Under the pieces are notes generated by a model. That model saw only the letters and a program-made list of their open reading frames with translations. It had not been told where the DNA came from and made no database searches. This document shows, piece by piece, positions 1 to 64,000 of a stretch of DNA of 64,000 nucleotides. The position numbers were made by a program, and so were the translations under genes. The first letter of the stretch is position 1. The number at the start of each line of letters is the position of its first letter. The DNA comes from an uncultured Desulfobulbaceae bacterium. Lineage in GTDB: Bacteria > Desulfobacterota > Desulfobulbia > Desulfobulbales > BM004. Where the stretch lies: assembly GCA_945787325.1 (NCBI GenBank), contig CALZHP010000001.1, forward strand, positions 66,214 through 130,213, read 5' to 3'.

Positions 1-1807
1 CAAACTTCATATCACCACCGTGCTCATCGATAATTTTGTATGCCATAGCAAGGCCAAGGCCCGTACCATCCGGCTTGGTGGTGAAATATGGGTCCATAAT
101 GCTGTCAAGAAGATCTTCGGGAATACCGGAGCCGTTATCCCTAACTATGATATTGAAGGTATCACGGGATTCTGAGAGTTCAGTTTTAACAAATAGCTTT
201 CCACCATCAGCACCATCAGTTTCAACAGCCTGAAGTGCATTTAAGAACAGATTAAGCAGGACCTGGCTTAATCGATCTGCATCAACAGATATTAAAGGAA
301 GTGACGTATTAATCTCATGTGATATGTCAATATCAAGTGCTGCAGCATCCGTACTAATGAGTTTCAACGAATTCATTATAATTTCAGCAATATCCCTTTT
401 TTCAAGTTTTAAGGGTGTCGGCCTGGCATAATTGAGTAGCTCGGTTATGCTTCTGTTAAGGCGCTCAGCTTCCTGTACCAGCAGCTGAGCCGATTCTTGT
501 TCTTCACTGCCTGCACTGAACTTGGCTCCCAGAAGGGTCGCAAATCCCTTGATAGAACTCAAAGGATTTCTCACTTCATGGGCAACACCAGCGGCCATTT
601 TACCTAGTGCTACCAAACGATCGTGACGGCGCACTTCTTTTTCCAGCTTTTTGAGTTCAGAAAGGTCATACATTAAGAGAACTCGGCCATTAAAGACTTT
701 TTCTTCGTTAAATACAGGTACTGAACTAAGATGCAAGGAATAAGACACACCGGTCTCCGAGGTAAAAGCCAGGTCATTTTCTGTCATCTCAATGCTATTA
801 TTATTAACATCAGGACCATCAAAATACTGCGAAATGTCATGTGGAAGAGAATCAGCAGGAAATCTGTTCATTATTCGTTCCAGATCCTTGCCAATAAAAT
901 GGGCCGCGGATTGATTACAGGTATTTATTCTTCCTTCCGAATCGGTTGCTATTATTCCAACAGGGAGTTTTGATATCAGCAGACCGGTAAATGCCTGTAT
1001 GCGTTTGAGGGAATCTTGCGATATCCTGAAACCCTGTGCGGCCAGAAGAGAAATCCAACCTCCAAGACCTACTAGAAGAAGTACCAGAGAAAGAACAGAT
1101 ATCTGATAACGATACTGTTTGATAGTGTTTTCAAGTTCGGTCATATCGAGGCCGACCAAAATATACTGTTTTCCCTCCTCGAATAACAGACCGGATGAGA
1201 ATGATGGGTTAGAACGCAACAGACGACTGCCAGGGGTTTCCGGGTGGTTTTTAGGTAAACGTCGCTGCCTCCATTTCCTCAAAAGTGCACTATTCCTGTT
1301 AAAGGGCTGAAAAATGCTTACAAGTTCAAAAACCTTTGCAGGATATGACTCTTGCTTAACAATATGATATTTTCCTCTATTTTTAGAACTTTCAGTAACT
1401 ATCCTTTCAAGGAACCCCGTTTCGCGTTCAATATGACTGCCAATCAAACTTGGATCGCTATGAGCAACAATAAGGCCATTTTCATTAATTACGCTTATAT
1501 AGTGAATGTCCGGATTTTCAATAACCTGTTCAATAAGATGCTGCGTTTGTGCTTCGCTTTCTTCCGGTGAAAGCAGCCCCATCATCCCCCGTCTGCCTGT
1601 TAGAAATGAAGCACGCGAACCTGCTTCTACAAAGCGGATTAAAGACTGGCCCTTCTGTAGAAGGATACCGGTCATCATCGTCCTTTCCCTTTGGATATTA
1701 TTAACTGCAAAAATAAGAATAATTAATGTTAGAAGACCAATTGCCGCGGCAAGAAGCCAGGGGGAAACAAACATCAGCCTCGGTCTTTTGAGAAAACGTT
1801 TAATCAT
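1..1807 (-). CDS. Sensor histidine kinase, partial (3' end runs off the window start)
   Basis: Absent from the ORF track because there is no stop codon inside the window. Minus-strand translation from the ATG at 1807 gives [35 protein letters not shown] (TM1). This is followed by a second hydrophobic span, a PAS-like segment, the H-box [21 protein letters not shown], and HATPase motifs [13 protein letters not shown] and [24 protein letters not shown] near position 1-150. Confidence 0.85.
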
Positions 1808-2014
1808 ATTTTTCCTTAAAAAGTATTAAGTGTATTTTAAATTTAAACAGCAAATTTAATACCAGAAACTGAAAATCAATATATTTGAAATGGTTAAAGG
1901 TAATTAACATATGTAACTGTATATTCGAGTATAATTAACTGGGTAATTTGTGCACAGCTCACTTGAAAGTCGTATAGAATCTATACAGACTTTGAATTGT
2001 TTAAAAGATTTTCA

Positions 2015-2692
2015 TTAACCTGATTTCTTTTTTTTAGCATTATGAATAGCCTTCTTAAGTGCCGCTGAATGAACATCTCCTGCGTAATGTAACGGACTTT
2101 TTCCTGATATTGGATCAAATCTGCTTGGATCTGCTCCACAGATATACTGTACTTCCCTTGGAAGTGTGGACAATGCTTTTTCAAAAGACATACCGATCAT
2201 TTTTGACAATACTTCCCAGGTTGCTCCACATGGTGCTCCGCGTACAACTTTCAGATCACGAATAATACCATCATCATCAACATCGATAATAAATTCGGGA
2301 AGGCCGAACTCTTTGCTGTATGATTGAAGGCTCTTATGTTTACCAAGTCCACAGCAAGTAAAAGGCGTAATAGCTTCTTTGACTTTTTTGCCGGAAGCTA
2401 CAACAGGAATCTTCTTATTCACGCATAATTTTGCAAGGTACTCTGACAGGTCTGGATGTTTAAGGAAATCAAGTACTAGATCTGCTGTAAAGTTTTCGGG
2501 AATAAATTTTTCAGGATCCTCAACAAATTCGGGAAGGGAAGCTTCAATATTGTATATTTTATTGATCTTCACATTATGGCCGTGCTTTCGTATACCATCA
2601 ATTTTCTGATGACCAGAGCCATTTTGTTCAAAAACAACTATCCTGGTTGGAGAAGTTATCTTTTTTTCAGTTGTGACGTTTATATCATTCAT
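2015..2692 (-). CDS. Conserved hypothetical protein, possibly DUF166/COG1810-like
   Basis: 225-aa ORF with no competing ORF. Cys-containing motifs TCCGLGKH and RGAPCGATWE, Lys-rich tail. The family assignment is from memory of the DUF166 architecture and is not verified. Confidence 0.6.
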   Translation of the reverse strand: MNDINVTTEKKITSPTRIVVFEQNGSGHQKIDGIRKHGHNVKINKIYNIEASLPEFVEDPEKFIPENFTADLVLDFLKHPDLSEYLAKLCVNKKIPVVASGKKVKEAITPFTCCGLGKHKSLQSYSKEFGLPEFIIDVDDDGIIRDLKVVRGAPCGATWEVLSKMIGMSFEKALSTLPREVQYICGADPSRFDPISGKSPLHYAGDVHSAALKKAIHNAKKKKSG

Positions 2693-2770
2693 AATAGGTC
2701 ATAAACTTATATTTAATTACTAATCATATCATTTCGGGAATGAAAGAATTTGTTCATCAACACCGCAATT

Positions 2771-4660
2771 CTAGTGACCATGAAAATGACGCCAGACCTG
2801 TTCAGCAAGTTCACGTCCGAAACCCGGCACATTCATTAATTCATCAACAGAAGAATTTCGAATTTGTCCTATGCTCCCCAGTTCTTTAAGAAGCACTTTC
2901 CTTCTTGATGCACCTATACCAGGAATATCGTCAAGTTTAGAGGTAAAAGTTTTTTTGCTGCGCAGGTGTCTGTGAAATTTTATTCCGAACCGGTGTGCCT
3001 CATCACGAATACGCATCAGAAATAGTAATACCGGGGAGTGTCTTTCAAAGACTATTGGATTCTTACGATTGGGTCGGTATATCTTTTCACCTTCTTCATT
3101 TTTTTCCTTGGCAATTCCTGCCAATTCAATATCGTTTGATAAGCCAAGTTGCATGATTACTTTCCTGGCGACATTGAGCTGCCCCTTACCACCATCAACA
3201 AGCAGAAGATCAGGTAATTCTCTTATTTCATCTTTTTCGGAATTTCTGCTGAACCGTCTGGTTAGAACTTCGTGCATCATGGCATAGTCATCCGGACCCT
3301 CTGTTTTTTGAATCCTGTAGTGCCTATATTCACTTTTATCTTTTTCACCTTCAGTGAAACAAATCAGAGATCCCACAGCATTTTCTCCACTTATATTAGA
3401 AATGTCCAGGCATTCGATTCTTGCAGGTAATACTTCCAACCGTAATTTTTTCTGGAGTTTTTCTGATAGTACATTCCAGGATTTCTGCTTTTTTTTCTTG
3501 TCTGCAAGGGCATTTTCTGCATTGGTACCTGCCATTCGTAAAAGTTCAACCCGGTCACCTCGCTTAGGTACTTTAATATATACTCTGCTGTCTCGAATAT
3601 CACTAAGCCACTCCTCGAGCAAACCTTCCTCTTCTGTTCGTTCAGGCAACAGTATTTCCTTAGGCACCGGTTTATCACTTCCATAGTATCTCTTAACCAC
3701 TTCAGTAATAATTTCTATGCTGCTTCCAATATGCTCAGAAAGATAAAAAGATTGTTGACCGTTTACTGTGCCGTTTCTTACAAAAATAATCGATACAGCA
3801 GCTCTGCCTTCTATTTCGGCAAATCCAAACACGTCCAAATCCTTAAAATCACCGGAGACCATTACCTGTTTTTCAAGCGTCTTAGACAGAGCGTTGATAC
3901 GGTCCCTATAAAATGCTGCCTCCTCAAACTGCAATTCTTTGGATGCCGTGTTCATTTTTGATGTAAGCTCATTGACCAGCTTGTGTTTTTTACCATTCAA
4001 TACCATAAGTACATTTTTAACCATTTCCTTGTATTGAACTGAGTCAGCTTTTCCGGCACATGGTGCCAGGCAACGTCCAATCTGGTAATTGAGACAGGGG
4101 CGTTCCCTTTTCTTAAGGTTTTTCTGTCGGCATCTACGCAATGGAAAATTGGAGTTAAGGAATTTTATAGTTTCCCACATGGCCGAAGAGGATGAAAAGG
4201 GTCCGAAGTAACGGGCACCATCTTTTTTGCGGCGTCTGGTCATTATTAACCGCGGCCACCTTTCATTAACGGTAACCTTAATCAGTGGATAATTTTTATC
4301 GTCCCGCAGGATAATATTATATTTAGGCTTATGTTTTTTTATAAGTGATGCTTCGAGAATAAGTGCCTCTTTTTCGGTGTGGGTGATGATAGTTTCAATG
4401 CTGTGCACTCTGGTTAGCATGGCGGTTATTTTACCGTAAACGTCTGCAGGCCTTCTGTATGAAGCAAGACGTTTACGCAAACTCTTGGCCTTGCCAACAT
4501 AGAGTACACTTTCATATTCATTTTTCATCAGGTAGACACCCGGTTTCCCAGGTATGGAGTTTAGAAAATCCTGATTAATAACTTTTTTAGAAGCGCTGCA
4601 TTGAGTTATGGTCATGGGGAATGTGATGAGGTATAAATAATATGCCTGATTTTCTTTCAT
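2771..4660 (-). CDS. uvrC: Excinuclease ABC subunit C
   Basis: GIY-YIG N-terminus (GVYLMKNEYESVLYVGKAKSLRKRLASY) and C-terminal helix-hairpin-helix (IPGIGASRRKVLLKELGSIGQI). The true start is probably the internal ATG at 4615 (MTITQ...). Confidence 0.95.
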   Translation of the reverse strand: MKENQAYYLYLITFPMTITQCSASKKVINQDFLNSIPGKPGVYLMKNEYESVLYVGKAKSLRKRLASYRRPADVYGKITAMLTRVHSIETIITHTEKEALILEASLIKKHKPKYNIILRDDKNYPLIKVTVNERWPRLIMTRRRKKDGARYFGPFSSSSAMWETIKFLNSNFPLRRCRQKNLKKRERPCLNYQIGRCLAPCAGKADSVQYKEMVKNVLMVLNGKKHKLVNELTSKMNTASKELQFEEAAFYRDRINALSKTLEKQVMVSGDFKDLDVFGFAEIEGRAAVSIIFVRNGTVNGQQSFYLSEHIGSSIEIITEVVKRYYGSDKPVPKEILLPERTEEEGLLEEWLSDIRDSRVYIKVPKRGDRVELLRMAGTNAENALADKKKKQKSWNVLSEKLQKKLRLEVLPARIECLDISNISGENAVGSLICFTEGEKDKSEYRHYRIQKTEGPDDYAMMHEVLTRRFSRNSEKDEIRELPDLLLVDGGKGQLNVARKVIMQLGLSNDIELAGIAKEKNEEGEKIYRPNRKNPIVFERHSPVLLFLMRIRDEAHRFGIKFHRHLRSKKTFTSKLDDIPGIGASRRKVLLKELGSIGQIRNSSVDELMNVPGFGRELAEQVWRHFHGH

Positions 4661-4705
4661 ATAAATAATATATTAAGTATTTATTATACTTTATAACTCC
4701 GTAAT

Positions 4706-6265
4706 TTGCATTACAGGGTATCAATAATGAAAATATGCACAGCTGAACAAATGCGCACCCTTGACGCGCTTGCTATTGATAAATATAACGTTCCCGGATT
4801 AGACCTGATGGAGAACGCCGGTCAAGGCACCGTTGATTGTATTGTTGAAAGGTTTGGCGATCCTCTTGGCAAAAATATCGCCATTTTTGTTGGTCCAGGG
4901 AATAACGGCGGTGACGGACTCGTTATCGCTCGTCTCCTTCATCATCTTGGCGGATTACCTTCTGTTTTCATGCTCGTACCAACTAAAAATATGAGAGGTG
5001 ACGCCGCAATTAACCTTAAAGAGCTGAAAAAACTCCCTGTTCCTTTATATTCAATTACCAATATAGAACAACTAACAGAAGCTGAGTCTCACTTATCGGA
5101 CATATGGTTGGTAATCGACAGTATTTTTGGTACCGGACTTACTAGGAAAGTCAACGGACACTTCGCAGAGATAATTAATAGGATTAATGAATTCACCTGT
5201 CCACTGGTAGCGGTTGATATACCTTCGGGACTTCATACAGATTCTGGACTGCCTCTCGGCTGCAGTGTAAAAGCTGACCTTACCGTCACATTTGGTCTTG
5301 CTAAAATCGGTCAAATCATACACCCCGGTTCCGGATACACAGGAGAACTGCAAGTTGTTGATATCGGAATCCCGCATGAAGCTGTCTTGGAATCTCACAT
5401 CAAAACAGAGGCTCTTGACAAGAGTGTTTTTGAATTAGTTCCTGCGAGAAGTAAAGATTCGCACAAGGGAACCTTTGGTCATCTTCTTGAGGTTGCCGGC
5501 TCGCAAGGCAAAACCGGTGCCGCCATTCTCTGTGCCTTGGGGGCCTTACGAAGCGGTACAGGTCTGGTCTCTTTGTGTGTTCCAAATAATATCAACTCCA
5601 TATTCGAAGCAACTTTATTCGAAGCAATGACAATCCCACTTCCGGAATCGGATTCCGGATTTATATCATTCAAAGACTGGTTTACCGTTTATAAAGCCCT
5701 GGAAGGAAAAAGTGCTGTGGTCATAGGCCCTGGAATCGGAACAGAAAATGAGACAGCGTCACTTGTTAGAAAACTCTACACTGAATCAGAGTTGCCCATG
5801 ATAGTTGATGCAGACGCCCTTAATATTTTAGCAATGACCCCGGAGATCATAAAAACAGCAAAAGCACCTCGAATTCTTACACCGCATCCCGGCGAAATGT
5901 CTCGCCTTGCAAATATTAGCAAAAAAGACATTCAGGCAGACAGAATTACAACGGCACAGGCTTTTGCTGTTGAAAACAATGTTTATCTTATATTGAAAGG
6001 TTCAGATACGGTTGTAGCTGCTCCGGATGGCAGAGTGGCAATAAATACCACCGGGAACCCAGGTATGGCTGCAGGCGGCATGGGAGATGTTTTATCTGGA
6101 ATAATTGGAGGCCTTCTGGCACAGTGCATTGACTCATGGGAAGCGTGCATCCTTGGAGTATACAGTCATGGAGCTGCCGGAGATATGTTAGCTGAAAAGA
6201 CTGGTGGTTTCGGATATCTTGCAAGTGAACTTTCCGAAGAACTACCTTTAGTTTTAAATGGATAA
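4706..6265 (+). CDS. nnr: Bifunctional NAD(P)H-hydrate repair enzyme (epimerase / ADP-dependent dehydratase)
   Basis: YjeF_N motif GPGNNGGDG and C-terminal kinase-fold motif GGMGDVLSGIIGG. The track start at 4706 is TTG. The ATG at 4727 (MKICTAEQMR) is more likely. Confidence 0.9.
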   Translation: MHYRVSIMKICTAEQMRTLDALAIDKYNVPGLDLMENAGQGTVDCIVERFGDPLGKNIAIFVGPGNNGGDGLVIARLLHHLGGLPSVFMLVPTKNMRGDAAINLKELKKLPVPLYSITNIEQLTEAESHLSDIWLVIDSIFGTGLTRKVNGHFAEIINRINEFTCPLVAVDIPSGLHTDSGLPLGCSVKADLTVTFGLAKIGQIIHPGSGYTGELQVVDIGIPHEAVLESHIKTEALDKSVFELVPARSKDSHKGTFGHLLEVAGSQGKTGAAILCALGALRSGTGLVSLCVPNNINSIFEATLFEAMTIPLPESDSGFISFKDWFTVYKALEGKSAVVIGPGIGTENETASLVRKLYTESELPMIVDADALNILAMTPEIIKTAKAPRILTPHPGEMSRLANISKKDIQADRITTAQAFAVENNVYLILKGSDTVVAAPDGRVAINTTGNPGMAAGGMGDVLSGIIGGLLAQCIDSWEACILGVYSHGAAGDMLAEKTGGFGYLASELSEELPLVLNG

Positions 6266-6320
6266 CACAGTTATATATTATAATGAAAGCAGCATTTAAC
6301 ATACGAACCAGGAGATTATT

Positions 6321-6776
6321 ATGCTGACAGCTAAAGACATTATGACTCAAGACGTGATAACAGTAAAACCTGATACTCCAGTGGATGAGCTTGCCGTCAT
6401 CCTGTCTGAGAAAAAAATAAGCGGAGCTCCGGTGGTGGATGATGACGGTAAGGTTATTGCAGTTGTTACAGAAAGCGACCTTATCGACCGTGCCAAAAAA
6501 GTTCATATCCCATCAATGATTTCACTATTAGACTCAGTTATTTTTCTTGAGAGCGAAAAAAAAATGGAGCAGGAAATCAAGAAAATGACAGGATCAACAG
6601 TAAAAGATATATGCTCCAATACGCTTATTTCTGTTTCAGAGGAAACAATGCTGGATGAAGTTGCAACGATAATGGCAGAAAAAAAAGTACACACCCTACC
6701 GGTTGTCAGCGGTGATATTCTTGTTGGTGTAATTGGTAAAACTGATATAATTCGAACTCTTATCAGGGGAAGTTAA
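6321..6776 (+). CDS. CBS domain pair protein
   Basis: 151 aa with two CBS repeats (DVITVKPDTPVDELAVILSEKKISGAPVVD and ISVSEETMLDEVATIMAEKKVHTLPVV). Confidence 0.85.
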   Translation: MLTAKDIMTQDVITVKPDTPVDELAVILSEKKISGAPVVDDDGKVIAVVTESDLIDRAKKVHIPSMISLLDSVIFLESEKKMEQEIKKMTGSTVKDICSNTLISVSEETMLDEVATIMAEKKVHTLPVVSGDILVGVIGKTDIIRTLIRGS

Positions 6777-6806
6777 CAAAGAAAATTCTAAGCCGGAAAG
6801 TTTATA

Positions 6807-7472
6807 ATGGCGCTATGGGAAAATACAATCCCCCTCATGAAAACAGGGTACCATAAAGAGATTCGAGATACAGCTTACGGGCCCGCAGCAAAAGGCAAAA
6901 AAGTATACCCACCGTATGAACTTGTATTTAACTCAATGCGTCTGACACCTTTCGATGAGGTACGAGTCGTAATTCTTGGACAGGACCCATATATAAACGA
7001 ACACAATGGCGTCTCCGAAGCGCATGGTTTGTGTTTTTCGGTCCGAAAAGGTATCCCGGCACCACCTTCATTACAAAACATTTTCAAAGAAATTCAAAAC
7101 AGCATCTATAACGGAAATTCGCAGGACTTCTCAACCGATCTCACCAGATGGGCCAACCAGGGTGTGTTGCTGCTCAATGCCAGTCTATCAGTGCTTGCCA
7201 GACAATCCAATTCCCATGCTAATCTCGGCTGGCATGAACTTACAGATAATATAATCGAAACTATATCATTTAAAAAAGAGCATGTCGTTTTTATGCTATG
7301 GGGTGCATTTGCCCAGAAGAAAGCACACCTTATAAACCCCCAAAAGCATCTCATTCTAAAAACCAGCCACCCTTCTCCCCTATCCGCTCACCGCGGATTT
7401 TTGGGTTCCGGTGTTTTCTCTAGATGCAACGCGTACCTAGAAAAAAATGGGTATAAAGCAATAATCTGGTAA
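6807..7472 (+). CDS. ung: Uracil-DNA glycosylase, family 1
   Basis: VVILGQDPY ... AHGLCFSV ... LLLNASLSV ... SHPSPLSAHRGF motifs. Confidence 0.9.
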   Translation: MALWENTIPLMKTGYHKEIRDTAYGPAAKGKKVYPPYELVFNSMRLTPFDEVRVVILGQDPYINEHNGVSEAHGLCFSVRKGIPAPPSLQNIFKEIQNSIYNGNSQDFSTDLTRWANQGVLLLNASLSVLARQSNSHANLGWHELTDNIIETISFKKEHVVFMLWGAFAQKKAHLINPQKHLILKTSHPSPLSAHRGFLGSGVFSRCNAYLEKNGYKAIIW

Positions 7473-7491
7473 AGAATATATTTTTCACGCT

Positions 7492-8175
7492 ATGTATATT
7501 CCCCGCCCCCCTCATAACTGGAAGGTCACAAAAAAGCAGGCAATATTAATCCAGAAAAAATTTTCCAAAAAAGTCAGTAAAGTTTCTAATAATAAGACTT
7601 TCAAACTGGTTGCAGGGGTGGACGCAGCATTTTCCAGAAACGGTCAATATTGTATTGCTGGAGTGGTCTTGTGGGACATCAAGAAAAAAAAGATAATAGA
7701 ACATCATACCGCTAGCAAAAACCTTATTTTCCCATACATCCCCGGTCTACTAACCTTCCGTGAAGGATCGGCGGTAATTGCCGCATTAAGAAAACTCAAC
7801 ATGAAACCTGATCTGCTTATCTGCGACGGCCAGGGGATTGCTCACCAACGCCGATTCGGTATAGCCAGCCATGTCGGTATCATTACAGGAATACCTTCGA
7901 TTGGCTGCGGCAAGAGCAGGTTGATCGGAGAATATAAGGAACCTTCTCTTAAGAAAGGAAAAGGATCTCCACTGTACTTCGGGAGTGAAGAACTTGGCAC
8001 AGTTCTTCGAACAAAAGACTATGTTAAGCCGGTGTTTGTAAGTATTGGTCATAAAATGGATTTGCGAAGTGCGGAAAAGCTTATTCTGCAATGCTGCACC
8101 AAATACCGGTTACCTGAACCTGTCAGGTTGGCAGACAGGCTTGTCGCAACTGCAAAAAAAAAATTTCATTGCTGA
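7492..8175 (+). CDS. nfi: Endonuclease V (deoxyinosine 3' endonuclease)
   Basis: VAGVDAAF, YIPGLLTFREG and LICDGQGIAHQRRFGIASHVG motifs. Starts 19 nt after the ung stop. Confidence 0.9.
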   Translation: MYIPRPPHNWKVTKKQAILIQKKFSKKVSKVSNNKTFKLVAGVDAAFSRNGQYCIAGVVLWDIKKKKIIEHHTASKNLIFPYIPGLLTFREGSAVIAALRKLNMKPDLLICDGQGIAHQRRFGIASHVGIITGIPSIGCGKSRLIGEYKEPSLKKGKGSPLYFGSEELGTVLRTKDYVKPVFVSIGHKMDLRSAEKLILQCCTKYRLPEPVRLADRLVATAKKKFHC

Positions 8176-8463
8176 TTCATTTCATTTGAAGGTTCGTTCT
8201 ATAAATTCTGTGATAGGAACAGCGCGATAATTAATGAATTTAAAAGTATAATTTTCAATAATTATTTCCTGTAAAAAGTCTCTAACACTAGATTTAACAT
8301 CTTCATTATTTTTTTAATGAATCAAAACCCTTATTGCAAGGATCTAATCAAGCATGCAATTCCTTGCCGCGTTGTAAGAGTTGTATTATTGTCAAATAAG
8401 AGTCTTTATGATAACTCAAACATGCCCATCGGATGTGTCAATTGGAAAAATGAGAGGTGATTT

Positions 8464-9582
8464 ATGGGAAAAATATTTGAAGAAACAAGTATTAACGGCA
8501 TGTCCTTAAGAAACCGCCTGGTCAGATCTGCTACCTGGGAAGGAATGTGTGAAGACGACGGCAGACCGACAGATAAACTTGCATCATATTACAAATCCCT
8601 TGCCGAGGGTGAAGTTGGCCTTATTATTAGCGGATATACCTTTGTGCGCCCTGAAGGAAAACAGTTACCCGGTAAAATGGGAATCCACACGGATGATTTT
8701 GAGACAGATATGAAAAAGCTTACCTCTGCTGTACACGATGGTGGAGGAAAAATATGCATTCAACTGGTACACGCGGGCGGCCAGACAGACTCAAAGAATG
8801 CGGGACGCAAGCCTCTTGCACCTTCTTCAGTGGAGGTACCACAGTTTGATGAAATACCAGATGAATTATCGATTGATGATATCAGTGAAATAGTAGAAGC
8901 ATTTGGCAAAAGTGCCAAGCGCTCCAAAGATTGGGGTTTCGATGCCATTCAACTGCACGGAGCACACGGATACCTCATTAACCAGTTTCTGTCACCTCTC
9001 ACTAACAGACGCTCAGATAAGTATGGCGGCAGTATCGAAAACCGTTGCCGTTTTCTAATGGAAGTATATAGAATAGTACGTTCAGCGGTAGGTGACAATT
9101 ACCCGGTCATGATCAAACTGAACGGTTCCGACAACCTAGATGGGGGGCTTTTAATTGAAGACTCGGTGTATGCAGCACAGCAACTAGAAGCTGAAGGAAT
9201 TGACGCTATTGAAGTGAGTGGAGGTACACCTGCGTCTGGTGCTCATTCCCCTGCCAGAATAAAAATCGACGCACCGGAAAAAGAAGCATATCATATTTCT
9301 TTTGCCAAAAGAATAAAACAGGACGTGAAGTGCCCAATCATGGTTGTTGGAGGATTAAGAAGTTATAACGTTGCAGAAAATACGCTAAATGGTGTCGCAG
9401 ATTATGTTTCCATGGCTCGGCCATTTATTCGTGAACCTAACCTTGCCAAGAGATGGCGAATGGGCGATACTTCAAAAGCTATGTGCATCTCATGCAATGG
9501 ATGTTTCGGGCCCGGTCTAAAGGAAGGCGGCATTTACTGCGTCGTTGAAAAAAAAGAACAGGAAAAGAAAAAAAACTCATAA
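8464..9582 (+). CDS. Old Yellow Enzyme family NADH:flavin oxidoreductase with C-terminal Cys cluster
   Basis: HGAHGYLINQFLSPLTNRRSDKYGGSIENRCRF, followed by C-terminal CISCNGC...IYC (Fe-S-like spacing, as in the N-terminal module of 2,4-dienoyl-CoA reductase). Confidence 0.85.
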   Translation: MGKIFEETSINGMSLRNRLVRSATWEGMCEDDGRPTDKLASYYKSLAEGEVGLIISGYTFVRPEGKQLPGKMGIHTDDFETDMKKLTSAVHDGGGKICIQLVHAGGQTDSKNAGRKPLAPSSVEVPQFDEIPDELSIDDISEIVEAFGKSAKRSKDWGFDAIQLHGAHGYLINQFLSPLTNRRSDKYGGSIENRCRFLMEVYRIVRSAVGDNYPVMIKLNGSDNLDGGLLIEDSVYAAQQLEAEGIDAIEVSGGTPASGAHSPARIKIDAPEKEAYHISFAKRIKQDVKCPIMVVGGLRSYNVAENTLNGVADYVSMARPFIREPNLAKRWRMGDTSKAMCISCNGCFGPGLKEGGIYCVVEKKEQEKKKNS

Positions 9583-9588
9583 TCAAAA

Positions 9589-12336
9589 ATGCCAGAAAAA
9601 AAACATACTCCGGACACTAGTGCACAAAAAAAACCGTTTCCCGCTAAACCATGGGCACGAGAATGGCAGGATGTCGCTCAGGAACTTCATGTTATAGTAG
9701 AAAAAGGCCTCGATAAACATGCTGCTCGGAGGAATTTTAATACTTATGGTCCTAACGCTCTCAGACAGACAAAACCAGTTAGTACTCTTTCCATACTTAT
9801 TAATCAGTTCAAAAATCTTATAGTCGCCTTTTTGCTGATTGCAGGTCTTATCTCTTTTGCCTTTGGCGATTATATAGAGGGTTTTGCAATTATAGCGGTG
9901 ATTATTATCAATGCCACTATCGGTTTTTATACTGAATTTAAAGGGATAAGATCCGTTGAGGCCTTAAGGAAACTTGGCAGCGTAGTTTCCAGAGTGATAC
10001 GTAACGGCGAAATTATTGAAATACCAGCCGATCATATCGTTCCCGGTGATATTATTGACTTGGAAGGTGGCGATGTTATAACTGCAGACTTGAGGATTGC
10101 AAAATCTTCAAAACTACAGGCCAACGAGTCTGTCCTGACCGGTGAATCACTTCCTGTTGACAAATTTAGTGAATCACTATCTGAAGAAACACTTCTGGCA
10201 GAACGGTCCAATATGCTCTTCAAAGGAACCTCTCTCACTAGGGGTGCCGGTTCTGCAATAGTTGTCGGTACGGGCATGAATACTGAACTGGGTAAAATTT
10301 CAGCCCTGGTTGCCGAAACGAAAGAAGATGAAACTCCTCTTGAGAAGAGGCTTAACAAGCTTGGCCATAAATTGATTTGGGTTTGCCTTTCTATTGCCGT
10401 ATTCGTAGTAATAACCGGTGTCTATTCTGGAAAAGATCTTGTTCTAATGGTAGAGACAGCTATTGCTTTAGCGGTTGCATCTATCCCTGAAGGACTGCCG
10501 ATTGTTGCAACAATAGCGCTAGCGAGAGGCGTCTGGCGCATGGCCCGTCGTAATGCCCTTGTAAAAGAACTTTCGGCTGTAGAAACACTAGGTGCAACCA
10601 GCATAATTTGTACCGATAAAACCGGAACCCTTACAGAAAACCTGATGACGGTCTCCACGTTTTCCATCGCCGCAGGTGATGTTGAGGTAAAACCATCTGC
10701 AGATAAACTAGTCTTCGAGTTTAATCGCAGCGGTATGAATATAGATCCGTTCAAGGATACTATTCTTAAACATGCTATTGATATTGGTGTTCTGTGCAAT
10801 AATGCCTCTTACAAGCCAGCAACCATAGATACTGAAAAAGACAAGTCAGTTGGCGACCCTTTGGAAGTTGCACTTCTTGCAGCTGGAGCTGGAGCGGGTA
10901 TATGGAGGCATGACCTGATTGAGAATTTACCTGAGAAAAGAGAAGAAGCTTTCGATTCCACCATCAAGATGATGGCTACCTTTCACGGTACCGATGATCA
11001 ATATCTGGTGGCTGTTAAAGGAGCGCCTGAGTCCGTGCTGGAATCCTCCTCAACTGTTTTAATTGAGGGCGGAGATACAAAACTTACGCAAGAAGGTAAA
11101 AAAAGATGGATGCAGAAAAATGAAGATATGGCAGCGAATGGTCTCAGAGTTATCGCACTTGCTTCAAAAAAAGTTGCAGACCTTAACTCCAAACCATATG
11201 AAGACCTGCAGTTCGTTGGGCTTGTTGGTTTGCTTGATCCCGCCCGCTCCGATGTTAAGGATGCTATCAACCTCTGTCACAAAGCCGGGATTCGAGTAAT
11301 AATGGTAACCGGAGATCAATCTGTTACGGCTCGAACCATTGGGTATTCTGTTGGTATTACAGATGATGATAAAGCCAGGGTACTGCACGGTAGTGAATTG
11401 AAAAGTACTGAAGATTTGACAGTCAGAGAAAAAAAGGAACTTCTGGATGTTTCTCTTTTTTCCAGGGTTAGCCCTAAACAGAAGCTTGACCTAATTGATC
11501 TGCATCAGAGTAACGGAGCTATTGTGGCGATGACCGGTGACGGCGTTAACGACGCCCCTGCACTTAAAAAAGCAGATATCGGCATAGCCATGGGCATGAG
11601 AGGTACCCAGGTTGCACGAGAAGCTTCTGACATGATCCTGAAAGATGATGCATTTTCTTCCATAGTTCATGCTGTTGAGCAGGGCCGTATCATATTCGGC
11701 AATATACGTAAGTTTGTCTATTATCTCCTATCATGCAACATAAGCGAGATTATTACAGTTACTATTGCTTCTATGATAAACATTCCACTGCCTATTCTGC
11801 CACTGCAGATCCTGTTTCTGAACCTCGTTACAGATGTATTTCCAGCGCTTGCTCTCGCAGCAGGCGAAAGCAATCCAAACATAATGAAACAACCACCACG
11901 CTCACCCAATGAACCTATAATGGCCCGCTGTAACTGGTTGGGAGTTGCCGGGTACGGTAGCGTTATCACTGCCTGTGTTCTTGGTGCACTTTTGCTGGCG
12001 CTCTACAAGTTCCATATGCCAGAAAAACAGGCCGTAACTATTTCTTTTCTTACTCTTGCATTTGCGCAACTATGGCACGTATTTAATATGCGTGACCGCG
12101 GAGCTAATTTAATAAAAAATGATATAACAAGAAATCCATTTATATGGGGAGCCATTGTTCTTTGCACCATAATGTTAATAGGAATTGTTTATGTTCCAGG
12201 TTTATCACATGTACTCAAAGTTGAGAATCCTGGTGCTACGGGTTGGCTTATTATAGCAATTATGAGTTTTCTTCCTGTAGTGGCAGGATATTTTTCTAAA
12301 ATAAGAGAAGTGGAGCCGCCTTGTGATCAGTTTTAG
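9589..12336 (+). CDS. P-type cation-transporting ATPase, type II (Ca2+-ATPase-like)
   Basis: 915 aa. TGES, phosphorylation site CTDKTGTLTEN, IPEGLP, MVTGDQ and TGDGVNDAPALKKADIGIAMG. About 10 hydrophobic spans. Confidence 0.9.
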   Translation: MPEKKHTPDTSAQKKPFPAKPWAREWQDVAQELHVIVEKGLDKHAARRNFNTYGPNALRQTKPVSTLSILINQFKNLIVAFLLIAGLISFAFGDYIEGFAIIAVIIINATIGFYTEFKGIRSVEALRKLGSVVSRVIRNGEIIEIPADHIVPGDIIDLEGGDVITADLRIAKSSKLQANESVLTGESLPVDKFSESLSEETLLAERSNMLFKGTSLTRGAGSAIVVGTGMNTELGKISALVAETKEDETPLEKRLNKLGHKLIWVCLSIAVFVVITGVYSGKDLVLMVETAIALAVASIPEGLPIVATIALARGVWRMARRNALVKELSAVETLGATSIICTDKTGTLTENLMTVSTFSIAAGDVEVKPSADKLVFEFNRSGMNIDPFKDTILKHAIDIGVLCNNASYKPATIDTEKDKSVGDPLEVALLAAGAGAGIWRHDLIENLPEKREEAFDSTIKMMATFHGTDDQYLVAVKGAPESVLESSSTVLIEGGDTKLTQEGKKRWMQKNEDMAANGLRVIALASKKVADLNSKPYEDLQFVGLVGLLDPARSDVKDAINLCHKAGIRVIMVTGDQSVTARTIGYSVGITDDDKARVLHGSELKSTEDLTVREKKELLDVSLFSRVSPKQKLDLIDLHQSNGAIVAMTGDGVNDAPALKKADIGIAMGMRGTQVAREASDMILKDDAFSSIVHAVEQGRIIFGNIRKFVYYLLSCNISEIITVTIASMINIPLPILPLQILFLNLVTDVFPALALAAGESNPNIMKQPPRSPNEPIMARCNWLGVAGYGSVITACVLGALLLALYKFHMPEKQAVTISFLTLAFAQLWHVFNMRDRGANLIKNDITRNPFIWGAIVLCTIMLIGIVYVPGLSHVLKVENPGATGWLIIAIMSFLPVVAGYFSKIREVEPPCDQF

Positions 12337-12446
12337 AATAACTGTGATAATCAACTCATTTCATTTACTGAAATCCTTAACTTAATAATTTTTCAAAAAA
12401 TCAATCCAGAAAAAAAATAATATATGATTTTTAAAAATTCTTTACC

Positions 12447-12474
12447 GTTGTTATAACAACATACTTGATCAAGT
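12447..12474. promoter_or_regulatory. Two adjacent perfect palindromes (14 bp GTTGTTATAACAAC and 12 bp ACTTGATCAAGT)
   Basis: Read directly. 12447-12460 and 12463-12474 are each self-complementary. They lie about 100 nt upstream of the GGDEF gene start. Confidence 0.35.
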
Positions 12475-12567
12475 TGATCGTTTTTTGTAACTTTAGAATA
12501 TAATTTTTTTGATGATGAGTGAATTTTTCGAAACCATAAAATTACAGGCGGGCGTAAGGAGGCGTGC

Positions 12568-13941
12568 GTGCCAGAACAAAATGATAAAGCTGAAAGTATA
12601 GGTGGAATATTGCCCAAAAAGGTTATGCGATTGCTGGATGCCCTTAAACGCACGGAAACCGGGACAATAGTTCATAAACATATTAGCAATACTCTATGCG
12701 AACATGAAAAAAATCGGGACACAATTGAAAAAGCTTATGCTGAAATAATTGGACGACTTTTGTTCTTCTTCTCAAATCAGCTTGAGTACAATCCAGAACT
12801 TCTTGCGCAGCTCAAAATAATCCGACTTGGCCTAACACCTCCTTTGTCACTTCATGAACTTGATGTACTACGTGAATTTATTGATAATTCTGTGCAAAGT
12901 GCATACAGCCCTGCCGGTATTAGTGATGATGAATTCCAGGAAGCTATTCAACCGCTGTTGGAGGCATTTGGATTTGTTACATCAGAACAACCTCGTGAGC
13001 GAAAGTTGAAGCCCCCGGCTCAGATAATGGAGCTGGATAAGAATAAACGGCAGAATCAACAGGTTACTGAAGATTTTAACCACCGAAAAGTTGAATATAA
13101 AGTCGATAGTGCTTTTCGTAAACACCTCGAAACTCAACGCGATGAGTTTCAGCGCATTGAACAAGAATTTGCCAAAACCATAACACACGCCATTAAGCAA
13201 AGTAATGCGTTCACAAGCCTCTTGGATCAAAACATTAATGAGCTTACCTCACTTGAAGCAATAGAAGAGAATGAAGAGCTTGAGATGCGCCGCCAAAACA
13301 TAATCCGGGAAATACAAAATATAAGGAATTCCCATCAGGAATATTTAAACGGCTTCTCCCGTATTAATAAGACTATCCAGGAGCTCGATGCAGGCAATCG
13401 CCAGCTCGATGAGGAGCTCAACAGGGTACGATTATTGAGTATGACAGATGATTTAACCGGTTTACACAACCGGCGTGCTTTTCAGCAACGATTGAAAGAA
13501 GAAATCGGCAGGGCCGATCGATATCAGACCCCATTGACGGTTATCATTATGGATTTGGATGAGTTCAAATCTATTAACGATGCCCATGGACACCGGGTGG
13601 GCGATCTGGTGCTCAAACTATACTCCACTGAAGTTTTCTCTATCTTTCGGCAGCATGACATGGTGACCCGCTACGGTGGTGAGGAATTCGCAGTTATCTT
13701 GCCAAACACTGATGCAGAAGGAGGTCTGCGCGCCATTTCCAAAGTGAAACGGAAGGTAAACAAAGTAGTATGCAAGTACCAGGATATTCGTTTTGGCCTA
13801 CCAACTTTTTCAGCCGGTCTCGCTCAGTATCATCCCGGTGAGGATGTCAGTGACTTTGTACACCGTGCTGATACTGCAATGTATCTAGCAAAAAGTAAGG
13901 GACGCAATCTGGTGGAAGAAGCAATAGTTCAACAAGGTTAA
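12568..13941 (+). CDS. Diguanylate cyclase (GGDEF domain) with long coiled-coil N-terminal region
   Basis: GTG start preceded by AAGGAGG. The C-terminal domain has LTGLHNRRAF, DLDEFKSINDAHGH and RYGGEEFAVILPNT. No recognised sensor domain in the N-terminal ~280 aa. Confidence 0.9.
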   Translation: MPEQNDKAESIGGILPKKVMRLLDALKRTETGTIVHKHISNTLCEHEKNRDTIEKAYAEIIGRLLFFFSNQLEYNPELLAQLKIIRLGLTPPLSLHELDVLREFIDNSVQSAYSPAGISDDEFQEAIQPLLEAFGFVTSEQPRERKLKPPAQIMELDKNKRQNQQVTEDFNHRKVEYKVDSAFRKHLETQRDEFQRIEQEFAKTITHAIKQSNAFTSLLDQNINELTSLEAIEENEELEMRRQNIIREIQNIRNSHQEYLNGFSRINKTIQELDAGNRQLDEELNRVRLLSMTDDLTGLHNRRAFQQRLKEEIGRADRYQTPLTVIIMDLDEFKSINDAHGHRVGDLVLKLYSTEVFSIFRQHDMVTRYGGEEFAVILPNTDAEGGLRAISKVKRKVNKVVCKYQDIRFGLPTFSAGLAQYHPGEDVSDFVHRADTAMYLAKSKGRNLVEEAIVQQG

Positions 13942-14063
13942 ATTGCTTACAAACTGTAAGATGCATCTTAACGTAATTGTTTAGCCATTCAACTCTATTT
14001 TTCTTAGCATACTTGATTTTAAAAAAGATGATTTCCGCCTAATTGCAGCATTGTTTACTCAAA

Positions 14064-14987
14064 CTAACTTCCCAGATCTTTCATCAATTTCAGCACCGCA
14101 AGTTCTTTACTTTTGGCCTCTACTTCCACTGTTGCGGTAAGTCCCTTCCAGCACTCAGGGAAGTCTGCCGGATCAATATAATCGGCATGAGGCTTAGGTG
14201 ATCCATTATGCCAACCGTTTTTTGGAGATGAAATGTGAAATAATGGTTCTTTACCGAGTTTTTCACAAAGTTTAACAACTTTCCGAGTCACTTCAGTTTC
14301 AGATAATCCATCTGGAAGACAGCGGTGGTGATGCACATCATAAACCATTGGAATATAATAAGATTCACAAAACGGTAAAAGATCTGCAGGAGTCCAGGAA
14401 ACATCATCATTTTCCAGGGTAAGTCGGCTTCGAATAGATATAGGCAGGTCTTTTATATTTTTTTCAAGACGTTTAAGCGCATTTTTTTTGTGACCGTAAG
14501 TTCCACCAGCATGAAGATTTATAATTTCTGCACCAACCTCTTCTGCAAGCATGGCCTGGTATTCAAGTTCTCTGATTGTATTTAATATTACTTCTTTTCT
14601 GGGTGACGATAGGACATTAAATTGATCAGGGTGAAAACTGAGACGTAGATCATGTAGATCTCTTATTTTACGAATCTTTTCAAAAAAATAACGAATTTCA
14701 GCCTTTTCTGGAAGATCTGTTAGTTGATAACCGACATCAGGATGCGTATAACGTGGAAATAGTGGACTCAACACTCGAAAAGCGCCAATACCTTTTTCAG
14801 AAACAAATTGCAGCGACTTGTATAGACTCTTTACATTTTGAAGACAAATGTCGGATAGGCGTAAGAGTTGCTCGGAACGTGGCAATTTTTGAAGCGTTTT
14901 TGCGGTTATCTGTCTGAAATGAATCGGTTCCTTCCGGAATATGCAGCACAGTCCGAAACGCATCTTTCCATTATTATACATAAGCAA
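14064..14987 (-). CDS. uvsE: UV damage endonuclease (UvdE/UvsE family)
   Basis: TIM-barrel UVDE-like motifs INLHAGG, LTLENDD and VYDVHHH. N-terminus MRFGLCCIF. Confidence 0.8.
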   Translation of the reverse strand: MLMYNNGKMRFGLCCIFRKEPIHFRQITAKTLQKLPRSEQLLRLSDICLQNVKSLYKSLQFVSEKGIGAFRVLSPLFPRYTHPDVGYQLTDLPEKAEIRYFFEKIRKIRDLHDLRLSFHPDQFNVLSSPRKEVILNTIRELEYQAMLAEEVGAEIINLHAGGTYGHKKNALKRLEKNIKDLPISIRSRLTLENDDVSWTPADLLPFCESYYIPMVYDVHHHRCLPDGLSETEVTRKVVKLCEKLGKEPLFHISSPKNGWHNGSPKPHADYIDPADFPECWKGLTATVEVEAKSKELAVLKLMKDLGS

Positions 14988-15053
14988 TTAAATCCTTTTG
15001 TATCCTTATTTTATATCAATAAACTTTAATTACTAAGAAATTGAATACCATAC

Positions 15054-15092
15054 AAAAAAAATAGGGGTTAGTTCAAATGAGCTAACCCCTAT
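15054..15092 (-). terminator. Rho-independent terminator (second of two after the tRNA-Pro region)
   Basis: 11-bp stem ATAGGGGTTAG / CTAACCCCTAT (15061-15071 / 15082-15092). It is followed on the minus strand by a 7-U run (A-run 15054-15060 on plus). Confidence 0.6.
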
Positions 15093-15100
15093 CATAAAAT

Positions 15101-15240
15101 GCCGGGACTATCACGCCATAGGCGAACTTACCCCTTATATTTTAGCAAAATGGTCAGTACGAAAAGATTTGCTATTTTCAGTACCCCCTTGAGGGGTGAA
15201 CTTCCGACCCCCTGAAATCGGCTCAGGGGGTCGCTGGTAC
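15101..15240 (-). pseudogene. Decayed tRNA-Pro copy (15141-15240) plus a short tRNA-3'-end-like fragment (15101-15136)
   Basis: The minus-strand read ...CCCCCTGAGCCGATTTCAGGGGGTCGGAAGTTCA[26-nt insertion]AAATCTTTTCGTACTGACCA aligns to the anticodon-arm/T-arm/acceptor 3' half of the intact tRNA-Pro. The 5' acceptor strand is missing. Confidence 0.55.
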
Positions 15241-15273
15241 AGTAAAGCACAAAAAAAGCGAGACAGGCAATTG
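15241..15273 (-). terminator. Rho-independent terminator after tRNA-Pro
   Basis: Stem GCGAG..AGGCAA/TTGCCT..CTCGC (15248-15273), followed on the minus strand by a 7-U run (A-run 15241-15247 on plus). Confidence 0.6.
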
Positions 15274-15305
15274 CCTAACTCGCTGAAATTATTGAAAGTG
15301 AAAAA

Positions 15306-15344
15306 TGGTCGGGACGATCACGCCTGAGGCGGACGACCCCCGTG
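15306..15344 (-). repeat. Partial tRNA-Pro 3'-end copy
   Basis: The minus strand reads CACGGGGGTCG-TCCGCCTCAGGCGTGA-TCGTCCCGACCA. It shares GGGGGTCG and TCGTCCCGACCA with the intact tRNA-Pro 5 nt upstream, and the T-arm is replaced by a small hairpin. It is similar to the fragment at 15101-15136. Confidence 0.55.
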
Positions 15345-15355
15345 TATCTTATAAA

Positions 15356-15432
15356 TGGTCGGGACGAGAAGATTTGAACTTCCGACCCCCTGAACCCCAT
15401 TCAGGTGCGCTACCAGACTGCGCTACGTCCCG
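15356..15432 (-). tRNA. tRNA-Pro (anticodon GGG)
   Basis: Minus strand CGGGACGTAGCGCAGTCTGGTAGCGCACCTGAATGGGGTTCAGGGGGTCGGAAGTTCAAATCTTCTCGTCCCGACCA. Folds as a cloverleaf with anticodon loop AUGGGGU and an encoded CCA. 77 nt. Confidence 0.9.
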
Positions 15433-15434
15433 AC

Positions 15435-15872
15435 CTATAAGTTTTTTTCAAGCAGATTTAATATATCGCCTAAACCAGACTTGATTTCCTTAACTATGGA
15501 ATCTTCGGGAGCTTTGGAAGGCGTTTTCTTTGCTGTTATTTTCTTAGGAGATGTCTTTTTTTCCAGCTTCTTTTGCTTTTTTCTATCTGCCAGGAATTTG
15601 CGAGCACCGGGAATGGTATAACCATCCTCATGAAGCAGTCTTTTGATAGTTATGATATTTTCAACATCAACCTTTCTATAGAGGCGCTGCTTGGAAGACG
15701 CACGTTGAGGGCGAATTACTTTGATCTCTGATTCCCAGTAACGCAGGACATGAGGCTCAACTCCGGTTATTTCACTTACTTCACCTATCTTGAAGTATAA
15801 CTTGTCTGGAATCACCGGTACAGATGCGATCTGTTTTCTGCCGCCTGAATGTGTTTGGGAATCAGTATGCAA
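15435..15872 (-). CDS. MerR family transcriptional regulator
   Basis: HTH YFKIGEVSEITGVEPHVLRYWESEIKVIRPQR and a Lys-rich tail. The stop codon lies 2 nt from the tRNA-Pro 5' end. It is the last CDS of the pheST-ihfA string. Confidence 0.8.
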   Translation of the reverse strand: MHTDSQTHSGGRKQIASVPVIPDKLYFKIGEVSEITGVEPHVLRYWESEIKVIRPQRASSKQRLYRKVDVENIITIKRLLHEDGYTIPGARKFLADRKKQKKLEKKTSPKKITAKKTPSKAPEDSIVKEIKSGLGDILNLLEKNL

Positions 15873-15895
15873 GCTTTTCTGAGACAGTCTTCTCT

Positions 15896-16195
15896 CTACC
15901 TTTTGTTATGGTTAATCTTTTCACGCAGCCCTTTACTGGGCTTAAAGGTTACCATGCTTCTTTTGGAAATTTCCATGGTTTCACCAGTTCGTGGATTTCG
16001 GCCTATTCTAGGCGCTTTTTTTCTGACCGTCAAGTTACCGAAGTGAACAAGCTTTACAGATTCACCGGAAGTGAGGGATTTTTTCATCGATGAAAAAACA
16101 TTTTTCACAAGTTCTTCCGCACTTCTTTGTGAAAACCCCATTTTCTCATTGATTACCTTTGCAAGGTCCTTGCGAGTTAGATTTGAACGTTTCAT
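15896..16195 (-). CDS. ihfA: Integration host factor subunit alpha (IHF/HU family)
   Basis: 99 aa with DNA-binding arm FGNLTVRKKAPRIGRNPRTGETMEISKRSMVTFKPSKGL. Lies directly downstream of pheT, as ihfA typically does. Confidence 0.85.
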   Translation of the reverse strand: MKRSNLTRKDLAKVINEKMGFSQRSAEELVKNVFSSMKKSLTSGESVKLVHFGNLTVRKKAPRIGRNPRTGETMEISKRSMVTFKPSKGLREKINHNKR

Positions 16196-16196
16196 A

Positions 16197-18653
16197 TTAT
16201 TCTCCAGCCTCTCGTAATCGCCCTTTAAATCGGGACTCTATCATGTTAATAATTTTCTGGTGTATCTGGTTTACGGTCTCGTCATCAAGTGTATGATCTT
16301 TTGAACAGTATGTTACAGAAATTGCAACACTTTTTAAACCAGCTTCAATGGGTTTTCCTTTATAAACATCAAACAACTCAACATCTTTTACAAATTGTTC
16401 ATCTGCACCAATTATTGCATCCAATATTTCCCCTGAAGGAACAGATTCAGAAACAAGAACAGCTATATCCCTGCTGGTTGAAGGAAATTTTGATAACTGC
16501 GTAAATGATCTTGAGGCGGAGCCCAATTCATTTATAATATCAAGATCTAAATCAATATAAAAAACTTCCTGTTTGATGCCGAACTTTTTTAATACTTCAT
16601 GACTCAATAAACCGAAAGATCCAATTAAAGTCTCATTTTGGTCTGTAGTTACAATAGATAAGCTACTCCCTTCAGTTGCATAAGCAAGAGACATATCTGA
16701 TATGTTAAAATCTTTCTTGAATTTATATCCTTGCAACCGCAATTGATTCATCAATGCGACAACGACTCCCTTTACATCAAGCAACCCAACGTTATCCATC
16801 CCAAAATGAAAAACTGATGCATTGGGATTTCTTCTACCACTTAAAGCTGCAGTAAGTCGCATTTTTTCGTGAGGCTGCTCCGAACCTTCGCTACCGCAGG
16901 TTGGATGAAACACCTTACCAATTTCAAAAAGCCTGATATCGGTGTTCTGGTGATTAATATTTCGTTTAACATTTTCAAGAATTCCAGACAAGAGCAATGT
17001 CCGCATGACTGATTGATCTTCAGTTAATGGATTCAGTATCTTTACTGCTCCCCGATGTAAAGCATCTTCACCAAAGTTTAGTTGGTCAAAGTGTTTTTCT
17101 GAAACAAAACTGTAGTTGATAGCTTCATAAAAACCCAGCGAAACCATTATATCCGAAACTTGTTTATGCAAATAAGCGTTCTCGTCTTTCTCGGGGAAAC
17201 TCATGGGTATTGTCGGCAGAGTTGTGGGGATATTATTAAAACCGACCAATCTCGCTACTTCTTCCACCAGATCAACTTCACGCTCAAGATCAACCCTGAA
17301 ACTTGGAGGTTGAACATTGAGTATGTCATCCGTTTCCTGGATAACTACAAGTTCAATATCCTCTAGATATTTTTTTATTTTATCAGCACTAAGATCTATG
17401 CCAAGTAAATCATTGGTCCGACTTACCCTGAGTGATATTGATGGTTTCGGATGAACGCCGTCGTTGCAGTCTATACCGTCCGGCACCGCTTCAGCGCCGG
17501 CAATGTCGACCATCATCTGAACAGCCCGTTCCAGGGCTCTGGTTACTCCAATCGGATCTACACCACGCTCGAATCTGTATGATGATTCAGTTCCAAGGTT
17601 CAATTTCCGAGCAGTACGCCGAATGCTGACAGGATTGAAACAAGCGCTTTCAATAAGCACTTGTGTAGTATCCACGCTCACTTCAGAATTCTGCCCGCCC
17701 ATAACTCCAGCTACCGCAACAGGTCTTTCTGCATCACATATCATGAGCATATCTGTATCGAGTTCTCTATCAACATCATCTAAAGTAGTAAACCTTTCTC
17801 CCTGCGAAGCTTTACGAACAATAATTTTTTCTCCTGACAGCTTCTTAAAATCAAAAGCATGTAAAGGTTGACCATATTCCATCATTATGAAATTTGTAAT
17901 ATCAACAACATTATTGATGGGCCTGAGGCCAATTGAAAGCAATCTTTTTTTAAGCCACCAGGGTGATGGCCCTAACTTTACGTTTTTCACAAGTCTTGCT
18001 GCATAACGTGGGCAGGCATCAAAATCCTTGACTTCAACTGCGAAAGGTACATTTTGACCGGTTAATTCAGGTAGGTTTTCGGATACTGGATGCTTGAGTT
18101 TATTACCAGTAAAACCCGCAACCTCTCTTGCAATTCCAATTACACTTGTACAGTCGGGACGATTAGGAGTCAGATCTACTTCAATGAGAATATCTTTCAA
18201 TCCAAGGGCATCAACAAGAGAATTACCGGATTCAACCTGACCTGTTATGTCCATGATACCATCTTGATCTTCACTGATACCAAGTTCTTTTTCAGAACAG
18301 AGCATCCCCTGAGATTTTTCACCACGAATTTCTGTCTCTTTAATTACAAAATCGGATGTCAGTTTCGTTTCAGGAAGCGCAATTGCGGTATACATTCCTG
18401 CCCGAGCATTAGGTGCACCGCACACAACTCTTTTAATCTCATCCCCTACTTCCACATCACACACTGAAAGCCGATCAGCATTTGGATGAGATTTAACAGT
18501 AAGAATTTTAGCTATTTTAATATCACCTATGTTACCAAACAATTCGTCAACACTGTCTACTTCAAGTCCAAGCATGGTGAGACGGTCTGCGATAATCTCT
18601 GCAGAAAGATCTATATCAATATATTCTTTGAGCCAGTTAAGAGTGAATTTCAT
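16197..18653 (-). CDS. pheT: Phenylalanine--tRNA ligase beta subunit
   Basis: 818 aa. N-terminus MKFTLNWLKEYIDIDL, with a tRNA-binding/B3-4/B5/FDX-ACB layout. Follows pheS. Confidence 0.95.
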   Translation of the reverse strand: MKFTLNWLKEYIDIDLSAEIIADRLTMLGLEVDSVDELFGNIGDIKIAKILTVKSHPNADRLSVCDVEVGDEIKRVVCGAPNARAGMYTAIALPETKLTSDFVIKETEIRGEKSQGMLCSEKELGISEDQDGIMDITGQVESGNSLVDALGLKDILIEVDLTPNRPDCTSVIGIAREVAGFTGNKLKHPVSENLPELTGQNVPFAVEVKDFDACPRYAARLVKNVKLGPSPWWLKKRLLSIGLRPINNVVDITNFIMMEYGQPLHAFDFKKLSGEKIIVRKASQGERFTTLDDVDRELDTDMLMICDAERPVAVAGVMGGQNSEVSVDTTQVLIESACFNPVSIRRTARKLNLGTESSYRFERGVDPIGVTRALERAVQMMVDIAGAEAVPDGIDCNDGVHPKPSISLRVSRTNDLLGIDLSADKIKKYLEDIELVVIQETDDILNVQPPSFRVDLEREVDLVEEVARLVGFNNIPTTLPTIPMSFPEKDENAYLHKQVSDIMVSLGFYEAINYSFVSEKHFDQLNFGEDALHRGAVKILNPLTEDQSVMRTLLLSGILENVKRNINHQNTDIRLFEIGKVFHPTCGSEGSEQPHEKMRLTAALSGRRNPNASVFHFGMDNVGLLDVKGVVVALMNQLRLQGYKFKKDFNISDMSLAYATEGSSLSIVTTDQNETLIGSFGLLSHEVLKKFGIKQEVFYIDLDLDIINELGSASRSFTQLSKFPSTSRDIAVLVSESVPSGEILDAIIGADEQFVKDVELFDVYKGKPIEAGLKSVAISVTYCSKDHTLDDETVNQIHQKIINMIESRFKGRLREAGE

Positions 18654-18744
18654 CAGTTTGTTTCAAATTAAAATGTATAATGAATTTTCAGTTAGAAAAT
18701 CTTTTTCTACGAAGTTTATTCATTTATGTTTAACAGTTAAACAG

Positions 18745-19755
18745 CTAGAACTGCGAAAGAAATCGAATGTCATTTTCATAAAACAAGCGGATATCGTCGA
18801 TACCATATTTCAGCATGGCAATGCGTTCTACACCAAGTCCAAAAGCAAATCCACTGTACAATTCAGAATCATAGCCGACCATTTTGAAAACCTCGGGATC
18901 AATCATACCGGCCCCAAGTATTTCGAGCCAGCCCGTCTGTTTGCAGACTCGGCAACCGTCACCACCGCAAATCACGCATCCGATATCTACTTCGGCACTT
19001 GGTTCTGTAAACGGAAAAAAACTTGGTCGGAATCTCAAAGCAATTTTCTCGTCAAACATTTTCTGACAGAAAACGCTGAGCACTCCCTTCAAATCAGCAA
19101 ATGATACTTTCTTATCAACAAGGAAACCCTCAACCTGATGAAACATGGGGGTGTGCGTTATGTCAGAATCGCATCGATAAACCTTACCGGGAGCAATCAT
19201 CCTGAGAGGAGGTTCTTGTTTCTCCATCGCACGGATCTGCATGGGAGATGTATGAGTCCGCAGAAGGAGGCTCTCATCAATATAAAATGTATCGTGCATA
19301 TCCCGTGCTGGATGGTGTTTTGGGATATTAAGCGCTTCAAAATTATAAAAATCGAGTTCAACATCAGGGCCTTCAGCAACAGCAAAACCTAGTCCTTCGA
19401 AAATTGAACACACTTCGTTCATTATCTGTGTGACAGGATGTAGTTTGCCAAATGGGATGTAACGGCCAGGCAGACTTAAATCTTCAGATTCAGAAACTGA
19501 ACTGAGACCGGCACTGGAAATTTTGGATTGTGTCTCAGTAAATTGCTTTTCTAAATCCTGTTTGATTTCGTTGGCCAATTTACCAAGACGGGGCCGATCT
19601 TCAGGTGATGCCTTGCCAAGATTTCGCATCAACCCGGTGAAAAGCCCTTTGCGCCCAAGATATTTCACACGCAATTCTTCCAGGTCTTTTTCCTGGATAA
19701 TATTGCGAAGCCCTTCTATCGCTTCCGATTTCAGGCGCTTTAATTCTTCATCCAT
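18745..19755 (-). CDS. pheS: Phenylalanine--tRNA ligase alpha subunit
   Basis: Class II motifs [27 protein letters not shown] and [18 protein letters not shown]. Confidence 0.95.
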
Positions 19756-19791
19756 AATAATTTATAAAAGGCTGAATCGCTTTAGCGAATA

Positions 19792-20148
19792 TCAGGCTGC
19801 CTTATCTTTGGCAAGTTTTACCACCTGCGAAAAAGCATTCGGATCAAGGATAGCCATGTTAGACAATACCTTACGGTCCAACTCGACTTCGGCTTTTTTA
19901 AGATTACCCATAAGTTTGCTATAGCTGGTACCATTAATTCTGGCTGCGGCACTGATGCGCGCAATCCAGAGACTTCGCATGTCGCGTTTTCTGTTTCTGC
20001 GGTCCCGATATGCATAACTAAGTGCACGGTCTACAGCCTCTGTAGCTGTTCGATAAAGGCTGTTGCGCCCGCCTCTGAAACCTTTTGCAAGCTTAAGGAC
20101 TTTATTTCTTCTGCGGCGTGCTTTATAGCCGCGGGTTACTCTAGGCAT
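19792..20148 (-). CDS. rplT: 50S ribosomal protein L20
   Basis: [28 protein letters not shown]... Confidence 0.95.
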
Positions 20149-20214
20149 TTTTCAAACTCCTTTTACAGTACAATTTAATATAAATCGATGGGCCAAGATG
20201 CCGATGTATTTATG

Positions 20215-20412
20215 TTACATGTAAGGAAGAATCCTTTTGATTCCCTTAAAGTTGGCATCATCCACCAATCCTGATTTTCTTAAATTACGCTTTCTTTTAG
20301 TTGATTTCTTAGTGAGGATATGACTGGTGAAAGCTTTATTACGTACTATTTTGCCGCTTCCTGTGGCCTTGAAACGCTTTGCAGCTCCTCTGTTCGTTTT
20401 CATTTTTGGCAT
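20215..20412 (-). CDS. rpmI: 50S ribosomal protein L35
   Basis: [33 protein letters not shown]... Confidence 0.95.
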
Positions 20413-20631
20413 CTTTCTATTCTCCCGAAATAATATAAAAAATTGATATTTTGATTATATATCAGATTCAAACTGAAACGAAACGATGCAATAGTTTTTT
20501 CAGTATGAAAATGTTTTTTATACCGAACCTGTTAGACAGCAAATTGCAAATCACAACGACTATCTATTTTCGGTAATTATTATTTTTTTTCGCCTGGATT
20601 ACTGCTTATTGAGATCTAATAATTGAAACTA

Positions 20632-21177
20632 TCAGGTCTTAGGTGCAACAAACATGACCATCTGGCGTCCTTCCATTCTTGGCTCCTGAACAATAATAGC
20701 GTCCTCTGCCAAAGCCTCACTAATTTTGTTTAGAACCTCAATGCCCTGACTCTGAGCATAAACTATCTCTCGGCCTCGAAATCGCAGGGTAATTTTAACT
20801 TTGTTTTTCTGGGCCAAAAATTTTTTTATATTTCTTATTTTGAAGTTAAGGTCATGCTCTTCGGTCTTGGGTCGAAATTTAATTTCTTTAACCTCAACAA
20901 CTGTTTGTTTCTTTTTGGCCTCTGCCATTTTCTTACGTTGTTCATACCGGAATTTGTCATAATTCATAATCCGGCAAACCGGCGGTTTGGCGTTTTCAGA
21001 AACTTCAACAAGATCAAGTCCAACATCATCTGCCCTCCTTTGAGCCTCTTCAGAGGACATAACCCCCAATTGCTCACCTTCGTGACCTATGAGTCTTATT
21101 TCTGGGTGGGTGATCTGTTCGTTAAGTTTTACTTTAATCTCCTGCTTGCCAACCGGTTTCCTGCCTCTTCTTTTGAT
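20632..21177 (-). CDS. infC: Translation initiation factor IF-3, with a non-canonical AUC start
   Basis: The track ORF (start 21069, actually TTG) lacks the conserved N-terminus. The frame stays open up to a TGA at 21190-21192. GGAGG is followed 7 nt later by ATC at 21177, giving IKRRGRKPVGKQEIKVKLNEQITHPEIRLIGHEGEQLGVMSSEEA... (181 aa). Confidence 0.85.
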   Translation of the reverse strand: MKRRGRKPVGKQEIKVKLNEQITHPEIRLIGHEGEQLGVMSSEEAQRRADDVGLDLVEVSENAKPPVCRIMNYDKFRYEQRKKMAEAKKKQTVVEVKEIKFRPKTEEHDLNFKIRNIKKFLAQKNKVKITLRFRGREIVYAQSQGIEVLNKISEALAEDAIIVQEPRMEGRQMVMFVAPKT

Positions 21178-21244
21178 ACTCTTACCTCCTCACGTTTAAT
21201 ATGATTACTATGCTGAAATACTGGTTACCCATGCATATATTTAA

Positions 21245-23188
21245 TCAATTCCTTTTCAGCCCTTCAGCACACTCGGCATTAACAAGCTCAACAAACTCCT
21301 TGGAAGTCATAGGCGGAAGATTTTTCCCGTCACGCAAACGCACGGTTACCACGCCATTTTCAACTTCTCTGTCACCTATAACAAGCATAAAAGGAACTTT
21401 AGAAAGCTGAGCTTCACGGATTTTATAATTAAGTTTCTCATTTCGCAAATCTTTTTCAACCCTTATGCCTGCTTTACGTAAATCTGTATATACTTTCTCA
21501 CAATATTTGCCTTGTGAATCTGTTATGTTCAAAATACGTGCCTGCACAGGCGCCAACCATAAGGGAAATGCACCGGCATAATTTTCAATAAGTACACCGA
21601 TAAAACGTTCCAACGAACCCATAAGAGCACGGTGAATCATTATCGGTTGGTGCTCTTTGCCATCATCACCGACATAAGTAATTTCAAATCTCTCAGGCAA
21701 ATTGAAATCAACTTGGATAGTAGAGCATTGCCAGGAACGTCCGAGAACGTCTTTAATTTTGATATCAATTTTGGGACCGTAAAAAACACCTTCTCCTGGA
21801 TCAATCTGGTATTCGAGGCCCCTTTTGGTTAATGCCTGCTTGAGCGCATCTGTTGATTTCTGCCAGTGCTCCTCACTGCCAACATATTTCTCTGGACGGG
21901 TGGAAAGATAAATATCATATTTATCAAATCCAAACGTTTCAAGTATATGAAGATTAAGGTCCAGAATGTTAAAAATTTCTTCTTCAAGCTGATCAGGGCG
22001 ACAAAAAATGTGAGCATCATCCTGAGTAAAACCCCTCACCCGAAGAAGACCATGAAGTACACCGGTCCTTTCGTACCTGTAAACAGTCCCCAATTCGCAC
22101 CAGCGAATGGGGAACTCCCTATAACTCCGCATCGAAGATTTGTAGATACCGATATGGAATGGACAGTTCATCGGTTTTAACTGGTATTTAATATCATCGA
22201 TATCCATGGATGAATACATATTTTCTCCATAGAAATCGAGGTGTCCGCTTGTTTTCCAAAGATCAAGACGCGCAATATGAGGGGTGTATAAAAGCTCGTA
22301 GTCGTTTCTGTAATGCTCTTCTTTCCAATAATCCTCAATGAGTTTTCTTAAGAGGGATCCTTTTGGCTGCCATAAAATGAGCCCGGGACCGACCTGATCT
22401 TGAATTGTAAAAAGTCCAAGTTCTTTGCCAAGTTTCCTGTGATCCCTCTTCTTAGCCTCCTCGAGGCTAAATAAATGCTTCTTAAGGGCTTTCTTGTCAA
22501 AAAAAGCGGTCCCGTACAGTCGCTGAAGCATGGCTTTATTTTCATCACCACGCCAATATGCTCCAGCAAGCTTAATAAGTTTAAAAGCTTTTACCCAACC
22601 GGAATGTGGTACATGAGGTCCTTTGCATAAATCAACAAAATCCCCAAGCTGGTAAAGGCTGACGTTTTCGTCGTCAATTTCCTGAAGGATTTCAACTTTA
22701 TAATGTTCGCCTTTTTCATCAAAAAGCTTGGCGGCTTCTTGAACAGATAATGTTTTCTTTTCAAAAGGTTGTGCAGAATTTACTATTTCCTGCATTCGGT
22801 CCTCAATGCGTGAAAAATCATCTGGTGTAAAAGGAATCTTTCGATCAAAGTCGTAGTAAAATCCATCTGCAATTGAAGGCCCGATTGCAATTTTCACATC
22901 CGGTCCAAAGCAGTCAATTACTGCATGTGCCATTATATGCGCACAGCTGTGTCTGAGGATATCAAGTCCTTCATCAGAATCAGCTTTAACAGGTTCCATT
23001 TCAATCCTGGTATCCGACAGATCTGCCAAAGGCGAAGAAAGGTCAATTAAATTGTCTCCCACTCGAACAGCAAGAGTTTGTTTGCGCAGCTTGTTGGAAA
23101 CAAGCTCAGCAACCGCATCACCCACTGTCAAATCAGAGGAAACAAGTTTTTTTTCACCCCCTACTAGGGATATGGATATCTCTGCCAT
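21245..23188 (-). CDS. thrS: Threonine--tRNA ligase
   Basis: 647 aa. TGS-like N-terminus, editing-domain HSCAHIMAHA, class II core (YRYERTGVLHGLLRVRGFTQDDAHIF). Confidence 0.95.
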   Translation of the reverse strand: MAEISISLVGGEKKLVSSDLTVGDAVAELVSNKLRKQTLAVRVGDNLIDLSSPLADLSDTRIEMEPVKADSDEGLDILRHSCAHIMAHAVIDCFGPDVKIAIGPSIADGFYYDFDRKIPFTPDDFSRIEDRMQEIVNSAQPFEKKTLSVQEAAKLFDEKGEHYKVEILQEIDDENVSLYQLGDFVDLCKGPHVPHSGWVKAFKLIKLAGAYWRGDENKAMLQRLYGTAFFDKKALKKHLFSLEEAKKRDHRKLGKELGLFTIQDQVGPGLILWQPKGSLLRKLIEDYWKEEHYRNDYELLYTPHIARLDLWKTSGHLDFYGENMYSSMDIDDIKYQLKPMNCPFHIGIYKSSMRSYREFPIRWCELGTVYRYERTGVLHGLLRVRGFTQDDAHIFCRPDQLEEEIFNILDLNLHILETFGFDKYDIYLSTRPEKYVGSEEHWQKSTDALKQALTKRGLEYQIDPGEGVFYGPKIDIKIKDVLGRSWQCSTIQVDFNLPERFEITYVGDDGKEHQPIMIHRALMGSLERFIGVLIENYAGAFPLWLAPVQARILNITDSQGKYCEKVYTDLRKAGIRVEKDLRNEKLNYKIREAQLSKVPFMLVIGDREVENGVVTVRLRDGKNLPPMTSKEFVELVNAECAEGLKRN

Positions 23189-23205
23189 GCCAATATAACC
23201 TGTTA

Positions 23206-23269
23206 TAAAAACAAAAAAGCAGGCTTCGTGTTTTATACATGTAACATTACCAACACACGTGCGAAGCCT
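23206..23269 (-). promoter_or_regulatory. Terminator-like hairpin plus U-run immediately upstream of the thrS RBS
   Basis: Arms AGGCTTCG (23221-23228) and CGAAGCCT (23262-23269). On the minus strand the hairpin is followed by GCUUUUUUGUUUUU, ending about 18 nt before the thrS ATG. Confidence 0.5.
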
Positions 23270-23318
23270 ACATATTAAAGTATGCTAAAATGTTTGTTGA
23301 GTTCATTTAAAATTAATC

Positions 23319-23393
23319 TGGTAGGCGCGGGCGGTTTCGAACCGCCGACTTCTACCACGTCAAGGTAGCGCTCTCCCACTGAGCTACGCGCCT
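23319..23393 (-). tRNA. tRNA-Val (anticodon GAC)
   Basis: Minus strand AGGCGCGTAGCTCAGTGGGAGAGCGCTACCTTGACGTGGTAGAAGTCGGCGGTTCGAAACCGCCCGCGCCTACCA. Anticodon loop UUGACGU, encoded CCA. Confidence 0.9.
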
Positions 23394-23557
23394 GTAAATG
23401 CCCGTCAATCTTGCCTTTGCATCTATTATTGAAAAGAATCCAAAACCAGCTGCCAAAAAACAGTAAGAAACGGAGTGGTAAAGCATGAACGAATTACCAG
23501 CTATTGCCTTCTATGTCAAGGTTTATCTAGTTTAGATTGTACTTTTTAAAGTTTTTT

Positions 23558-24160
23558 TCAAGTAGCTTCATGACGATCTGCAATTGCCCTGGATAGTGTC
23601 ATATCGTCTGCATATTTTATGTCCATGCCCATAGGTATTCCACATGCCAGGCGGGTAACTTTGACAGCGATCTCTTCAAGGTGTCTGATCAGAAAAGATG
23701 CTGTTGCTTCCCCAGGAACAGTAGAACTTGTTGCGATAAGAACCTCTTTTACATCGCGATTCTTGATACGCTCTACAAGTTCATTTATCTTTAATTCTTC
23801 AGGACCTATCCCGTCCATTGGAGAAAGAACTCCATGGAGAATGTGATACAATCCTTGGTAAGCACCTGTTTTCTCAATTGCCATAAGATCTGCAGGTTCT
23901 TCGACAACAGAGATCAAACTGCTGTCACGTTTAGGATTTGCACAAATAGAGCATGGGTCTGTTTCTGAGAATATGAAGCAACTGGAGCATAAGCGAATTG
24001 AGCTGTGAAGTTCAGAAAGGTCCTTGGCCAGATTCAGTGCTTCGGCCGCAGGTCTACGCATTATAAACAATGCCAGTCTTGTAGCTGTTTTCTTTCCAAC
24101 TCCTGGAAGACGGTTTAAATCCTGGATTAATCTTTCAAGGGAGGGAGGAACAACGTGCAT
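23558..24160 (-). CDS. recR: Recombination protein RecR
   Basis: HhH N-terminus (LPGVGKKTATRLA), C4 zinc finger CSSCFIFSETDPCSIC, and a Toprim domain. Confidence 0.95.
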   Translation of the reverse strand: MHVVPPSLERLIQDLNRLPGVGKKTATRLALFIMRRPAAEALNLAKDLSELHSSIRLCSSCFIFSETDPCSICANPKRDSSLISVVEEPADLMAIEKTGAYQGLYHILHGVLSPMDGIGPEELKINELVERIKNRDVKEVLIATSSTVPGEATASFLIRHLEEIAVKVTRLACGIPMGMDIKYADDMTLSRAIADRHEAT

Positions 24161-24189
24161 TTCAATAAATTCCTGTAATATATCTTTAA

Positions 24190-24498
24190 CTAAAATAGAC
24201 CCGGGATTTTCATACCACCGGTTAGCTGACTCATTTCCTGCTGGGTCATCTGCTGTACCTTCCTCAGTGCATCATTAACTGCAGCCACTATAAGATCCTG
24301 TAGCATGACAGGATCTTCAGGATCTATTACTTCTTTTTCGATGGTAATAGAAACAATTTCATTTTTTCCATTAACTGTTACTGAAACCATACCGCCGCCA
24401 GCACTTGCTGATACAGTTTTCTTGGCCAGCTCGCCCTGGAGTTCATTCATTTTTTGCTGAAAGTCCTGGGCCTGTTTCATTAGGTTACTCATATCCAT
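24190..24498 (-). CDS. ybaB: Nucleoid-associated protein YbaB/EbfC
   Basis: 102 aa, MSNLMKQAQDFQQKMNELQGELAK... Sits in the canonical dnaX-ybaB-recR order. Confidence 0.9.
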   Translation of the reverse strand: MDMSNLMKQAQDFQQKMNELQGELAKKTVSASAGGGMVSVTVNGKNEIVSITIEKEVIDPEDPVMLQDLIVAAVNDALRKVQQMTQQEMSQLTGGMKIPGLF

Positions 24499-24579
24499 TT
24501 TAAGACCTCATAATTATAAACAATAAAATTAATAAATGTTTGAAAATTGGAGTGTTCAGAAAGGAACTGCATGAGAACC

Positions 24580-26361
24580 TTAACGGCTTCTTGGACCAGT
24601 TCTAACGTTCGTAATATGTCCATCAAGCACGTCTGTAACCATCCGTACAAGGGGATCCTTCACCAAAGCACGTCTTTCTTCCTGTGGAAGTCCATCTTCC
24701 TGTCCTTCGTTACCGGGGGTGTTCTCACCTCGAAGTTTAAATTTTACTTTGAGTTCTTTTTGAAAAAAATCTTGGGCAAACTCTGTGAGGTATTTAATGT
24801 TTTCTGATGATTGCAGCATTTTGAAATCAGATTGATCATCAAATTTCAAGAGAAGTTCATTGTCTTGTTCCGTTGCTCCGGAACAAAGTTGAAGGGTATG
24901 GGCCATCCATTTTTTTCTGTCCATAATATAATGGATAAATTCATCCCAGTTTTTTCTCAGGTCCTTCGGTTTAGTTTTAATTATCTCTACTTCTGGTGGA
25001 CCAGATATTTCTTCCTTGGTCATCTTTGAATTCGCATCTCCAGAATGATCAATAGCTTTTGAAAAAGGTTCTCTTTCTTTTTCAGAAACTTTTACCCTCG
25101 CAATATCTTCTTCATTATCTGTTTTGGCTTTGTAATTTACATCTTCTGACATCAAAGGATGCTTTATTGAATTTCCATATTTTTGAAGTCCTTCACCTTT
25201 TAAAATCTTATCAAGATTTTCCAATATATTGCCAACCGGAACAATATTTCCAGCCTGTACAGACTTTATAAGAGCTATTTCCAAGGTTATTCTTGGCTGT
25301 GAGGAATATTGAATTTGCTCCACACTTTTCTGGAAGAGATTAAACATATGATACAGGGTTTCTGGGCTGTAATCTTTCGATAGAGCAGTCATTGATTGTA
25401 TTTCCTGATCGGAAGAATCAATAATTCTATGAGGTTGCTGTGTAGTTTTACAGATAAGCAGTGCCCTGAAATACAGCAGCAAGTCATTAACAAAGCGTTT
25501 CAAATCTATACCAAACGAGTATGTTTCATCAAGCAAAGTAAGGCACCTCTGCAAATCGCCTGTAAGAACAGCACGTGCAAGAGCTTCTAGAGTCTCACTG
25601 CCAACAAGGCCGAGAACCTGCACCACATCTTCATCAGTAACATGAAGTACGCCAGTTGCTTCGTCACTTACGGAAAATGAAAATACCTGATCAAGAAGAC
25701 TGAGGCCGTCTCGCACACTTCCTCCTGCTTCACGAATAATCATATCAATAGCATTATCCGATATTTTTACATTTTCTTTGGCAGCAATCATCCTGAAAAA
25801 AACAGCAAGCTCATTTGCAGGTACCCGTTTCAACTCATAGCGCTGGCAGCGTGACAGAATAGTCACAGGAATTTTATGAAGCTCGGTTGTTGCAAACATG
25901 AAAATTACATGTTCAGGAGGTTCTTCGAGTGTTTTCAACAGAGCGTTGAAAGCCTCCGTTGTAAGCATATGCACTTCATCTATGATAATGATTTTAAAAC
26001 GATCACGAGAAGGATAAAATCGTATATTTTCCTTAAGCTCTCTTATTTCCTGAATGCCGCGATTTGATGCACCGTCAATTTCATGAAGATCAGCCGAAGA
26101 GCCATCAGTAATACTTGTGCAGGAAGCGCATTTGTTGCAGGGGATTTTTACAATACCAGTATCACAATTAAGTGATTTTGCCATGATCCTGGCCAGAGTC
26201 GTTTTTCCTACACCACGTACTCCGCTGAACAACATTGCGTGCGGAACACGGTTACGCTCAATTGCATTTTGCAGGGTACGTACAACAGGTTTCTGACCAA
26301 TTACGTTTTCAAATGTTTGTGGGCGCCACTTTCTGGCAAGTACCAAGTAAGACATGATCAA
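24580..26361 (-). CDS. dnaX: DNA polymerase III subunit gamma/tau
   Basis: Walker A GVRGVGKTT, Zn module CNKCASC, DEVHML, and sensor SRCQRY. The C-terminal domain begins around NWDEFIHYIMDRKKW. Confidence 0.95.
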   Translation of the reverse strand: MIMSYLVLARKWRPQTFENVIGQKPVVRTLQNAIERNRVPHAMLFSGVRGVGKTTLARIMAKSLNCDTGIVKIPCNKCASCTSITDGSSADLHEIDGASNRGIQEIRELKENIRFYPSRDRFKIIIIDEVHMLTTEAFNALLKTLEEPPEHVIFMFATTELHKIPVTILSRCQRYELKRVPANELAVFFRMIAAKENVKISDNAIDMIIREAGGSVRDGLSLLDQVFSFSVSDEATGVLHVTDEDVVQVLGLVGSETLEALARAVLTGDLQRCLTLLDETYSFGIDLKRFVNDLLLYFRALLICKTTQQPHRIIDSSDQEIQSMTALSKDYSPETLYHMFNLFQKSVEQIQYSSQPRITLEIALIKSVQAGNIVPVGNILENLDKILKGEGLQKYGNSIKHPLMSEDVNYKAKTDNEEDIARVKVSEKEREPFSKAIDHSGDANSKMTKEEISGPPEVEIIKTKPKDLRKNWDEFIHYIMDRKKWMAHTLQLCSGATEQDNELLLKFDDQSDFKMLQSSENIKYLTEFAQDFFQKELKVKFKLRGENTPGNEGQEDGLPQEERRALVKDPLVRMVTDVLDGHITNVRTGPRSR

Positions 26362-26518
26362 TTAAATAATTTTCTTACAAGTATTCAGAAGTCATCATGA
26401 TTTCCGGAATAAAGACATTAATGAAGCGTAACAATTAATTCGAACATACACGGAGTTGAAAATGCAATCAATGAAGAAATGAACATTTGAAATATATAGA
26501 AATGAACTAAAGAAAAAA

Positions 26519-26622
26519 GGATAGCCAGGCACCCTGCGGCACACAAAGAATCTCACTACCGTTGCTTCCTCCCGGATCTGGCGGAGTTCGCGAGTCTTTG
26601 TTGCGCAGGACCCGGCTATCAC
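26519..26622 (-). ncRNA. ffs: Signal recognition particle RNA (small, 4.5S type)
   Basis: The minus strand reads GUGAUAGCCGGGUCCUGCGCAAC...CCGCCAGAUCCGGGAGGAAGCAACGGUAG...GUGUGCCGCAGGGUGCCUGGCUAUCC plus a U-run. This matches the conserved domain IV core (GGAAGCA, symmetric/asymmetric loop context) and a closing helix GAUAGCCGGG/CCUGGCUAUC. It sits in the canonical position upstream of dnaX. The ends are approximate. Confidence 0.75.
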
Positions 26623-26638
26623 ACTGAATCTAATATGG

Positions 26639-26724
26639 TGGCGGAGAGGGTGAGATTCGAACTCACGGAACTCTCGTTCACACGCGTTCCAGGCGTGCAC
26701 CTTAAGCCACTCGGTCACCTCTCC
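26639..26724 (-). tRNA. tRNA-Ser (anticodon GGA)
   Basis: Minus strand GGAGAGGTGACCGAGTGGCTTAAGGTGCACGCCTGGAACGCGTGTGAACGAGAGTTCCGTGAGTTCGAATCTCACCCTCTCCGCCA. Long variable arm, anticodon loop CUGGAAC. Confidence 0.9.
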
Positions 26725-26860
26725 TCAAACATGATACAGAAACGAGTCACACTCTTTACCCTGATACAGATAAATTTTCAATTAAAAAAAGTGCTGCGAG
26801 TGGCCATGAATAACTGCAATATACAGTATTATTATGACGATTTATAGTTACAAGTTAATC

Positions 26861-27313
26861 TCAGTCTCTCTTTATCTTAAAAAAATTCCTGAGTAGTTCA
26901 CTACACTCTTCTGCAAGAACTCCTCCCTGGATAGCAAATGAGTGATTCATCCTGTTATCGCTTCCAATATTATAGCACGAATAAACTGCTCCTGCTTTAG
27001 GGTCTGACGCCCCGTAACAAAGCCTTGCCACCCTGGCATGGATCATGGTTGCAGCACACATAGCACAAGGTTCGAGTGTGACATATATAGTTGTTCCAGA
27101 AAGTCTGTAGTTATTAATGAGTTTTCCAGCAGCTCTTAAAACCAATACCTCCGCATGCCCAGATGGGTCGTTCAATTCTATGCAGCGGTTTCCATCAGCA
27201 GCAAGCACTTTTCCATTCTTATCAGTGATTACTGAGCCTACCGGCACCTCACCTCTTTCAGCTGCGTTTCTTGCTTCATCCAGTGCAATTTTCATATATT
27301 TCTTATCATCCAC
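26861..27313 (-). CDS. tadA: tRNA adenosine(34) deaminase
   Basis: Deaminase zinc motifs SGHAEVLVL and EPCAMCAATMIHARVARLCYG. Confidence 0.9.
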   Translation of the reverse strand: MDDKKYMKIALDEARNAAERGEVPVGSVITDKNGKVLAADGNRCIELNDPSGHAEVLVLRAAGKLINNYRLSGTTIYVTLEPCAMCAATMIHARVARLCYGASDPKAGAVYSCYNIGSDNRMNHSFAIQGGVLAEECSELLRNFFKIKRD

Positions 27314-27571
27314 TTTTCTGCCTGTGTTTCAAAAGATTAATATTCCTAATTTAATAATAAGTATTTGATCTTTAAATTTTAAAAGTTAATTTGCTTCATA
27401 TTATAAAAATATATTACTAATAAAATATCAGGTTTGGGTATATTTTATATTGCAATTGTCATCTCATTTTATATCTAATACATGTTCTATTTAAATTGTT
27501 AATTAAACGAATTATTAATGTTTAATAAGTGATCAAATGAATGATAAATTAAAATAAGGAGCAAGAAAAAT

Positions 27572-27730
27572 ATGGACAAATATGTATGCACAATCTGTGG
27601 CTATGTTTACGACCCTGAAGCTGGTGATCCCGATAATGGCATTCCCCCTTGTACCGCCTTCGAAGACCTGCCTGATGACTGGGTATGCCCTGTATGTGGT
27701 GCAGGAAAAGATGACTTTGAAAAAGAGTAA
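27572..27730 (+). CDS. Rubredoxin (52 aa, below the ORF-track length cut-off)
   Basis: My own translation is [52 protein letters not shown]. It has two CxxCG knuckles and an AAGGAG site 10 nt upstream of the ATG. Confidence 0.9.
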
Positions 27731-27813
27731 ACAATAATTCCTTTTCTGGAACAGAATCAATTCTGTTATAAATATATACATCAGTACGTTCATATAATGG
27801 GAGATTTCCCCGA

Positions 27814-28974
27814 ATGAAAAAGTATCTGATAATAGGTAATGGTGTTGCTGGCACCACTGCTGCAGAATACATACGTAAGCAGGATAATGAAGGCCAGATA
27901 ACTATAATATCAGATGAGACCATCCCATTCTATTACAGGACACGGCTTGCAGATTATATTGCCGGTGAAATTTCAGAAGATAAGCTTATTGCCCGCAAGG
28001 AGCACTGGTATAAAAACAAAGAGATTAACTTGATGATCTCCACTAGAATTACAGGTGGAAATCTCGATGAAAATTTTGTTAATATTGGGACCGGTGAAAA
28101 GATACATTATGACTCTTTATTACTTGCCACTGGAAGCAATTCTTTTATACCTCCAATAGAAGGTGTAAAAAAGGAAGGAGTATTCACCCTCAGATCAATT
28201 TGTGATGCCAATGCAATAGTAAGTGCTGCAGAACTAACAGATACAGTTGTTATTATTGGCGGTGGACTCTTGGGGCTTGAAGCTGGAAACGCATTAAGGA
28301 AGCTCGGCAAAAAAGTTTCAATAGTTGAGTTCTTCCCGAGACTTTTACCCAGACAACTTGATGAAGCTGGAGCCGATACACTGCAACACCTTCTTGAAGA
28401 AATGGGTTTTACATTCCGGCTTGGTGTATCAACTTCTAAAATATCAAGTGTTTGCAGTGAAACTGCAGTAGAACTCGATAATGGAGAAACACTGCATGCT
28501 GGTATTGTCATAATTTCTGCTGGAATCAGGCCGGACCTGTCACTCTCCCAGAAATTAGGCATAAAAGCCGACAAGGGAGTCCTTGTTGATAATCAAATGC
28601 TTACGAGTCATAATAATGTGTATGCAGCCGGCGACGTCGCTCAATATAAAAACTTTCTCTACGGCATCTGGCCTGCCGCCATGGAACAGGGAATAATTGC
28701 CGGTATTAACATGGGTGGCGGTAAAGCTTTCTATAGTGGGTCCGCTATGGCAACCACATTAAAAGTTGCGGGGCTTGACGTTGCTTCGGCAGGCAATATC
28801 GATAATGAGAACAGGCTTGAAAGCCGGCTGGAATCAACCGACCGGACCTACAGAAAATATGTATTGGATAACGAAATAGTTGTAGGGTGTATTATGGTTG
28901 GTGATACTAAAGGTTTCAGTCAAGCAAAAAAGGCCATATCAGAACATAAGAGAATTTCTGATGTTGATATTTGA
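27814..28974 (+). CDS. FAD/NAD(P)H-dependent pyridine nucleotide-disulfide-family oxidoreductase, likely NADH:rubredoxin oxidoreductase
   Basis: Two Rossmann motifs (IIGNGVAGTTAA and IIGGGLLGLEAG) and AAGDVA. Starts 84 nt downstream of the rubredoxin gene. The function is assigned by context. Confidence 0.75.
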   Translation: MKKYLIIGNGVAGTTAAEYIRKQDNEGQITIISDETIPFYYRTRLADYIAGEISEDKLIARKEHWYKNKEINLMISTRITGGNLDENFVNIGTGEKIHYDSLLLATGSNSFIPPIEGVKKEGVFTLRSICDANAIVSAAELTDTVVIIGGGLLGLEAGNALRKLGKKVSIVEFFPRLLPRQLDEAGADTLQHLLEEMGFTFRLGVSTSKISSVCSETAVELDNGETLHAGIVIISAGIRPDLSLSQKLGIKADKGVLVDNQMLTSHNNVYAAGDVAQYKNFLYGIWPAAMEQGIIAGINMGGGKAFYSGSAMATTLKVAGLDVASAGNIDNENRLESRLESTDRTYRKYVLDNEIVVGCIMVGDTKGFSQAKKAISEHKRISDVDI

Positions 28975-28989
28975 AGTTTTCTTTCAATG

Positions 28990-30054
28990 TTAATGCTTTC
29001 GTTTTTGTATTCTTCTGAATTCAGGTAACAGCTCTAAAAATGCTTTAAAAATTCTGGGATCAAAGTGACTCCCGTTGCCCTCATTCATTATGGATAAAAC
29101 TTTTACCTCGGGAAATGCCGGCCGGTAAACCCTGTCATATGATAAAGCATCATATACATCAGCTATAGCAACAATTCGCGCAGATTCAGGTATTTCTTCT
29201 CCTTCAAGCCCTAGGGGGTACCCGGAACCGTCCCATTTCTCATGATGAGATTGTGCAATTTCACTGGCCAATTGGAGTAATGGTATGTCCGACCCTCCGA
29301 GGATACCTGCCCCAATCTGAGAGTGAGTTTTTATTGTTTCGAACTCTTCAGCAGTCAGTTTGCCTGGCTTCAGTAAAATGGAATCAGCAATTCCTATCTT
29401 GCCAACATCATGCATAGGAGCTGCAATCCTGATCTTGTCTACTTCCTCTGGTGACCAGCCAATATTTTGAGCAAGCATAGCTGAAACAGCACCTATACGC
29501 CTGATATGCTCACCTGTATCATCATCGCGATATTCAGCGGCCCAGACAAGGCGCATGGCAATTTCTTCCTCACGGCGCCTGATGTCTGCCGTGCGTTCGC
29601 TTACTTCCTGCTCAAGTTTTCTTTCATACTCTAAACTTTCAACAGTCAACCGCCTTCTTTCAAGAGAATTCACAACATTGATAATTATCTCGTTTTTGTC
29701 AAATGGCTTTATCATGTATCCGTAAGCGCCAAGTTCCAACGCATGAATCGCGATGTTTTTTTCATCAACTGCTGTCGCCATAATTACTGCCAAATCAGGA
29801 TATGAATTTTTGGTGAATTTTAATAGTTCAATTCCTGATTTACCCGGCATGTTTATATCGGAAATGAGCAATTTGTAAGAATTCTTATCAAGCATTTGCA
29901 GGGCATCATCTGTACTTTCAGCTATATCACACAAATAACCTTCCGGCTCAAGCCAACGAGCAAGCGTTTTACAGATATATAATTCATCGTCTACAATAAG
30001 AATTCTGGAAGCATCTTCAGAATAGTCAGCAGCTAAATTCTCCATGACAAACAT
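28990..30054 (-). CDS. Response regulator with HD-GYP output domain (RpfG-like)
   Basis: REC domain (ILIVDDE, LLISDINMPGKSG, MIKPF) plus HD-GYP domain (PMHDVGKIG, HHEKWDGSGYPLGL). Confidence 0.9.
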   Translation of the reverse strand: MFVMENLAADYSEDASRILIVDDELYICKTLARWLEPEGYLCDIAESTDDALQMLDKNSYKLLISDINMPGKSGIELLKFTKNSYPDLAVIMATAVDEKNIAIHALELGAYGYMIKPFDKNEIIINVVNSLERRRLTVESLEYERKLEQEVSERTADIRRREEEIAMRLVWAAEYRDDDTGEHIRRIGAVSAMLAQNIGWSPEEVDKIRIAAPMHDVGKIGIADSILLKPGKLTAEEFETIKTHSQIGAGILGGSDIPLLQLASEIAQSHHEKWDGSGYPLGLEGEEIPESARIVAIADVYDALSYDRVYRPAFPEVKVLSIMNEGNGSHFDPRIFKAFLELLPEFRRIQKRKH

Positions 30055-30240
30055 AATCTCCGAGGTTTTAGTTTAAGCTTCCCAAGATTAAATATTATTG
30101 GAAAAAACATGCCAATATAATTATACCCGCTTTTCCATAATACTAAAAAGCTAATTAGTAATATCAATAGGTTTTATATAGTATCGGATTGTATTCTATA
30201 ATAATTAAGAAAATTGTTAATATAAATAATAAAATTTATG

Positions 30241-31278
30241 TCAAATACGCTGCCATTTGAAAAGCAGAGAACCTAAGGTCAGAAAAAGTACCGACATTAC
30301 TGCAAGGGCAGATATCTGATAGGTTAAGTCAAATAAGCCTGCCCCGTTATTCATTATTCTGCGAGCGCAATCAACAAGATGGGTAAGCGGAAAAAATGAG
30401 GATAATTTTCTAACCCATGGCTCTGAACCTTCAAGTGAGAACCAAACCTCCGAGAGAAACATCATAGGCCAGGAAATCAGGTTTAATATGCCGCCCGCAA
30501 ATTCTTCGCTACTACTGCGCGATGCTATCAGTAAACCAAGCGCGACCATACTGAAACCACCAAGTGAACAGATAAATATGAGACTTACATATGAGCCGCG
30601 ATTTTCAAAGCCATATATTGTTTTGCATCCCACAAATACTATTGCAGTCGTGACTAGAAGCAGAAACATACGGGATACAACCTGGGCTGTTAAAAATTCA
30701 AAAGGTCTAGTAGGTGTAACACTCAACCTTTTTAATACACCATTTTTTCGATAGCGCACTACTACATATCCAACCCCGAATAGAGAGCTGAACATCATAT
30801 TCATCCCCAGAATCCCAGGAAAAAGCCATTCGATGTAAGGTACCTCCCAACCATCGATATTCTGCTTGATATACTCTACTTTTGATTCAATTTTTCCTGA
30901 CCATAAAAGTTTTTCAGCAATATATCCCTTTGGAGATGAATCGCTTATCCAATATTGCTTTTCAGCCGGATTAATAACAAGGTCGATCTTATGATGTTGC
31001 AAAATGTTTAACGCTTTTTCGTCAGAATCAAATGGAACAAATTCAATATATTTGGTTTGCAGAAATGTATTTAAATGTTCATCGTTTACGGATGTAACTA
31101 ACTGGTTATCAGACTGTATTACACCTACTTTATAAAAAGTCTGGCTGTCTTCGCTGAAAATAAAACTGAATCCGATTATTATCAGGAACGGAAATAGAAA
31201 ATTCCAGCCAAGAGCAGACTTATCCCGGTAAAACTCTTTATTTCTCGCGCTGAATAAAGTCCAGATTCGTTTCCACAT
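30241..31278 (-). CDS. ABC-2 type transporter permease
   Basis: 345 aa with an N-terminal TM, a large loop, then 5 further hydrophobic spans. Starts 14 nt after the ATPase gene stop. Confidence 0.8.
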   Translation of the reverse strand: MWKRIWTLFSARNKEFYRDKSALGWNFLFPFLIIIGFSFIFSEDSQTFYKVGVIQSDNQLVTSVNDEHLNTFLQTKYIEFVPFDSDEKALNILQHHKIDLVINPAEKQYWISDSSPKGYIAEKLLWSGKIESKVEYIKQNIDGWEVPYIEWLFPGILGMNMMFSSLFGVGYVVVRYRKNGVLKRLSVTPTRPFEFLTAQVVSRMFLLLVTTAIVFVGCKTIYGFENRGSYVSLIFICSLGGFSMVALGLLIASRSSSEEFAGGILNLISWPMMFLSEVWFSLEGSEPWVRKLSSFFPLTHLVDCARRIMNNGAGLFDLTYQISALAVMSVLFLTLGSLLFKWQRI

Positions 31279-31292
31279 GATAACTACACTTT

Positions 31293-32189
31293 TTATTCCC
31301 TGATATCTTTTCCGGTAAGTTTAAGGAAAAGATCTTCTAGATTCTGAGAACGTACGGACATCCCTGACATGTCTATCCCTTTTTCAAGCAGAAACTTAAT
31401 ACATTCATTGGGAGTATCAGTCTGTATTTCAATTTTGTCTTCTTTGCGATATAACAACCCGGGAATGTCGTGTAAATCACTATCGTCAATATTTCTGGTT
31501 AGGACAATAGTTGTACCACTGCAGTATTTTGTAAGTAGCGATTCCGGTGCACCCATGGCGATAATCCTACCGTGGTCCATAATCGCCACAGTATCACACA
31601 ATATTTGAGCTTCTTCCATATAATGGGTAGTCAAAACAACCGTTTTATTATTAGATTTTATCTGCTGGACAATGTCCCACAAATATCGACGGGCCTGTGG
31701 ATCAAGACCGGTTGTCGGTTCATCAAGGAATAAAAGTTCCGGATCATTTGCAAGTGCCATTGCCAGGAGTAACCTCTGTTTTTGTCCCCCCGAAATTTTC
31801 CTATTATCTTGATTATATATTTCCTGAAGACGGCATGATTCTATCAATCCTTTCAGGTCAGCTTTTCTGCCATAGAGATTACGAAACATTTCAAGTGTCT
31901 CACGTACAGTTAGAAATTGAGGAAGTTCAGTATTCTGAAACTGTATGCCGACCTCTTCCTTAAAACGATTGGCCCGGTGTTTACCTTTATATAGAACCTC
32001 GCCGGAGTCAGGTGAATATATTCCTTCAATAAGTTCAATAGTCGTTGTCTTTCCGGCTCCATTGGGGCCAAGCAGTCCGAAACAGCTCCCTTGTTTGATA
32101 GAAAAACTTATACCATCAACAGCTTTCACTTCTGGAAATTCTTTTGCAAGATCTATAACTTCTAAAATTTGAGCCATTTCGGTTGACAT
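31293..32189 (-). CDS. ABC transporter ATP-binding protein
   Basis: Walker A GPNGAGKTT, signature SGGQKQR, Walker B LLFLDEPTTGLD. Confidence 0.9.
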   Translation of the reverse strand: MSTEMAQILEVIDLAKEFPEVKAVDGISFSIKQGSCFGLLGPNGAGKTTTIELIEGIYSPDSGEVLYKGKHRANRFKEEVGIQFQNTELPQFLTVRETLEMFRNLYGRKADLKGLIESCRLQEIYNQDNRKISGGQKQRLLLAMALANDPELLFLDEPTTGLDPQARRYLWDIVQQIKSNNKTVVLTTHYMEEAQILCDTVAIMDHGRIIAMGAPESLLTKYCSGTTIVLTRNIDDSDLHDIPGLLYRKEDKIEIQTDTPNECIKFLLEKGIDMSGMSVRSQNLEDLFLKLTGKDIRE

Positions 32190-32256
32190 ATAAAATGGGT
32201 TATATCTTTTAGATGTATTGTAGGCTGAATGTCAGTACAATATTGTATTCGATTTA

Positions 32257-33168
32257 CTAACTTCTTTTCTTTTTCAGTGAATAATTGGCGGCTTCCCAAC
32301 CAGCAACACAACCTTCACCAACTGCTTTTGCCATCTGATATGGCTGTCCGGAAATGTCTCCGGCGGCAAAAATCCCCGCAATATTTGTCTTCTGTTTTTT
32401 GTCTGTATCTATGTGGGTAAAAGTTTCCTGGTCGAGTTGAACTCCTAAATTTGTTGCCAGTTCTATAGCACCCTTGGCACCAAGTTCGATAAAGATCCCT
32501 TCAACATCCAGGTTTTCTTCATCTTCCAAAATAAGACCATCTACCATGTTTACACCGGTAATTTCTTTTACCCAGTTTTCATCCAGTACTTTCACATTGC
32601 TGGAATTCAATTTTTCTTTTAATTCATTTGTGACAGTGAGACCTTTCGTTATCAGGAACACATCCGAAGCATACCCAAGCAAAGTCAGAGCCCCGTCAAC
32701 AGCAGCACTTTCATTTCCCACGACTGCAACTCTCACATTCCGATAAAAATTAGCGTCGCAGTCAACACAATAACTGACACCTTTGCCGGACAGTTCTTTT
32801 TCTCCTTTTACCTTCAGTTTCTTCCTTGAGGTCCCAGTTGCAAAAATCACCGACCTCGCCTGTAAATCTGTCCCGCTTTCTGTTTTTATTAAAAATAATG
32901 AGTCATTCTGATCAATGTGAAGTACATCCTCTTCAAGAACTTTGGCACCGAATCTTTTTATCTGATTAATTCCAGTCTCCAACAGCTCTTGTCCCTCTTT
33001 AACACCATCTATACATAAGTAGTTCTCAACATGGGCCCAATATAAGCTGCTTCTTTCAATACGACCCAATACTGTCACGCTGGCTTTTTTACGAACCGCG
33101 TGGACAGCGGCCTGCAAACCAGCAGGTCCTGCACCTATGATAACAACATCAATTATATTCTGGACCAT
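32257..33168 (-). CDS. Thioredoxin-reductase-like flavoprotein with degenerate NADPH-binding motifs
   Basis: FAD Rossmann VIIGAGPAGLQAA, redox CVDC (GVSYCVDCDANFY), and C-terminal FAAGD. The GGGNxAxEEA position reads GNESAAVDGA, and the HRRxxxR position reads ITKGLTV. Confidence 0.8.
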   Translation of the reverse strand: MVQNIIDVVIIGAGPAGLQAAVHAVRKKASVTVLGRIERSSLYWAHVENYLCIDGVKEGQELLETGINQIKRFGAKVLEEDVLHIDQNDSLFLIKTESGTDLQARSVIFATGTSRKKLKVKGEKELSGKGVSYCVDCDANFYRNVRVAVVGNESAAVDGALTLLGYASDVFLITKGLTVTNELKEKLNSSNVKVLDENWVKEITGVNMVDGLILEDEENLDVEGIFIELGAKGAIELATNLGVQLDQETFTHIDTDKKQKTNIAGIFAAGDISGQPYQMAKAVGEGCVAGWEAANYSLKKKRS

Positions 33169-33638
33169 GTGTTTTCTCCTCTGAAAGCTATATATAAATA
33201 CAATACAATTATTAATAAAAGATCTTCTAGACAGATAAGTACCTATGGGAACAAGTCCCTATCAAACTCAAATTAATATATGAATTAAAATCAGTAAATA
33301 AAGGTTCCCTACAAAATTATCTTCTGTTTAAGCTCATTCTCATACATGTACAAAGATCAATTTAAAAAAATAAACATATCCAATGAAAGAGACGAGATTA
33401 AATAAAATTAGTTCTGTAGTCCATATATTTTCAATTCATTATTAATTTCCTTTTCATGGTCGACATTATATAAATTATCGACTATATTAGATCGTTTTTA
33501 GCTATTTAAATTCATGTTTTACAATTTGATTTTCTTAAAAAATAAATATCCACTTTAGAAATTATTAGCTGCTAACTGGCAGATTTATTTAATACGAACA
33601 AAAGCTTATCGGCTCTGTTATTAATATAGATAATTATA

Positions 33639-34883
33639 ATGACCGAATCTCCTGAAAAGCAGAGGATTGTTATAACCGGTGTTGGTCTGGCATCTCCAAA
33701 CGCTGACAACTTAATTGAGTTCCGACAAAAAGTGATTGACGGTCAAAGCGGTATCAGCGAAATTGATCTCCGTTACGTTGGCAGAGTTCCAGCAGGAATA
33801 TGTTCATTTGCTGAAACGAAGTACCGTAAAAAAAAGGAAAATAAAAGAGGAACAAGAGCCGGCTGCCTTGGAGTTTATGTAGCTCATGAAGCAATAAATG
33901 ATGCCCAAATTGATTTCACTGAGTACGACCCTAATAAAACAGGAGTGTATATTGGACTTACAGAACACGGTACAGTTGAAACTGAAAACGAAATTTATAA
34001 TATAAGTCAGTTCGATTACAACACTGACTACTGGACACATCACCATAATCCAAGAACAGTATTAAATAATCCCGCCGGAGAAATAACCATGAGTCTGGGA
34101 ATTACCGGACCACATTATTCTATTGGCGGAGCCTGTGCTGCAGGTAATGCAGCGCTGATCCAGGGTGCACAAATGTTACAGTTGGGTGATGTTGACCTTG
34201 CCCTGGCCGGAGGAATCTCAGAAAGTACCGGATCATTTGGAATATTTGCAAGCTTCAAAGCACAGAATGCACTCGCTGCTCATGATGATCCTGCAAAAGC
34301 ATGCCGCCCTTTTGATATGAACAGAAATGGCATTGTTGTTTCAGAAGGAGCGTGTCTTTATACACTTGAAAGACTGGATGACGCATTAAAGAGAGGCGCC
34401 AGAATTTATGGTGAAATTGTCGGTTATGCCATGAACTCTGATGCACGGGATTTTGTCTTGCCTTATGGCAAAAGACAAGCTGAATGTATGATTAAAGCTT
34501 TGGATCGCGCAGGCCTTAAACCTGAAGATATTGATATTGTGAACACACATGCCACTGGCACAAAACAAGGTGATATAGAGGAATGTTCAGCGGTAAGAGA
34601 AGTATTTGCAAACAGCTCTTCAACGTATATAAATAATACAAAATGTATTATAGGTCACGCTATGGGTGCAGCAGGCGTTCTTGAACTTGCCGGCAACCTG
34701 CAAGCTTTTGAAGATAACATCGTTCACCCTACAACAAATCTAGAAAATCTTGACCCAATGTGCAACCTTCCAAATCTTGTACAAAATGAAGCTAAAAAGA
34801 TAAAAAATGTTAGAACTATTTTGAATAATTCCTTCGGTATGGTAGGAATCAATTCCGTAGTTATAATTAAAAAATACGAATGA
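33639..34883 (+). CDS. Beta-ketoacyl-ACP synthase (KAS I/II type, divergent)
   Basis: 414 aa with Cys-His-His triad contexts GGACAAGNAA, NTHATGTKQGD and IGHAMGAAG. Confidence 0.85.
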   Translation: MTESPEKQRIVITGVGLASPNADNLIEFRQKVIDGQSGISEIDLRYVGRVPAGICSFAETKYRKKKENKRGTRAGCLGVYVAHEAINDAQIDFTEYDPNKTGVYIGLTEHGTVETENEIYNISQFDYNTDYWTHHHNPRTVLNNPAGEITMSLGITGPHYSIGGACAAGNAALIQGAQMLQLGDVDLALAGGISESTGSFGIFASFKAQNALAAHDDPAKACRPFDMNRNGIVVSEGACLYTLERLDDALKRGARIYGEIVGYAMNSDARDFVLPYGKRQAECMIKALDRAGLKPEDIDIVNTHATGTKQGDIEECSAVREVFANSSSTYINNTKCIIGHAMGAAGVLELAGNLQAFEDNIVHPTTNLENLDPMCNLPNLVQNEAKKIKNVRTILNNSFGMVGINSVVIIKKYE

Positions 34884-34920
34884 GGATTTATATAGCTGCA
34901 ATGTTAAGGAGAAATACTCA

Positions 34921-35172
34921 ATGACACTTGAAGAAATTAAAAATGTAATTATTGAAATCATACAGGATATAGACGAGGATGCCGACCTCAGTAGCCTCAA
35001 TCCCAAGGAAGCTCTTCGTGATCAGCTTGATCTTGATTCGATGGACTTTCTTGACATTGTTATGGAACTGCGTAAACGATACAAAATCCAGATACCTGAA
35101 GCCGATTATCCTGAGCTAGCCTCACTTGACAGCTGCGTCAACTACCTCGGACCAAGGCTTCAGAGTTCTTAA
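34921..35172 (+). CDS. Acyl carrier protein (dedicated, non-AcpP type)
   Basis: 83 aa, acidic, with a phosphopantetheine-site-like LDLDSMDFLDIVMEL. Confidence 0.8.
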   Translation: MTLEEIKNVIIEIIQDIDEDADLSSLNPKEALRDQLDLDSMDFLDIVMELRKRYKIQIPEADYPELASLDSCVNYLGPRLQSS

Positions 35173-35180
35173 AAAGGACA

Positions 35181-36617
35181 TTGAGCAGCTATTCCCTCAT
35201 TATCATTGGTGGCGGCCTTTCAGGGCTCGCCGCCGGTATACGATTCGCCCGGTTTGGTGAAAATGTTCTCATCCTCGAAAAACATTCCAGGATAGGTGGT
35301 CTTAATTCGTATTACTATAGAAAAGGATTCCTTCTCGAAACCGGGTTGCATGCCATAACCAATTTTGCCCCACCCGACGTAAAAAGTGCGCCTATTAACA
35401 GGTTGTTTCGGCAGTTAAAAATTTCTCGACAACAGGTGGGTTTTCACGAACAGTTCTCAAGTCGTATATATTTCCAAGACCGGCCAACTCTTCATTTTTC
35501 AAACGATTTTAATTTGTTGAAAGATGAAATATCAAGACACTTCCCTGAATCCATCGATCGTTTCATCAGTTTCGTTAGTGAAATTGACAGAATCAATGCT
35601 TTCGTACCTGGGCCTCACGTTTCTGCCAGGAAAAAAATTCTTGCGGCACTTAACAACAAACTTCTGACAGACATGCTGCTCTGTCCCCTGCTGTTTTATG
35701 GGTCCAGCGAAGAAAATGACATGGACTTTAATCAGTTTATAATAATGTTCCGCTCTATCTATCAGGAGGGTTTTTTTCGACCTGATGGAACAATGAAGGA
35801 TTTTCTGCAACTTCTCAAACAGAAATATATTAATTTTGGGGGAAAGATACGACTTAAAACTGGAGTTAACAACATAATTTCAAGTAGTGAAAATAAAAGT
35901 TTTATACAGGGTGTACGCCTACATTCCGGTGAAGAAATAACTGCAGATTTTGTCCTTACTACAATAGGATACCCAGAAACCCTGAAGCTACTTAACAATA
36001 ATACTTCATTTAAAAAAAATAAAATTGATTCCTTGAAAGGAAAGCTTACTTTTACTGAATCAATTCATATCCTTCCTGCAGAAACCAAAAATAAGATCAC
36101 CAGCGACCAGACTATAATTTTTTACAACATCAGTGATCATTTTCGCTATGAAAAGCCTGCTGAGGCTGTTGATATCAACAGTGGAGTTATTTGTTTCCCT
36201 GAAAATTTTAAAGACCTTCCTGAAAAAGATATTTTTCAGCTTCGCGTCACACACCAGGCAAACTATGATATTTGGAAGCAGGCCTCTATTAATAGAGAAT
36301 CTGATGAATACGTAAATATGAAAGACAGCTGGAATCAAAAATCTGTTAAAACGGTAAGTAAAATAATTGGGAATTATCAAGAAAACGTTGTATATGAAGA
36401 CTCCTTTACCCCTGTAACTATTGAAAAGTATACAGGCAGAGCACAAGGCGCTATATACGGTAGCGCCTGCAAGTTAAAGGATGGAAAGATCAGGAATGAA
36501 TACGGCGCCTATGAAAATTTATATATAGCCGGAACAGATCAGGGATATCTGGGAATTATTGGTTCCATGCTGAGTGGAGTTTCAATTGTTAATCAGCATA
36601 TCTTGGGAAAAGTTTAA
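35181..36617 (+). CDS. FAD-dependent oxidoreductase, phytoene-desaturase/amine-oxidase superfamily (copy 1)
   Basis: TTG start 8 nt after the ACP stop. The N-terminal dinucleotide fold IIIGGGLSGLAAGIRFARFGENVLILEKHSRIGG begins at residue 6. 478 aa. Confidence 0.75.
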   Translation: MSSYSLIIIGGGLSGLAAGIRFARFGENVLILEKHSRIGGLNSYYYRKGFLLETGLHAITNFAPPDVKSAPINRLFRQLKISRQQVGFHEQFSSRIYFQDRPTLHFSNDFNLLKDEISRHFPESIDRFISFVSEIDRINAFVPGPHVSARKKILAALNNKLLTDMLLCPLLFYGSSEENDMDFNQFIIMFRSIYQEGFFRPDGTMKDFLQLLKQKYINFGGKIRLKTGVNNIISSSENKSFIQGVRLHSGEEITADFVLTTIGYPETLKLLNNNTSFKKNKIDSLKGKLTFTESIHILPAETKNKITSDQTIIFYNISDHFRYEKPAEAVDINSGVICFPENFKDLPEKDIFQLRVTHQANYDIWKQASINRESDEYVNMKDSWNQKSVKTVSKIIGNYQENVVYEDSFTPVTIEKYTGRAQGAIYGSACKLKDGKIRNEYGAYENLYIAGTDQGYLGIIGSMLSGVSIVNQHILGKV

Positions 36618-36747
36618 ATAGATAAACCTGGTCTAAAATATAGATAACCAGTATATTTTTTCAAATACTCCAAAACCACTCCGGAAGTTTTCCAACTTAA
36701 TTTATACGAAAAGACAACACCATAAAAAGTATAAATCATTCATTACA

Positions 36748-38166
36748 ATGTCACTTAAATCCTTAGATACCGCTTCAGAAAGTTATGATGCAATAGTTAT
36801 CGGTTCCGGGCTGGGCGGTCTAACTACTGCAAACCGCTTGGCAAACGCCGGACATAGTATTCTTCTTGTCGAACACCATCATCAGTTGGGCGGTCTGGCA
36901 ACATGGTTTAAAAGAAAAGGCCATATTTTTGATGTTTCATTGCACGGTTTTCCTTACGGGATGGTCAAAACATGCCGTAAATACTGGAATCGCGCCATAA
37001 TGGACTCTATTGTACAACTGAAAAACATTGTATTTGACAACCCACAGTTTTCCTTGCAAACAACTTTTGAGCGCCAGGATTTTACCGACATATTGCAGAA
37101 TAAATTCGGTATTAAGAACGAGGTTATTCAAAATTTCTTCTCAACAATAGGCAGCATGAATTTTTACGATGACCAGTCTATGACCACAAGGGAACTTTTT
37201 GAAAAGTTTTTCCCCGGTCGATCCGATGTTCATCGTCTGTTAATGGAACCAATAACATATGCAAATGGTTCCACCATGGAAGACCCAGCTATTACTTATG
37301 GTATTGTCTTTTCAAATTTCATGAATAAGGGTGTTTTTACTTTTAAAGGCGGTACTGATCAGCTCATTGGCATGATGGAAGAAGAACTGGTTAAAAACGG
37401 TGTGAAAATCTGTACAAGAGCCAAGGTTAACAGAATTGTCATTGAAAAGGGGCAAGTTCGTGGAGTCATGGCCGAGGGAAATGGTGAAGAACGTTTTATA
37501 CAAGCCCCCTGTGTGATATCCAATAGCGGCATACTTAACACAATCAATAACCTTGCAGGGAAAGATGCCTTTCCAAAAGAATTTCAGGAAGCTACTAACA
37601 AAGTCAGAGTCAATAACTCTAGTTGTCAGGTATATATTGGTATAAAGGACGGAGAAATTATTGATGATGTCGGCGACCTTCTTTTCACATCAAAAGCAGA
37701 ACATTTTTCATCAGAAGAGCTTCTCGACATGCACACAAAAAGTAAAACTTTCTCTGTCTACTACCCCAAAACCAGACCGGGCCATAACCGTTACACAATA
37801 GTTGCTTCAATGAACGCACGGTATGATGACTGGGCGCATTTAACCGATGATAATTATCAGCAGGAGAAAGATAATTTGATTAAGCGCACTATGAGCGACC
37901 TTGAAAAATACCTTCCTGGAGTTACCGATAAATGCGACTGGCTTGAAGCTGCCACTCCAAAAACCTTTCACAGATATACCTTTCATACGAAAGGTACCTC
38001 TTTTGGAACCAAGTTTGAAGGTCTAGACGTTTCCAGATCTATCTCCAAAGTTGTAAAAGGATTGTTTCATGTCGGCTCTGTTGGTATTATCATGTCCGGC
38101 TGGCTTGGCGCCATTAACTATGGTGTTATTGTTGCTAACGACGCCGATGCATATTTACGAAGCTGA
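36748..38166 (+). CDS. FAD-dependent oxidoreductase, phytoene-desaturase/amine-oxidase superfamily (copy 2)
   Basis: AIVIGSGLGGLTTANRLANAGHSILLVEHHHQLGG. 472 aa, with the same overall layout as copy 1. Confidence 0.75.
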   Translation: MSLKSLDTASESYDAIVIGSGLGGLTTANRLANAGHSILLVEHHHQLGGLATWFKRKGHIFDVSLHGFPYGMVKTCRKYWNRAIMDSIVQLKNIVFDNPQFSLQTTFERQDFTDILQNKFGIKNEVIQNFFSTIGSMNFYDDQSMTTRELFEKFFPGRSDVHRLLMEPITYANGSTMEDPAITYGIVFSNFMNKGVFTFKGGTDQLIGMMEEELVKNGVKICTRAKVNRIVIEKGQVRGVMAEGNGEERFIQAPCVISNSGILNTINNLAGKDAFPKEFQEATNKVRVNNSSCQVYIGIKDGEIIDDVGDLLFTSKAEHFSSEELLDMHTKSKTFSVYYPKTRPGHNRYTIVASMNARYDDWAHLTDDNYQQEKDNLIKRTMSDLEKYLPGVTDKCDWLEAATPKTFHRYTFHTKGTSFGTKFEGLDVSRSISKVVKGLFHVGSVGIIMSGWLGAINYGVIVANDADAYLRS

Positions 38167-38224
38167 TTAAATATTTGGATCACATATGAAACTCTGTAAT
38201 ATATTTTAATTTTTTGGAGAGAAA

Positions 38225-38965
38225 ATGCCTGATTTCAAAGGACAAAAAGCAATAATTACCGGAGCAACTCGTGGCATCGGTAAAGCGTTGGCAATTTCTT
38301 TTCTTGAAGCGGGTGCAACTGTGATTGGCACTTTTGCAGGAAATGATGAAGCTGCCGAAATATTTAAATCTGAAAATTCCCGATTTTCCGATCGCTTTTA
38401 TCTTTATAAATTTGATGTTGCCGATCACAGTGCTGTTGCAGATTTTTATAAAGAGGTTGAAGAAAAGTTCGATACCATCGATATCCTAGTAAATAATGCA
38501 GGAATTCGAAGAGACAAGGTTCTTGCCATGATGCCTCCTGAAGACTGGAATAAGGTTGTGGATGTTAATCTTACCGGCACTTACAACATGAGCAAACATG
38601 CTGTTCTTCTCATGATGAAACAAAAATACGGCCGAATAATTCATATTACTTCACCCATGGCGCACCTGGGTTTTGCCGGCCAGTCTAATTATGCAGCATC
38701 CAAGGCAGGTCAAATAGGCATCATGCATTCCCTTTCAAAAGAAGTTGCAAAAAGGAAAATAACTGTAAACTGCGTTTCTCCCGGATTTATTGAAACAGGC
38801 CTGTTGGACGGGTTGTCAGATGAACAGCTTTCAGAATACCGTAAACAAATACCTTTGAAGCGATTCGGGAAACCTGATGAAGTTGCTTCCGCTGTGTTGT
38901 TTCTTGCGGGCCGAGACGCGTCATATATTACAGGGTCTGTTCTTGAGGTTGATGGTGGATTGTAA
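38225..38965 (+). CDS. 3-oxoacyl-ACP reductase (FabG-like SDR)
   Basis: TGATRGIGKA cofactor motif, NNAG, and catalytic YAASKAG. Confidence 0.85.
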   Translation: MPDFKGQKAIITGATRGIGKALAISFLEAGATVIGTFAGNDEAAEIFKSENSRFSDRFYLYKFDVADHSAVADFYKEVEEKFDTIDILVNNAGIRRDKVLAMMPPEDWNKVVDVNLTGTYNMSKHAVLLMMKQKYGRIIHITSPMAHLGFAGQSNYAASKAGQIGIMHSLSKEVAKRKITVNCVSPGFIETGLLDGLSDEQLSEYRKQIPLKRFGKPDEVASAVLFLAGRDASYITGSVLEVDGGL

Positions 38966-39422
38966 TAATACAACAGGACAAGAAGAAATTTATAAATACA
39001 TCCCGCATCGTCCACCTTTTCTTTGGGTCGACACAATTCTATCCCTGAAATCCGATAGTATTGAAACAGAAAAAATGTTTCATGATACGCTTGATTTTTT
39101 TCAAGGGCATTATCCGAAATATCCCCTGGTTCCTGGAGTTATACTATGTGAGGCTGTTTTTCAGTCCGGTGCCATACTTATATCTTCCCAACTGAAAGAG
39201 GGGAAAAATAATGATAATCCTGAGAAGGTACCGGTCCTTACTAGAATCAACTCTGCAAAATTCAAACGTGAAGTTCTTCCAGGAGACATTATACGCATGA
39301 AAGTAAATCTTTCAGAAACTATTGGTAATGCATGGTTTCTGAAGGGTACTGTATTGATAAATGACAAGGTAGCAGTAAAAGTTGACTTTGCCTGTGCTGT
39401 GACTGCCAATAAGAAGACCTGA
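38952..39422 (+). CDS. 3-hydroxyacyl-ACP dehydratase (FabZ/FabA-like hotdog fold)
   Basis: The track ORF starts at 38877 inside fabG. The ATG at 38952 (a 14-nt overlap with the fabG-like stop) gives MVDCNNTTGQEEIYKYIPHRPPFLWVD... with the motif GHYPKYPLVPGVILCEA. 156 aa. Confidence 0.8.
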   Translation: MVDCNNTTGQEEIYKYIPHRPPFLWVDTILSLKSDSIETEKMFHDTLDFFQGHYPKYPLVPGVILCEAVFQSGAILISSQLKEGKNNDNPEKVPVLTRINSAKFKREVLPGDIIRMKVNLSETIGNAWFLKGTVLINDKVAVKVDFACAVTANKKT

Positions 39423-39612
39423 TGAATATCGGTAGCGCAAACACCACTGCGCAGCAAAACTGTCTATAATAGTGATAATATCGCAGCGGCCTCAGGTTTT
39501 TTATCTTAGAATTTCTCAGCACCAAATAAATAAAAACTTTTGCAATACTTAGATAGTTCGATAGAAAATCTTTAATTATATCAATATGTATGAAATGAAT
39601 ATATACGGTTTG

Positions 39613-39640
39613 TTGACATGCAGAAGACAAACATTATAAA
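39613..39640 (+). promoter_or_regulatory. Putative sigma-70 promoter for tolQ
   Basis: TTGACA (39613-39618), 16-nt spacer, TATAAA (39635-39640). Lies about 50 nt upstream of the tolQ start. Confidence 0.35.
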
Positions 39641-39692
39641 ATACATCAATTTATCCAGCTCAAATCAATAATCAAAAAAGAGGATATCATAA

Positions 39693-40388
39693 GTGCAGCT
39701 AGGTATATTAGATATGATCTTGAACGCAGGAGCAATGGTGAAGTTTGTCATGTTCCTCCTGCTAGCCTTTTCAGTTATTTCCTGGACCATAATCCTGATG
39801 AAGCACAAATTGTACAGAAAGGCACAAAAAGAATCTCGCGGTTTCCTTGAAACCTTCTGGAAGTGTGCAAATCTTGCCGAAGCAAACAGGGCGGCACGTA
39901 AAGTTGACGTAAGCCCTGAAGCCGCTATTTTCAGACTTGGTTATAGTGAGCTTCAGAAAATAAGCAAAAGTTTTACTGCAGAAAACGGTGCTGAAGAAAC
40001 TCTTGATATGCAGCTGGCAACAATGGATAACCTTAAAAGAACTTTACGTAAAGCTGAGAACATAGAATCCAGCAGGCTAAGCAAAGCCCTCCCATTTCTT
40101 GCCACAACAGGCAGCTCAACACCTTTTATCGGCCTTTTTGGAACAGTATGGGGCATTATGACCTCGTTTCAGGAAATAGGTTTGCGTGGATCCGCATCTC
40201 TTGCGGTTGTTGCACCAGGTATTTCAGAGGCCCTGGTTGCTACTGCGGCAGGTTTGGCTGTAGCTATACCTGCAGTTATATTTTATAATCACTATTCAAA
40301 CAGGCTTGCTGCGATTGAAAGTGAAATGCAAAGTTTCTCAGCTGATCTTTTGAACCTAGTGGAAAGAGATCTTATCGCCGGTAACTGA
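39693..40388 (+). CDS. tolQ: Tol-Pal system protein TolQ (MotA/TolQ/ExbB channel)
   Basis: Three TM spans and the C-terminal motif GLFGTVWGIM...APGISEALVATAAGL. Followed by tolR, tolA and tolB. Confidence 0.85.
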   Translation: MQLGILDMILNAGAMVKFVMFLLLAFSVISWTIILMKHKLYRKAQKESRGFLETFWKCANLAEANRAARKVDVSPEAAIFRLGYSELQKISKSFTAENGAEETLDMQLATMDNLKRTLRKAENIESSRLSKALPFLATTGSSTPFIGLFGTVWGIMTSFQEIGLRGSASLAVVAPGISEALVATAAGLAVAIPAVIFYNHYSNRLAAIESEMQSFSADLLNLVERDLIAGN

Positions 40389-40416
40389 CCAGGCAATAAA
40401 GGACGGAATCTGTAAA

Positions 40417-40836
40417 ATGGCATTCATACAGGGAAACGGACGAAAAGGACTAGTTTCGGAAATCAATGTAACGCCACTTGTTGACGTTATGCTAGTTCTG
40501 TTAATCATTTTTATGGTAACTGCACCGATGATGACACAGGGTGTAGACGTTGATCTTCCTGAAACGACTACGACACCCTTGCGACAGAAGGAAGATCCAT
40601 TGGTAGTAGCTATCAACAAGAAAGGTGAAATCTATCTGAACAAAATAAAACTTGATCAGACATTGCTCAGACAACAGCTAACGGCAATGCCGAAGACAGA
40701 TCAACAAAAGCCGATTTTTTTAAAGGCTGACAAAAAAGTACCTTACGGAATAGTTGTATCGGTTATGGCCGATATAAAGGAAGCAGGTTTCGAGAAACTC
40801 GGAATGATTACCAAGCCTGCCGACACGAGACCTTGA
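40417..40836 (+). CDS. tolR: Tol-Pal system protein TolR (ExbD/TolR family)
   Basis: EINVTPLVDVMLVLLIIFMVTAP with the conserved Asp in the TM span. 139 aa. Confidence 0.85.
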   Translation: MAFIQGNGRKGLVSEINVTPLVDVMLVLLIIFMVTAPMMTQGVDVDLPETTTTPLRQKEDPLVVAINKKGEIYLNKIKLDQTLLRQQLTAMPKTDQQKPIFLKADKKVPYGIVVSVMADIKEAGFEKLGMITKPADTRP

Positions 40837-40839
40837 AGT

Positions 40840-41715
40840 ATGAATGTGCAGTTTATTAATAATCCTGCAGGACATAAAAGATTCGGGCCGGAATATAAAA
40901 CACCGCTGGCCCAGGCAGTTACAATTCATCTACTTGTTCTGGTAACCGCAATTGCAATGCCGTATTTTGTCCACCGCCGGCCCCATTTTCCCGAAGTTTA
41001 TACAATTGACCTGGTAAGCGTTCCAGATATAAGCCGGCCGGCACCCAGCAAACAATCGGCACCTGCCCCACAACAACCTGCTAAAAAAGCTGTTTCAATT
41101 ACAAAGCAAACTGTCCCTCCGGTCCAAACAACGCCTGAAAAAATAATTTCTCTCAAACCACGAAAACAGAAAACACGGATCAAACCAAAACCGGATCTGC
41201 AAAAAATAGAAAGGATTAAGCGTGAGAGAGCCCTTGAGAAAGTCCGAGCTGAAGAACAAGCTAAACGCCTGAAACAGGAAGCCAGAAGTGCTGCTCAAAG
41301 TGCCTTGTCAACCCTGCAACAGTCTATACGCGCATCCGGCGCTGCTCAAACAGCGGCAGAAGGTATGAAATCAAATGAGAGAGCAGCGAGCAGCGGTCCA
41401 GCCGGATCAAACGTAGCACTGGATGAAATAAAGAAAAGATACATTGCTGATGTTTATCAACAAATTCAATTGTACTGGGTACTCCCGGATCTACAGAATT
41501 GGGATGATTCACTTAAGTCAGTGTATGTTATTAAAGTTCGTTTTGATGGTATAGTTTCAAAAAGTTATTTTGAAAAAAAATCCGAAAATATTTATTTTAA
41601 TCAATTTGTAGCAAAAGCAGTTCGAGACGCTTCGCCGCTACCTCCATTCCCTAAAGAAATTGATGAAACTTTTATTGAATTAGGCCTACGGTTTACACCT
41701 GGTGGCATATTTTGA
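40840..41715 (+). CDS. tolA: TolA-like protein (TonB/TolA C-terminal domain)
   Basis: N-terminal TM, a Pro/Lys-rich linker, a charged helix (KRERALEKVRAEEQAKRLKQEARSAA), and a C-terminal TonB/TolA-type domain. Sits between tolR and tolB. Confidence 0.7.
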   Translation: MNVQFINNPAGHKRFGPEYKTPLAQAVTIHLLVLVTAIAMPYFVHRRPHFPEVYTIDLVSVPDISRPAPSKQSAPAPQQPAKKAVSITKQTVPPVQTTPEKIISLKPRKQKTRIKPKPDLQKIERIKRERALEKVRAEEQAKRLKQEARSAAQSALSTLQQSIRASGAAQTAAEGMKSNERAASSGPAGSNVALDEIKKRYIADVYQQIQLYWVLPDLQNWDDSLKSVYVIKVRFDGIVSKSYFEKKSENIYFNQFVAKAVRDASPLPPFPKEIDETFIELGLRFTPGGIF

Positions 41716-41751
41716 AGAGTGACTTAATATAAAATATCAAGAGTCTTAATT

Positions 41752-43032
41752 ATGAAATGCTTTATATCCCTGATGCTTTTGGCATTCAACATCCTTTTTA
41801 CTGTTTCTATATCTGAAGCTCGGATTTATCTCGATTTTACATCTCCAGATTTTCGCAAAATTCCGGTAGCTGTTCCCTATTTTGTAGAAAAATCACGGCC
41901 CGACCAATATATTGAACAGGGCAAAAGTATGGCAGATATACTTTCAAAAGGTTTATCGTTTCATGGTTTTATATCCGTAATTTCACCGGATACATATGGC
42001 GGACGGCAGAACACCGACTGGGAGGAGCTAAATGCACATTTTGCTGTTTTGGCCCAATACAGCAATAGTAACGACGGCATAATCCTCGAATTGCGCATAC
42101 TTGACATCGAAGAAAAACGAATGCTGTTTGGCAGACGTTATAAAGGCCCCTGGAAAAAACACAAACAAATGATCCTCAAATTTTGTGATGAGGTCATTGA
42201 GCAACTTACCGGTGAACCTGGTATAAGCCTATCAAAAATCGCTTTTGTATCTGATGCAACAGGTCACAAGGAAATTTACGTTTCAGATATTCTGGGTGAT
42301 GATATTCGCCAGGTTACACGACATCATAACCTGGCAGTTTCTCCCAGGTTTTCAGCAGATGGTAAAAAAATATCATATTCATCATATCACCGTGGAAATC
42401 AGGATCTGTACATTACAGATCTTTCACAAAGCAAAACTACCCGGGCCTTATCAAGACGCCGAGGTATGAACCTTGCTCCTGCCTGGTCTCCTAAAGGTAA
42501 AAACATGGTCATTACCTTAAGTAAAGACGGGAATCCGGATCTTTACCTTATGAATGACAGGGGTGAAGTAATTAAAAGGCTTACAGCAAATTCCGGTTTA
42601 AATGTTTCACCATCATGGTCACCGGACGGTAGTAAAATTACTTTTGTCTCCGATCGTAGCGGTACACCGCAAATCTATGTGATGGATGTAAAAAGCAGAA
42701 GAGTAAAACGTATAACATTTGAGGGTAGCGATAACAGCGAACCATCATGGTCACCCAAAGGTGACTGGATAGCCTACGCCGGATTATATGAGGGCAATTA
42801 CCATATTTTTATTATCCGCCCAGAGGGAGGAACACCAGTTAGAATTACGAAATACTGGGGAGATCACGAATCTCCATGCTGGTCACCGGACGGGCGGCAA
42901 TTAGTTTTTACACGAATTCGCAATGGTGAAAAGAAAATCTGCGCGATTTTTAAAAACGGTTCAGGAATGAGAACATTATTTAAAGCCGCAGGGAATCAGA
43001 ATTCGCCACAATGGTCAAAAAGATTGAATTGA
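41752..43032 (+). CDS. tolB: Tol-Pal system beta-propeller protein TolB
   Basis: Signal peptide followed by repeated propeller blades (PRFSADGKKISY, PAWSPKGKNM, PSWSPDGSKITF, PSWSPKGDWIAY, PCWSPDGRQLVF). Confidence 0.9.
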   Translation: MKCFISLMLLAFNILFTVSISEARIYLDFTSPDFRKIPVAVPYFVEKSRPDQYIEQGKSMADILSKGLSFHGFISVISPDTYGGRQNTDWEELNAHFAVLAQYSNSNDGIILELRILDIEEKRMLFGRRYKGPWKKHKQMILKFCDEVIEQLTGEPGISLSKIAFVSDATGHKEIYVSDILGDDIRQVTRHHNLAVSPRFSADGKKISYSSYHRGNQDLYITDLSQSKTTRALSRRRGMNLAPAWSPKGKNMVITLSKDGNPDLYLMNDRGEVIKRLTANSGLNVSPSWSPDGSKITFVSDRSGTPQIYVMDVKSRRVKRITFEGSDNSEPSWSPKGDWIAYAGLYEGNYHIFIIRPEGGTPVRITKYWGDHESPCWSPDGRQLVFTRIRNGEKKICAIFKNGSGMRTLFKAAGNQNSPQWSKRLN

Positions 43033-43167
43033 ATTTTCAGCGAGGGACTATTTTTTTATTTTCTAAAAAGATATCTTTTGTATATAACAAAAGCGATAAT
43101 TAACAAAACAGTAAAACCTTGCACTTTAGTTTATAGCTTTTAACAACTATCTGCAAACGAGGGAAAC

Positions 43168-44175
43168 ATGAATAAAACCAAATTAAACTTTCTGCTCATA
43201 ATATGTTTGTCCCCTTTTCTGGTTCAATGCTTTGCAACCACTCAGGACATGCAAAACACTAATATCCGGATGCGTACTATTGATCAAAAAGTCGTTGCCG
43301 TGCAAAAAGACTTGAAACAGACAATGGGGAAAACCGTTCAACAGGTCCAATCGCGCCAGGCAAGAGTAAGTGATCAGGTGGATATACAGCAGACCGAAAT
43401 TCTTGAATTAAAAGCCCAGCTGGAAGAAAGCGCTCATTACAACCGCCTGCTCCAGGAAAGGAACAAAGAATTTGCTACCACACTGAATTCAAGATTTATG
43501 TCGATGGAAGACTCATTAAACACAAAGTTTGATCAGCTATCCAGCAGGCTTGATGAGCTTGACCGGAAACTCATTATATCTGAAAACTCTCTCAGAGAAG
43601 TTAAAGAGGCCCGAGCTAAGGAAGCTGCTCAGCGTGCCAGGGAAGCTGCCCAGCGTGCCAGGGAAGCCGCAATGGCTGCGGAAAGAAAAGCTCGTGCTGC
43701 AAAATCTTCCCGCAAATCAGGACCGGTTGAGATCACTCCCGATAAACGCAAAACAAAACCTTCAGATGAAAAAACCAGTAACACTTCCACCAACAAGAAG
43801 AAGAGTTCAGATTCTTCGGAAGCCCTCTATAATAAAGGCCTCTCAGAATTCAAGGGAAAGAATTACAGTAAAGCAATCAATATATTCACAGAGTATCTGA
43901 ACAATTACCCCAATGGAAATAGAGCTGTAAACTCTATTTTCTGGACGGGAGAGACCTTATATGCTCAAAAAGAATTCGAACTGGCGATTCTTGAATACCA
44001 GAAAGTAATAGCCGAACACCCACGACACTCCAAGGTACCTGACGCCTTGCTAAAACAGGCTATGGCTTTTGAAAAAATAAACGATATTGATACGGCCCAA
44101 GTAATTTATAATAAGTTAGTAAAAGAGTACCCCTCAAGTGCTCAAGCGCAGACTGCAAAAAAACGAATTAATTAA
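43168..44175 (+). CDS. cpoB: CpoB/YbgF-like coiled-coil plus TPR protein
   Basis: Signal peptide, a long coiled coil, a Lys/Ser-rich linker, and C-terminal TPRs (ALYNKGLSEFKGKNYSKAINIFTEYL..., ALLKQAMAFEKINDIDTAQVIYNKLVKEYP). Lies downstream of tolB. Confidence 0.75.
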   Translation: MNKTKLNFLLIICLSPFLVQCFATTQDMQNTNIRMRTIDQKVVAVQKDLKQTMGKTVQQVQSRQARVSDQVDIQQTEILELKAQLEESAHYNRLLQERNKEFATTLNSRFMSMEDSLNTKFDQLSSRLDELDRKLIISENSLREVKEARAKEAAQRAREAAQRAREAAMAAERKARAAKSSRKSGPVEITPDKRKTKPSDEKTSNTSTNKKKSSDSSEALYNKGLSEFKGKNYSKAINIFTEYLNNYPNGNRAVNSIFWTGETLYAQKEFELAILEYQKVIAEHPRHSKVPDALLKQAMAFEKINDIDTAQVIYNKLVKEYPSSAQAQTAKKRIN

Positions 44176-44196
44176 TTGGGCAATACAATCGTATGC

Positions 44197-45573
44197 TCAG
44201 TATCTCTTTTCAGACTGGACAAAATACCTGGTCATAAACAGCAGCATCAGCAGTCCGGGAACTGCGGCAACTGTTGTTACAATGAAAAATGTTGCCCATT
44301 CCATGTTGTCCGCAAGCCACCCACCAGAAGATGAAAGCAACGTTCTGCCGAAAGCCATAAATGATGAAAGAAGTGCGTATTGAGTGGCAGTATATGCAAC
44401 ATTGCAGAGGCTCGAAAGATATGCCACGAAAGCAGCAGTTCCCATTCCCCCGCTGAAGTTTTCAATTGCAATTGTAATAGTTAACACCTGCAAATCATGC
44501 CCTGCAGCAGCCTGAACAACAAACATTAGGTTAGACACCATCTGAAGGATTCCACATACAAACAAACTTTTCATGATACCCATACGGCTTACGATTACGC
44601 CGCCGACAAAGCCACCAACAATTGTAGAGACCAAGCCAAATGCCTTACTTATATTACCAATCTCTATCTTTGTGAAACCAAGTTCTACAAAAAAAGGGTT
44701 ACTCATCACACCGGCCAATGCATCACCAAATTTAAACAGGAGAATAAAAAGCAGAATAACAATCCATCCTCTGCGGCTCATAAATTCGGCAAAAGGGCTT
44801 ATTATTGCGTCATACAGCGATTTTATGATTTCTGAACCTATGAGGCCTGAATATTGTTTTTTATTAAAATATTCTGCAATTTTTCTTTCCCGTTCAGCCG
44901 CCTCAACACTCTGCTGCCTCTCTGGTTCCGGATTTATAAGTACCGTAAAAATTCCTATGCACATGAATAAAGCCATAATTAAATACGTTTGGGACCACCC
45001 GAAAAATGTGGCAAAATAGAGAGCGCCTGCACCTGAAACGAGCATTCCTACTCTATATCCGAGAACAAGCATTGCTGCACCTGCTCCATACTGGCGTTCC
45101 TTTAGTATTTCAACCCGGTATGCATCTATCACGATGTCCTGGCTGGCGGAACAAAAGGATACAAGTAAAGCAAAAACAGCTGTGAGAAATGTTTCATTCA
45201 GCGGATCAGTTATCCCAAGACCAATAATTGAAAAAATCAAGGCAATCTGTGTGGTAATTGCCCAACCTCTGCGTTGCCCAAGTTTTCTGCAAATAAACGG
45301 TAAAGGCAGTCTGTCTATCATTGGGGCCCATAAGAATTTCAATGTATAAGGAGTACCTGCCATTGCAAAAAGGCCGATAGTTGTTTTGCTTACGCCAAGT
45401 TCGGCAAGCCAGACTGTCAAAGTCCCAAAGGTAAGGGCAAGGGGCAATCCACTTGAGAAACCCAGAAACATAATGGACAAAACCCGACGATCTGAATAAA
45501 TAGAGATCATTGATTCCAGACGGTGCAATATTGTTTCAGAATCTACTTCAGTGTCATTTTCATATTTTCGCAT
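44197..45573 (-). CDS. ampG: AmpG-family muropeptide MFS permease
   Basis: GFSSGLPLALTFGTLTVWLAE...GTPYTLKFLWAPMIDRL closely resembles the AmpG N-terminal signature. About 12-14 TM spans. Confidence 0.8.
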   Translation of the reverse strand: MRKYENDTEVDSETILHRLESMISIYSDRRVLSIMFLGFSSGLPLALTFGTLTVWLAELGVSKTTIGLFAMAGTPYTLKFLWAPMIDRLPLPFICRKLGQRRGWAITTQIALIFSIIGLGITDPLNETFLTAVFALLVSFCSASQDIVIDAYRVEILKERQYGAGAAMLVLGYRVGMLVSGAGALYFATFFGWSQTYLIMALFMCIGIFTVLINPEPERQQSVEAAERERKIAEYFNKKQYSGLIGSEIIKSLYDAIISPFAEFMSRRGWIVILLFILLFKFGDALAGVMSNPFFVELGFTKIEIGNISKAFGLVSTIVGGFVGGVIVSRMGIMKSLFVCGILQMVSNLMFVVQAAAGHDLQVLTITIAIENFSGGMGTAAFVAYLSSLCNVAYTATQYALLSSFMAFGRTLLSSSGGWLADNMEWATFFIVTTVAAVPGLLMLLFMTRYFVQSEKRY

Positions 45574-45707
45574 GTATTATGCCTAAAATATATGCAACAG
45601 TGTTTATTGCTTTATAGTAAGAAGTTACACGTCAAGGTTTAAAGATTAACAATTATTGGCAACAAGCATATTGCGGCCGATTGTATTGCGTAGAAAATTA
45701 ACAGTCA

Positions 45708-46457
45708 ATGCATTCTATAAAAATCATGAAATCAAGATTGGACAAATTACTGGTAATACAAAAACTGGCACCAACCAGGCAAAAGGCACAAGCAATGATC
45801 GGGGCCGGACAGGTCTTTGTAAACGGACATCTTGCTGATAAGGCCGGGAGCAGCTTCCCCATCGATAGTAAAATTGAGTTAAAAGGCAACCTCATACCCT
45901 TCGTCAGTCGCGGAGGGTTGAAGCTTGAAAAGGGTCTCAATTATTTTAACATTGATCCAGGCGGATTTATCTGTGCAGACATAGGAGCATCAACAGGTGG
46001 ATTTACAGATTGTCTATTGCAACGAGGCGCAAGTAAAATATATTCAATCGATGTTGGTTATGGCCAACTGGCCTGGAAGCTGCGCCAGGATCCAAGAGTA
46101 GTTGTAATGGAAAGAACCAACGCGAGACATTTAACGAAAAACGACATTCAAGACATTCTGGATCTTGCAGTTGTCGACGCCTCATTTATTTCGCTTAAAC
46201 TGCTATTACCACCGTTAATTCAATTTTTCAATGACAGTGTTTCAATCCTTGCTCTTATTAAGCCGCAATTTGAAGCTGGTAAGGGGAAGGTCGGTAAAGG
46301 TGGAGTGGTTAAGGACCCGAACGTGCATGTGGAAGTGACTTTAGATATAATTAATTTTGCTAAATCGCATCAATTAAAATGTATGGGAGTAACGCCCTCC
46401 CCCATTCTTGGCCCCAAGGGCAACATAGAGTTTTTAGTTCATTTCTTGAAGAATTGA
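45708..46457 (+). CDS. tlyA: TlyA-family rRNA 2'-O-methyltransferase
   Basis: S4-like N-terminus (RLDKLLVIQKLAPTRQKAQAMIGAGQVFVNG) plus an FtsJ-type SAM fold (CADIGASTGGFTDCLLQRGA, VVDASFISL). Confidence 0.85.
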   Translation: MHSIKIMKSRLDKLLVIQKLAPTRQKAQAMIGAGQVFVNGHLADKAGSSFPIDSKIELKGNLIPFVSRGGLKLEKGLNYFNIDPGGFICADIGASTGGFTDCLLQRGASKIYSIDVGYGQLAWKLRQDPRVVVMERTNARHLTKNDIQDILDLAVVDASFISLKLLLPPLIQFFNDSVSILALIKPQFEAGKGKVGKGGVVKDPNVHVEVTLDIINFAKSHQLKCMGVTPSPILGPKGNIEFLVHFLKN

Positions 46458-48164
46458 GTCAGCACTTTCGCTCTGTTCAGCGATTATATATAATTTTCCT
46501 TTCCATTCAAAATCATCCAGCTGTTTGAGTGGAAGCGCATTTCTTGCATATTCTGCTATCAACCCAGACTCAACCACAAAATCGCAAAGGTCACTATCAA
46601 GGTGGTTCTGCTTTGTCATGTCAGCTAGAATCCTCATGGATTCAGACATGCGCTTTCCTTTCTTGTAAGGCCGGTCAGTGGCTGTCAGTGCCTCGAAAAT
46701 ATCTGCAATTGCTAATATTCTTGCTTGTAAAGGAATTTCACTGGCCGTTAAACCTTTCGGGTACCCACTTCCATCCAGTTTCTCATGGTGCATACCCGCA
46801 AATAACGGAACATTTTTTAATTTTTTGGGAAACGGTAGACCCTCAAGCATTTTTATGGTTGTATTAACGTGATTTTTTATTATACGCCTTTCTCTCGCAG
46901 TCAGAGTTCCATTGCTAATCGTCAGGTTTTCGACCTCATCAATATTAAGCAGCGGCGTTGTGTTTCCTTCCAGTTCAAAATAGAGTGAAGAAAGTATTTC
47001 AATCTTTTTCATCTTTTCAATAGTTAGATATTCACCGCCATGATTTACATTTTTTAAAAATTCAAGGTGTTCATCAAGTTTGTCTAGTTTCTCCTGTAGT
47101 GAATGATCACTGATTATCTCCGAAACTTCGTCGCCCAACCTCTGTTTTAATTGTTCAATTACTAAGTCTCTTTTTAATATTTCTATACGATGAGTTATTA
47201 ATTCAATACGGTCACAAATAGCCTCAAGCTTGGTAGATTTATCCACAACATGTTCGGGTGTACTTATTTTGCCAATATCATGCATCCATGCCATCATACG
47301 AATTTCGGCCAACTCCTCTTGGGAAAAGGTAACATCCGAAAATTTGCCAGTGCTACATTCATTCAACTTCTTTGCAATGCGATCAGTTAAACCGGCAACC
47401 CTGAGAATATGGCCAGCTGTATAAGGAGATTTTTCATCAATTGCATCTGCGATAGATTGAACAAATGAATTCAACAGATCTTCAAGGCCCTTGATAAGGC
47501 GCATGTTTGTTATCGCAATTGCTGCTTGTGATGAAAGACTGGTTATGATTTCAATTTCGTTCGCCGGGAACTCAGCAACTTCACCCGTTTCATAATTTCT
47601 GGCGTTTAATAGCTGCAGAACCCCGATAACTTCACTTTCATGGTTCCGCATAGGAATAACAAGCATGGATTTCGCTCGATAGCCGGTCGTTTTATCAAAA
47701 TCTTTTGTACCTTGAAAATCAAAACCTTCAGCGTTATACACATCTGGAATATTTACGACTTCGCCAACAAGAGAGCAATACGCCGAAACATTACGATAAT
47801 TAAGGCTGCCATCAGGGTTGCTTAATGATATCGGGTTCCAGCTGATTGATTTCCCGGTACCTCCCATTCTGATGTTAAGAGTATCATTTTGTATAATAGC
47901 AAAGTCCAGCAGCCCTTCCTTTTCCCTCTTGATATAAAGAGTTGCGCCATCTGCGTATGTGAATCTTCGTGCTTCACTAACTATCATTTCCAGAAGTCGA
48001 TCAAGATTTTTCTCTGCAGACAGTGCAAGTCCAATTTTTACGAGCTCTTGGACATGCGAAATCTGGTGCTCAGAAAAATCTCTAAACTTATCAATAGTCT
48101 CTAAATCCATATTTTTATTCGTTGGAACAGTATCAGCACTTTTACTGTCAAATTCTTCAGACAT
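46434..48164 (-). CDS. GAF domain-containing HD-GYP phosphohydrolase
   Basis: N-terminal GAF-like region, then HD-GYP motifs WMHDIGKIS and GMHHEKLDGSGYPKGL. The 3' end overlaps the tlyA 3' end by 24 nt (convergent). Confidence 0.85.
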   Translation of the reverse strand: MSEEFDSKSADTVPTNKNMDLETIDKFRDFSEHQISHVQELVKIGLALSAEKNLDRLLEMIVSEARRFTYADGATLYIKREKEGLLDFAIIQNDTLNIRMGGTGKSISWNPISLSNPDGSLNYRNVSAYCSLVGEVVNIPDVYNAEGFDFQGTKDFDKTTGYRAKSMLVIPMRNHESEVIGVLQLLNARNYETGEVAEFPANEIEIITSLSSQAAIAITNMRLIKGLEDLLNSFVQSIADAIDEKSPYTAGHILRVAGLTDRIAKKLNECSTGKFSDVTFSQEELAEIRMMAWMHDIGKISTPEHVVDKSTKLEAICDRIELITHRIEILKRDLVIEQLKQRLGDEVSEIISDHSLQEKLDKLDEHLEFLKNVNHGGEYLTIEKMKKIEILSSLYFELEGNTTPLLNIDEVENLTISNGTLTARERRIIKNHVNTTIKMLEGLPFPKKLKNVPLFAGMHHEKLDGSGYPKGLTASEIPLQARILAIADIFEALTATDRPYKKGKRMSESMRILADMTKQNHLDSDLCDFVVESGLIAEYARNALPLKQLDDFEWKGKLYIIAEQSESADSILQEMN

Positions 48165-48269
48165 GGTTTCCCTCTGAAAAAATTATGATATATTAAATGA
48201 TGCTCGTTTGAGCAGATTATACCTTCACATAAACTGGTTCATTTTATAGTGATACTTCTGTAATACAAA

Positions 48270-48932
48270 ATGGGAACTATAGCCATTCGAAAACTAATAA
48301 TTGTACTGTTTTTTTTCTTTGCTCAATCAATCTTCCCCACTAGCTCGTACTGCGGCAATGAAATCATAATTGATGATTACTCTAATGGATTATCATCTAA
48401 ATGGACTGAAAAGAGGTTTGTCGGAAGAACAATTTATACCATTATTAATGATAGCGGTCGGACCTGTATAAAGGCTAATAGTAACGACAGTGCCTCAGGA
48501 CTCGTATACAAAATTAATTATGACCCTGCAGAATATCCTTATATTTCCTGGAGTTGGAAAACAGACAATGTGGTCAAAGGTGGCAATGGGTATATAAAAT
48601 CGGGTGATGATTATCCTGCGCGAGTTTATGTAATTTTTCCCTCTGTTTTTTTCTGGAATACAACGGTTATCAATTATATTTGGGCAAATAAAATTCCAAG
48701 AGGAAAAGCTGTTACCAGTACGTATACCTCAAACGATATTATGGTTGCCGTAGAAAGCGGTAATGAAAATACAGGCAAATGGATTTCTGAAAAAAGAAAT
48801 GTATTTGAAGATTACAAAAGATATTTTGGAAAAGAACCGGGAAAAGTAGGGGCAATCGCCATTATGACTGACTCGGATAATACTGGAGGAAGTTCATCTG
48901 CATGTTATGGCCCAATAATTATTTCTCAATAA
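48270..48932 (+). CDS. Secreted protein, probably DUF3047 family
   Basis: Signal peptide, then YPYISWSWKTDN and DDYPARVYVIF, which I recall as DUF3047-like. Not verified. Confidence 0.55.
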   Translation: MGTIAIRKLIIVLFFFFAQSIFPTSSYCGNEIIIDDYSNGLSSKWTEKRFVGRTIYTIINDSGRTCIKANSNDSASGLVYKINYDPAEYPYISWSWKTDNVVKGGNGYIKSGDDYPARVYVIFPSVFFWNTTVINYIWANKIPRGKAVTSTYTSNDIMVAVESGNENTGKWISEKRNVFEDYKRYFGKEPGKVGAIAIMTDSDNTGGSSSACYGPIIISQ

Positions 48933-49002
48933 CAATTTATAATTACATACGTTTTCAAATCACTTCAACATTATAGAACTAATAACATTTACAGACTACT
49001 GA

Positions 49003-49031
49003 TTGACATGAGTGATTGATAGTGCTATACA
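49003..49031 (+). promoter_or_regulatory. Putative sigma-70 promoter
   Basis: TTGACA (49003-49008), 17-nt spacer, TATACA (49026-49031). Lies 85 nt upstream of the SH3-protein ATG. Confidence 0.35.
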
Positions 49032-49115
49032 TTTCAGAGTTTTTCTGCAAGACCACCGATCAGTTAATAATAAATCATTACATCAATCGAATTTATAAAA
49101 TAGAGACTAATTGCC

Positions 49116-49589
49116 ATGATTAAAAACGTACTTCATCGAAAAAAAGTTGCTGCTGTTACTATATTTACTTTAGCATTATTACTTTCAACAACCTGCCTCG
49201 CTGCAGATTATGTCAGCGTGAAAAAAGATGGGGTCAACATTCGATCCGGGCCAAGTACAAAAAATGCCATCCTTTGGGAAGTGTTTGAGGGATTTCCATT
49301 AAAAGTACTGGACACGAAAGGTGAATGGACGCAGGTTGTTGACTTTGAAGGTGATAAAGGATGGATTTATGCGTCACTTCTCAATAAAGAATCAACGGTG
49401 ATCGTTAAAGTTGATACTGCAAACATGCGAAGCGGACCTGCCAAAGAAAATTCGATCATTGCAACTGTAAAAAAAGGTGTAGTTTTTAAGCCGGTCGACA
49501 AAAAAGGTAACTGGATTAAAGTAAGTTACAAAGGGGATATTTCAGGCTGGATGTATAATACTTTACTCTGGCCGAGCAATATAAAGTAA
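49116..49589 (+). CDS. Secreted protein with two bacterial SH3 domains
   Basis: Signal peptide (LLLSTTCLAA) and two repeats of the pattern V..D.(V/A)N(I/M)RSGP...N..I..V..G...K..D.KG.W..V. Confidence 0.7.
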   Translation: MIKNVLHRKKVAAVTIFTLALLLSTTCLAADYVSVKKDGVNIRSGPSTKNAILWEVFEGFPLKVLDTKGEWTQVVDFEGDKGWIYASLLNKESTVIVKVDTANMRSGPAKENSIIATVKKGVVFKPVDKKGNWIKVSYKGDISGWMYNTLLWPSNIK

Positions 49590-49600
49590 CGGTATATTTT

Positions 49601-52519
49601 TTAACTGTTTCGCACTCTTGAAAAATCAACCGGAAGCCGAACGACCTTCCCCGCCTTGTTACAGAAAAGCAGATAACGGTTTTTGATACCGTACAGATAT
49701 AAATCCCTTGTGATTTCAACATCTTTACGGCAATAGGTAGTGATGTCGTAAATACGTCCTTCCTTCCACCACTTCAGTGCATCAAGCCCGGTTGCACTTT
49801 TTTTCACTCCCAGTGTATGTTCGACAAGTCTGTCAAGACTCAGCCTGTAACCGAGTCTGTTTTTTATCTCTTCAAGAATGTCTAAGGTCGGAAGTAACGA
49901 AAGGTTAAACCCTGTGTATGCTGACAGGACCTTATTATCAAACCGCTTATTGTTAAATCCTATGACAAGTTCCAGTTGTTGAAGGTGATCAATAAGTGAC
50001 GGTATTTCATTCTCAAGAAAAACATGGTATTTGTCATCACCTGAGTCATAAAGAACAGCTACACTGATACCCATTCTCTCCGCCCGGTGCCAACCACCAA
50101 CTTCAGATGCTGACCGCTGAGTTTCCACATCAAAAACTCCAAAGCGGGCCGGATTAAAGTTTTTAATATTTTTTTGTGTTGATATTACAGGGTGAGGTGA
50201 AGGATGCCATACTGCATCATCTTGTATTACATCAATAAGCATTCCTTCCAATATGCGTTTTGCTGATTCTTTATCAATTGGCCGATTACCAGATCCACAC
50301 TTAGGTGAATGTACGCATGAAGGACATCCTAGTTCGCAGGTACATGAATTAATTGTTTCCAGCGATATCCGCATAAGCTTTTCAATTTTCTCGAAAGCTT
50401 TACGGCATAGTCCTACACCCCCCGTATAGCCGTCATAAATAAAAACAGCCGGCCCGGAAATCTGGGGATGAAAAGGGTGAGCTATGCCGCCGACATCATT
50501 TCTATCGCACATGACCAGGAGCGGAAATATTCCAATGGCAACATGTTCTAACGCATGTATTCCACCCATGAAATGAAATTTCTCACTTTCAATTTTATGC
50601 TGTATGTTCGGTGGAATCTCCAGCCACAACCCTTCCGTTTCAATAATTATAGGCGGCAGATCCAGTTTATGAGTAGACAGTAATTTATGTCCACGAGTCA
50701 AACGCTTTTGATATCCAGTAACTTTTTCTGTAACACGGAGATATCCGAATGAGGCTCTGAAATTAAATAATTGGGTACTTTCATACGTTTTAAGTATTTC
50801 AGTATGTTTTTCACCGATTGGACGCGTAAAATAGTGTGTATCTTTTCTAACGGCTGAAACTGCATGCCCCTCTAGATCAAGGTCTTTAACAAGCCACGTT
50901 TTTCCTCTATGCAAGTAAATTGCACCGGGATGACACTCTTTTATGCACCTATTCCCGTCAATTTCACCAATTACCTGGTCAGTACCATGCTTGTAAATAA
51001 CAAAACTTTGTCCTCCACCACGAAGATTTACTTCGCGGTGTGGATATTTTCGTGTCCCTGTCCAATAACTGCCATCCGCTGTCAATAAAAGGTCGGCACT
51101 GTCCGCCAGATCTTCAACGGATTTCTTTACGGCAAATCCTTTCAACATGGGATCTTTGACATTCAAAGGATGCTCAGAGACTGCACAAATCAGATGCTTT
51201 TTAGCAATTGATTTATTTGCCGGGTTCAGCACCGCATCTTCAACCTGACGTATGAAAAAATCTGTTGGATTTCTCATAAAATACTGATCAAGGCTGTCCT
51301 CCTGGCCAATAAGAACGACAAGCGAATCTCTGAGTTTTCTCCCAACCCTGCCCCCCCGTTGCCATGTAGACATTATCGTACCTGGATATCCAACAAGTAT
51401 ACAGATATCGAGATCCCCTATATCAATCCCCAGTTCGAGAGCACTTGTAGAAACAACACCCAGCAAATCGCCCTCAACAAGCTGTTTTTCTATCTGCCTG
51501 CGCTCTTCGGGAAGATAACCGGCACGATAGGTGCTAAGTGCCTGGGCAAGTTCTCCCAGCCTGCTCTTTGACCACATGGAGACCAATTCGGCAATCTTAC
51601 GTGACTGTGTATAAATAATAGTCCTCAAACCTCGTTTCATCGCTGCTTCAAGTAACAGGCAAGCTGTGTGTGCGGGGCTTTCCAGAGGATTTATAAAAAC
51701 AAAATGTCGGCTTCCAGCGGGAGCTCCTGTTTTTGATATGACATTTACTTTTCGCCCTATAAGTTTCAGGGCCAATTCATCAGGGTTACCAATTGTAGCA
51801 GAAGATAGAATAAAACAAGGATCACTGCCATATAATCTGCATATTCGTAAAAGCCTTCGTAATACCCAGGCCATATGAGTACCGAAAACTCCTCGATATG
51901 TGTGAACTTCATCTATTACTATGAATTTAAGTTGGGCAAAAAAGTGTGCCCAGCTGCTATGATACGCGAGAATGGAAAGGTGCAGCATATCTGGATTGGT
52001 AATTAGTATATGTGGTGGATTCTCCCTTAATTTCTTTCTCTTATATGCTGAAGTATCTCCATCATAAACCGCTGCTTTTGGCTGCAAAGGGGTGTTTATA
52101 AAAGCGGCAAGATCTTCAGCTGATTTAAGCTGGTCTTGGGCCAGGGCTTTGAGAGGAAACAAATAAAGGGCGTGTGAATTATAGTTGTGAAGGATCTGTT
52201 CAAAAACCGGTATATTATAAATTAAGCTTTTCCCGCTTGCTGTAGGAGTTGAAACAATTATATTGTTCCTATGCCTGGCAAGCTCAACAGCCTTAGACTG
52301 ATGGCTGTAGAGGTTTTTAATACCCAAAGATCTGAGTGCGGAAATAAGTTTTTCAGGTAAAGGAGTTTTCGTTTGAAGATATGTCGGATTTTTTTTCTTT
52401 ATGATTTCATGATGTACTATTTGTGTCGCAAAATTAGGTGAATCCTTTAATGCTGAAAGATACTCATTAACTCTAGTATCAGTAAATGAAGGCTGACTTC
52501 TTCGGTTACCTTGCTTCAA
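49601..52519 (-). CDS. MrfA/YprA-type DEAD/DEAH helicase (DUF1998 Zn module) fused to a C-terminal DEDD-type 3'-5' exonuclease (MrfB/YprB-like)
   Basis: Helicase motifs TPTASGKS, IDEVHTY and SSAT. C4 module CTCELGCPSCVHSPKCG. The last ~190 aa carry VFDVET, GFNNKRFDNKVL and YCRKDVEITRDLY (Exo I/II/III-like). Confidence 0.8.
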   Translation of the reverse strand: MKQGNRRSQPSFTDTRVNEYLSALKDSPNFATQIVHHEIIKKKNPTYLQTKTPLPEKLISALRSLGIKNLYSHQSKAVELARHRNNIIVSTPTASGKSLIYNIPVFEQILHNYNSHALYLFPLKALAQDQLKSAEDLAAFINTPLQPKAAVYDGDTSAYKRKKLRENPPHILITNPDMLHLSILAYHSSWAHFFAQLKFIVIDEVHTYRGVFGTHMAWVLRRLLRICRLYGSDPCFILSSATIGNPDELALKLIGRKVNVISKTGAPAGSRHFVFINPLESPAHTACLLLEAAMKRGLRTIIYTQSRKIAELVSMWSKSRLGELAQALSTYRAGYLPEERRQIEKQLVEGDLLGVVSTSALELGIDIGDLDICILVGYPGTIMSTWQRGGRVGRKLRDSLVVLIGQEDSLDQYFMRNPTDFFIRQVEDAVLNPANKSIAKKHLICAVSEHPLNVKDPMLKGFAVKKSVEDLADSADLLLTADGSYWTGTRKYPHREVNLRGGGQSFVIYKHGTDQVIGEIDGNRCIKECHPGAIYLHRGKTWLVKDLDLEGHAVSAVRKDTHYFTRPIGEKHTEILKTYESTQLFNFRASFGYLRVTEKVTGYQKRLTRGHKLLSTHKLDLPPIIIETEGLWLEIPPNIQHKIESEKFHFMGGIHALEHVAIGIFPLLVMCDRNDVGGIAHPFHPQISGPAVFIYDGYTGGVGLCRKAFEKIEKLMRISLETINSCTCELGCPSCVHSPKCGSGNRPIDKESAKRILEGMLIDVIQDDAVWHPSPHPVISTQKNIKNFNPARFGVFDVETQRSASEVGGWHRAERMGISVAVLYDSGDDKYHVFLENEIPSLIDHLQQLELVIGFNNKRFDNKVLSAYTGFNLSLLPTLDILEEIKNRLGYRLSLDRLVEHTLGVKKSATGLDALKWWKEGRIYDITTYCRKDVEITRDLYLYGIKNRYLLFCNKAGKVVRLPVDFSRVRNS

Positions 52520-52595
52520 CTAATACAAACCCCCATGCTCGAACTCTCAGCTGCAAACTAATAAGTTCTGCTTACCAGCAATCTTTGAAAATTTA

Positions 52596-52624
52596 TTGAC
52601 CACATGCATGTAAACCACTATAGA
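52596..52624 (+). promoter_or_regulatory. Putative sigma-70 promoter
   Basis: TTGACC (52596-52601), 17-nt spacer, TATAGA (52619-52624). Lies about 190 nt upstream of the pheA/tyrA-like ATG. Confidence 0.3.
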
Positions 52625-52812
52625 AGAGATGAATCAGAAAATGCTAATTAAGGAATATTGTTAGCCTGGATAAATATTCTTGATCTTAATCCAATATACA
52701 ATATTCCATTGAATGCAATTATACCACAGCAATTAATTGAATTTGATACTGCAGAGTACACTATTTTTTTCTGTTTATACTTGCCCGTAACAACACAAAC
52801 TAGGATTTTTTT

Positions 52813-54492
52813 ATGACAATAATAGCAACTCTTGGACCCACAGAATCACCTGCATTTCAAGCTGCACGTCATTTTGACCCTCATGCAGAATTGCAGCTTT
52901 ATCCGCTTATTTCTACAGTTATTAAATCATTTATAAATGGTAATGCGGACTTGGCAGTTATACCTGTTTACAACACCCGTGAAGGAGAAATGAAGGAATA
53001 CTTCAGGGTTATGAAAAACCTTGAGAAAGGATACTGGGTAGATAATGTAGTCCAACCAATTCAACTTTCACTGGGATCTTTGGATGAAAAACAAGATCTA
53101 TCCATGCTTGTCGGTAGAGGAGCTGATTTGCGGCAATGTGAGGAGTTTATTGCAAACAAGTTTCCTGAAATCAATATGATGACCGTCGCAGATGTAGGCA
53201 AAGCAATTGATACAATCAAGGTAAATAGCTTTTACGATCGAGGGATTATTTCAACAGAAGAAGCCCTTAAAAAACATGGCTTTTTTATTAGGGAAAGGGA
53301 AATGGCCCCCCATAACCAAACCCGTTTTGCTGTACTTGGCCCAGAACGTACCAAGCCCACCGGGTACGACGCTACGGCAATGTATACAGTGCCACTCAAG
53401 GATAGAGTTGGACTACTTTATGACATCCTGGGCGAATTTACTAGGCGTGGCATCAGTATTATGGATTTTCGCACCGAAAACGATATCAAAACCCAAGAGT
53501 TGCAAATTTATATTGAGGCTGAAGGACATTGTGACAACGAATCTTTTACTGAGGCCATAGCTTGTATTGAGGATCAGATTATTCAGGAACCTGGAGCTAT
53601 TAAACTACTCGGCAGTTTTCCAAGGGTAGATATGCGCACTAAGAATATCCAATCATTTGGATTTATTGGCACGGGAGACATGAGCAAGTGGTTCGCTGAA
53701 AAATTGAAAAACGAAGGGTACAGTTCACTGATTTCCGGCAGGTCAACTGAACTCTCCCCAGAGGAAATGATTCCACAGGTAGATGTCGTTGCCATTTGTG
53801 TACCTATAAGTGCGACCCCATCAGTTATTGAAAAATACGCACCACTGTTGAAAGACGGACAAGCGCTCGTTCTTTTGGCCGGTGAAGCTGAAAATGCGAT
53901 CAATACTGCTCTTTCAAATACAAGTCACAGTGTAGAAGTAATGCTGGTGCATAATTTATGGGGTCCTCAAGCAATCAACATGAAAGATAAAAATGTTTCA
54001 GTAGTCCGAACTGCACGCAGCGGGATTTTGTGCAGCGAATTTGAGGCATTCATGTACAAACATGGTGCTGATATCAACCATGATACTCCTAAACAGCATG
54101 ACCTGCTCATGGGGGTGGGTCAAAAGCTGCCAACAACAATTTCGATTGCACTTGCAATGACCCTAAGGGACCTCAGCATCCCATATAATGAAATTGGCAG
54201 CCACTCCACGTTAACATCATTATATGGTATATTGGCAATGGCACGGATTCATACTCAGAATCCGAGAACATATGCCGAAATTATTTCAACCATGGGAGAT
54301 GGCAGAAAAATAGTGAAAAGTTTTGCTGAAAATCTTATCACGATCACTGAGTTGGCTAATGAATGTAAAATTGATAAAATTTGTGAAATAATTACGAATA
54401 ATAAAGATTATCTGACACCTGATTTTCTAGATTCCCGCATGCAGCAATCGCTTGCTGTAGATGAAACGCTAGGAAAAGTCATAAGAAGATAG
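52813..54492 (+). CDS. Fusion protein: prephenate dehydratase + ACT domain + prephenate/arogenate dehydrogenase-like domain
   Basis: PDT domain (IATLGPTESPAFQAA, NQTRFAVLG). ACT domain (TAMYTVPLKDRVGLLYDILGEFTRRGISIMDFRTEN). Then a Rossmann FGFIGTGDMSKWFAEKL followed by a TyrA-like helical domain. Confidence 0.75.
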   Translation: MTIIATLGPTESPAFQAARHFDPHAELQLYPLISTVIKSFINGNADLAVIPVYNTREGEMKEYFRVMKNLEKGYWVDNVVQPIQLSLGSLDEKQDLSMLVGRGADLRQCEEFIANKFPEINMMTVADVGKAIDTIKVNSFYDRGIISTEEALKKHGFFIREREMAPHNQTRFAVLGPERTKPTGYDATAMYTVPLKDRVGLLYDILGEFTRRGISIMDFRTENDIKTQELQIYIEAEGHCDNESFTEAIACIEDQIIQEPGAIKLLGSFPRVDMRTKNIQSFGFIGTGDMSKWFAEKLKNEGYSSLISGRSTELSPEEMIPQVDVVAICVPISATPSVIEKYAPLLKDGQALVLLAGEAENAINTALSNTSHSVEVMLVHNLWGPQAINMKDKNVSVVRTARSGILCSEFEAFMYKHGADINHDTPKQHDLLMGVGQKLPTTISIALAMTLRDLSIPYNEIGSHSTLTSLYGILAMARIHTQNPRTYAEIISTMGDGRKIVKSFAENLITITELANECKIDKICEIITNNKDYLTPDFLDSRMQQSLAVDETLGKVIRR

Positions 54493-54611
54493 TCAGTAAT
54501 TTGCTCTAAGATGGTTATCTAAATCAACTTTAACTACCTGATACAATAATTGACTTTTATCCTTATATGATTACTTTGCTGTTAATTGAGTTTTAATGTA
54601 TGGACAATCAC

Positions 54612-54650
54612 ATGAGTGTGAGCACTTTTACAAACACTCATATTTTTATT
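54612..54650 (+). terminator. Rho-independent terminator candidate
   Basis: 8-bp stem ATGAGTGT / ACACTCAT (54612-54619 / 54634-54641) with a 14-nt loop, followed by ATTTTTATT. Confidence 0.45.
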
Positions 54651-54749
54651 CCTGCAAGGAGAGTTTACTTTAAGGTTTGCATATAAACACCAAGAACAGG
54701 CGCAGATTATATCCTGCCATTTACTACTCCCCTTCCCTTAATTCAACTA

Positions 54750-55421
54750 TTGATTCGAATGGAGAACAACATGTTAAATTGTGATCTATCGTCACTTGAC
54801 GAAAAACATATCTGCCCACACTGTGAACAGGAACTTGCCTGCTGTAACGCCCCTCCTTTTCATATTGGGGATGGCTTGGGATGGGGTTCTGAATTTATGT
54901 TTATTTGCCTCAATGATAAATGTTCCCTATATGTCAATGGATGGAAACATATTGAAGAACAGTTTGGCCACATATCTTCATACCGATACATGCTCTTGCC
55001 CGGTGAAAAAAAAGGAACTCCCATGATGGTTGGTAGCAGTGATGCATTTAAGGGATGTGAGGTCGATCCAGAAGCTGTTAAATCACAAAACGAGAGATAC
55101 AAAAGAGAAAAAGAAGCTATTGCTCAGTTGGATACTTGTATTGAACAACAGAACTTGCAACCTATTCTGACTTTGATTCTTGATGAGGCTGCTGAAAAGG
55201 CCGCACGAAAACGCGCCTGTGAAATTTTATGCAAAGTCAATGATCTGAGCTGTGTAGATCCTATTCGTAATCATGAATTCAATGATTGCTCCATCGAACA
55301 GCTCGCAAATTTATCTATAAGCAAACTTCTTTCCGAAAATTTCAAAAAGGAATGCCCGTATTGTGCTGAGATAATAAAAAGCCAAGCGAAAATATGTCGA
55401 CATTGCGATAATGAGTTGTAA
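54750..55421 (+). CDS. Hypothetical protein with N- and C-terminal zinc-ribbon-like Cys pairs
   Basis: CPHCEQELACC...CLNDKC at the N-terminus and CPYCAEIIKSQAKICRHC at the C-terminus, with a helical middle. The track start is TTG. The ATG at 54771, preceded by GGAG, is more likely. Confidence 0.6.
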   Translation: MIRMENNMLNCDLSSLDEKHICPHCEQELACCNAPPFHIGDGLGWGSEFMFICLNDKCSLYVNGWKHIEEQFGHISSYRYMLLPGEKKGTPMMVGSSDAFKGCEVDPEAVKSQNERYKREKEAIAQLDTCIEQQNLQPILTLILDEAAEKAARKRACEILCKVNDLSCVDPIRNHEFNDCSIEQLANLSISKLLSENFKKECPYCAEIIKSQAKICRHCDNEL

Positions 55422-55553
55422 AAATAATTCAATCTTTATCGCGAAAATTAGACTGCACTAGGGATAAATCCAATGTTTATTCTTGCCAAATGAATATTCA
55501 TCTATTATAAGATCATCTCAATTTTTGAGCATTTCAATAAATAAAGATTGAGT

Positions 55554-55631
55554 GGTGAGCGTGGCTCAGTTGGTTAGAGCGCTGGGTTGTGGTCCCGGAG
55601 GTCGTGGGTTCGAGTCCCACCGTTCACCCCA
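55554..55631 (+). tRNA. tRNA-His (anticodon GTG) with encoded G-1
   Basis: G-GTGAGCGTGGCTCAGTTGGTTAGAGCGCTGGGTTGTGGTCCCGGAGGTCGTGGGTTCGAGTCCCACCGTTCACCCCA. Anticodon loop UUGUGGU, extra 5' G opposite C73. Confidence 0.9.
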
Positions 55632-55637
55632 ATTTTC

Positions 55638-55677
55638 AAAAAAAGGGATACGGTATTATAACCGTATCCCTTTTTTT
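55638..55677. terminator. Bidirectional rho-independent terminator
   Basis: 10-bp stem GGGATACGGT / ACCGTATCCC (55645-55654 / 55661-55670), flanked by an A-run (55638-55644) and a T-run (55671-55677). Confidence 0.65.
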
Positions 55678-55754
55678 ATGTAGCCCTGCTAATTTAAAGT
55701 TGAAACTTATCACAACATCTCAGGAGACAAAATCAGAATTCTTAAGCCTGGTAA

Positions 55755-56321
55755 TTATTTAACAACTGCTACCTTTTTCTTCTCATGGGCAACATCTGTT
55801 GTTGAAGCAGGCTCACATTCCTCTGAATCTTCTGTCTCCTCTTTAGATTCCTCTTCAATTTCATCATCTTCTTCAACACTAGAACTTGTCTTCTGGGCTT
55901 CCTTTTCAATTAATTTGACTGTATCAAGAAGCTGGTCGACACCTTCACGCAATATAGACTCTGCACCCTGAAACCAGATTAAATTGATATCGGCCCCTTC
56001 AGCAAATGCTATTCCTTTGCATGAATCTCTTAAAATGTATAGTTTCGATAAAGCGTTTTTTAAACCATTGCGTATTTCATTGGCAGATTCATCTTGTGTC
56101 TGACCAGTCTCTTTAAGGCTGCTGTCTAGCTGATCTATTCCCTGTTGCAGGATTGCTGTCGCTCCCTCAAACCAGATCCGGTTAGAATAGGATGTTTCTG
56201 TATGAAATATCCCGGTGCATGAGTCCCGCAAAACAAAAAGTTTGGAGACAATATCTTTAATTCCATCTTGAATTAACAACTTTTCACTCATTTTCTTCTC
56301 CTTGGTCATTTTTCTCGGCAC
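55755..56321 (-). CDS. Hypothetical protein with an internal ~50-aa duplication and an acidic tail
   Basis: Repeat 1 is KDIVSKLFVLRDSCTGIFHTETSYSNRIWFEGATAILQQGIDQL. Repeat 2 is KNALSKLYILRDSCKGIAFAEGADINLIWFQGAESILREGVDQL. The tail is EEDDEIEEESKEETEDSEECE. No family recognised. Confidence 0.6.
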   Translation of the reverse strand: MPRKMTKEKKMSEKLLIQDGIKDIVSKLFVLRDSCTGIFHTETSYSNRIWFEGATAILQQGIDQLDSSLKETGQTQDESANEIRNGLKNALSKLYILRDSCKGIAFAEGADINLIWFQGAESILREGVDQLLDTVKLIEKEAQKTSSSVEEDDEIEEESKEETEDSEECEPASTTDVAHEKKKVAVVK

Positions 56322-56379
56322 TGACTTATATTGGTTAGTAAAAAATTACTTCAGTTAATTTTTTTAAATACTAAATAAA

Positions 56380-56778
56380 TCAAGCAACATCTCTTAACTT
56401 TTTTGAAATTGTTGAGGCCTCAATTATCAAATTATTAACTTCTTTGTAACCAAATGGTTTAAATATCAAAAAATCCACTGCAGAACAGCCATACTTTTCT
56501 TCATAGAATTTACTTGGCAGGGTAACCATCATAGCAATAACAGTGGCCATATCTATACTCTCAATATTTTCAACAAAATCTGAAATAGAGAGTTCGGTAT
56601 TACAATGATCAAATATGAGTAAATTAAATACGTAAACGCTTAATTTTTCTATACAGTCATTCCTATCGAAAGCCAATGTCACATTACAGCCAATCTGATT
56701 CAGAATTTCAGCCATTAATGCTCTTTCAGTACTTTGGCTATCAAATAATAATACATCAAATCTGTCTTGAATTGACAA
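56380..56778 (-). CDS. Stand-alone receiver (CheY-like) domain protein
   Basis: 132 aa. Beta1 is VLLFDSQS (DS instead of DD), the phospho-acceptor context is LLIFDHCN, followed by VTLPS and FLIFKPF. Confidence 0.6.
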   Translation of the reverse strand: MSIQDRFDVLLFDSQSTERALMAEILNQIGCNVTLAFDRNDCIEKLSVYVFNLLIFDHCNTELSISDFVENIESIDMATVIAMMVTLPSKFYEEKYGCSAVDFLIFKPFGYKEVNNLIIEASTISKKLRDVA

Positions 56779-56802
56779 ATTAATTATCCTTGGTTTTATT
56801 TA

Positions 56803-57246
56803 TTAATAATAATTTTCTGAGTTTTCAGATTCCTTTTCCGGTAAATCATCAAGTTCCAGCAAACTCAAACCATCAAACTTTTTAGTCTTGTAGGACTCAA
56901 GTTCTCTGAAGTTGTTAAGTATTGATGCAATTATCTGCAACTGGTCTTTAATTATTAATAGTTTTTCCCTTGTCACTTCCTCCTTTGTACTGGAAAGTAA
57001 CAAATCTACATATCCTAGTATAATTGTGAATGGGCGACTGAATTGAAATACAATTGTCGCTGCCGTCGTCAAAGCACCTTGCAGAAGATGATTATTTATA
57101 TTTCCCCACCCGGGCCTCCTATCTTTTCCGCTTCGCCTATCGGTGCTTTTTCTTCTATCTTCCTTTATTCTTCTATTATAATTTTGACGACGCCTGTCAC
57201 CAGACACAACACTGATACTTTTCTTGTCTATATTGTCTTCCATCAA
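56803..57246 (-). CDS. Hypothetical protein: Arg-rich DRR-repeat N-terminus plus a HisKA/DHp-like helix lacking the phospho-accepting His
   Basis: N-terminus GDRRRQNYNRRIKEDRRKSTDRRSGKDRRPG. Then IVFQFSRPFTIILGYVDLLLSS, which aligns by eye to the H-box pattern (H-E-L-R-x-P-L-x-x-I-x-G-Y-x-x-L-L) without the His. No ATPase domain. Confidence 0.5.
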   Translation of the reverse strand: MMEDNIDKKSISVVSGDRRRQNYNRRIKEDRRKSTDRRSGKDRRPGWGNINNHLLQGALTTAATIVFQFSRPFTIILGYVDLLLSSTKEEVTREKLLIIKDQLQIIASILNNFRELESYKTKKFDGLSLLELDDLPEKESENSENYY

Positions 57247-57899
57247 ATTTAATTAATGTCATATGAAAGCGTTACATAAAACTAAATAATTTTATGAGTG
57301 AAGTAATATTCTTGATTTATATGTTAATCATTTCGTTTTTATTTATGTTTGAAAAAAAATAAAAACTTAAATATACAACCTTCAGTATCCACAAACTCAA
57401 TCTTAATTTTGCAATAATCATACCTTGTTCTAATTTAAAAAAATTATATGTGTTTTTAGAATGTTACATATAAAAAAAATGGGGAAATTTAGTAGGACTG
57501 AGTCAATATTATAATTTGTCGGAATGTTTTTCCGGCATAAAGGAATACATGTTCGGCTTTTATTATTGGACTTATATTGCTAACTATTAAAAAATAATTA
57601 AAATATAACTGCAGTTGCCCACTAAAAAAATATTAAAAAAAATTACCAGAAGCAAAAAAAGCAAACCTGCCTAATTGAATTTAATACAAAATTAACTTAC
57701 TGTTTTTATGCATTTTAAAAAATAAAATTAAATATGTACAAAGAAAATTTCTGACAGAAAATTTTATATTTAAACACTAATTAGACATGTATAAATAAAT
57801 AATATTCATTGCTTACTACTTATTAACAAGCTCACATAATTACACTATATCGAAACTTTATAGTTCACATCAAAAATAAACACCTGCTAATATTGTGTA
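57247..57899. other. ~650-bp extremely AT-rich non-coding region
   Basis: No ORF >=60 aa on either strand. Long A/T runs. Lies between the PAS-HD-GYP gene stop and the start of the three small signalling genes. Confidence 0.7.
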
Positions 57900-58973
57900 T
57901 CAACAATTAAACTGGAACCCTTTATTGGTAAAAAGATTTAGTGAGGCATCAACAACCTCCGGATCATAAAGACTTCCTCTGTTCCTGGTAATCTCCTCAA
58001 ATGCCTGCTCAATCCCTAGCGCTGCCCTGTATGGGCGATGAGATGACATTGCTTCAACGACATCTGCTACTGCAATTACTCTAGCTTCAAGAAGAATATC
58101 TTTACCTGAAAGCCCATATGGATACCCTGATCCATCTAAGCGCTCATGATGCTGTAATACAATTTCGGCAATAGGCCATTGAAAATCAATCTCTTTTAAT
58201 ATTTCATATCCGGCACGTGGATGACTTTTAATCAGATTGTATTCTACATCGGTGATTTCACCAGGTTTGCTGAGAATTTCAGATGGAATACAAATTTTGC
58301 CAAGATCATGAATAACTCCGGCCATACGTATACCATCCACCTGGTCTTCACTGAGCCCCATTTCCTGCGCAATAGCTCTGGCCAAGTCTGTCGCCCTTCT
58401 CTGATGTCCAGCTGTATACAGATCTCGTGTTTCAATTATCAACGACATTGCCTGGATCGTTCCTGCAAGATTTTGGCGAAGTTTTGCCATTGTTTTTTGT
58501 AATTCTTCACCAGCTTCTATTTTATTTGTAACATCTTTTGAAATTTTAATTACTGCATCAGGGAAACCGTTCTTATCCCGAGACACGACATTAGATGTGC
58601 CTCGCAAATATATTGTTTTTCCGTTTTTTAATTCAACTTTACTCTGATGATTATGGGTTTTTCCATCCATAAAAGTCTGAATTGCTATGCAGGATGAATA
58701 ATTACAAGGTTCACTTCTTCCACAATAGCTTTCATAGCACTTAGTCCCAACTAGATTGTCACCGAACTGTCTCCTAGCTGTTTCATTGACCCAGATTATA
58801 TTTAGATTCCTGTCGACCATGCTCATGTGATCATCAACCGATTCTAGAATAATGTTTAATCTGGACTCGCTCTCCTGAAGCATTAGTTGCGCTACATGTT
58901 TACACCTTAAAAGCTCCTCTCTTAAACTTTTATTCTGATTCAGTAATTCTTGATACGTTAGTTTGCCGGTCAC
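57900..58973 (-). CDS. PAS domain-containing HD-GYP phosphohydrolase
   Basis: N-terminal coiled coil plus a PAS-like domain with Cys residues, then HD-GYP motifs VIHDLGKICIP and QHHERLDGSGYPYGL. Confidence 0.85.
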   Translation of the reverse strand: MTGKLTYQELLNQNKSLREELLRCKHVAQLMLQESESRLNIILESVDDHMSMVDRNLNIIWVNETARRQFGDNLVGTKCYESYCGRSEPCNYSSCIAIQTFMDGKTHNHQSKVELKNGKTIYLRGTSNVVSRDKNGFPDAVIKISKDVTNKIEAGEELQKTMAKLRQNLAGTIQAMSLIIETRDLYTAGHQRRATDLARAIAQEMGLSEDQVDGIRMAGVIHDLGKICIPSEILSKPGEITDVEYNLIKSHPRAGYEILKEIDFQWPIAEIVLQHHERLDGSGYPYGLSGKDILLEARVIAVADVVEAMSSHRPYRAALGIEQAFEEITRNRGSLYDPEVVDASLNLFTNKGFQFNC

Positions 58974-59054
58974 TTATGAACCTCCAGTAAATAATCAAAT
59001 AAAACGCATTAACAAACATATAAAGACTATCTTTTACAGTGGTAATTACATGCT

Positions 59055-60602
59055 CTAAACTTTTTCAATAATTTCAGTTATCGGAAGAGTTGCTATATCA
59101 AGAAATTTGCAATATTTCTGATTGTTTTTTTCAAGCAAATCAACTACTCGAGAAAATGAATTTTTTATAAATATTTTACGGTCGTTCTCTTTTCTATAAA
59201 CACCAAAACGCAAACTATCCCTCTCATTCTGTTCCATTTTGCTGATAACGTTTTTAGTTGTCCAAATGGAACCGTATCTTGCAAAGTCAGACAATCTTCC
59301 AGCATAATTAATCGTGTCACCCAATGCTGTGAACTCAACATTTGATGATGAATGTATTGCTCCAAAAAACTCCTGACCCTCGTTAATTGCAGTATTCAGA
59401 TATATATCGTTCAACCACCCTTTTCTAAGCTTCCAGGCTGCACTGAATTCACGCATCTTATCGCGAAGTTCCAAAGCACAGTTGATTGCATCCATTAAAT
59501 AATTGGAACCTGGTCGTTTTATAAAATAGTAAAGCATACCGTCACCGGAATGCTTTCCATAAATGCCATTATATTTATCAAATGAATTTCCAACTGTTTT
59601 CCAGAGTTCGTTAACAAGCTCAAAATATTCTCCAGGAAGAAGTTCCGAGCTGATTTTCACTGAATCCTGAAGATCAGCTACTAATACACACATAGAATGC
59701 AACGATGGCATTCTTTGTTTGAGGAGCTCGTTAATAATGCTTTCTCTATGAGAAAGCATATTAAGGATTTCATGGTTAAGTTTATCAGTAGGAATAAATA
59801 CGAAGAAAATTCCTTCTCTAAAGGAAAGTGTGTAAATTTGATAAGACTCAGTTTCACCATTACTTAAATCAAACTGTATAGGAATATTATGTACAAGATG
59901 CTGGTCATAGGAAGTAATATTGTTATTTATACCATTAATGAAGCTGATTTCGTTTTCGGAAATACCGTTATATAGTGTTGATATTTTGGTGCGGGTTAAT
60001 TTAGAATGAACAACTTTTAAGTGGGCTTCAACAATGTCTGCCCAATTGTTTATGTGTGAATGAAAATCATAACTGAAAAATAATTTGAAAAGATTTCTAG
60101 AATCGACATCTACAACTGAACTAACTGATTTGTTGAAAACATGTTCTTCCGCTTCCTTGTTTATCCATTCAATTTCAAAATTATGATTAATCAAATACGC
60201 AGGTGATTGAATATCTTCTAAAGTAAGTTTCAAGTTAGAATCCATAGTTCTTCTGGACTTACGGGAATAAACTACAGGTTCTTTTATTGGAGGGGGAACT
60301 TCCTGTCTATCATTCTCAACTTGAGGAGCCTCAGGCACTTCTTTAAAATGCTCCTCAATTTCAGACATGGTCTTGCCTTCTCGTTTTAATCGTTTTACAT
60401 CTTCAATATTTTGCAGAACAATTTCTGGAAAATATCCAATCTGTTTAATGCCTTTTTGATCTGGTCCGGCTTTTTTAACAACAGGCTTAGGAAGAATACC
60501 CATCTTAATGTAATTATTTAATGTCGCTCGTGAGATACCTGTTTTCTTCAGTATCTCCTTACTCGTTAACCAAATGTTACCTGACGAATCTGTCATAGAC
60601 AC
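59055..60602 (-). CDS. MerR-type HTH + PAS-like + class III adenylate cyclase fusion protein
   Basis: HTH LTSKEILKKTGISRATLNNYIKMGILPKP. Cyclase homology domain: metal Asp in VLVADLQDSV, GKHSGDGMLYYF (Lys for purine selection, second metal Asp), and EFTALGDTINYAGRL (Thr at the adenine-pairing position, Asn/Arg transition-state residues). Confidence 0.8.
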   Translation of the reverse strand: MSMTDSSGNIWLTSKEILKKTGISRATLNNYIKMGILPKPVVKKAGPDQKGIKQIGYFPEIVLQNIEDVKRLKREGKTMSEIEEHFKEVPEAPQVENDRQEVPPPIKEPVVYSRKSRRTMDSNLKLTLEDIQSPAYLINHNFEIEWINKEAEEHVFNKSVSSVVDVDSRNLFKLFFSYDFHSHINNWADIVEAHLKVVHSKLTRTKISTLYNGISENEISFINGINNNITSYDQHLVHNIPIQFDLSNGETESYQIYTLSFREGIFFVFIPTDKLNHEILNMLSHRESIINELLKQRMPSLHSMCVLVADLQDSVKISSELLPGEYFELVNELWKTVGNSFDKYNGIYGKHSGDGMLYYFIKRPGSNYLMDAINCALELRDKMREFSAAWKLRKGWLNDIYLNTAINEGQEFFGAIHSSSNVEFTALGDTINYAGRLSDFARYGSIWTTKNVISKMEQNERDSLRFGVYRKENDRKIFIKNSFSRVVDLLEKNNQKYCKFLDIATLPITEIIEKV

Positions 60603-60629
60603 TTCCTCTTAAACAGTACAAACAAATTA

Positions 60630-60653
60630 ACAATTATACATGTGCTTAATTGT
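60630..60653. promoter_or_regulatory. 7-bp inverted repeat ACAATTA-N10-TAATTGT just upstream of the cyclase gene
   Basis: Read directly at 60630-60636 and 60647-60653. Lies about 30-50 nt upstream of the ATG at 60602. Confidence 0.3.
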
Positions 60654-60906
60654 CCAAATTTAAGCCTGAATAGACATGTATAAAATGCAGGGCCGTTTGT
60701 CAAGAAAAAAAGCTGTCTAAATTAAGAAAAAATACGAGTTAAAACATACTTCATTTAATATCAAATACTTATGTTTGTTTTTGATTCTGCTCCATTCATT
60801 TTAACGTTGACACATCACAGGATTATTTCAGAAAACTTCCAGGTGTCTATTTTTAGCCTGTAGAATTAGACAAGTTAAAAAAAGAGGGGGGATTAGACAG
60901 CATGCA

Positions 60907-63267
60907 TTAAGGTAGGCTGGGCTTGTCCTGTTGGAAAACTACTACGCGAAAAAAGTCTATTAATTTTTTCCTTCGAGAAAATATTTTTATTTGCTCTGGT
61001 ATTAGATCAGACAGTTCATTTCTCATTATAGACATCTTGTACTCTATATGTGCAGCATGCCTGTTATCAAGATACCAGGCATAAAATAGTCCAAGCAGAA
61101 GGCCAGGAGGTGTAAATCCTTCGTTACCATTTACAAGCCTCGTGTACAAATGGTTATTATCAGAGGATCGTAACATTCGAGTCAATTTCAGGTAGGTATC
61201 CAGGTCTTCTTCATTGAAGAAACAATTCCTATTCTCTGGTGGTCTTATTGTTAGCCTAAATACCTTGCCAAGCTCCTCTCCGCCCTGCTCTATTGGGATC
61301 ATTTTTTTCTCATCAGCATAGTTCCCTAAAAGTGATTCTCCCAAAGCAATTAGAAATGCCGTTTCAAAAAGAAATGAATTATCAAGCATATCCTGGCGAA
61401 TCTTAATCATCATATCTTCAGGATCATAGAAAGAATATATATTGTCCCACTTCTGACTACGATTCCAAACTGATTCTTTAATGAGGAAAATACCTTTAAA
61501 GTATTGAAGATGAGATGACAGAATGTCAGGATGATCCCACATTATTTTTGACAGACTTTCTTTAAGAAATGAACAGTTCTCTATTTCATCCGTACAGTTT
61601 TCAGATATATACAGTTCGTCAAGACGTCTGTTAATATCTTCAATTCTACGATTTGGATATTTTCTATCAGACCTGACCTGTGGGCTTTCCTGGTTTAAAG
61701 AAGATGGCAACTTAATAGACCTTTCATCACGCTCTCTCTTGGTTTGCAGGTAACCTTCAGAATAAGACTTTACAGCCCAGAGAGTACGTACTGCCCTGGC
61801 TAGTGAGTCCGGATCATGTTGAACAACCTGACGCTCATCAAGAGCTGATTGAGAAAAGATACCTGCTTCAACAGGTATAAAACCCATATCTGCAACATTA
61901 TCTCTATCAAGATATATCGGTACTTTTTCTTCTATGGCATAACTCTGTAGAATATTGCCTGGAATATCCTGGAGACCAAGCGCAAGAACTTGATGAAATA
62001 GCCCGTGTACACCTCCAGGTATATTGCAATGATAAGCTTTTATAAGATCCGAAACATAAAACCGTCTTGTGGGATCATCGATAACGACATCAGTTTCACC
62101 TTTTTGAACCCATAAGTTTGAAATGAGAATTTTAAGAGCATTTTTGTTATTTCTAATTTCATCAGCAAGACCCTGAACCTGAAGTACCGGAATAGTACTT
62201 GTATAAAGACTCCCGGGAGCAAGGATTATAATATCTGCTTCTTTAATAATAGTTAATACTTCAGGCGGCACAATGGGATCATCAGCAAACTCAACAAAAA
62301 TACGATCAACCGGGTATCCCCGGTGAGCATAACTAGATTTATATTCTCCAGTTACAAGCGTACCATTACTATAAAGTACCTTTAGCCTAGCAGGTGTTGT
62401 TGCGCATGGAAGGACAGCATCCAGGTCAGTTGCAAGCAACTTTGCAACAGCCCGAATACCATTGATTGTAGCAGTATGTAAAATTGAATTTAAGTCTTTA
62501 CTATCTACGGAAATTGAATTTTCATCAATATGTTCGTAAATGGATGCTGCAAGTAACAAATTCCCAAGACAGTGAGAACGGTTTAATACCCGCTGGAGAT
62601 GTTTATCAGTGAAAAGAGATGATATAAGTTTAACTATTATATCTTTTGCCGGAATCGGTAGAAATTGTATGTCAGAACCAACCGCCGCAGATAAAATTTC
62701 ATGGACATCTGCTGGTTTATTTTCGTAACGATAATTAAACAGAGAATAAAATATATCAGCAATTTTTAATGTTTCATTTTTATTAACTGAATATTTGGCC
62801 TGAAGTTTTCTTTCTTGAATTGATGATAAAAGCACATGCCTTATATCACCAAGTGCGATAAGAGGAATATCTTTTAAAAGTTCACCAGTAGAACCACCAT
62901 CATCTGTTATACAGACGATAGATTTTGTTTTCGGAAATAATCTCTTAAGACCGTTAAAAGGATGAAGCGGCCAACCAACTCTTCTGCTATCACCACCGAT
63001 CACATTGGAAAGACCGGAGCCACCCCCAAAAACAACCACATTCAAATTTAATGTATCGATATTTGAAATGCAGGAGCTTAACTCTTTCAAGCCGAAAGCA
63101 ACATCACTATTTATACCTGGAGGGGGTCCTGAGAGGTCAAGTTCAATTAGCTTTTCGACCAGGTCATGATGAGGTAACAAGTCCAAAGGAGTTAACATTG
63201 TATTGGCAAGTTTCTTTATGCAAGACCTCATTGCCTCTGTTGTTTCTACATTTTTGTCAATTACCAT
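60907..63267 (-). CDS. Large CofD/YvcK-family (UPF0052) protein with insertions and an uncharacterised ~300-aa C-terminal domain
   Basis: 786 aa. Family motifs VVFGGGSGLSNVIGG, ITDDGGSTGELLKDIPLIALGDIRH, ILAPGSLYTSTIPVLQV and LWVQKGETD. Nothing recognisable after about residue 480. Confidence 0.75.
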   Translation of the reverse strand: MVIDKNVETTEAMRSCIKKLANTMLTPLDLLPHHDLVEKLIELDLSGPPPGINSDVAFGLKELSSCISNIDTLNLNVVVFGGGSGLSNVIGGDSRRVGWPLHPFNGLKRLFPKTKSIVCITDDGGSTGELLKDIPLIALGDIRHVLLSSIQERKLQAKYSVNKNETLKIADIFYSLFNYRYENKPADVHEILSAAVGSDIQFLPIPAKDIIVKLISSLFTDKHLQRVLNRSHCLGNLLLAASIYEHIDENSISVDSKDLNSILHTATINGIRAVAKLLATDLDAVLPCATTPARLKVLYSNGTLVTGEYKSSYAHRGYPVDRIFVEFADDPIVPPEVLTIIKEADIIILAPGSLYTSTIPVLQVQGLADEIRNNKNALKILISNLWVQKGETDVVIDDPTRRFYVSDLIKAYHCNIPGGVHGLFHQVLALGLQDIPGNILQSYAIEEKVPIYLDRDNVADMGFIPVEAGIFSQSALDERQVVQHDPDSLARAVRTLWAVKSYSEGYLQTKRERDERSIKLPSSLNQESPQVRSDRKYPNRRIEDINRRLDELYISENCTDEIENCSFLKESLSKIMWDHPDILSSHLQYFKGIFLIKESVWNRSQKWDNIYSFYDPEDMMIKIRQDMLDNSFLFETAFLIALGESLLGNYADEKKMIPIEQGGEELGKVFRLTIRPPENRNCFFNEEDLDTYLKLTRMLRSSDNNHLYTRLVNGNEGFTPPGLLLGLFYAWYLDNRHAAHIEYKMSIMRNELSDLIPEQIKIFSRRKKLIDFFRVVVFQQDKPSLP

Positions 63268-63300
63268 AAATACTTTCTATGTGGCTGGTATGTTTGTATT

Positions 63301-63324
63301 TATACTGTCTATCTAGACAGTATA
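63301..63324. promoter_or_regulatory. 24-bp near-perfect palindrome TATACTGTCTA-TC-TAGACAGTATA
   Basis: 11-bp arms at 63301-63311 and 63314-63324, in the 68-nt gap between the mdh stop and the CofD-like start. Confidence 0.4.
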
Positions 63325-63335
63325 TTGCGAAAAGA

Positions 63336-64000
63336 TTAAAGGCCGGTGGCGGTCATTTGTTCTTTTACCGCTTCAACAGATTTAGCAAGAAACTTTATCT
63401 CATCATCGTTTAATTCAAACTCCAGAATTCTTTCAACTCCACCTGAGCCGAGTACAACCGGTGCACCAAGAAAGCATCCTGAAATGCCAAACTCCCCTTC
63501 CAGATATACGGCACAAGGTAATACTCTTTTGCTATCGGTTAAAATCGCTTCTGCCATTTCTATCGCAGACAGTCCTGGTGTATAAAAAGCACTCCCTGTT
63601 TTTAGATGATTTACAATTTCAATACCGCCGTGCTGTGTTCGATTTACAACCTCATCAATCTTCTCAGGTGAAAGAAGATCCGTAATCGGCACCCCTGATA
63701 CATTCGCCAGACGAACAAGCGGCAGCATGTTATCACCATGTATTCCCATTACCATGGCATTTATATCTCTTGGAGCAACGCCAATAGCCTCGGCCAGAAA
63801 CGTACGGTAGCGGGCAGAATCCAGAACACCTGCCATGCCAATCACCCTATTCCTTGGTAAACCTGAAACTTTGAAAGCGGTATAAACCATGGCATCAATA
63901 GGATTAGTTACAACAATTATAGTACAATCCGGTGAATGCTTAACAACTTCCTCTGAGCAGGATTTTACAATTTCAACATTTTTCGCTAGAAGATCATCTC
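63336..64000 (-). CDS. mdh: Malate dehydrogenase (LDH-like type), partial (5' end beyond the window)
   Basis: The frame is open to position 64000. It reads ...DDLLAKNVEIVKSCSEEVVKHSPDCTIIVVTNPIDAMVYTAFKVSGLPRNRVIGMAGVLDSARYRTFLAEAIGV...IHGDNMLPL. Confidence 0.9.
   Translation of the reverse strand, partial: DDLLAKNVEIVKSCSEEVVKHSPDCTIIVVTNPIDAMVYTAFKVSGLPRNRVIGMAGVLDSARYRTFLAEAIGVAPRDINAMVMGIHGDNMLPLVRLANVSGVPITDLLSPEKIDEVVNRTQHGGIEIVNHLKTGSAFYTPGLSAIEMAEAILTDSKRVLPCAVYLEGEFGISGCFLGAPVVLGSGGVERILEFELNDDEIKFLAKSVEAVKEQMTATGL

Follow-up and report, generated by a model that had tools for sequence, protein, structure and literature searches.

A stretch of six co-directional genes, spanning positions 33639–39422 of the window (the whole 64-kb stretch of Desulfobulbaceae DNA analyzed here), forms a real, widely conserved, and biochemically uncharacterized FAS-like module, in which a ketoacyl synthase (KS), an acyl carrier protein (ACP), a ketoreductase (KR), and a dehydratase (DH) accompany two carotenoid-desaturase-type flavoproteins (FP1 and FP2), in the order KS, ACP, FP1, FP2, KR, and DH. 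Its linkage to FabI and ole genes in related loci, a fusion of FP2 to a FabZ-like domain, and the polyenes of Desulfotalea psychrophila, made without a Pfa synthase, point to a dissociated, flavoprotein-dependent route to an unsaturated, probably polyunsaturated, acyl-ACP, which would feed the Ole enzymes where these are present.

Gene content and genomic setting

The gene calls of the first-pass annotation, with gaps of 37, 8, 130, and 58 nt and one overlap of 14 nt, match the recomputed ORF coordinates (Table 1), each of the motifs it quoted was located in the translations, and its family assignments agree with the Pfam/NCBIfam domains (ketoacyl-synt N and C, PP-binding, Amino_oxidase/NAD_binding_8 twice, adh_short_C2/KR, and FabA-like). 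For DH the mechanical ORF runs from 38877, and the internal ATG at 38952 yields the 14-nt overlap and a 156-aa product, in line with the lengths of its orthologues (140–160 aa). In profile searches all six proteins scored below the cut-offs of the housekeeping or carotenoid families, and by these scores they appear as paralogues of their families. The reported lack of FabD, FabH, FabI, thioesterase, acyltransferase, and crt genes holds for the ORFs of the complete 64-kb window, in which tblastn with the proteins of related loci also gave zero matches to FabI-like proteins, OleA-D, or PPTase.

Table 1. Features of the module and its upstream flank, in window coordinates.
Feature	Position	Strand	Description
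trxB-like gene	32257-33168	-	Thioredoxin-reductase-like flavoprotein, CVDC motif; divergent from KS
trxB-like/KS intergenic region	33169-33638	.	AT-rich, divergent, 470 bp; presumed operon promoter region
KS	33639-34883	+	414 aa; FabF-like beta-ketoacyl-ACP synthase, specialized paralogue
ACP	34921-35172	+	83 aa; dedicated acyl carrier protein, PP-binding domain
FP1	35181-36617	+	478 aa, TTG start; CrtI/amine-oxidase superfamily FAD-dependent flavoprotein
FP2	36748-38166	+	472 aa; CrtI/CrtISO/CrtD superfamily FAD-dependent flavoprotein
KR	38225-38965	+	246 aa; FabG-like 3-oxoacyl-ACP reductase, adh_short_C2 + KR domains
DH	38952-39422	+	156 aa; FabZ-type 3-hydroxyacyl-ACP dehydratase, 14-nt overlap with KR

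The genes recR, dnaX, tadA, and tol surround the module in a conserved core-genome setting, and syntenic Pfam-annotated contigs carry the same neighbor genes as the window. The 470-bp intergenic region matches no Rfam family, and its promoter matches are no better than consensus level. The trxB-like neighbor was also found in Desulfocapsa-type loci (family f19) and in loci L082 and L084; it is conserved in this sub-lineage only and is a candidate member of the system.

Proteins of the module

The KS scored 313 bits against the fabF model TIGR03150 (cut-off 494) and 86 bits against the PfaA model (cut-off 1010), with FabF structures as its best PDB matches (about 220 bits), and is 63% identical to orthologues in other phyla. 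The Cys-His-His-Lys residues are kept in all 51 orthologues compared, and the FabF gate motif GFGG is replaced among them by G-M-[V/L/F]-G, with an invariant change of Phe to Met. Such an invariant change of the gating loop, with the catalytic residues intact, suggests that the KS may act on non-standard acyl chains. The ACP, which falls below every ACP equivalog cut-off, has the attachment motif DLDSMD (conserved in 38 of 53 orthologues) and a cross-phylum identity of 57%. The KR scored 282 bits against TIGR01830 (slightly under the cut-off of 298), and the DH, assigned to the FabA-like domain of Pfam, scored 107–108 bits against FabZ models, slightly under their cut-offs. The DH motif GHY..PG....E, with the catalytic Glu of the FabZ type, is kept in the orthologues, and the protein is about equally close to canonical FabZ structures and to several PDB dehydratase entries that carry no enzyme name and that we take to be the anammox FabZ (amxFabZ). 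A weak ApeI-like similarity of DH also appeared in the profile search.

FP1 (Amino_oxidase and NAD_binding_8 domains) and FP2 (Amino_oxidase) are 23% identical to each other. The best NCBIfam matches of FP1 are CrtD (66 bits) and crtI_fam (54 bits, cut-off 238), and those of FP2 are carot_isom (119 bits, cut-off 587), CrtD (117 bits), and crtI_fam (87 bits, cut-off 238). Their AF2 models (pLDDT 85 for FP1 and 91.5 for FP2) share 4REP as best PDB match, with a TM of 0.72 and identities of 17 and 18%, respectively. The CrtI, CrtD, and CrtISO enzymes (PDB 4DGK, 4REP; TIGR02734, TIGR02733, TIGR02730) are the best structural matches of both flavoproteins (TM 0.55–0.72, 14–18% identity) and share with them the FAD Rossmann fold and a three-domain architecture; however, FP1 and FP2 fall far under every family cut-off, have no carotenoid genes nearby, and sit in a FAS-like setting with an ACP. 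FP1 is the less conserved of the pair, with identities to its orthologues of 44–60% in Desulfobulbales and of about 40% in other phyla. FP2 (65–79% within Desulfobulbales, about 60% across phyla) is among the best conserved components of the module and the most widespread one, its family being represented in hundreds of species genomes (at least 568 matches). KR follows FP2 in 52 of the 80 related loci, and in the KR-less loci of Planctomycetota and Verrucomicrobiota it is DH that comes directly after FP2. Moreover, in the metagenomic protein P0124 (locus L081, 625 aa) FP2 is fused to a FabZ-like domain, with a radical SAM gene after the fusion. Judging by this adjacency and fusion, FP2 and DH appear to be functionally coupled.

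Conservation and linkage to FabI and ole genes

Conservation of the gene order outside this genome had been set beforehand as a test of the proposal, and the order indeed recurs, far beyond chance, in dozens of genomes spread over several phyla. Desulfobulbales, Nitrospinota, and Dehalococcoidia keep the complete order, and Planctomycetota and Verrucomicrobiota keep part of it. As had been supposed, the six-gene unit corresponds to no characterized pathway, and we found no published characterization of it.

A FabI-like enoyl reductase (ER) with the Y-x6-K motif follows DH in 29 of the 80 related loci, with both flavoproteins retained there, while no FabI-like gene was found within 10 kb of the module in the closest relatives of the window. 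The absence of an ER is thus a trait of the locus in this sub-lineage and not of the system. The first of the two functions initially offered for the flavoproteins, replacement of the missing ER, is weakened by these loci and, on gene content, seems unlikely.

At least one Ole-family gene (OleA or oleABCD) was present within 10 kb in 33 of the 80 loci, often directly after the module. In Desulfobulbaceae and Opitutales the module runs on into OleA-OleB-OleC-OleD, and in Dehalococcoidia OleA-like genes share an operon with the module, a PPTase, and FabD. The identity of these neighbors comes from NCBIfam (OleC beta-lactone synthetase, E 3e-126; OleD, 373 bits; PRK09258, 436 bits) and from structures: the OleA-like proteins matched 3ROW, 4KU5, and related "synthase III" entries, which we take to be X. 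campestris OleA, at 1e-66 to 1e-70 and structures named FabH at 1e-22 or worse. There is no ole gene inside this window, so this connection was invisible to the first-pass annotation. Neither did we find any within 10 kb in the closest relatives of the window or in the 10 Nitrospinota loci, the latter indicating a role of the module independent of Ole; in lineages with no ole nearby the module is kept at 70–79% identity. The taxonomic range of FP2 overlaps that reported for ole genes, i.e., Delta-/Gammaproteobacteria, Planctomycetes, Verrucomicrobia, Chloroflexi, and Actinobacteria (PMC7158056).

Comparison with known systems

The module does resemble the anammox and Desulfotalea proposals (Rattray 2009), as claimed earlier, although its flavoproteins are only distantly similar to those of anammox bacteria (28% identity between kuste3607 and FP2, 23% between kuste3336 and FP1). 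D. psychrophila, also in Desulfobulbales, contains C31:8 and C31:9 polyenes as 5% of its lipids and has no PUFA-type (Pfa) PKS (Rattray 2009, PMC2649909). Like the module, its FASII-type cluster has two adjacent genes for amine-oxidase-family flavoproteins, the "phytoene dehydrogenase-like" DP2405 and DP2406, and was proposed, without experiment, as a novel anaerobic PUFA/polyene pathway (PMC2649909). From taxonomy and adjacency we infer that DP2405 and DP2406 are orthologous to FP1 and FP2. That paper made no link to oleABCD (ole genes were unknown then) and described neither the six-gene order nor its spread across phyla (PMC2649909).

Polyunsaturated chains do reach the Ole enzymes from Pfa synthases. 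OleA of Shewanella and Photobacterium takes 16:4n-3 straight from the Pfa ACP (PMC6463001), and the genome of Geobacter bemidjiensis carries a tandem pfaDABC-oleABCD-pfaE arrangement (PMC4882568), with the pfa genes in the same position beside ole as the module in Desulfobulbaceae and Opitutales. Pfa-OleABCD systems, which yield C31:9, share with the module as proposed here an O2-independent polyunsaturated acyl source, dedicated ACPs, and a place beside oleABCD (PMC6463001, PMC4882568, PMC3098273). Pfa, however, is a type-I megasynthase of several domains, among them DH/isomerases of the FabA type, and has PfaD as its ER, whereas the module consists of discrete proteins, with a FabZ-type DH and two CrtI-superfamily flavoproteins instead.

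The anammox ladderane candidate cluster kuste3603-3608 comprises amxACP, amxFabZ, a FabF/FabF-mut heterodimer, a PDH-like protein, and a B12-radical SAM (PMC10139942, PMC4790861, bioRxiv 10.64898/2026.05.19.726425). Its function is predicted, and like the module it is a FAS-like cluster that combines a dedicated ACP with FabZ and FabF paralogues and a flavoprotein of the CrtI superfamily. In E. coli no polyunsaturated fatty acids came from the distant anammox homologues, which also failed to complement CrtI (PMC4790861, PMC10139942). The window differs in having neither an inactive second KS (CLF-like partner) nor a radical SAM gene, and the DH is no closer to the putative amxFabZ entries than to ordinary FabZ.

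The enoyl-ACP isomerases of anaerobic unsaturated fatty acid synthesis (FabX in Helicobacter, FabM in Streptococcus, and FabA in E. coli) are flavin- or crotonase-dependent. They share with our proposal the logic of shifting or reshaping the double bond of the dehydratase product so that it is kept from reduction, with subsequent elongation by a dedicated KS, but their folds are unrelated, they use the housekeeping ACP, and they make monounsaturated products.

Alternative explanations and proposed function

The module could itself be the means by which this lineage makes monounsaturated fatty acids anaerobically, either ordinary ones or positional isomers, replacing FabA/FabB, FabM, or FabX. 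FP2, with or without FP1, would then be a trans-2/cis-3 enoyl-ACP isomerase, the KS would elongate the cis-3 intermediate as a FabB-like enzyme, membrane phospholipids would receive the products, and the linkage to ole would be secondary. This would fit the core-genome setting, the retention of the module where ole is not nearby (as in all 10 Nitrospinota loci), the altered KS gate, compatible with a FabB-like specialization, and one set of C16:1 and C18:1 isomers of D. psychrophila, which has the isotope signature of the polyenes (PMC2649909). Nevertheless, this reading does not say why one isomerization should call for two distinct flavoproteins, an ACP and a KR of its own, and in many cases its own FabI, PPTase, and FabD, nor does it account for the tight coupling of the module, within operons, to OleA or oleABCD in three phyla; we consider this route rather unlikely.

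A specialized polyene-derived secondary lipid is more doubtful. KS, KR, and DH with no ER at the locus would produce a conjugated polyenoyl-ACP, followed by CrtI-like reduction or cyclization, on the model of the phytoene-dehydrogenase-like enzymes of polycyclic tetramate macrolactam pathways or of the ladderane proposals, and the ApeI-like similarity of DH (weak), the distant homology to kuste3607 and kuste3336, and the radical SAM gene in L081 lean the same way. D. psychrophila, however, has acyclic polyenes and no detected ladderanes (PMC2649909). The window also lacks a chain-length-factor partner, a radical SAM gene, a starter-unit enzyme, an acyltransferase, and an exporter, many orthologous clusters include a FabI-type ER, and the core-genome position is unlike a typical secondary-metabolite island.

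We give slightly less credit still to a complete alternative elongation cycle leading to saturated chains, with the flavoproteins as saturases in place of the enoyl-ACP reductase, as the missing ER gene might suggest; one source labels an orthologue "all-trans-retinol 13,14-reductase," and a C=C saturase is among the enzymes of the CrtISO/RetSat branch of this superfamily. Yet FP1 and FP2 are kept where a FabI-type Y-x6-K reductase directly follows DH, and D. psychrophila encodes FabI elsewhere in its genome (Rattray 2009, PMC2649909). A single reduction would also make two different flavoproteins redundant.

CrtI-family enzymes desaturate long hydrocarbons beside existing double bonds, and with ole genes linked to the module the flavoproteins might act after Ole, desaturating the long-chain olefin (a phytoene-like substrate whose double bond is central) to C31:8 and C31:9, while KS, ACP, KR, and DH merely supply acyl precursors. 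Although the polyenes of D. psychrophila were reported without double-bond positions (PMC2649909), which leaves room for it, this is the least credible explanation, since the FP2-FabZ fusion and FP2-DH pairing point to ACP-bound substrates, lineages with no ole nearby keep the module, and the C31:9 of other bacteria is methylene-interrupted, not conjugated (PMC4882568).

The second function initially offered, that the flavoproteins make or move double bonds on ACP-bound intermediates, has fared better than ER replacement, with FP2-DH adjacency, the FP2-FabZ fusion, and the oleABCD linkage in its favor, its chemistry being what we infer. CrtI-type desaturases extend conjugation beside existing double bonds, and none is known to act on acyl-ACP or to give methylene-interrupted patterns; this difference, together with the lack of polyunsaturated fatty acids from the anammox homologues in E. 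coli, weakens the proposed PUFA role. On balance, we see an even chance that the module is a self-contained, ACP-dedicated type-II (dissociated) synthase whose product is an unsaturated acyl chain, most likely a polyunsaturated one with methylene-interrupted double bonds, made without O2 or a Pfa-type megasynthase. In such a synthase, the KS would extend the chain on the dedicated ACP, and KR and the FabZ-type DH would produce the trans-2-enoyl-ACP. Both CrtI/CrtISO-superfamily flavoproteins would then act on this product, by positional (trans-2 to cis-3) and/or geometric (trans-2 to cis-2) isomerization or by desaturation, fixing cis double bonds that escape reduction. Saturating cycles would be served by a FabI-type reductase, in-cluster in many lineages and presumably the housekeeping enzyme in this genome. 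With oleABCD, the acyl chain would pass from the dedicated ACP to OleA, and the Ole enzymes would convert it to C31 polyolefins such as those of D. psychrophila; in genomes of the present type, with no ole nearby, the product would probably go to membrane lipids or to an unlinked Ole system. Given its place beside oleABCD in related bacteria, the module may be what supplies polyunsaturated chains where the known PUFA synthase is absent and their source has been missing.

Gene Content of the Module

The six co-directional genes of the module encode a FabF-like KS, an ACP, two flavoproteins of the CrtI/amine-oxidase superfamily (FP1 and FP2), a FabG-like KR and a FabZ-type DH. ORF calls and translations reproduce the coordinates (33639–39422), gaps and motifs described in the first-pass annotation, and Pfam and NCBIfam support the protein families assigned there. 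The annotation had also described the cluster as lacking FabD, FabH, FabI, thioesterase and acyltransferase, with no crt genes nearby, and we saw none of these, nor any bio genes, among the window ORFs; tblastn searches of the window for ole (oleABCD hydrocarbon genes), FabI-like and PPTase genes returned nothing. An Rfam scan of 32900–39800 found no RNA element in or around the operon, and promoter and terminator scans gave background level only. The remainder of the window consists of core housekeeping genes, with uvrC, pheST, thrS, recR, dnaX and tadA upstream of the module and tolQ, tolR, tolA, tolB and cpoB, then ampG and tlyA, downstream. This synteny (recR ... trxB-like gene on the minus strand, KS, ACP, FP1, FP2, KR, DH, tolQRAB, cpoB, ampG, tlyA) is common to the closest relatives of the window, the loci L082 (on a 1.2-Mb contig), L084, and L085 (L-numbers denote related loci carrying FP2 orthologues).

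Coordinates of the module genes and of other features observed in the window
Feature	Position	Strand	Basis or remark
KS	33639–34883	+	ORF, Pfam, NCBIfam
ACP	34921–35172	+	ORF, Pfam, NCBIfam
FP1 flavoprotein	35181–36617	+	ORF, TTG start, Pfam, NCBIfam
FP2 flavoprotein	36748–38166	+	ORF, Pfam, NCBIfam
KR	38225–38965	+	ORF, Pfam, NCBIfam
DH	from ATG 38952	+	14-nt overlap with KR; longest ORF begins 38877
Rubredoxin-reductase-like gene	27814–28974	+	near the module
HD-GYP-type protein	28990–30054	-	
Thioredoxin-reductase-like flavoprotein (trxB-like)	32257–33168	-	CVDC motif
tolQ, tolR, tolA, tolB, cpoB	39693–44175		directly after DH
HD-GYP-type protein	46434–48164	-	
Low-GC stretch	56001–58000		GC 0.30 (about 0.40 elsewhere in the window); few long ORFs
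HD-GYP-type protein	57900–58973	-	

The trxB-like flavoprotein gene is divergent from the KS, and its position is conserved among relatives of the Desulfocapsa type as well as in L082 and L084; the gene could encode a redox partner of FP1/FP2 or be a coincidental neighbor. In L082 and L084 a small rubredoxin gene lies beside the rubredoxin-reductase-like gene. Only 135 bp separate the end of tolB (43032) from the start of cpoB (43168), so that there is no pal at its usual place; tol adjoins the module in 18 of the 39 Desulfobulbales loci, all from a single sub-lineage, and we discarded it as a general partner of the module. The three HD-GYP-type proteins are fusions with a response regulator, a GAF domain, and a PAS-like domain, one of each, and suggest dense cyclic-di-GMP signaling in this region.

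All module proteins scored against the matching housekeeping or carotenoid family fall below the curated NCBIfam cut-off, and we read them as specialized paralogues. The KS reaches 313 bits against housekeeping FabF (TIGR03150, cut-off 493.75). Its Cys-His-His-Lys catalytic set is kept in all 51 orthologues, while G-M-[V/L/F]-G stands in place of the GFGG gating loop of FabF, with the Met invariant in the same 51 (G-M-V-G in the window KS, which has NSFGMVG in its C-terminal part), and Val or Ile in place of a second gating-loop Thr (residue numbering follows E. coli FabF). A conserved catalytic set together with a changed gating loop points to a condensing enzyme that is active but handles acyl chains differently. 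The ACP carries the attachment motif DLDSMD. The scores of the KR against FabG (282.2 bits, TIGR01830, cut-off 297.75) and of the DH against FabZ (106.8 bits, TIGR01750, cut-off 155.15, and 108.4 bits, NF000582, cut-off 113) lie just under the thresholds and are consistent with specialized paralogues that retain the same chemistry. The catalytic residue of the DH is Glu, which makes it FabZ-type, and the protein is about equally similar to canonical FabZ structures and to a set of unnamed PDB dehydratases that we take to be anammox FabZ.

Distribution and Conservation

Database relatives of FP2 number in the thousands; those most similar to it (73–79% identical) are in MAGs of Desulfobulbaceae, Desulfocapsa, or Thermodesulfobacteriota, which places the window in a Desulfobulbales-like organism. 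The orthologous family of FP2 is narrow at 50% clustering, with only 161 clusters at E < 1e-30, many of them fragments. Scanning one genome per GTDB species with a 7-sequence FP2 alignment gave at least 568 confirmed matches, and the neighborhood counts presented here are drawn from the best 80 of these loci. Among these 80, FP2 identity is 65–76% in Desulfobulbales and 58–63% in Nitrospinota, Dehalococcoidia, Planctomycetota, and Verrucomicrobiota (Opitutales). With the six proteins of the window as queries against the ORFs of the 80 loci, the arrangement KS-ACP-FP1-FP2-KR-DH was recovered from practically every locus of adequate length in Desulfobulbales, Nitrospinota, and Dehalococcoidia; frequent arrangements in Planctomycetota and Verrucomicrobiota are KS-ACP-FP1-FP2-DH, FP2-DH, or FP2 alone. 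In other phyla the median identity to the corresponding window protein is highest for KS (63%), FP2 (60%), and ACP (57%), followed by KR (56%), DH (43.5%), and FP1 (40.5%). The first-pass annotation had made its proposal depend on a gene order shared beyond this genome, and that order does recur in other phyla; as judged from these matches, the module is conserved in at least five phyla.

In a few loci FP2 stands with no other module gene within 10 kb (L028, L053, L062, L068, and L079), so either its partners are encoded at another site or FP2 works independently of them in these cases. L028, from Candidatus Electronema sp., is a cable-bacterium genome. The upstream families found in other lineages (alaS, ispF, dxr, and cdsA) were dismissed as module parts, being unrelated housekeeping genes.

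FabI-Like and ole Genes at Related Loci

When the flanking ORFs of all loci were clustered into families, conserved extensions of the module emerged that the window lacks. The first of them, present in 29 of the 80 loci, follows the DH and encodes a 267-aa FabI-type protein (FabI models at E 1e-50, Y-x6-K motif). One earlier suggestion was that the flavoproteins replace a missing enoyl reductase; this is disfavored, since in these clusters FabI-type reductases coexist with both FP1 and FP2.

Next in line after the FabI-like gene come oleABCD-type genes, both in Desulfobulbaceae (L023, L034, L036, L037, L033, and others) and in Opitutales (L056, L063, and L071). The OleA-type thiolase at these loci scores 436 bits against NCBIfam PRK09258, and in phmmer searches the OleA-type proteins match "synthase III" structures (3ROW, 4KU5, and related entries, presumably X. 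campestris OleA) at 1e-66 to 1e-70, compared with 1e-22 or worse for structures named FabH. The accompanying genes encode an OleB-like hydrolase resembling haloalkane dehalogenases, OleC (olefin beta-lactone synthetase, E 3e-126), and OleD (2-alkyl-3-oxoalkanoate reductase, 373 bits). The arrangement varies: in Desulfocapsa-type genomes OleD and OleC are on the opposite strand just past the tol genes, and in Dehalococcoidia OleA-type genes directly precede the KS, with a PPTase and FabD after the FabI-like gene. Two dehalococcoidial loci (L047 and L074) have tandem duplicated OleA-like/KS(/ACP) units before FP1 and end in the FabI-like gene, PPTase, and FabD, with OleA present and no OleBCD nearby, a gene set that would constitute a nearly self-sufficient synthase.

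Overall, at least one Ole-family gene lies within 10 kb in at least 33 of the 80 loci (Desulfobulbales 22/39, Dehalococcoidia 6/8, Verrucomicrobiota 3/6, Planctomycetota 2/14, Nitrospinota 0/10), figures that are lower bounds because many contigs end early. In L082, L084, and L085 there is no ole or FabI-like gene within 10 kb of the module, and the ole connection therefore reaches the window locus only via orthology. Evidently the module still has a function at loci with no adjacent ole gene.

P0124 (625 aa), encoded on the metagenomic contig L081, is a natural fusion of FP2 with a FabZ-like domain. The fusion gene is followed by an SDR and a radical SAM gene (2209–5792 for the whole arrangement), which is reminiscent of anammox clusters.

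The Flavoproteins FP1 and FP2

FP1 and FP2 share 23% identity and appear as distant paralogues of each other, both with the N-terminal FAD-binding Rossmann motif GxGxxG...E...GG and with NAD_binding_8 and Amino_oxidase domains (Pfam). Profile searches of the kind advised in the first-pass annotation, against CrtI, CrtD, and CrtISO, gave scores below cut-off throughout: 87.4 bits for FP2 and 54.3 for FP1 against crtI_fam (TIGR02734, cut-off 238), 119 and 49 against CrtISO (TIGR02730, cut-off 587), and 117 and 66 against CrtD (TIGR02733, cut-off 550). By these scores CrtISO and CrtD are the nearest named families, with membership of either protein ruled out. No crt genes (crtB/crtE) were found in the window or in syntenic loci. 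The AF2 models fold confidently (pLDDT 91.5 for FP2 and 85.3 for FP1), and their best PDB match is the CrtD-type desaturase 4REP (TM 0.72), followed by 3KA7 and the CrtI structure 4DGK. They show a CrtI-like three-domain fold (TM 0.55–0.72 to 4REP and 4DGK) at 14–18% sequence identity to these three structures, so that the modeled folds support the superfamily without discriminating function.

Comparison with Known Systems

The biotin-linked (pimeloyl) ACP/KS/KR/DH clusters of Desulfovibrio are embedded among bioF, bioA, bioD, and bioB; this identity was rejected, with no bio genes among the window ORFs or in Pfam-annotated syntenic contigs. The Pfa synthase, the known multidomain PUFA system, is built of PfaA/PfaC with tandem ACPs, FabA-type DH domains, and the PfaD ER, whereas the module proteins are all single-domain, with a FabZ-type DH using the catalytic Glu, and the KS scores 86 bits against omega_3_PfaA (cut-off 1010). 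Aryl-polyene and flexirubin clusters combine a KS and a CLF-like partner with an ApeI-type DH, starter-unit activation, acyl/glycosyltransferases, and LolA/MMPL export; the module has a single KS, the accessory genes are absent from the window, and the ApeI-like and FlxB scores are 17 bits (cut-off 28.5) and 240 bits (cut-off 340). The anammox ladderane cluster has a KS/inactive-KS heterodimer, a B12-radical SAM enzyme, an amxACP/amxFabZ pair, and a PDH-like enzyme, while the window ORFs include neither another KS nor a radical SAM enzyme. Orthology was rejected here too, as FP2 is 28% identical to the ladderane candidate kuste3607 and FP1 23% to kuste3336 (sequences from S6 Table of PMC4790861), which makes them distant relatives. 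The first-pass annotation had recognized no characterized pathway in this arrangement and had named aryl-polyene, biotin/pimelate, and known PUFA systems as identities that would overturn its reading; its judgment holds, and the module matched none of these systems.

From the anammox work it is known that the two FabF proteins pair as a KS/CLF-like heterodimer (bioRxiv 10.64898/2026.05.19.726425), that amxFabZ acting on amxACP prefers chains of C8 or shorter (PMC10139942), and that the flavoprotein homologues do not complement CrtI (PMC4790861). Expression of ladderane candidate genes in E. coli gave no ladderanes (PMC4790861) and no polyunsaturated fatty acids either (PMC10139942).

Proposed Function and Alternatives

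Full-text literature searches returned no paper characterizing the module or linking it to ole. A published precedent is Desulfotalea psychrophila (Rattray et al., 2009, PMC2649909), in which the polyenes C31:8 and C31:9 make up 5% of the lipids, no PUFA-type PKS was found in the genome, and FASII clusters contain the flavoprotein genes DP2405 and DP2406 side by side; the authors proposed a new way of making PUFA anaerobically, at a time when ole genes were still undiscovered. C31:9 is formed in Shewanella and Photobacterium from 16:4n-3 that OleA takes straight off the Pfa synthase ACPs (PMC6463001), and G. bemidjiensis has a tandem pfaDABC-oleABCD-pfaE (PMC4882568, PMC3098273). The taxonomic range reported for ole genes (Delta- and Gammaproteobacteria, Planctomycetes, Verrucomicrobia, Chloroflexi, and Actinobacteria; PMC7158056) overlaps that of FP2. 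The pfa-ole systems and this module may share a common logic, OleA drawing on a dedicated ACP, although the parts differ.

Of the readings considered, the best supported, which we hold at about even odds, is that the module is a dissociated, ACP-dedicated synthase for an unsaturated, probably polyunsaturated, acyl chain. In such a synthase the DH product would be the substrate of the flavoproteins, OleA, where ole is present, would take its chain from the dedicated ACP, and the FabI-type reductase would handle the cycles requiring saturation. An attractive inference is that an all-cis methylene-interrupted chain would need trans-2-enoyl intermediates to undergo two operations, one moving the double bond to cis-3 and the other turning it from trans to cis at C2, and that the two different CrtISO-like flavoproteins could supply these.

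Several serious rivals have to be weighed. The module may serve membrane monounsaturated fatty-acid synthesis, in favor of which speak its core-genome position and the lineages without ole nearby. It may instead make a conjugated or cyclized specialized lipid, or the flavoproteins may desaturate the hydrocarbon after Ole. 

Within the main reading, we put forward tentatively, and with less than even confidence, the more specific version that the module represents a third, previously unrecognized route to polyunsaturated acyl chains, a type-II synthase with CrtISO-like flavo-isomerases. The two flavoenzymes would then install cis double bonds on ACP-bound enoyl intermediates, taking the place of FabA-type domains or O2-dependent desaturases, and the module would supply OleABCD (C31:8 and C31:9 polyolefins), and possibly PUFA for membranes as well, in Desulfobulbales, Planctomycetota, Verrucomicrobiota, Dehalococcoidia, and Nitrospinota.

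The module is real, and an already characterized pathway is ruled out as its identity; ole, FabI, and the FP2-DH fusion provide a functional anchor, with published precedent at the proposal stage. What had been noted as a candidate uncharacterized pathway stands as such, and its scope is broader than first described, with links to ole and FabI and at least five phyla.

Significance

The source of C31:9-type polyenes in bacteria without a Pfa synthase has been a question since 2009–2010, with D. psychrophila as the documented case. Some Planctomycetes and Opitutaceae are further cases, and C31:9 has reportedly been found in Planctomyces maris and Opitutaceae TAV2. A compact module present in at least five phyla, with its FabZ-type dehydratase fused or paired and repeatedly joined to oleABCD, makes for a tractable hypothesis, the more so as there are cultured carriers (Desulforhopalus vacuolatus DSM 9700 and Desulfopila sp. 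IMCC35006) and clusters of 7–11 genes are small enough for a heterologous host. If true, it would mean new CrtI-superfamily chemistry (action on acyl-ACP), a small gene set for oxygen-independent PUFA or polyolefin production, and a first biochemical handle on the related ladderane-cluster flavoproteins. For the bacteria that carry it, the module would provide precursors to Ole and to lipids in the manner of FAS/PUFA systems, with potentially new enzymology.

Follow-up and report, generated by a model that had tools for sequence, protein, structure and literature searches.

Gene organization at the locus

The window, i.e., the whole stretch of 64,000 nucleotides that was analysed, carries towards its end a complete ORF on the minus strand that encodes a 786-aa protein with a YvcK/GlmR-type core, which we call here the long form. 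It follows the 3' part of mdh and precedes a gene for a putative MerR-type regulator with a nucleotide cyclase domain. The features of this region are:

63336-64000, minus strand: 3' part of mdh, truncated by the window end; its 184 aa are a genuine malate dehydrogenase C-terminus (255 bits with TIGR01763)
63301-63324, minus strand: palindrome TATACTGTCTA-GA-TAGACAGTATA (11+2+11, i.e., 11-bp arms and a 2-nt centre)
60907-63267, minus strand: long-form YvcK/GlmR-like ORF, complete in the ORF listing (786 aa plus stop, ATG start)
63043-63267, minus strand: N-terminal helical extension (aa 1-75), outside the Pfam and PDB matches and predicted helical
62815-63042, minus strand: YvcK-type core, part 1 (aa 76-151), aligning to residues 5-66 of 2hzb/2o2z
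62464-62814, minus strand: enlarged helical insertion (aa 152-268), unaligned to YvcK structures and gapped versus E. coli YbhK
61777-62463, minus strand: YvcK-type core, part 2 (aa 269-497), aligning to residues 107-310 of 2hzb
61573-61776, minus strand: variable hydrophilic linker (aa 498-565), indel-rich and poorly conserved in both alignments
60910-61572, minus strand: conserved C-terminal alpha/beta domain (aa 566-786, ~220 aa), defined by alignments and AF2
59055-60602, minus strand: downstream gene with MerR-type HTH and class III nucleotide cyclase (Pfam MerR_1 and Guanylate_cyc), after a 304-nt gap

The ORF is a genuine, conserved and selectively maintained gene. More than 120 full-length homologues were found (750-806 aa, 50-58% identity, 96-100% length coverage), with a mean column identity of 59% in an alignment of 30 long-form members, and the tail domain is encoded in 352 of 185,579 species genomes, including those of the cultured Desulfobulbus elongatus DSM 2908 and Desulfogranum japonicum DSM 18378. 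A fusion artefact of two ORFs, which the sequence-only reading had named as a possible objection, is excluded by these >120 independent full-length homologues, the 352 species genomes and the cultured strains. At 50% identity the tail-domain family falls into ~100 clusters. It occurs mostly in sulfate reducers of the Desulfobulbia (cable bacteria included), but also in some Thermodesulfobacteria and PVC-group bacteria. The full 786-aa protein has no transmembrane segments and is soluble, and its AF2 model reaches a pLDDT of 85.3 and a pTM of 0.88. Our literature searches returned no published description of a long-form YvcK/GlmR-like protein.

Family placement and functional residues of the core

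In Gram-positive bacteria, YvcK/GlmR is a well-studied control point for the supply of cell-wall precursors, with a mechanism that is still debated (regulator of GlmS versus accessory uridylyltransferase), and the general chemistry of CofD/FbiA is a nucleotide-activated phosphotransfer. Membership of the 786-aa protein in the CofD/YvcK superfamily, as first proposed from the sequence, holds: its sole Pfam match is PF01933 (CofD; aa 77-467, 161 bits versus a cut-off of 30), its best NCBIfam match is TIGR01826 (YvcK), and both the alignment and Foldseek match it to YvcK structures. The motifs quoted in support of that proposal are all found (GGGSGLSNVIGG at aa 81-92, DDGGSTGELL...GDIRH, APGSLYTSTIP, and KGETD). 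The TIGR01826 score of 129 bits lies under the curated 196-bit cut-off, as do the scores of four further long forms (97-135 bits, all <196), versus 356 bits for the E. coli YbhK control. For TIGR01819 (CofD) and TIGR04357 (GAK-system CofD-like), the scores are 15.7 bits versus an equivalog cut-off of 257 and 36 bits versus a cut-off of 340, respectively, and PADLOC defence models gave zero matches for the protein. In Foldseek comparisons, the AF2 model matches B. halodurans YvcK (2o2z) with a TM-score of 0.87 (target-normalised) and 26% identity, versus 0.49-0.59 and 10-15% for FbiA/CofD. The core is of the YvcK/GlmR type and not of the CofD/FbiA type; judged by sequence, the long form is a distinct clade within the YvcK/GlmR branch that falls under the NCBIfam YvcK cut-off. 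It is an uncharacterised variant of YvcK/GlmR and not a new kind of system.

The long form shares the core fold with YvcK/GlmR (B. subtilis, L. monocytogenes, and B. halodurans BH3568, whose structures are 2o2z/2hzb) and with E. coli YbhK, as well as the YvcK/GlmR motifs GGGxG, DDGG, GDxR, PGSxYTS, and N...Q.GETD. In contrast to these single-domain proteins of ~300-330 aa, it makes three additions to the core. With CofD/FbiA (the 2-phospho-L-lactate or PEP transferase of F420 synthesis; 3c3d, 6uvx) it has PF01933 and a Rossmann-like core in common, but the match in structure and sequence is far weaker than that to YvcK. The GAK-system CofD-like proteins are likewise a non-F420 offshoot of the CofD superfamily, yet differ from the long form in architecture and genomic context.

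The alignment to solved YvcK structures spans aa 76-151 and 269-493. The YvcK homology extends to ~aa 493-497, so that the CofD/YvcK core of the sequence-only reading stands whereas its boundary moves ~20 residues further. In the first part of the core lie the GGG(S/T)G loop, the Asp122-Asp123 pair within TDDGGSTG, and GDIRH; the residues here that do not vary even between phyla are G81-G83, G85, T121, D122, D123, G124, G140, D141, and R143. The second part contains APGSLYTS, NLWVQKGETD, Y443, and Q483-H484, with N384, Y443, P351-G352-S353, and G390-E391-T392-D393 invariant across phyla.

The pair D122/D123, which does not vary among 30 close or 17 cross-phylum sequences, is the counterpart of Listeria (Lm) D40/D41 and B. 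subtilis (Bsu) D38/D39 (via B. halodurans D37/D38), which are needed for uridylyltransferase activity (PMC10128056, PMC13046274). UDP-sugar/NAD is contacted in the B. halodurans protein by Thr13, Asn217, Tyr264, and Arg300 (PMC5482804), and three of these four contacts are kept (T13 as S/T84, N217 as N384, Y264 as Y443); position 84 is Ser in the 786-aa protein, Thr in at least 90% of the Desulfobulbia set, and more variable outside. The fourth, R300, corresponds to Q483, and is Gln or His across the long-form family; loss of Arg300/301 nearly abolishes UDP-GlcNAc binding in B. subtilis. Listeria N198, the third of the mutated catalytic triple (B. halodurans N195 in LPNL), corresponds to V361 in the 786-aa protein and to Ile in the family consensus. 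The tail of Bacillus GlmR bears the feedback/regulatory sites K296, R301, and T304 (PMC13046274), and B. halodurans Q295, R300, and A303 align to E478, Q483, and P486 of the 786-aa protein.

Additions to the core

The N-terminal extension, put at ~70 aa from the sequence, measures ~75 aa in the alignment to YvcK structures. It carries the motif PLDxLPxxxLAEKLIxLxLxGPP and is conserved within the Desulfobulbia (D29, E38, K39, and G47 invariant), and the divergent members P0151 and P0183 are devoid of it. The insertions expected within the fold turned out to be one large insertion at aa 152-268, with seven predicted helices and a conserved HCLGNLLL (aa 232-239). Its counterpart comprises ~40 residues in B. 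halodurans YvcK and ~35 in E. coli YbhK, i.e., this lid insertion is enlarged by ~75 residues in the long form. Pfam searches at E<=10 gave zero matches for either the extension or the insertion.

What had been described as a C-terminal domain of ~300 aa is real as an unrecognised part of the protein, but consists of a weakly conserved linker of ~65 aa (aa 498-565) and a strongly conserved domain of ~220 aa. The linker has a GRAVY of -1.39, and its pLDDT is ~60 at aa 501-520, 69-75 at aa 551-570, and 83-91 in between. The domain shows the motifs WxRSQxWDN, ALGxSLLGNY, EGFTPPGLLFGLxYAWYLDNR, IEYKM, and DLIPEQ, and a predicted secondary-structure order alpha-beta-beta(-beta)-alpha-beta-beta-alpha; an AF2 model of aa 500-786 reaches a pLDDT of 82.5 and a pTM of 0.80. 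Among its polar residues, H586, R603, D734, and R774 are invariant and D608 nearly so. The residues of the tail that are invariant across phyla are mostly structural (Gly, Leu, Trp, Pro, Phe), and H579 and D581 are not kept.

This C-terminal domain has no known homologue and is unique to the long-form family. When 1.84 billion proteins were searched exhaustively with HMMER, the domain turned up solely at the C-terminus of the long-form architecture. As the sequence-only reading had it, the tail resembles no known domain, whether in profile or structure searches (Pfam, PADLOC, PDB profile, Foldseek against PDB and BFVD): Pfam at E<=10 gave no match for the tail, 21 tails scanned singly with Pfam gave nothing beyond single-member noise, the best hit of a PDB profile search had an E-value of 1.2, and Foldseek with the tail model returned nothing at E<=1e-3 from PDB or BFVD. 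The five short matches inspected as possible stand-alone tail proteins are fragments, beginning within the end of the core (P0123, P0129) or within the linker or tail domain (P0121, P0132, P0139). Matches to three giant repeat proteins (P0212, P0213, P0222) are spurious and cover just a 'GLTYQWYVKN'-type motif of Ig-like repeats. The domain is a clean, lineage-restricted orphan, suited to a new Pfam entry and to structural work.

Genomic neighbourhood

In most of 80 genome loci the long form is preceded by kdsB and, in most of them, by mdh in between. The position directly downstream of mdh, taken from the window, is true here and in most related loci, but mdh is not the constant neighbour: it is missing from the cluster in Desulfobulbus-type loci, where kdsB lies directly upstream of the long form. 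The neighbour that is constant across the clade is kdsB, and mdh was rejected as a constantly adjacent functional partner on account of these loci. The upstream kdsB encodes a true KdsB (CMP-Kdo synthetase; TIGR00466, 249 bits versus a cut-off of 155), and a full-length orthologue of mdh (in locus L002) scores 447 bits with TIGR01763 versus a cut-off of 352. Both are housekeeping genes (75-89% identity), and the synteny is not kept in members of the PVC phylum; it may reflect a gene order inherited within a single class, with no functional link behind it. Long forms found outside the kdsB synteny adjoin sugar or nucleotide-sugar genes, namely an NDP-sugar epimerase/dehydratase with a glucokinase, a GT4 glycosyltransferase with a GH13 enzyme, a GH13 enzyme 5 nt upstream, and a NUDIX hydrolase. 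A shared GH13 partner was discarded, the GH13 genes of L005 and L087 differing in subfamily (sucrose-phosphorylase-like and cyclomaltodextrinase-like).

The 68-nt gap between mdh and the long form is as first described, the stop codon of mdh lying at 63336-63338 and the ATG of the long form at 63265-63267. Across ~70 loci the spacer to the upstream gene is mostly 5-70 nt, which is operon-like, and mdh and the long-form gene are probably co-transcribed. The 24-bp palindrome reported in this gap is present and unique in the window (0 matches expected by chance). As RNA it would form a 10-bp stem with a 4-nt loop, with an MFE of -15.3 kcal/mol for the surrounding 86 nt (z -2.2); no U-tract follows the stem, and predictions on the minus strand of the 68-nt gap gave neither a terminator-like nor a promoter-like site. 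A role as a conserved regulatory site was rejected: related loci have unrelated spacers, with hairpins in some alone.

YvcK/GlmR genes are linked to yvcJ/rapZ, and to whiA in Firmicutes (PMC7525490), and none of these was found near the long form in eight annotated neighbourhoods (~+/-9-10 kb each). Genes of the F420 pathway (cofC, cofE, cofG, and cofH-type) were absent from the neighbourhoods examined. Since kdsB and mdh both score above the equivalog cut-offs for the housekeeping enzymes, we also rejected the idea that the kdsB-mdh-CofD-like order imitates the CofC/lactate/CofD scheme of F420 synthesis.

Proposed function and alternative explanations

We propose, with a probability of about one half, that the long form serves the supply of envelope precursors, as a nucleotide-sugar enzyme or as a regulator, and that its appended domain stands in for the usual regulatory tail or partners. 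Its ligand, its catalysis, and a regulatory tail are inferred on the following grounds. The Rossmann-like core keeps the phosphate/nucleotide-binding loops and the consecutive Asp pair that GlmR needs for the conversion of UTP and GlcNAc-1-P to UDP-GlcNAc, and a nucleotide-sugar pocket with transfer is therefore the most likely mechanism: the canonical pocket would bind a nucleotide-diphospho-sugar, or an NTP together with a sugar-phosphate, and nucleotidyl or phospho transfer would then feed or tune the pools of envelope sugar precursors. In the Desulfobulbia the gene would be co-transcribed with kdsB and usually mdh. Judged from pTM alone, the N-terminal extension, the lid insertion, the C-terminal domain, and the core would pack into one compact particle. 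The C-terminal domain is joined exactly at the position of the GlmR regulatory tail, and the feedback Arg is exchanged for Gln/His; this domain is therefore most likely a regulatory or recognition module, which would take over regulation or the recognition of partners or substrates. In short YvcK such roles fall to the protein's own tail and to separate partners (YvcJ/RapZ, GlmS). The proposal draws on the conservation of the gene, the YvcK-type core with its retained functional residues, the start of the tail at the regulatory C-terminus, the compact prediction, the operon-like setting, the sugar-related neighbours outside the kdsB synteny, and the solubility of the protein. The lost Arg300/301, the replacement of Listeria N198 by Val/Ile, the YvcK scores under the cut-off, the lack of yvcJ/rapZ neighbours, and a synteny that may simply be inherited count against it.

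Several other explanations were weighed. The long form could act as a CofD-style phosphotransferase with a new substrate pair. It would take a phospho-alcohol or phospho-sugar group off a nucleotide-activated donor, which the adjacent cytidylyltransferase might supply, and pass it to a large acceptor held by the lid and the C-terminal domain, yielding a lineage-specific, phosphodiester-linked envelope or cofactor molecule. Such transfer is the founding chemistry of the superfamily (CofD/FbiA, by structural homology), and an insertion of doubled size at the cap region, the loss of the UDP-GlcNAc-binding Arg, which hints at another ligand, the nucleotidyltransferase gene kdsB as constant upstream neighbour, and the invariant polar residues of the tail (H586, R603, D734, R774, and nearly D608) all speak for it. 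Yet the core is far nearer to YvcK (TM-score 0.87 versus 0.5-0.59; 15.7 bits with TIGR01819), the neighbouring cytidylyltransferase passes the equivalog cut-offs as an ordinary KdsB and is not CofC-like, and the neighbourhoods examined held no conserved candidate for an acceptor pathway, which leaves this reading unlikely, if the least unlikely of the alternatives. Ranking just behind it, and likewise unlikely, is a non-catalytic sensor or adaptor, whose core would bind a nucleotide-sugar as a signal and whose C-terminal domain would be a protein-interaction module directed at a target such as GlmS, one chain thus fusing what Bacillus does with GlmR and partners. B. subtilis GlmR indeed acts partly via UDP-GlcNAc-dependent interactions with GlmS and YvcJ (PMC7525490), no clear catalytic site is apparent in the tail, with its mostly structural invariants and unkept H579/D581, and signalling genes lie downstream in several lineages (cyclase, PAS/HD-GYP proteins, histidine kinases). 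Against this, the two consecutive Asp residues and the GETD and PGS loops do not vary across phyla, as would rather be expected of an active site that has been retained, and GlmR catalysis was found to be essential for GlmR function (PMC13046274).

The C-terminal domain might instead be a new fold that confers a second function, either as a built-in allosteric switch or as a further site for catalysis or acceptor binding, making the protein a self-contained enzyme of an undescribed, Kdo/LPS-linked envelope step; we consider this speculative and place it after the two preceding readings. If true, it would point to a nucleotide-sugar or phosphodiester step common to the Desulfobulbia (cable bacteria included), some Thermodesulfobacteria, and PVC-group bacteria. 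That the domain is a degenerate version of a known fold appears improbable. One candidate is a zincin-like pseudo-peptidase, suggested by weak PDB matches that recur in type (anthrax lethal factor, PPEP-1, selecase, deuterolysin), by weak BFVD matches to IrrE-like, SprT-like, and M34 peptidases, and by a match of one member to Pfam DUF4344 (putative metallopeptidase) at E 0.13. Another is a LAGLIDADG/WhiA-like module, for which there are scattered endonuclease matches (TM-score 0.15-0.2, probability <=0.16) and which, as WhiA, would unite the Firmicute gene pair yvcK-whiA in a Rosetta-stone fusion. The predicted secondary-structure order fits either fold, but no match reaches E<=1e-3 and TM-scores span 0.16-0.48 at an rmsd of 4-20 A. 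For the zincin, the motifs HExxH and HxxEH are absent and the best fold matches have E-values of 0.056-0.6 (TM-score 0.2-0.48); for WhiA/LAGLIDADG, there is no Pfam match even at E<=10 and WhiA structures are absent from the top 50 PDB matches. With TM-scores <0.5 and no supporting motif, neither was accepted. Finally, the unusual length and the generic name 'CofD family' in some sources are all that would favour an assembly or frameshift fusion, or a misfiled true F420 CofD. This explanation is effectively refuted by an architecture that recurs in cultured strains and across hundreds of independent assemblies, by a tail that is never found alone, and, for F420, by a TIGR01819 score of 15.7 bits versus 257 and no F420 genes nearby.

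Under the proposal that we favour, of an enzyme or regulator of envelope-precursor supply, the long-form clade represents a natural experiment, in which the catalytic core was kept while the feedback Arg and the regulatory tail were swapped for a dedicated orphan domain. Its study could reveal how the YvcK core is controlled and what role it plays in diderm bacteria.

The downstream MerR/cyclase gene

The gene downstream of the long form, with its MerR-type HTH and class III nucleotide cyclase, shares 54% identity along its entire length with the gene that lies downstream of the long form P0013 in locus L001. Using tblastn, we detected such a gene downstream of the long form in 10 loci besides L001, which form a sub-clade. 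The loci bearing it include L009-L011, L013, L017, L023, L037, and L055.

Architecture of the long-form protein

The long form is a 786-aa protein that is predicted to be soluble, with 0 transmembrane segments, and whose gene has a GC content of 37.6% (window, 39.6%). A sequence-only reading had placed it 68 nt downstream of mdh, with a 24-bp palindrome in the gap; both are there. The gene upstream codes for a genuine malate dehydrogenase, and the window holds its 3' part.

60907-63267, minus strand: long-form YvcK/GlmR-like ORF, 786 aa, ATG start (from the ORF listing)
63301-63324: palindrome (11+2+11) in the 68-nt mdh-to-ORF spacer

The protein had been assigned to the CofD/YvcK family on the basis of core motifs, every one of which is found in the ORF. 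PF01933 (CofD; aa 77-467, 161 bits) is its sole Pfam domain, and the core motifs are invariant in both an alignment of 30 close relatives and a cross-phylum alignment of 17 sequences. A PDB sequence search aligned aa 76-151 and 269-493 with the YvcK-type structures 2hzb and 2o2z. This leaves outside the alignment an N-terminal extension of ∼75 residues, aa 152-268, smaller core insertions and everything beyond ∼aa 497, in agreement with the extension and in-fold insertions described earlier. In B. halodurans YvcK the segment matching the aa 152-268 insertion spans ∼40 residues, and its counterpart in E. coli YbhK ∼35. Based on both alignments, the C-terminal part, previously left as one unassigned piece, can be divided into a hydrophilic, variable linker with many indels (aa 498-565) and a strongly conserved tail domain (aa 566-786) with the motifs WxRSQxWDN, ALG(Q/E)SLLGNY, EGFTPPGLLFGLxYAWYLDNR, IEYKM and DLIPEQ. 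Desulfobulbia keep the N-terminal extension, which the divergent homologues P0151 and P0183 lack, and the minimal family architecture therefore consists of core, enlarged insertion, linker and tail domain. AlphaFold2 models reached a pLDDT of 85.3 and a pTM of 0.88 for the full-length protein (82.5 and 0.80 for the tail); such a high pTM for a 786-residue chain is an indication that the parts may pack as one particle.

Functional residues of the core

Among NCBIfam families, YvcK (TIGR01826; 129 bits) ranks far ahead of the GAK CofD-like family (36 bits) and CofD (15.7 bits), but stays under its curated cut-off of 196. Four further long forms score 97-135 bits against TIGR01826, and E. coli YbhK 356 bits. 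We mapped published functional residues through the PDB-search alignment (2hzb/2o2z), and checked the numbering against the B. subtilis residue K296, whose equivalent in B. halodurans is Gln (PMC13046274). The catalytic Asp pair (D40/D41 in Listeria monocytogenes, D38/D39 in B. subtilis) corresponds to D122/D123, which are invariant, and the NAD/UDP-sugar contacts T13, N217 and Y264 (PMC5482804) correspond to the conserved S/T84, N384 and Y443. In contrast, R300/301, which the B. subtilis protein requires to bind UDP-GlcNAc, is replaced by Q483 (Q or H across relatives), and Listeria N198 by V361 (Ile in most relatives). Since the Asp pair and the contacts are kept while these other positions are replaced, the catalytic centre looks intact and the product and feedback site altered. 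It is precisely from the regulatory tail region of GlmR (B. subtilis K296, R301, T304) that the chain of the long form runs on, first as the linker and then as the new domain.

An orphan tail domain

Profile and structure-based searches of the C-terminal part, as proposed in the sequence-only reading, returned no known relative, and the possibility that the tail is a known domain was thus not borne out. Pfam at E≤10 gave no family on the tail, insertion or extension, 21 tails scanned singly shared no recurrent match, and PADLOC gave none; the PDB sequence-profile search of the tail likewise found no match (best E 1.2), nor did Foldseek searches of the tail model against PDB and BFVD at E≤1e-3. 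An exhaustive HMMER search of 1.84 billion representative proteins yielded only 103 matches to the tail profile, and in all those longer than ∼620 aa the domain is C-terminal, behind a CofD core. The tail domain is thus an orphan restricted to the long-form architecture. Five short matches, inspected as candidate stand-alone tail proteins, turned out to be fragments, two beginning within the core end and three within the linker or tail domain. Homology was also rejected for three giant repeat proteins, P0212 (4037 aa), P0213 (2829 aa) and P0222 (940 aa), in which only a short Ig-repeat motif matched profile positions 159-189, many times over; the P0222 motif 'GLTYQWYVKNKTA' resembles GLxYAWYLDNR by chance.

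Most tail residues that are invariant across phyla are of a structural kind. Only a few are polar, namely H586, R603, D734 and R774, and D608 is nearly invariant; H579 and D581, invariant in Desulfobulbia, are not retained in the wider set (cross-phylum alignment). This conservation pattern speaks against an evident metal-dependent active site in the tail.

Distribution

The database search recovered more than 120 full-length homologues (750-806 aa, 50-58% identity, 96-100% query coverage), mostly from Desulfobacterota/Thermodesulfobacteriota MAGs and annotated as 'YvcK family protein' or 'CofD family protein'. With the tail-only profile, relatives were found in 352 of 185,579 species (one genome per species scanned). 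The best 80 of these 352 comprise Desulfobulbia and some Thermodesulfobacteria MAGs, and include Ca. Electrothrix, Desulfocapsa and the cultured Desulfobulbus elongatus DSM 2908, D. rhabdoformis DSM 8777 and Desulfogranum japonicum DSM 18378. Divergent long forms (33-44% identity) occur in MAGs labelled Kiritimatiellia, Opitutae, Spartobacteria and Planctomycetota. The long form is a real gene, and the fusion artefact that the sequence-only reading had considered is excluded by these homologues.

Genomic context

Neighbour proteins were compared by tblastn against 85 loci. In most Desulfobulbia loci the order is a DegT-type aminotransferase, an RsmJ-like methyltransferase transcribed divergently, kdsB, mdh and the long CofD-like gene. 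Some 15 Desulfobulbus-type loci lack mdh and have kdsB directly upstream, which makes kdsB the constant partner. Both kdsB and mdh score above equivalog cut-offs, and are thus ordinary housekeeping enzymes. Spacers to the upstream gene, mostly 5-70 nt in related loci, are consistent with co-transcription. In the window, no promoter-like or terminator-like sites were called on the minus strand of the mdh-to-ORF gap; the palindrome occurs once in the window, and its RNA folds as a hairpin (10-bp stem, 4-nt loop) that no U-tract follows. Spacer hairpins are present in some related loci only, with sequences unrelated to each other. Five loci (L007, L029, L051, L076, L084) carry strongly structured mdh-to-CofD inserts of 159-315 nt (predicted MFE -53 to -94 kcal/mol), candidates for mobile repeats or regulatory RNAs, and in L070 a gap of 867 nt precedes a long CofD gene whose match is shortened.

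What lies downstream differs between loci: the sub-clade of the window has a MerR-HTH/class III cyclase gene, and others have prmA or histidine kinases.

59055-60602, minus strand: 515-aa protein, N-terminal MerR-type HTH and C-terminal class III adenylate/guanylate cyclase domain
57900-58973, minus strand: PAS and HD-GYP (HD_5) protein, directly downstream of the cyclase gene

The cyclase protein matches no NCBIfam family and is 54% identical to the product of the gene in the same position in locus L001; the gene also follows the long CofD gene in 10 other loci. Together with the PAS/HD-GYP protein, probably a c-di-GMP phosphodiesterase, it forms a small second-messenger signalling cluster adjoining the long-form gene. 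The gene for ribosomal protein L11 methyltransferase (prmA) is directly downstream in L002 (12290-13198, starting 18 nt past the long CofD gene), L007, L014, L016, L026, L070 and L074. One MAG has both genes annotated as one 1058-aa protein (P0057), either a real fusion or a frameshift.

In loci without kdsB synteny, the long form adjoins an NDP-sugar epimerase/dehydratase and a glucokinase in one setting, a GT4 and a sucrose-phosphorylase-like GH13 in another, a GH13 located 5 nt upstream in a further one, and a NUDIX hydrolase in yet another. None of these sugar or nucleotide-sugar neighbours is kept across phyla, and their shared theme fits YvcK/GlmR biology as circumstantial evidence.

Putative role

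We favour, with a probability of roughly 0.5, a YvcK/GlmR-like nucleotide-sugar enzyme acting in envelope-precursor supply, with a family-specific tail for regulation or for partner or substrate recognition. The core would carry out nucleotide-sugar chemistry feeding this supply, and the tail domain, sited where GlmR has its regulatory tail, might take over regulation or the recognition of partner and substrate. A phosphotransferase of the CofD style, acting on a new donor/acceptor pair, seems unlikely: FbiA and CofD reach Foldseek TM-scores of 0.49-0.59 against the long-form model, whereas B. halodurans YvcK reaches 0.87 (26% identity). A purely sensory adaptor is slightly less probable still, the catalytic Asp pair being invariant.

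The tail could also be a degenerate zincin-like or LAGLIDADG-like domain, an improbable reading, yet compatible with the others. Its recurring weak fold matches are zincin-like peptidases (anthrax LF, PPEP-1, selecase, IrrE, SprT, M34) and a few LAGLIDADG endonucleases, but with TM-scores of 0.16-0.48 and no HExxH motif in the protein, and they can at best hint at its topology. The readings as an artefact or as a true CofD have a negligible probability, given the many full-length homologues and the low CofD family score. The papers searched hold no description of the long form. What the sequence-only reading observed, and its cautious interpretation, both hold and have become more precise: the long form is a new, well-defined YvcK/GlmR variant with an orphan domain, rather than a surprising new system, and should be of use to GlmR/YvcK researchers and domain databases.

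Other genes of the window

Three further genes were noted.

56803-57246, minus strand: 147-aa ORF, Arg-rich N-terminal half of DRR/RRx repeats (SGDRRRQNYNRRIKEDRRKSTDRRSGKDRRPG), then a partial HisKA-like segment
49601-52519, minus strand: 972-aa DEAD-box helicase with MrfA Zn-binding domain, HRQ1-type winged helix and a weak C-terminal 3'-5' exonuclease match
52813-54492, plus strand: 559-aa protein, prephenate dehydratase (PDT) domain and prephenate dehydrogenase C-terminal domain

The HisKA-like segment of the 147-aa ORF does not reach the Pfam cut-off, and the ORF could encode a sensor fragment, either truncated or unusual. The helicase resembles a repair helicase of the MrfA type to which an exonuclease-like end has been fused, and the 559-aa protein appears to be a bifunctional enzyme of the Phe/Tyr branch.
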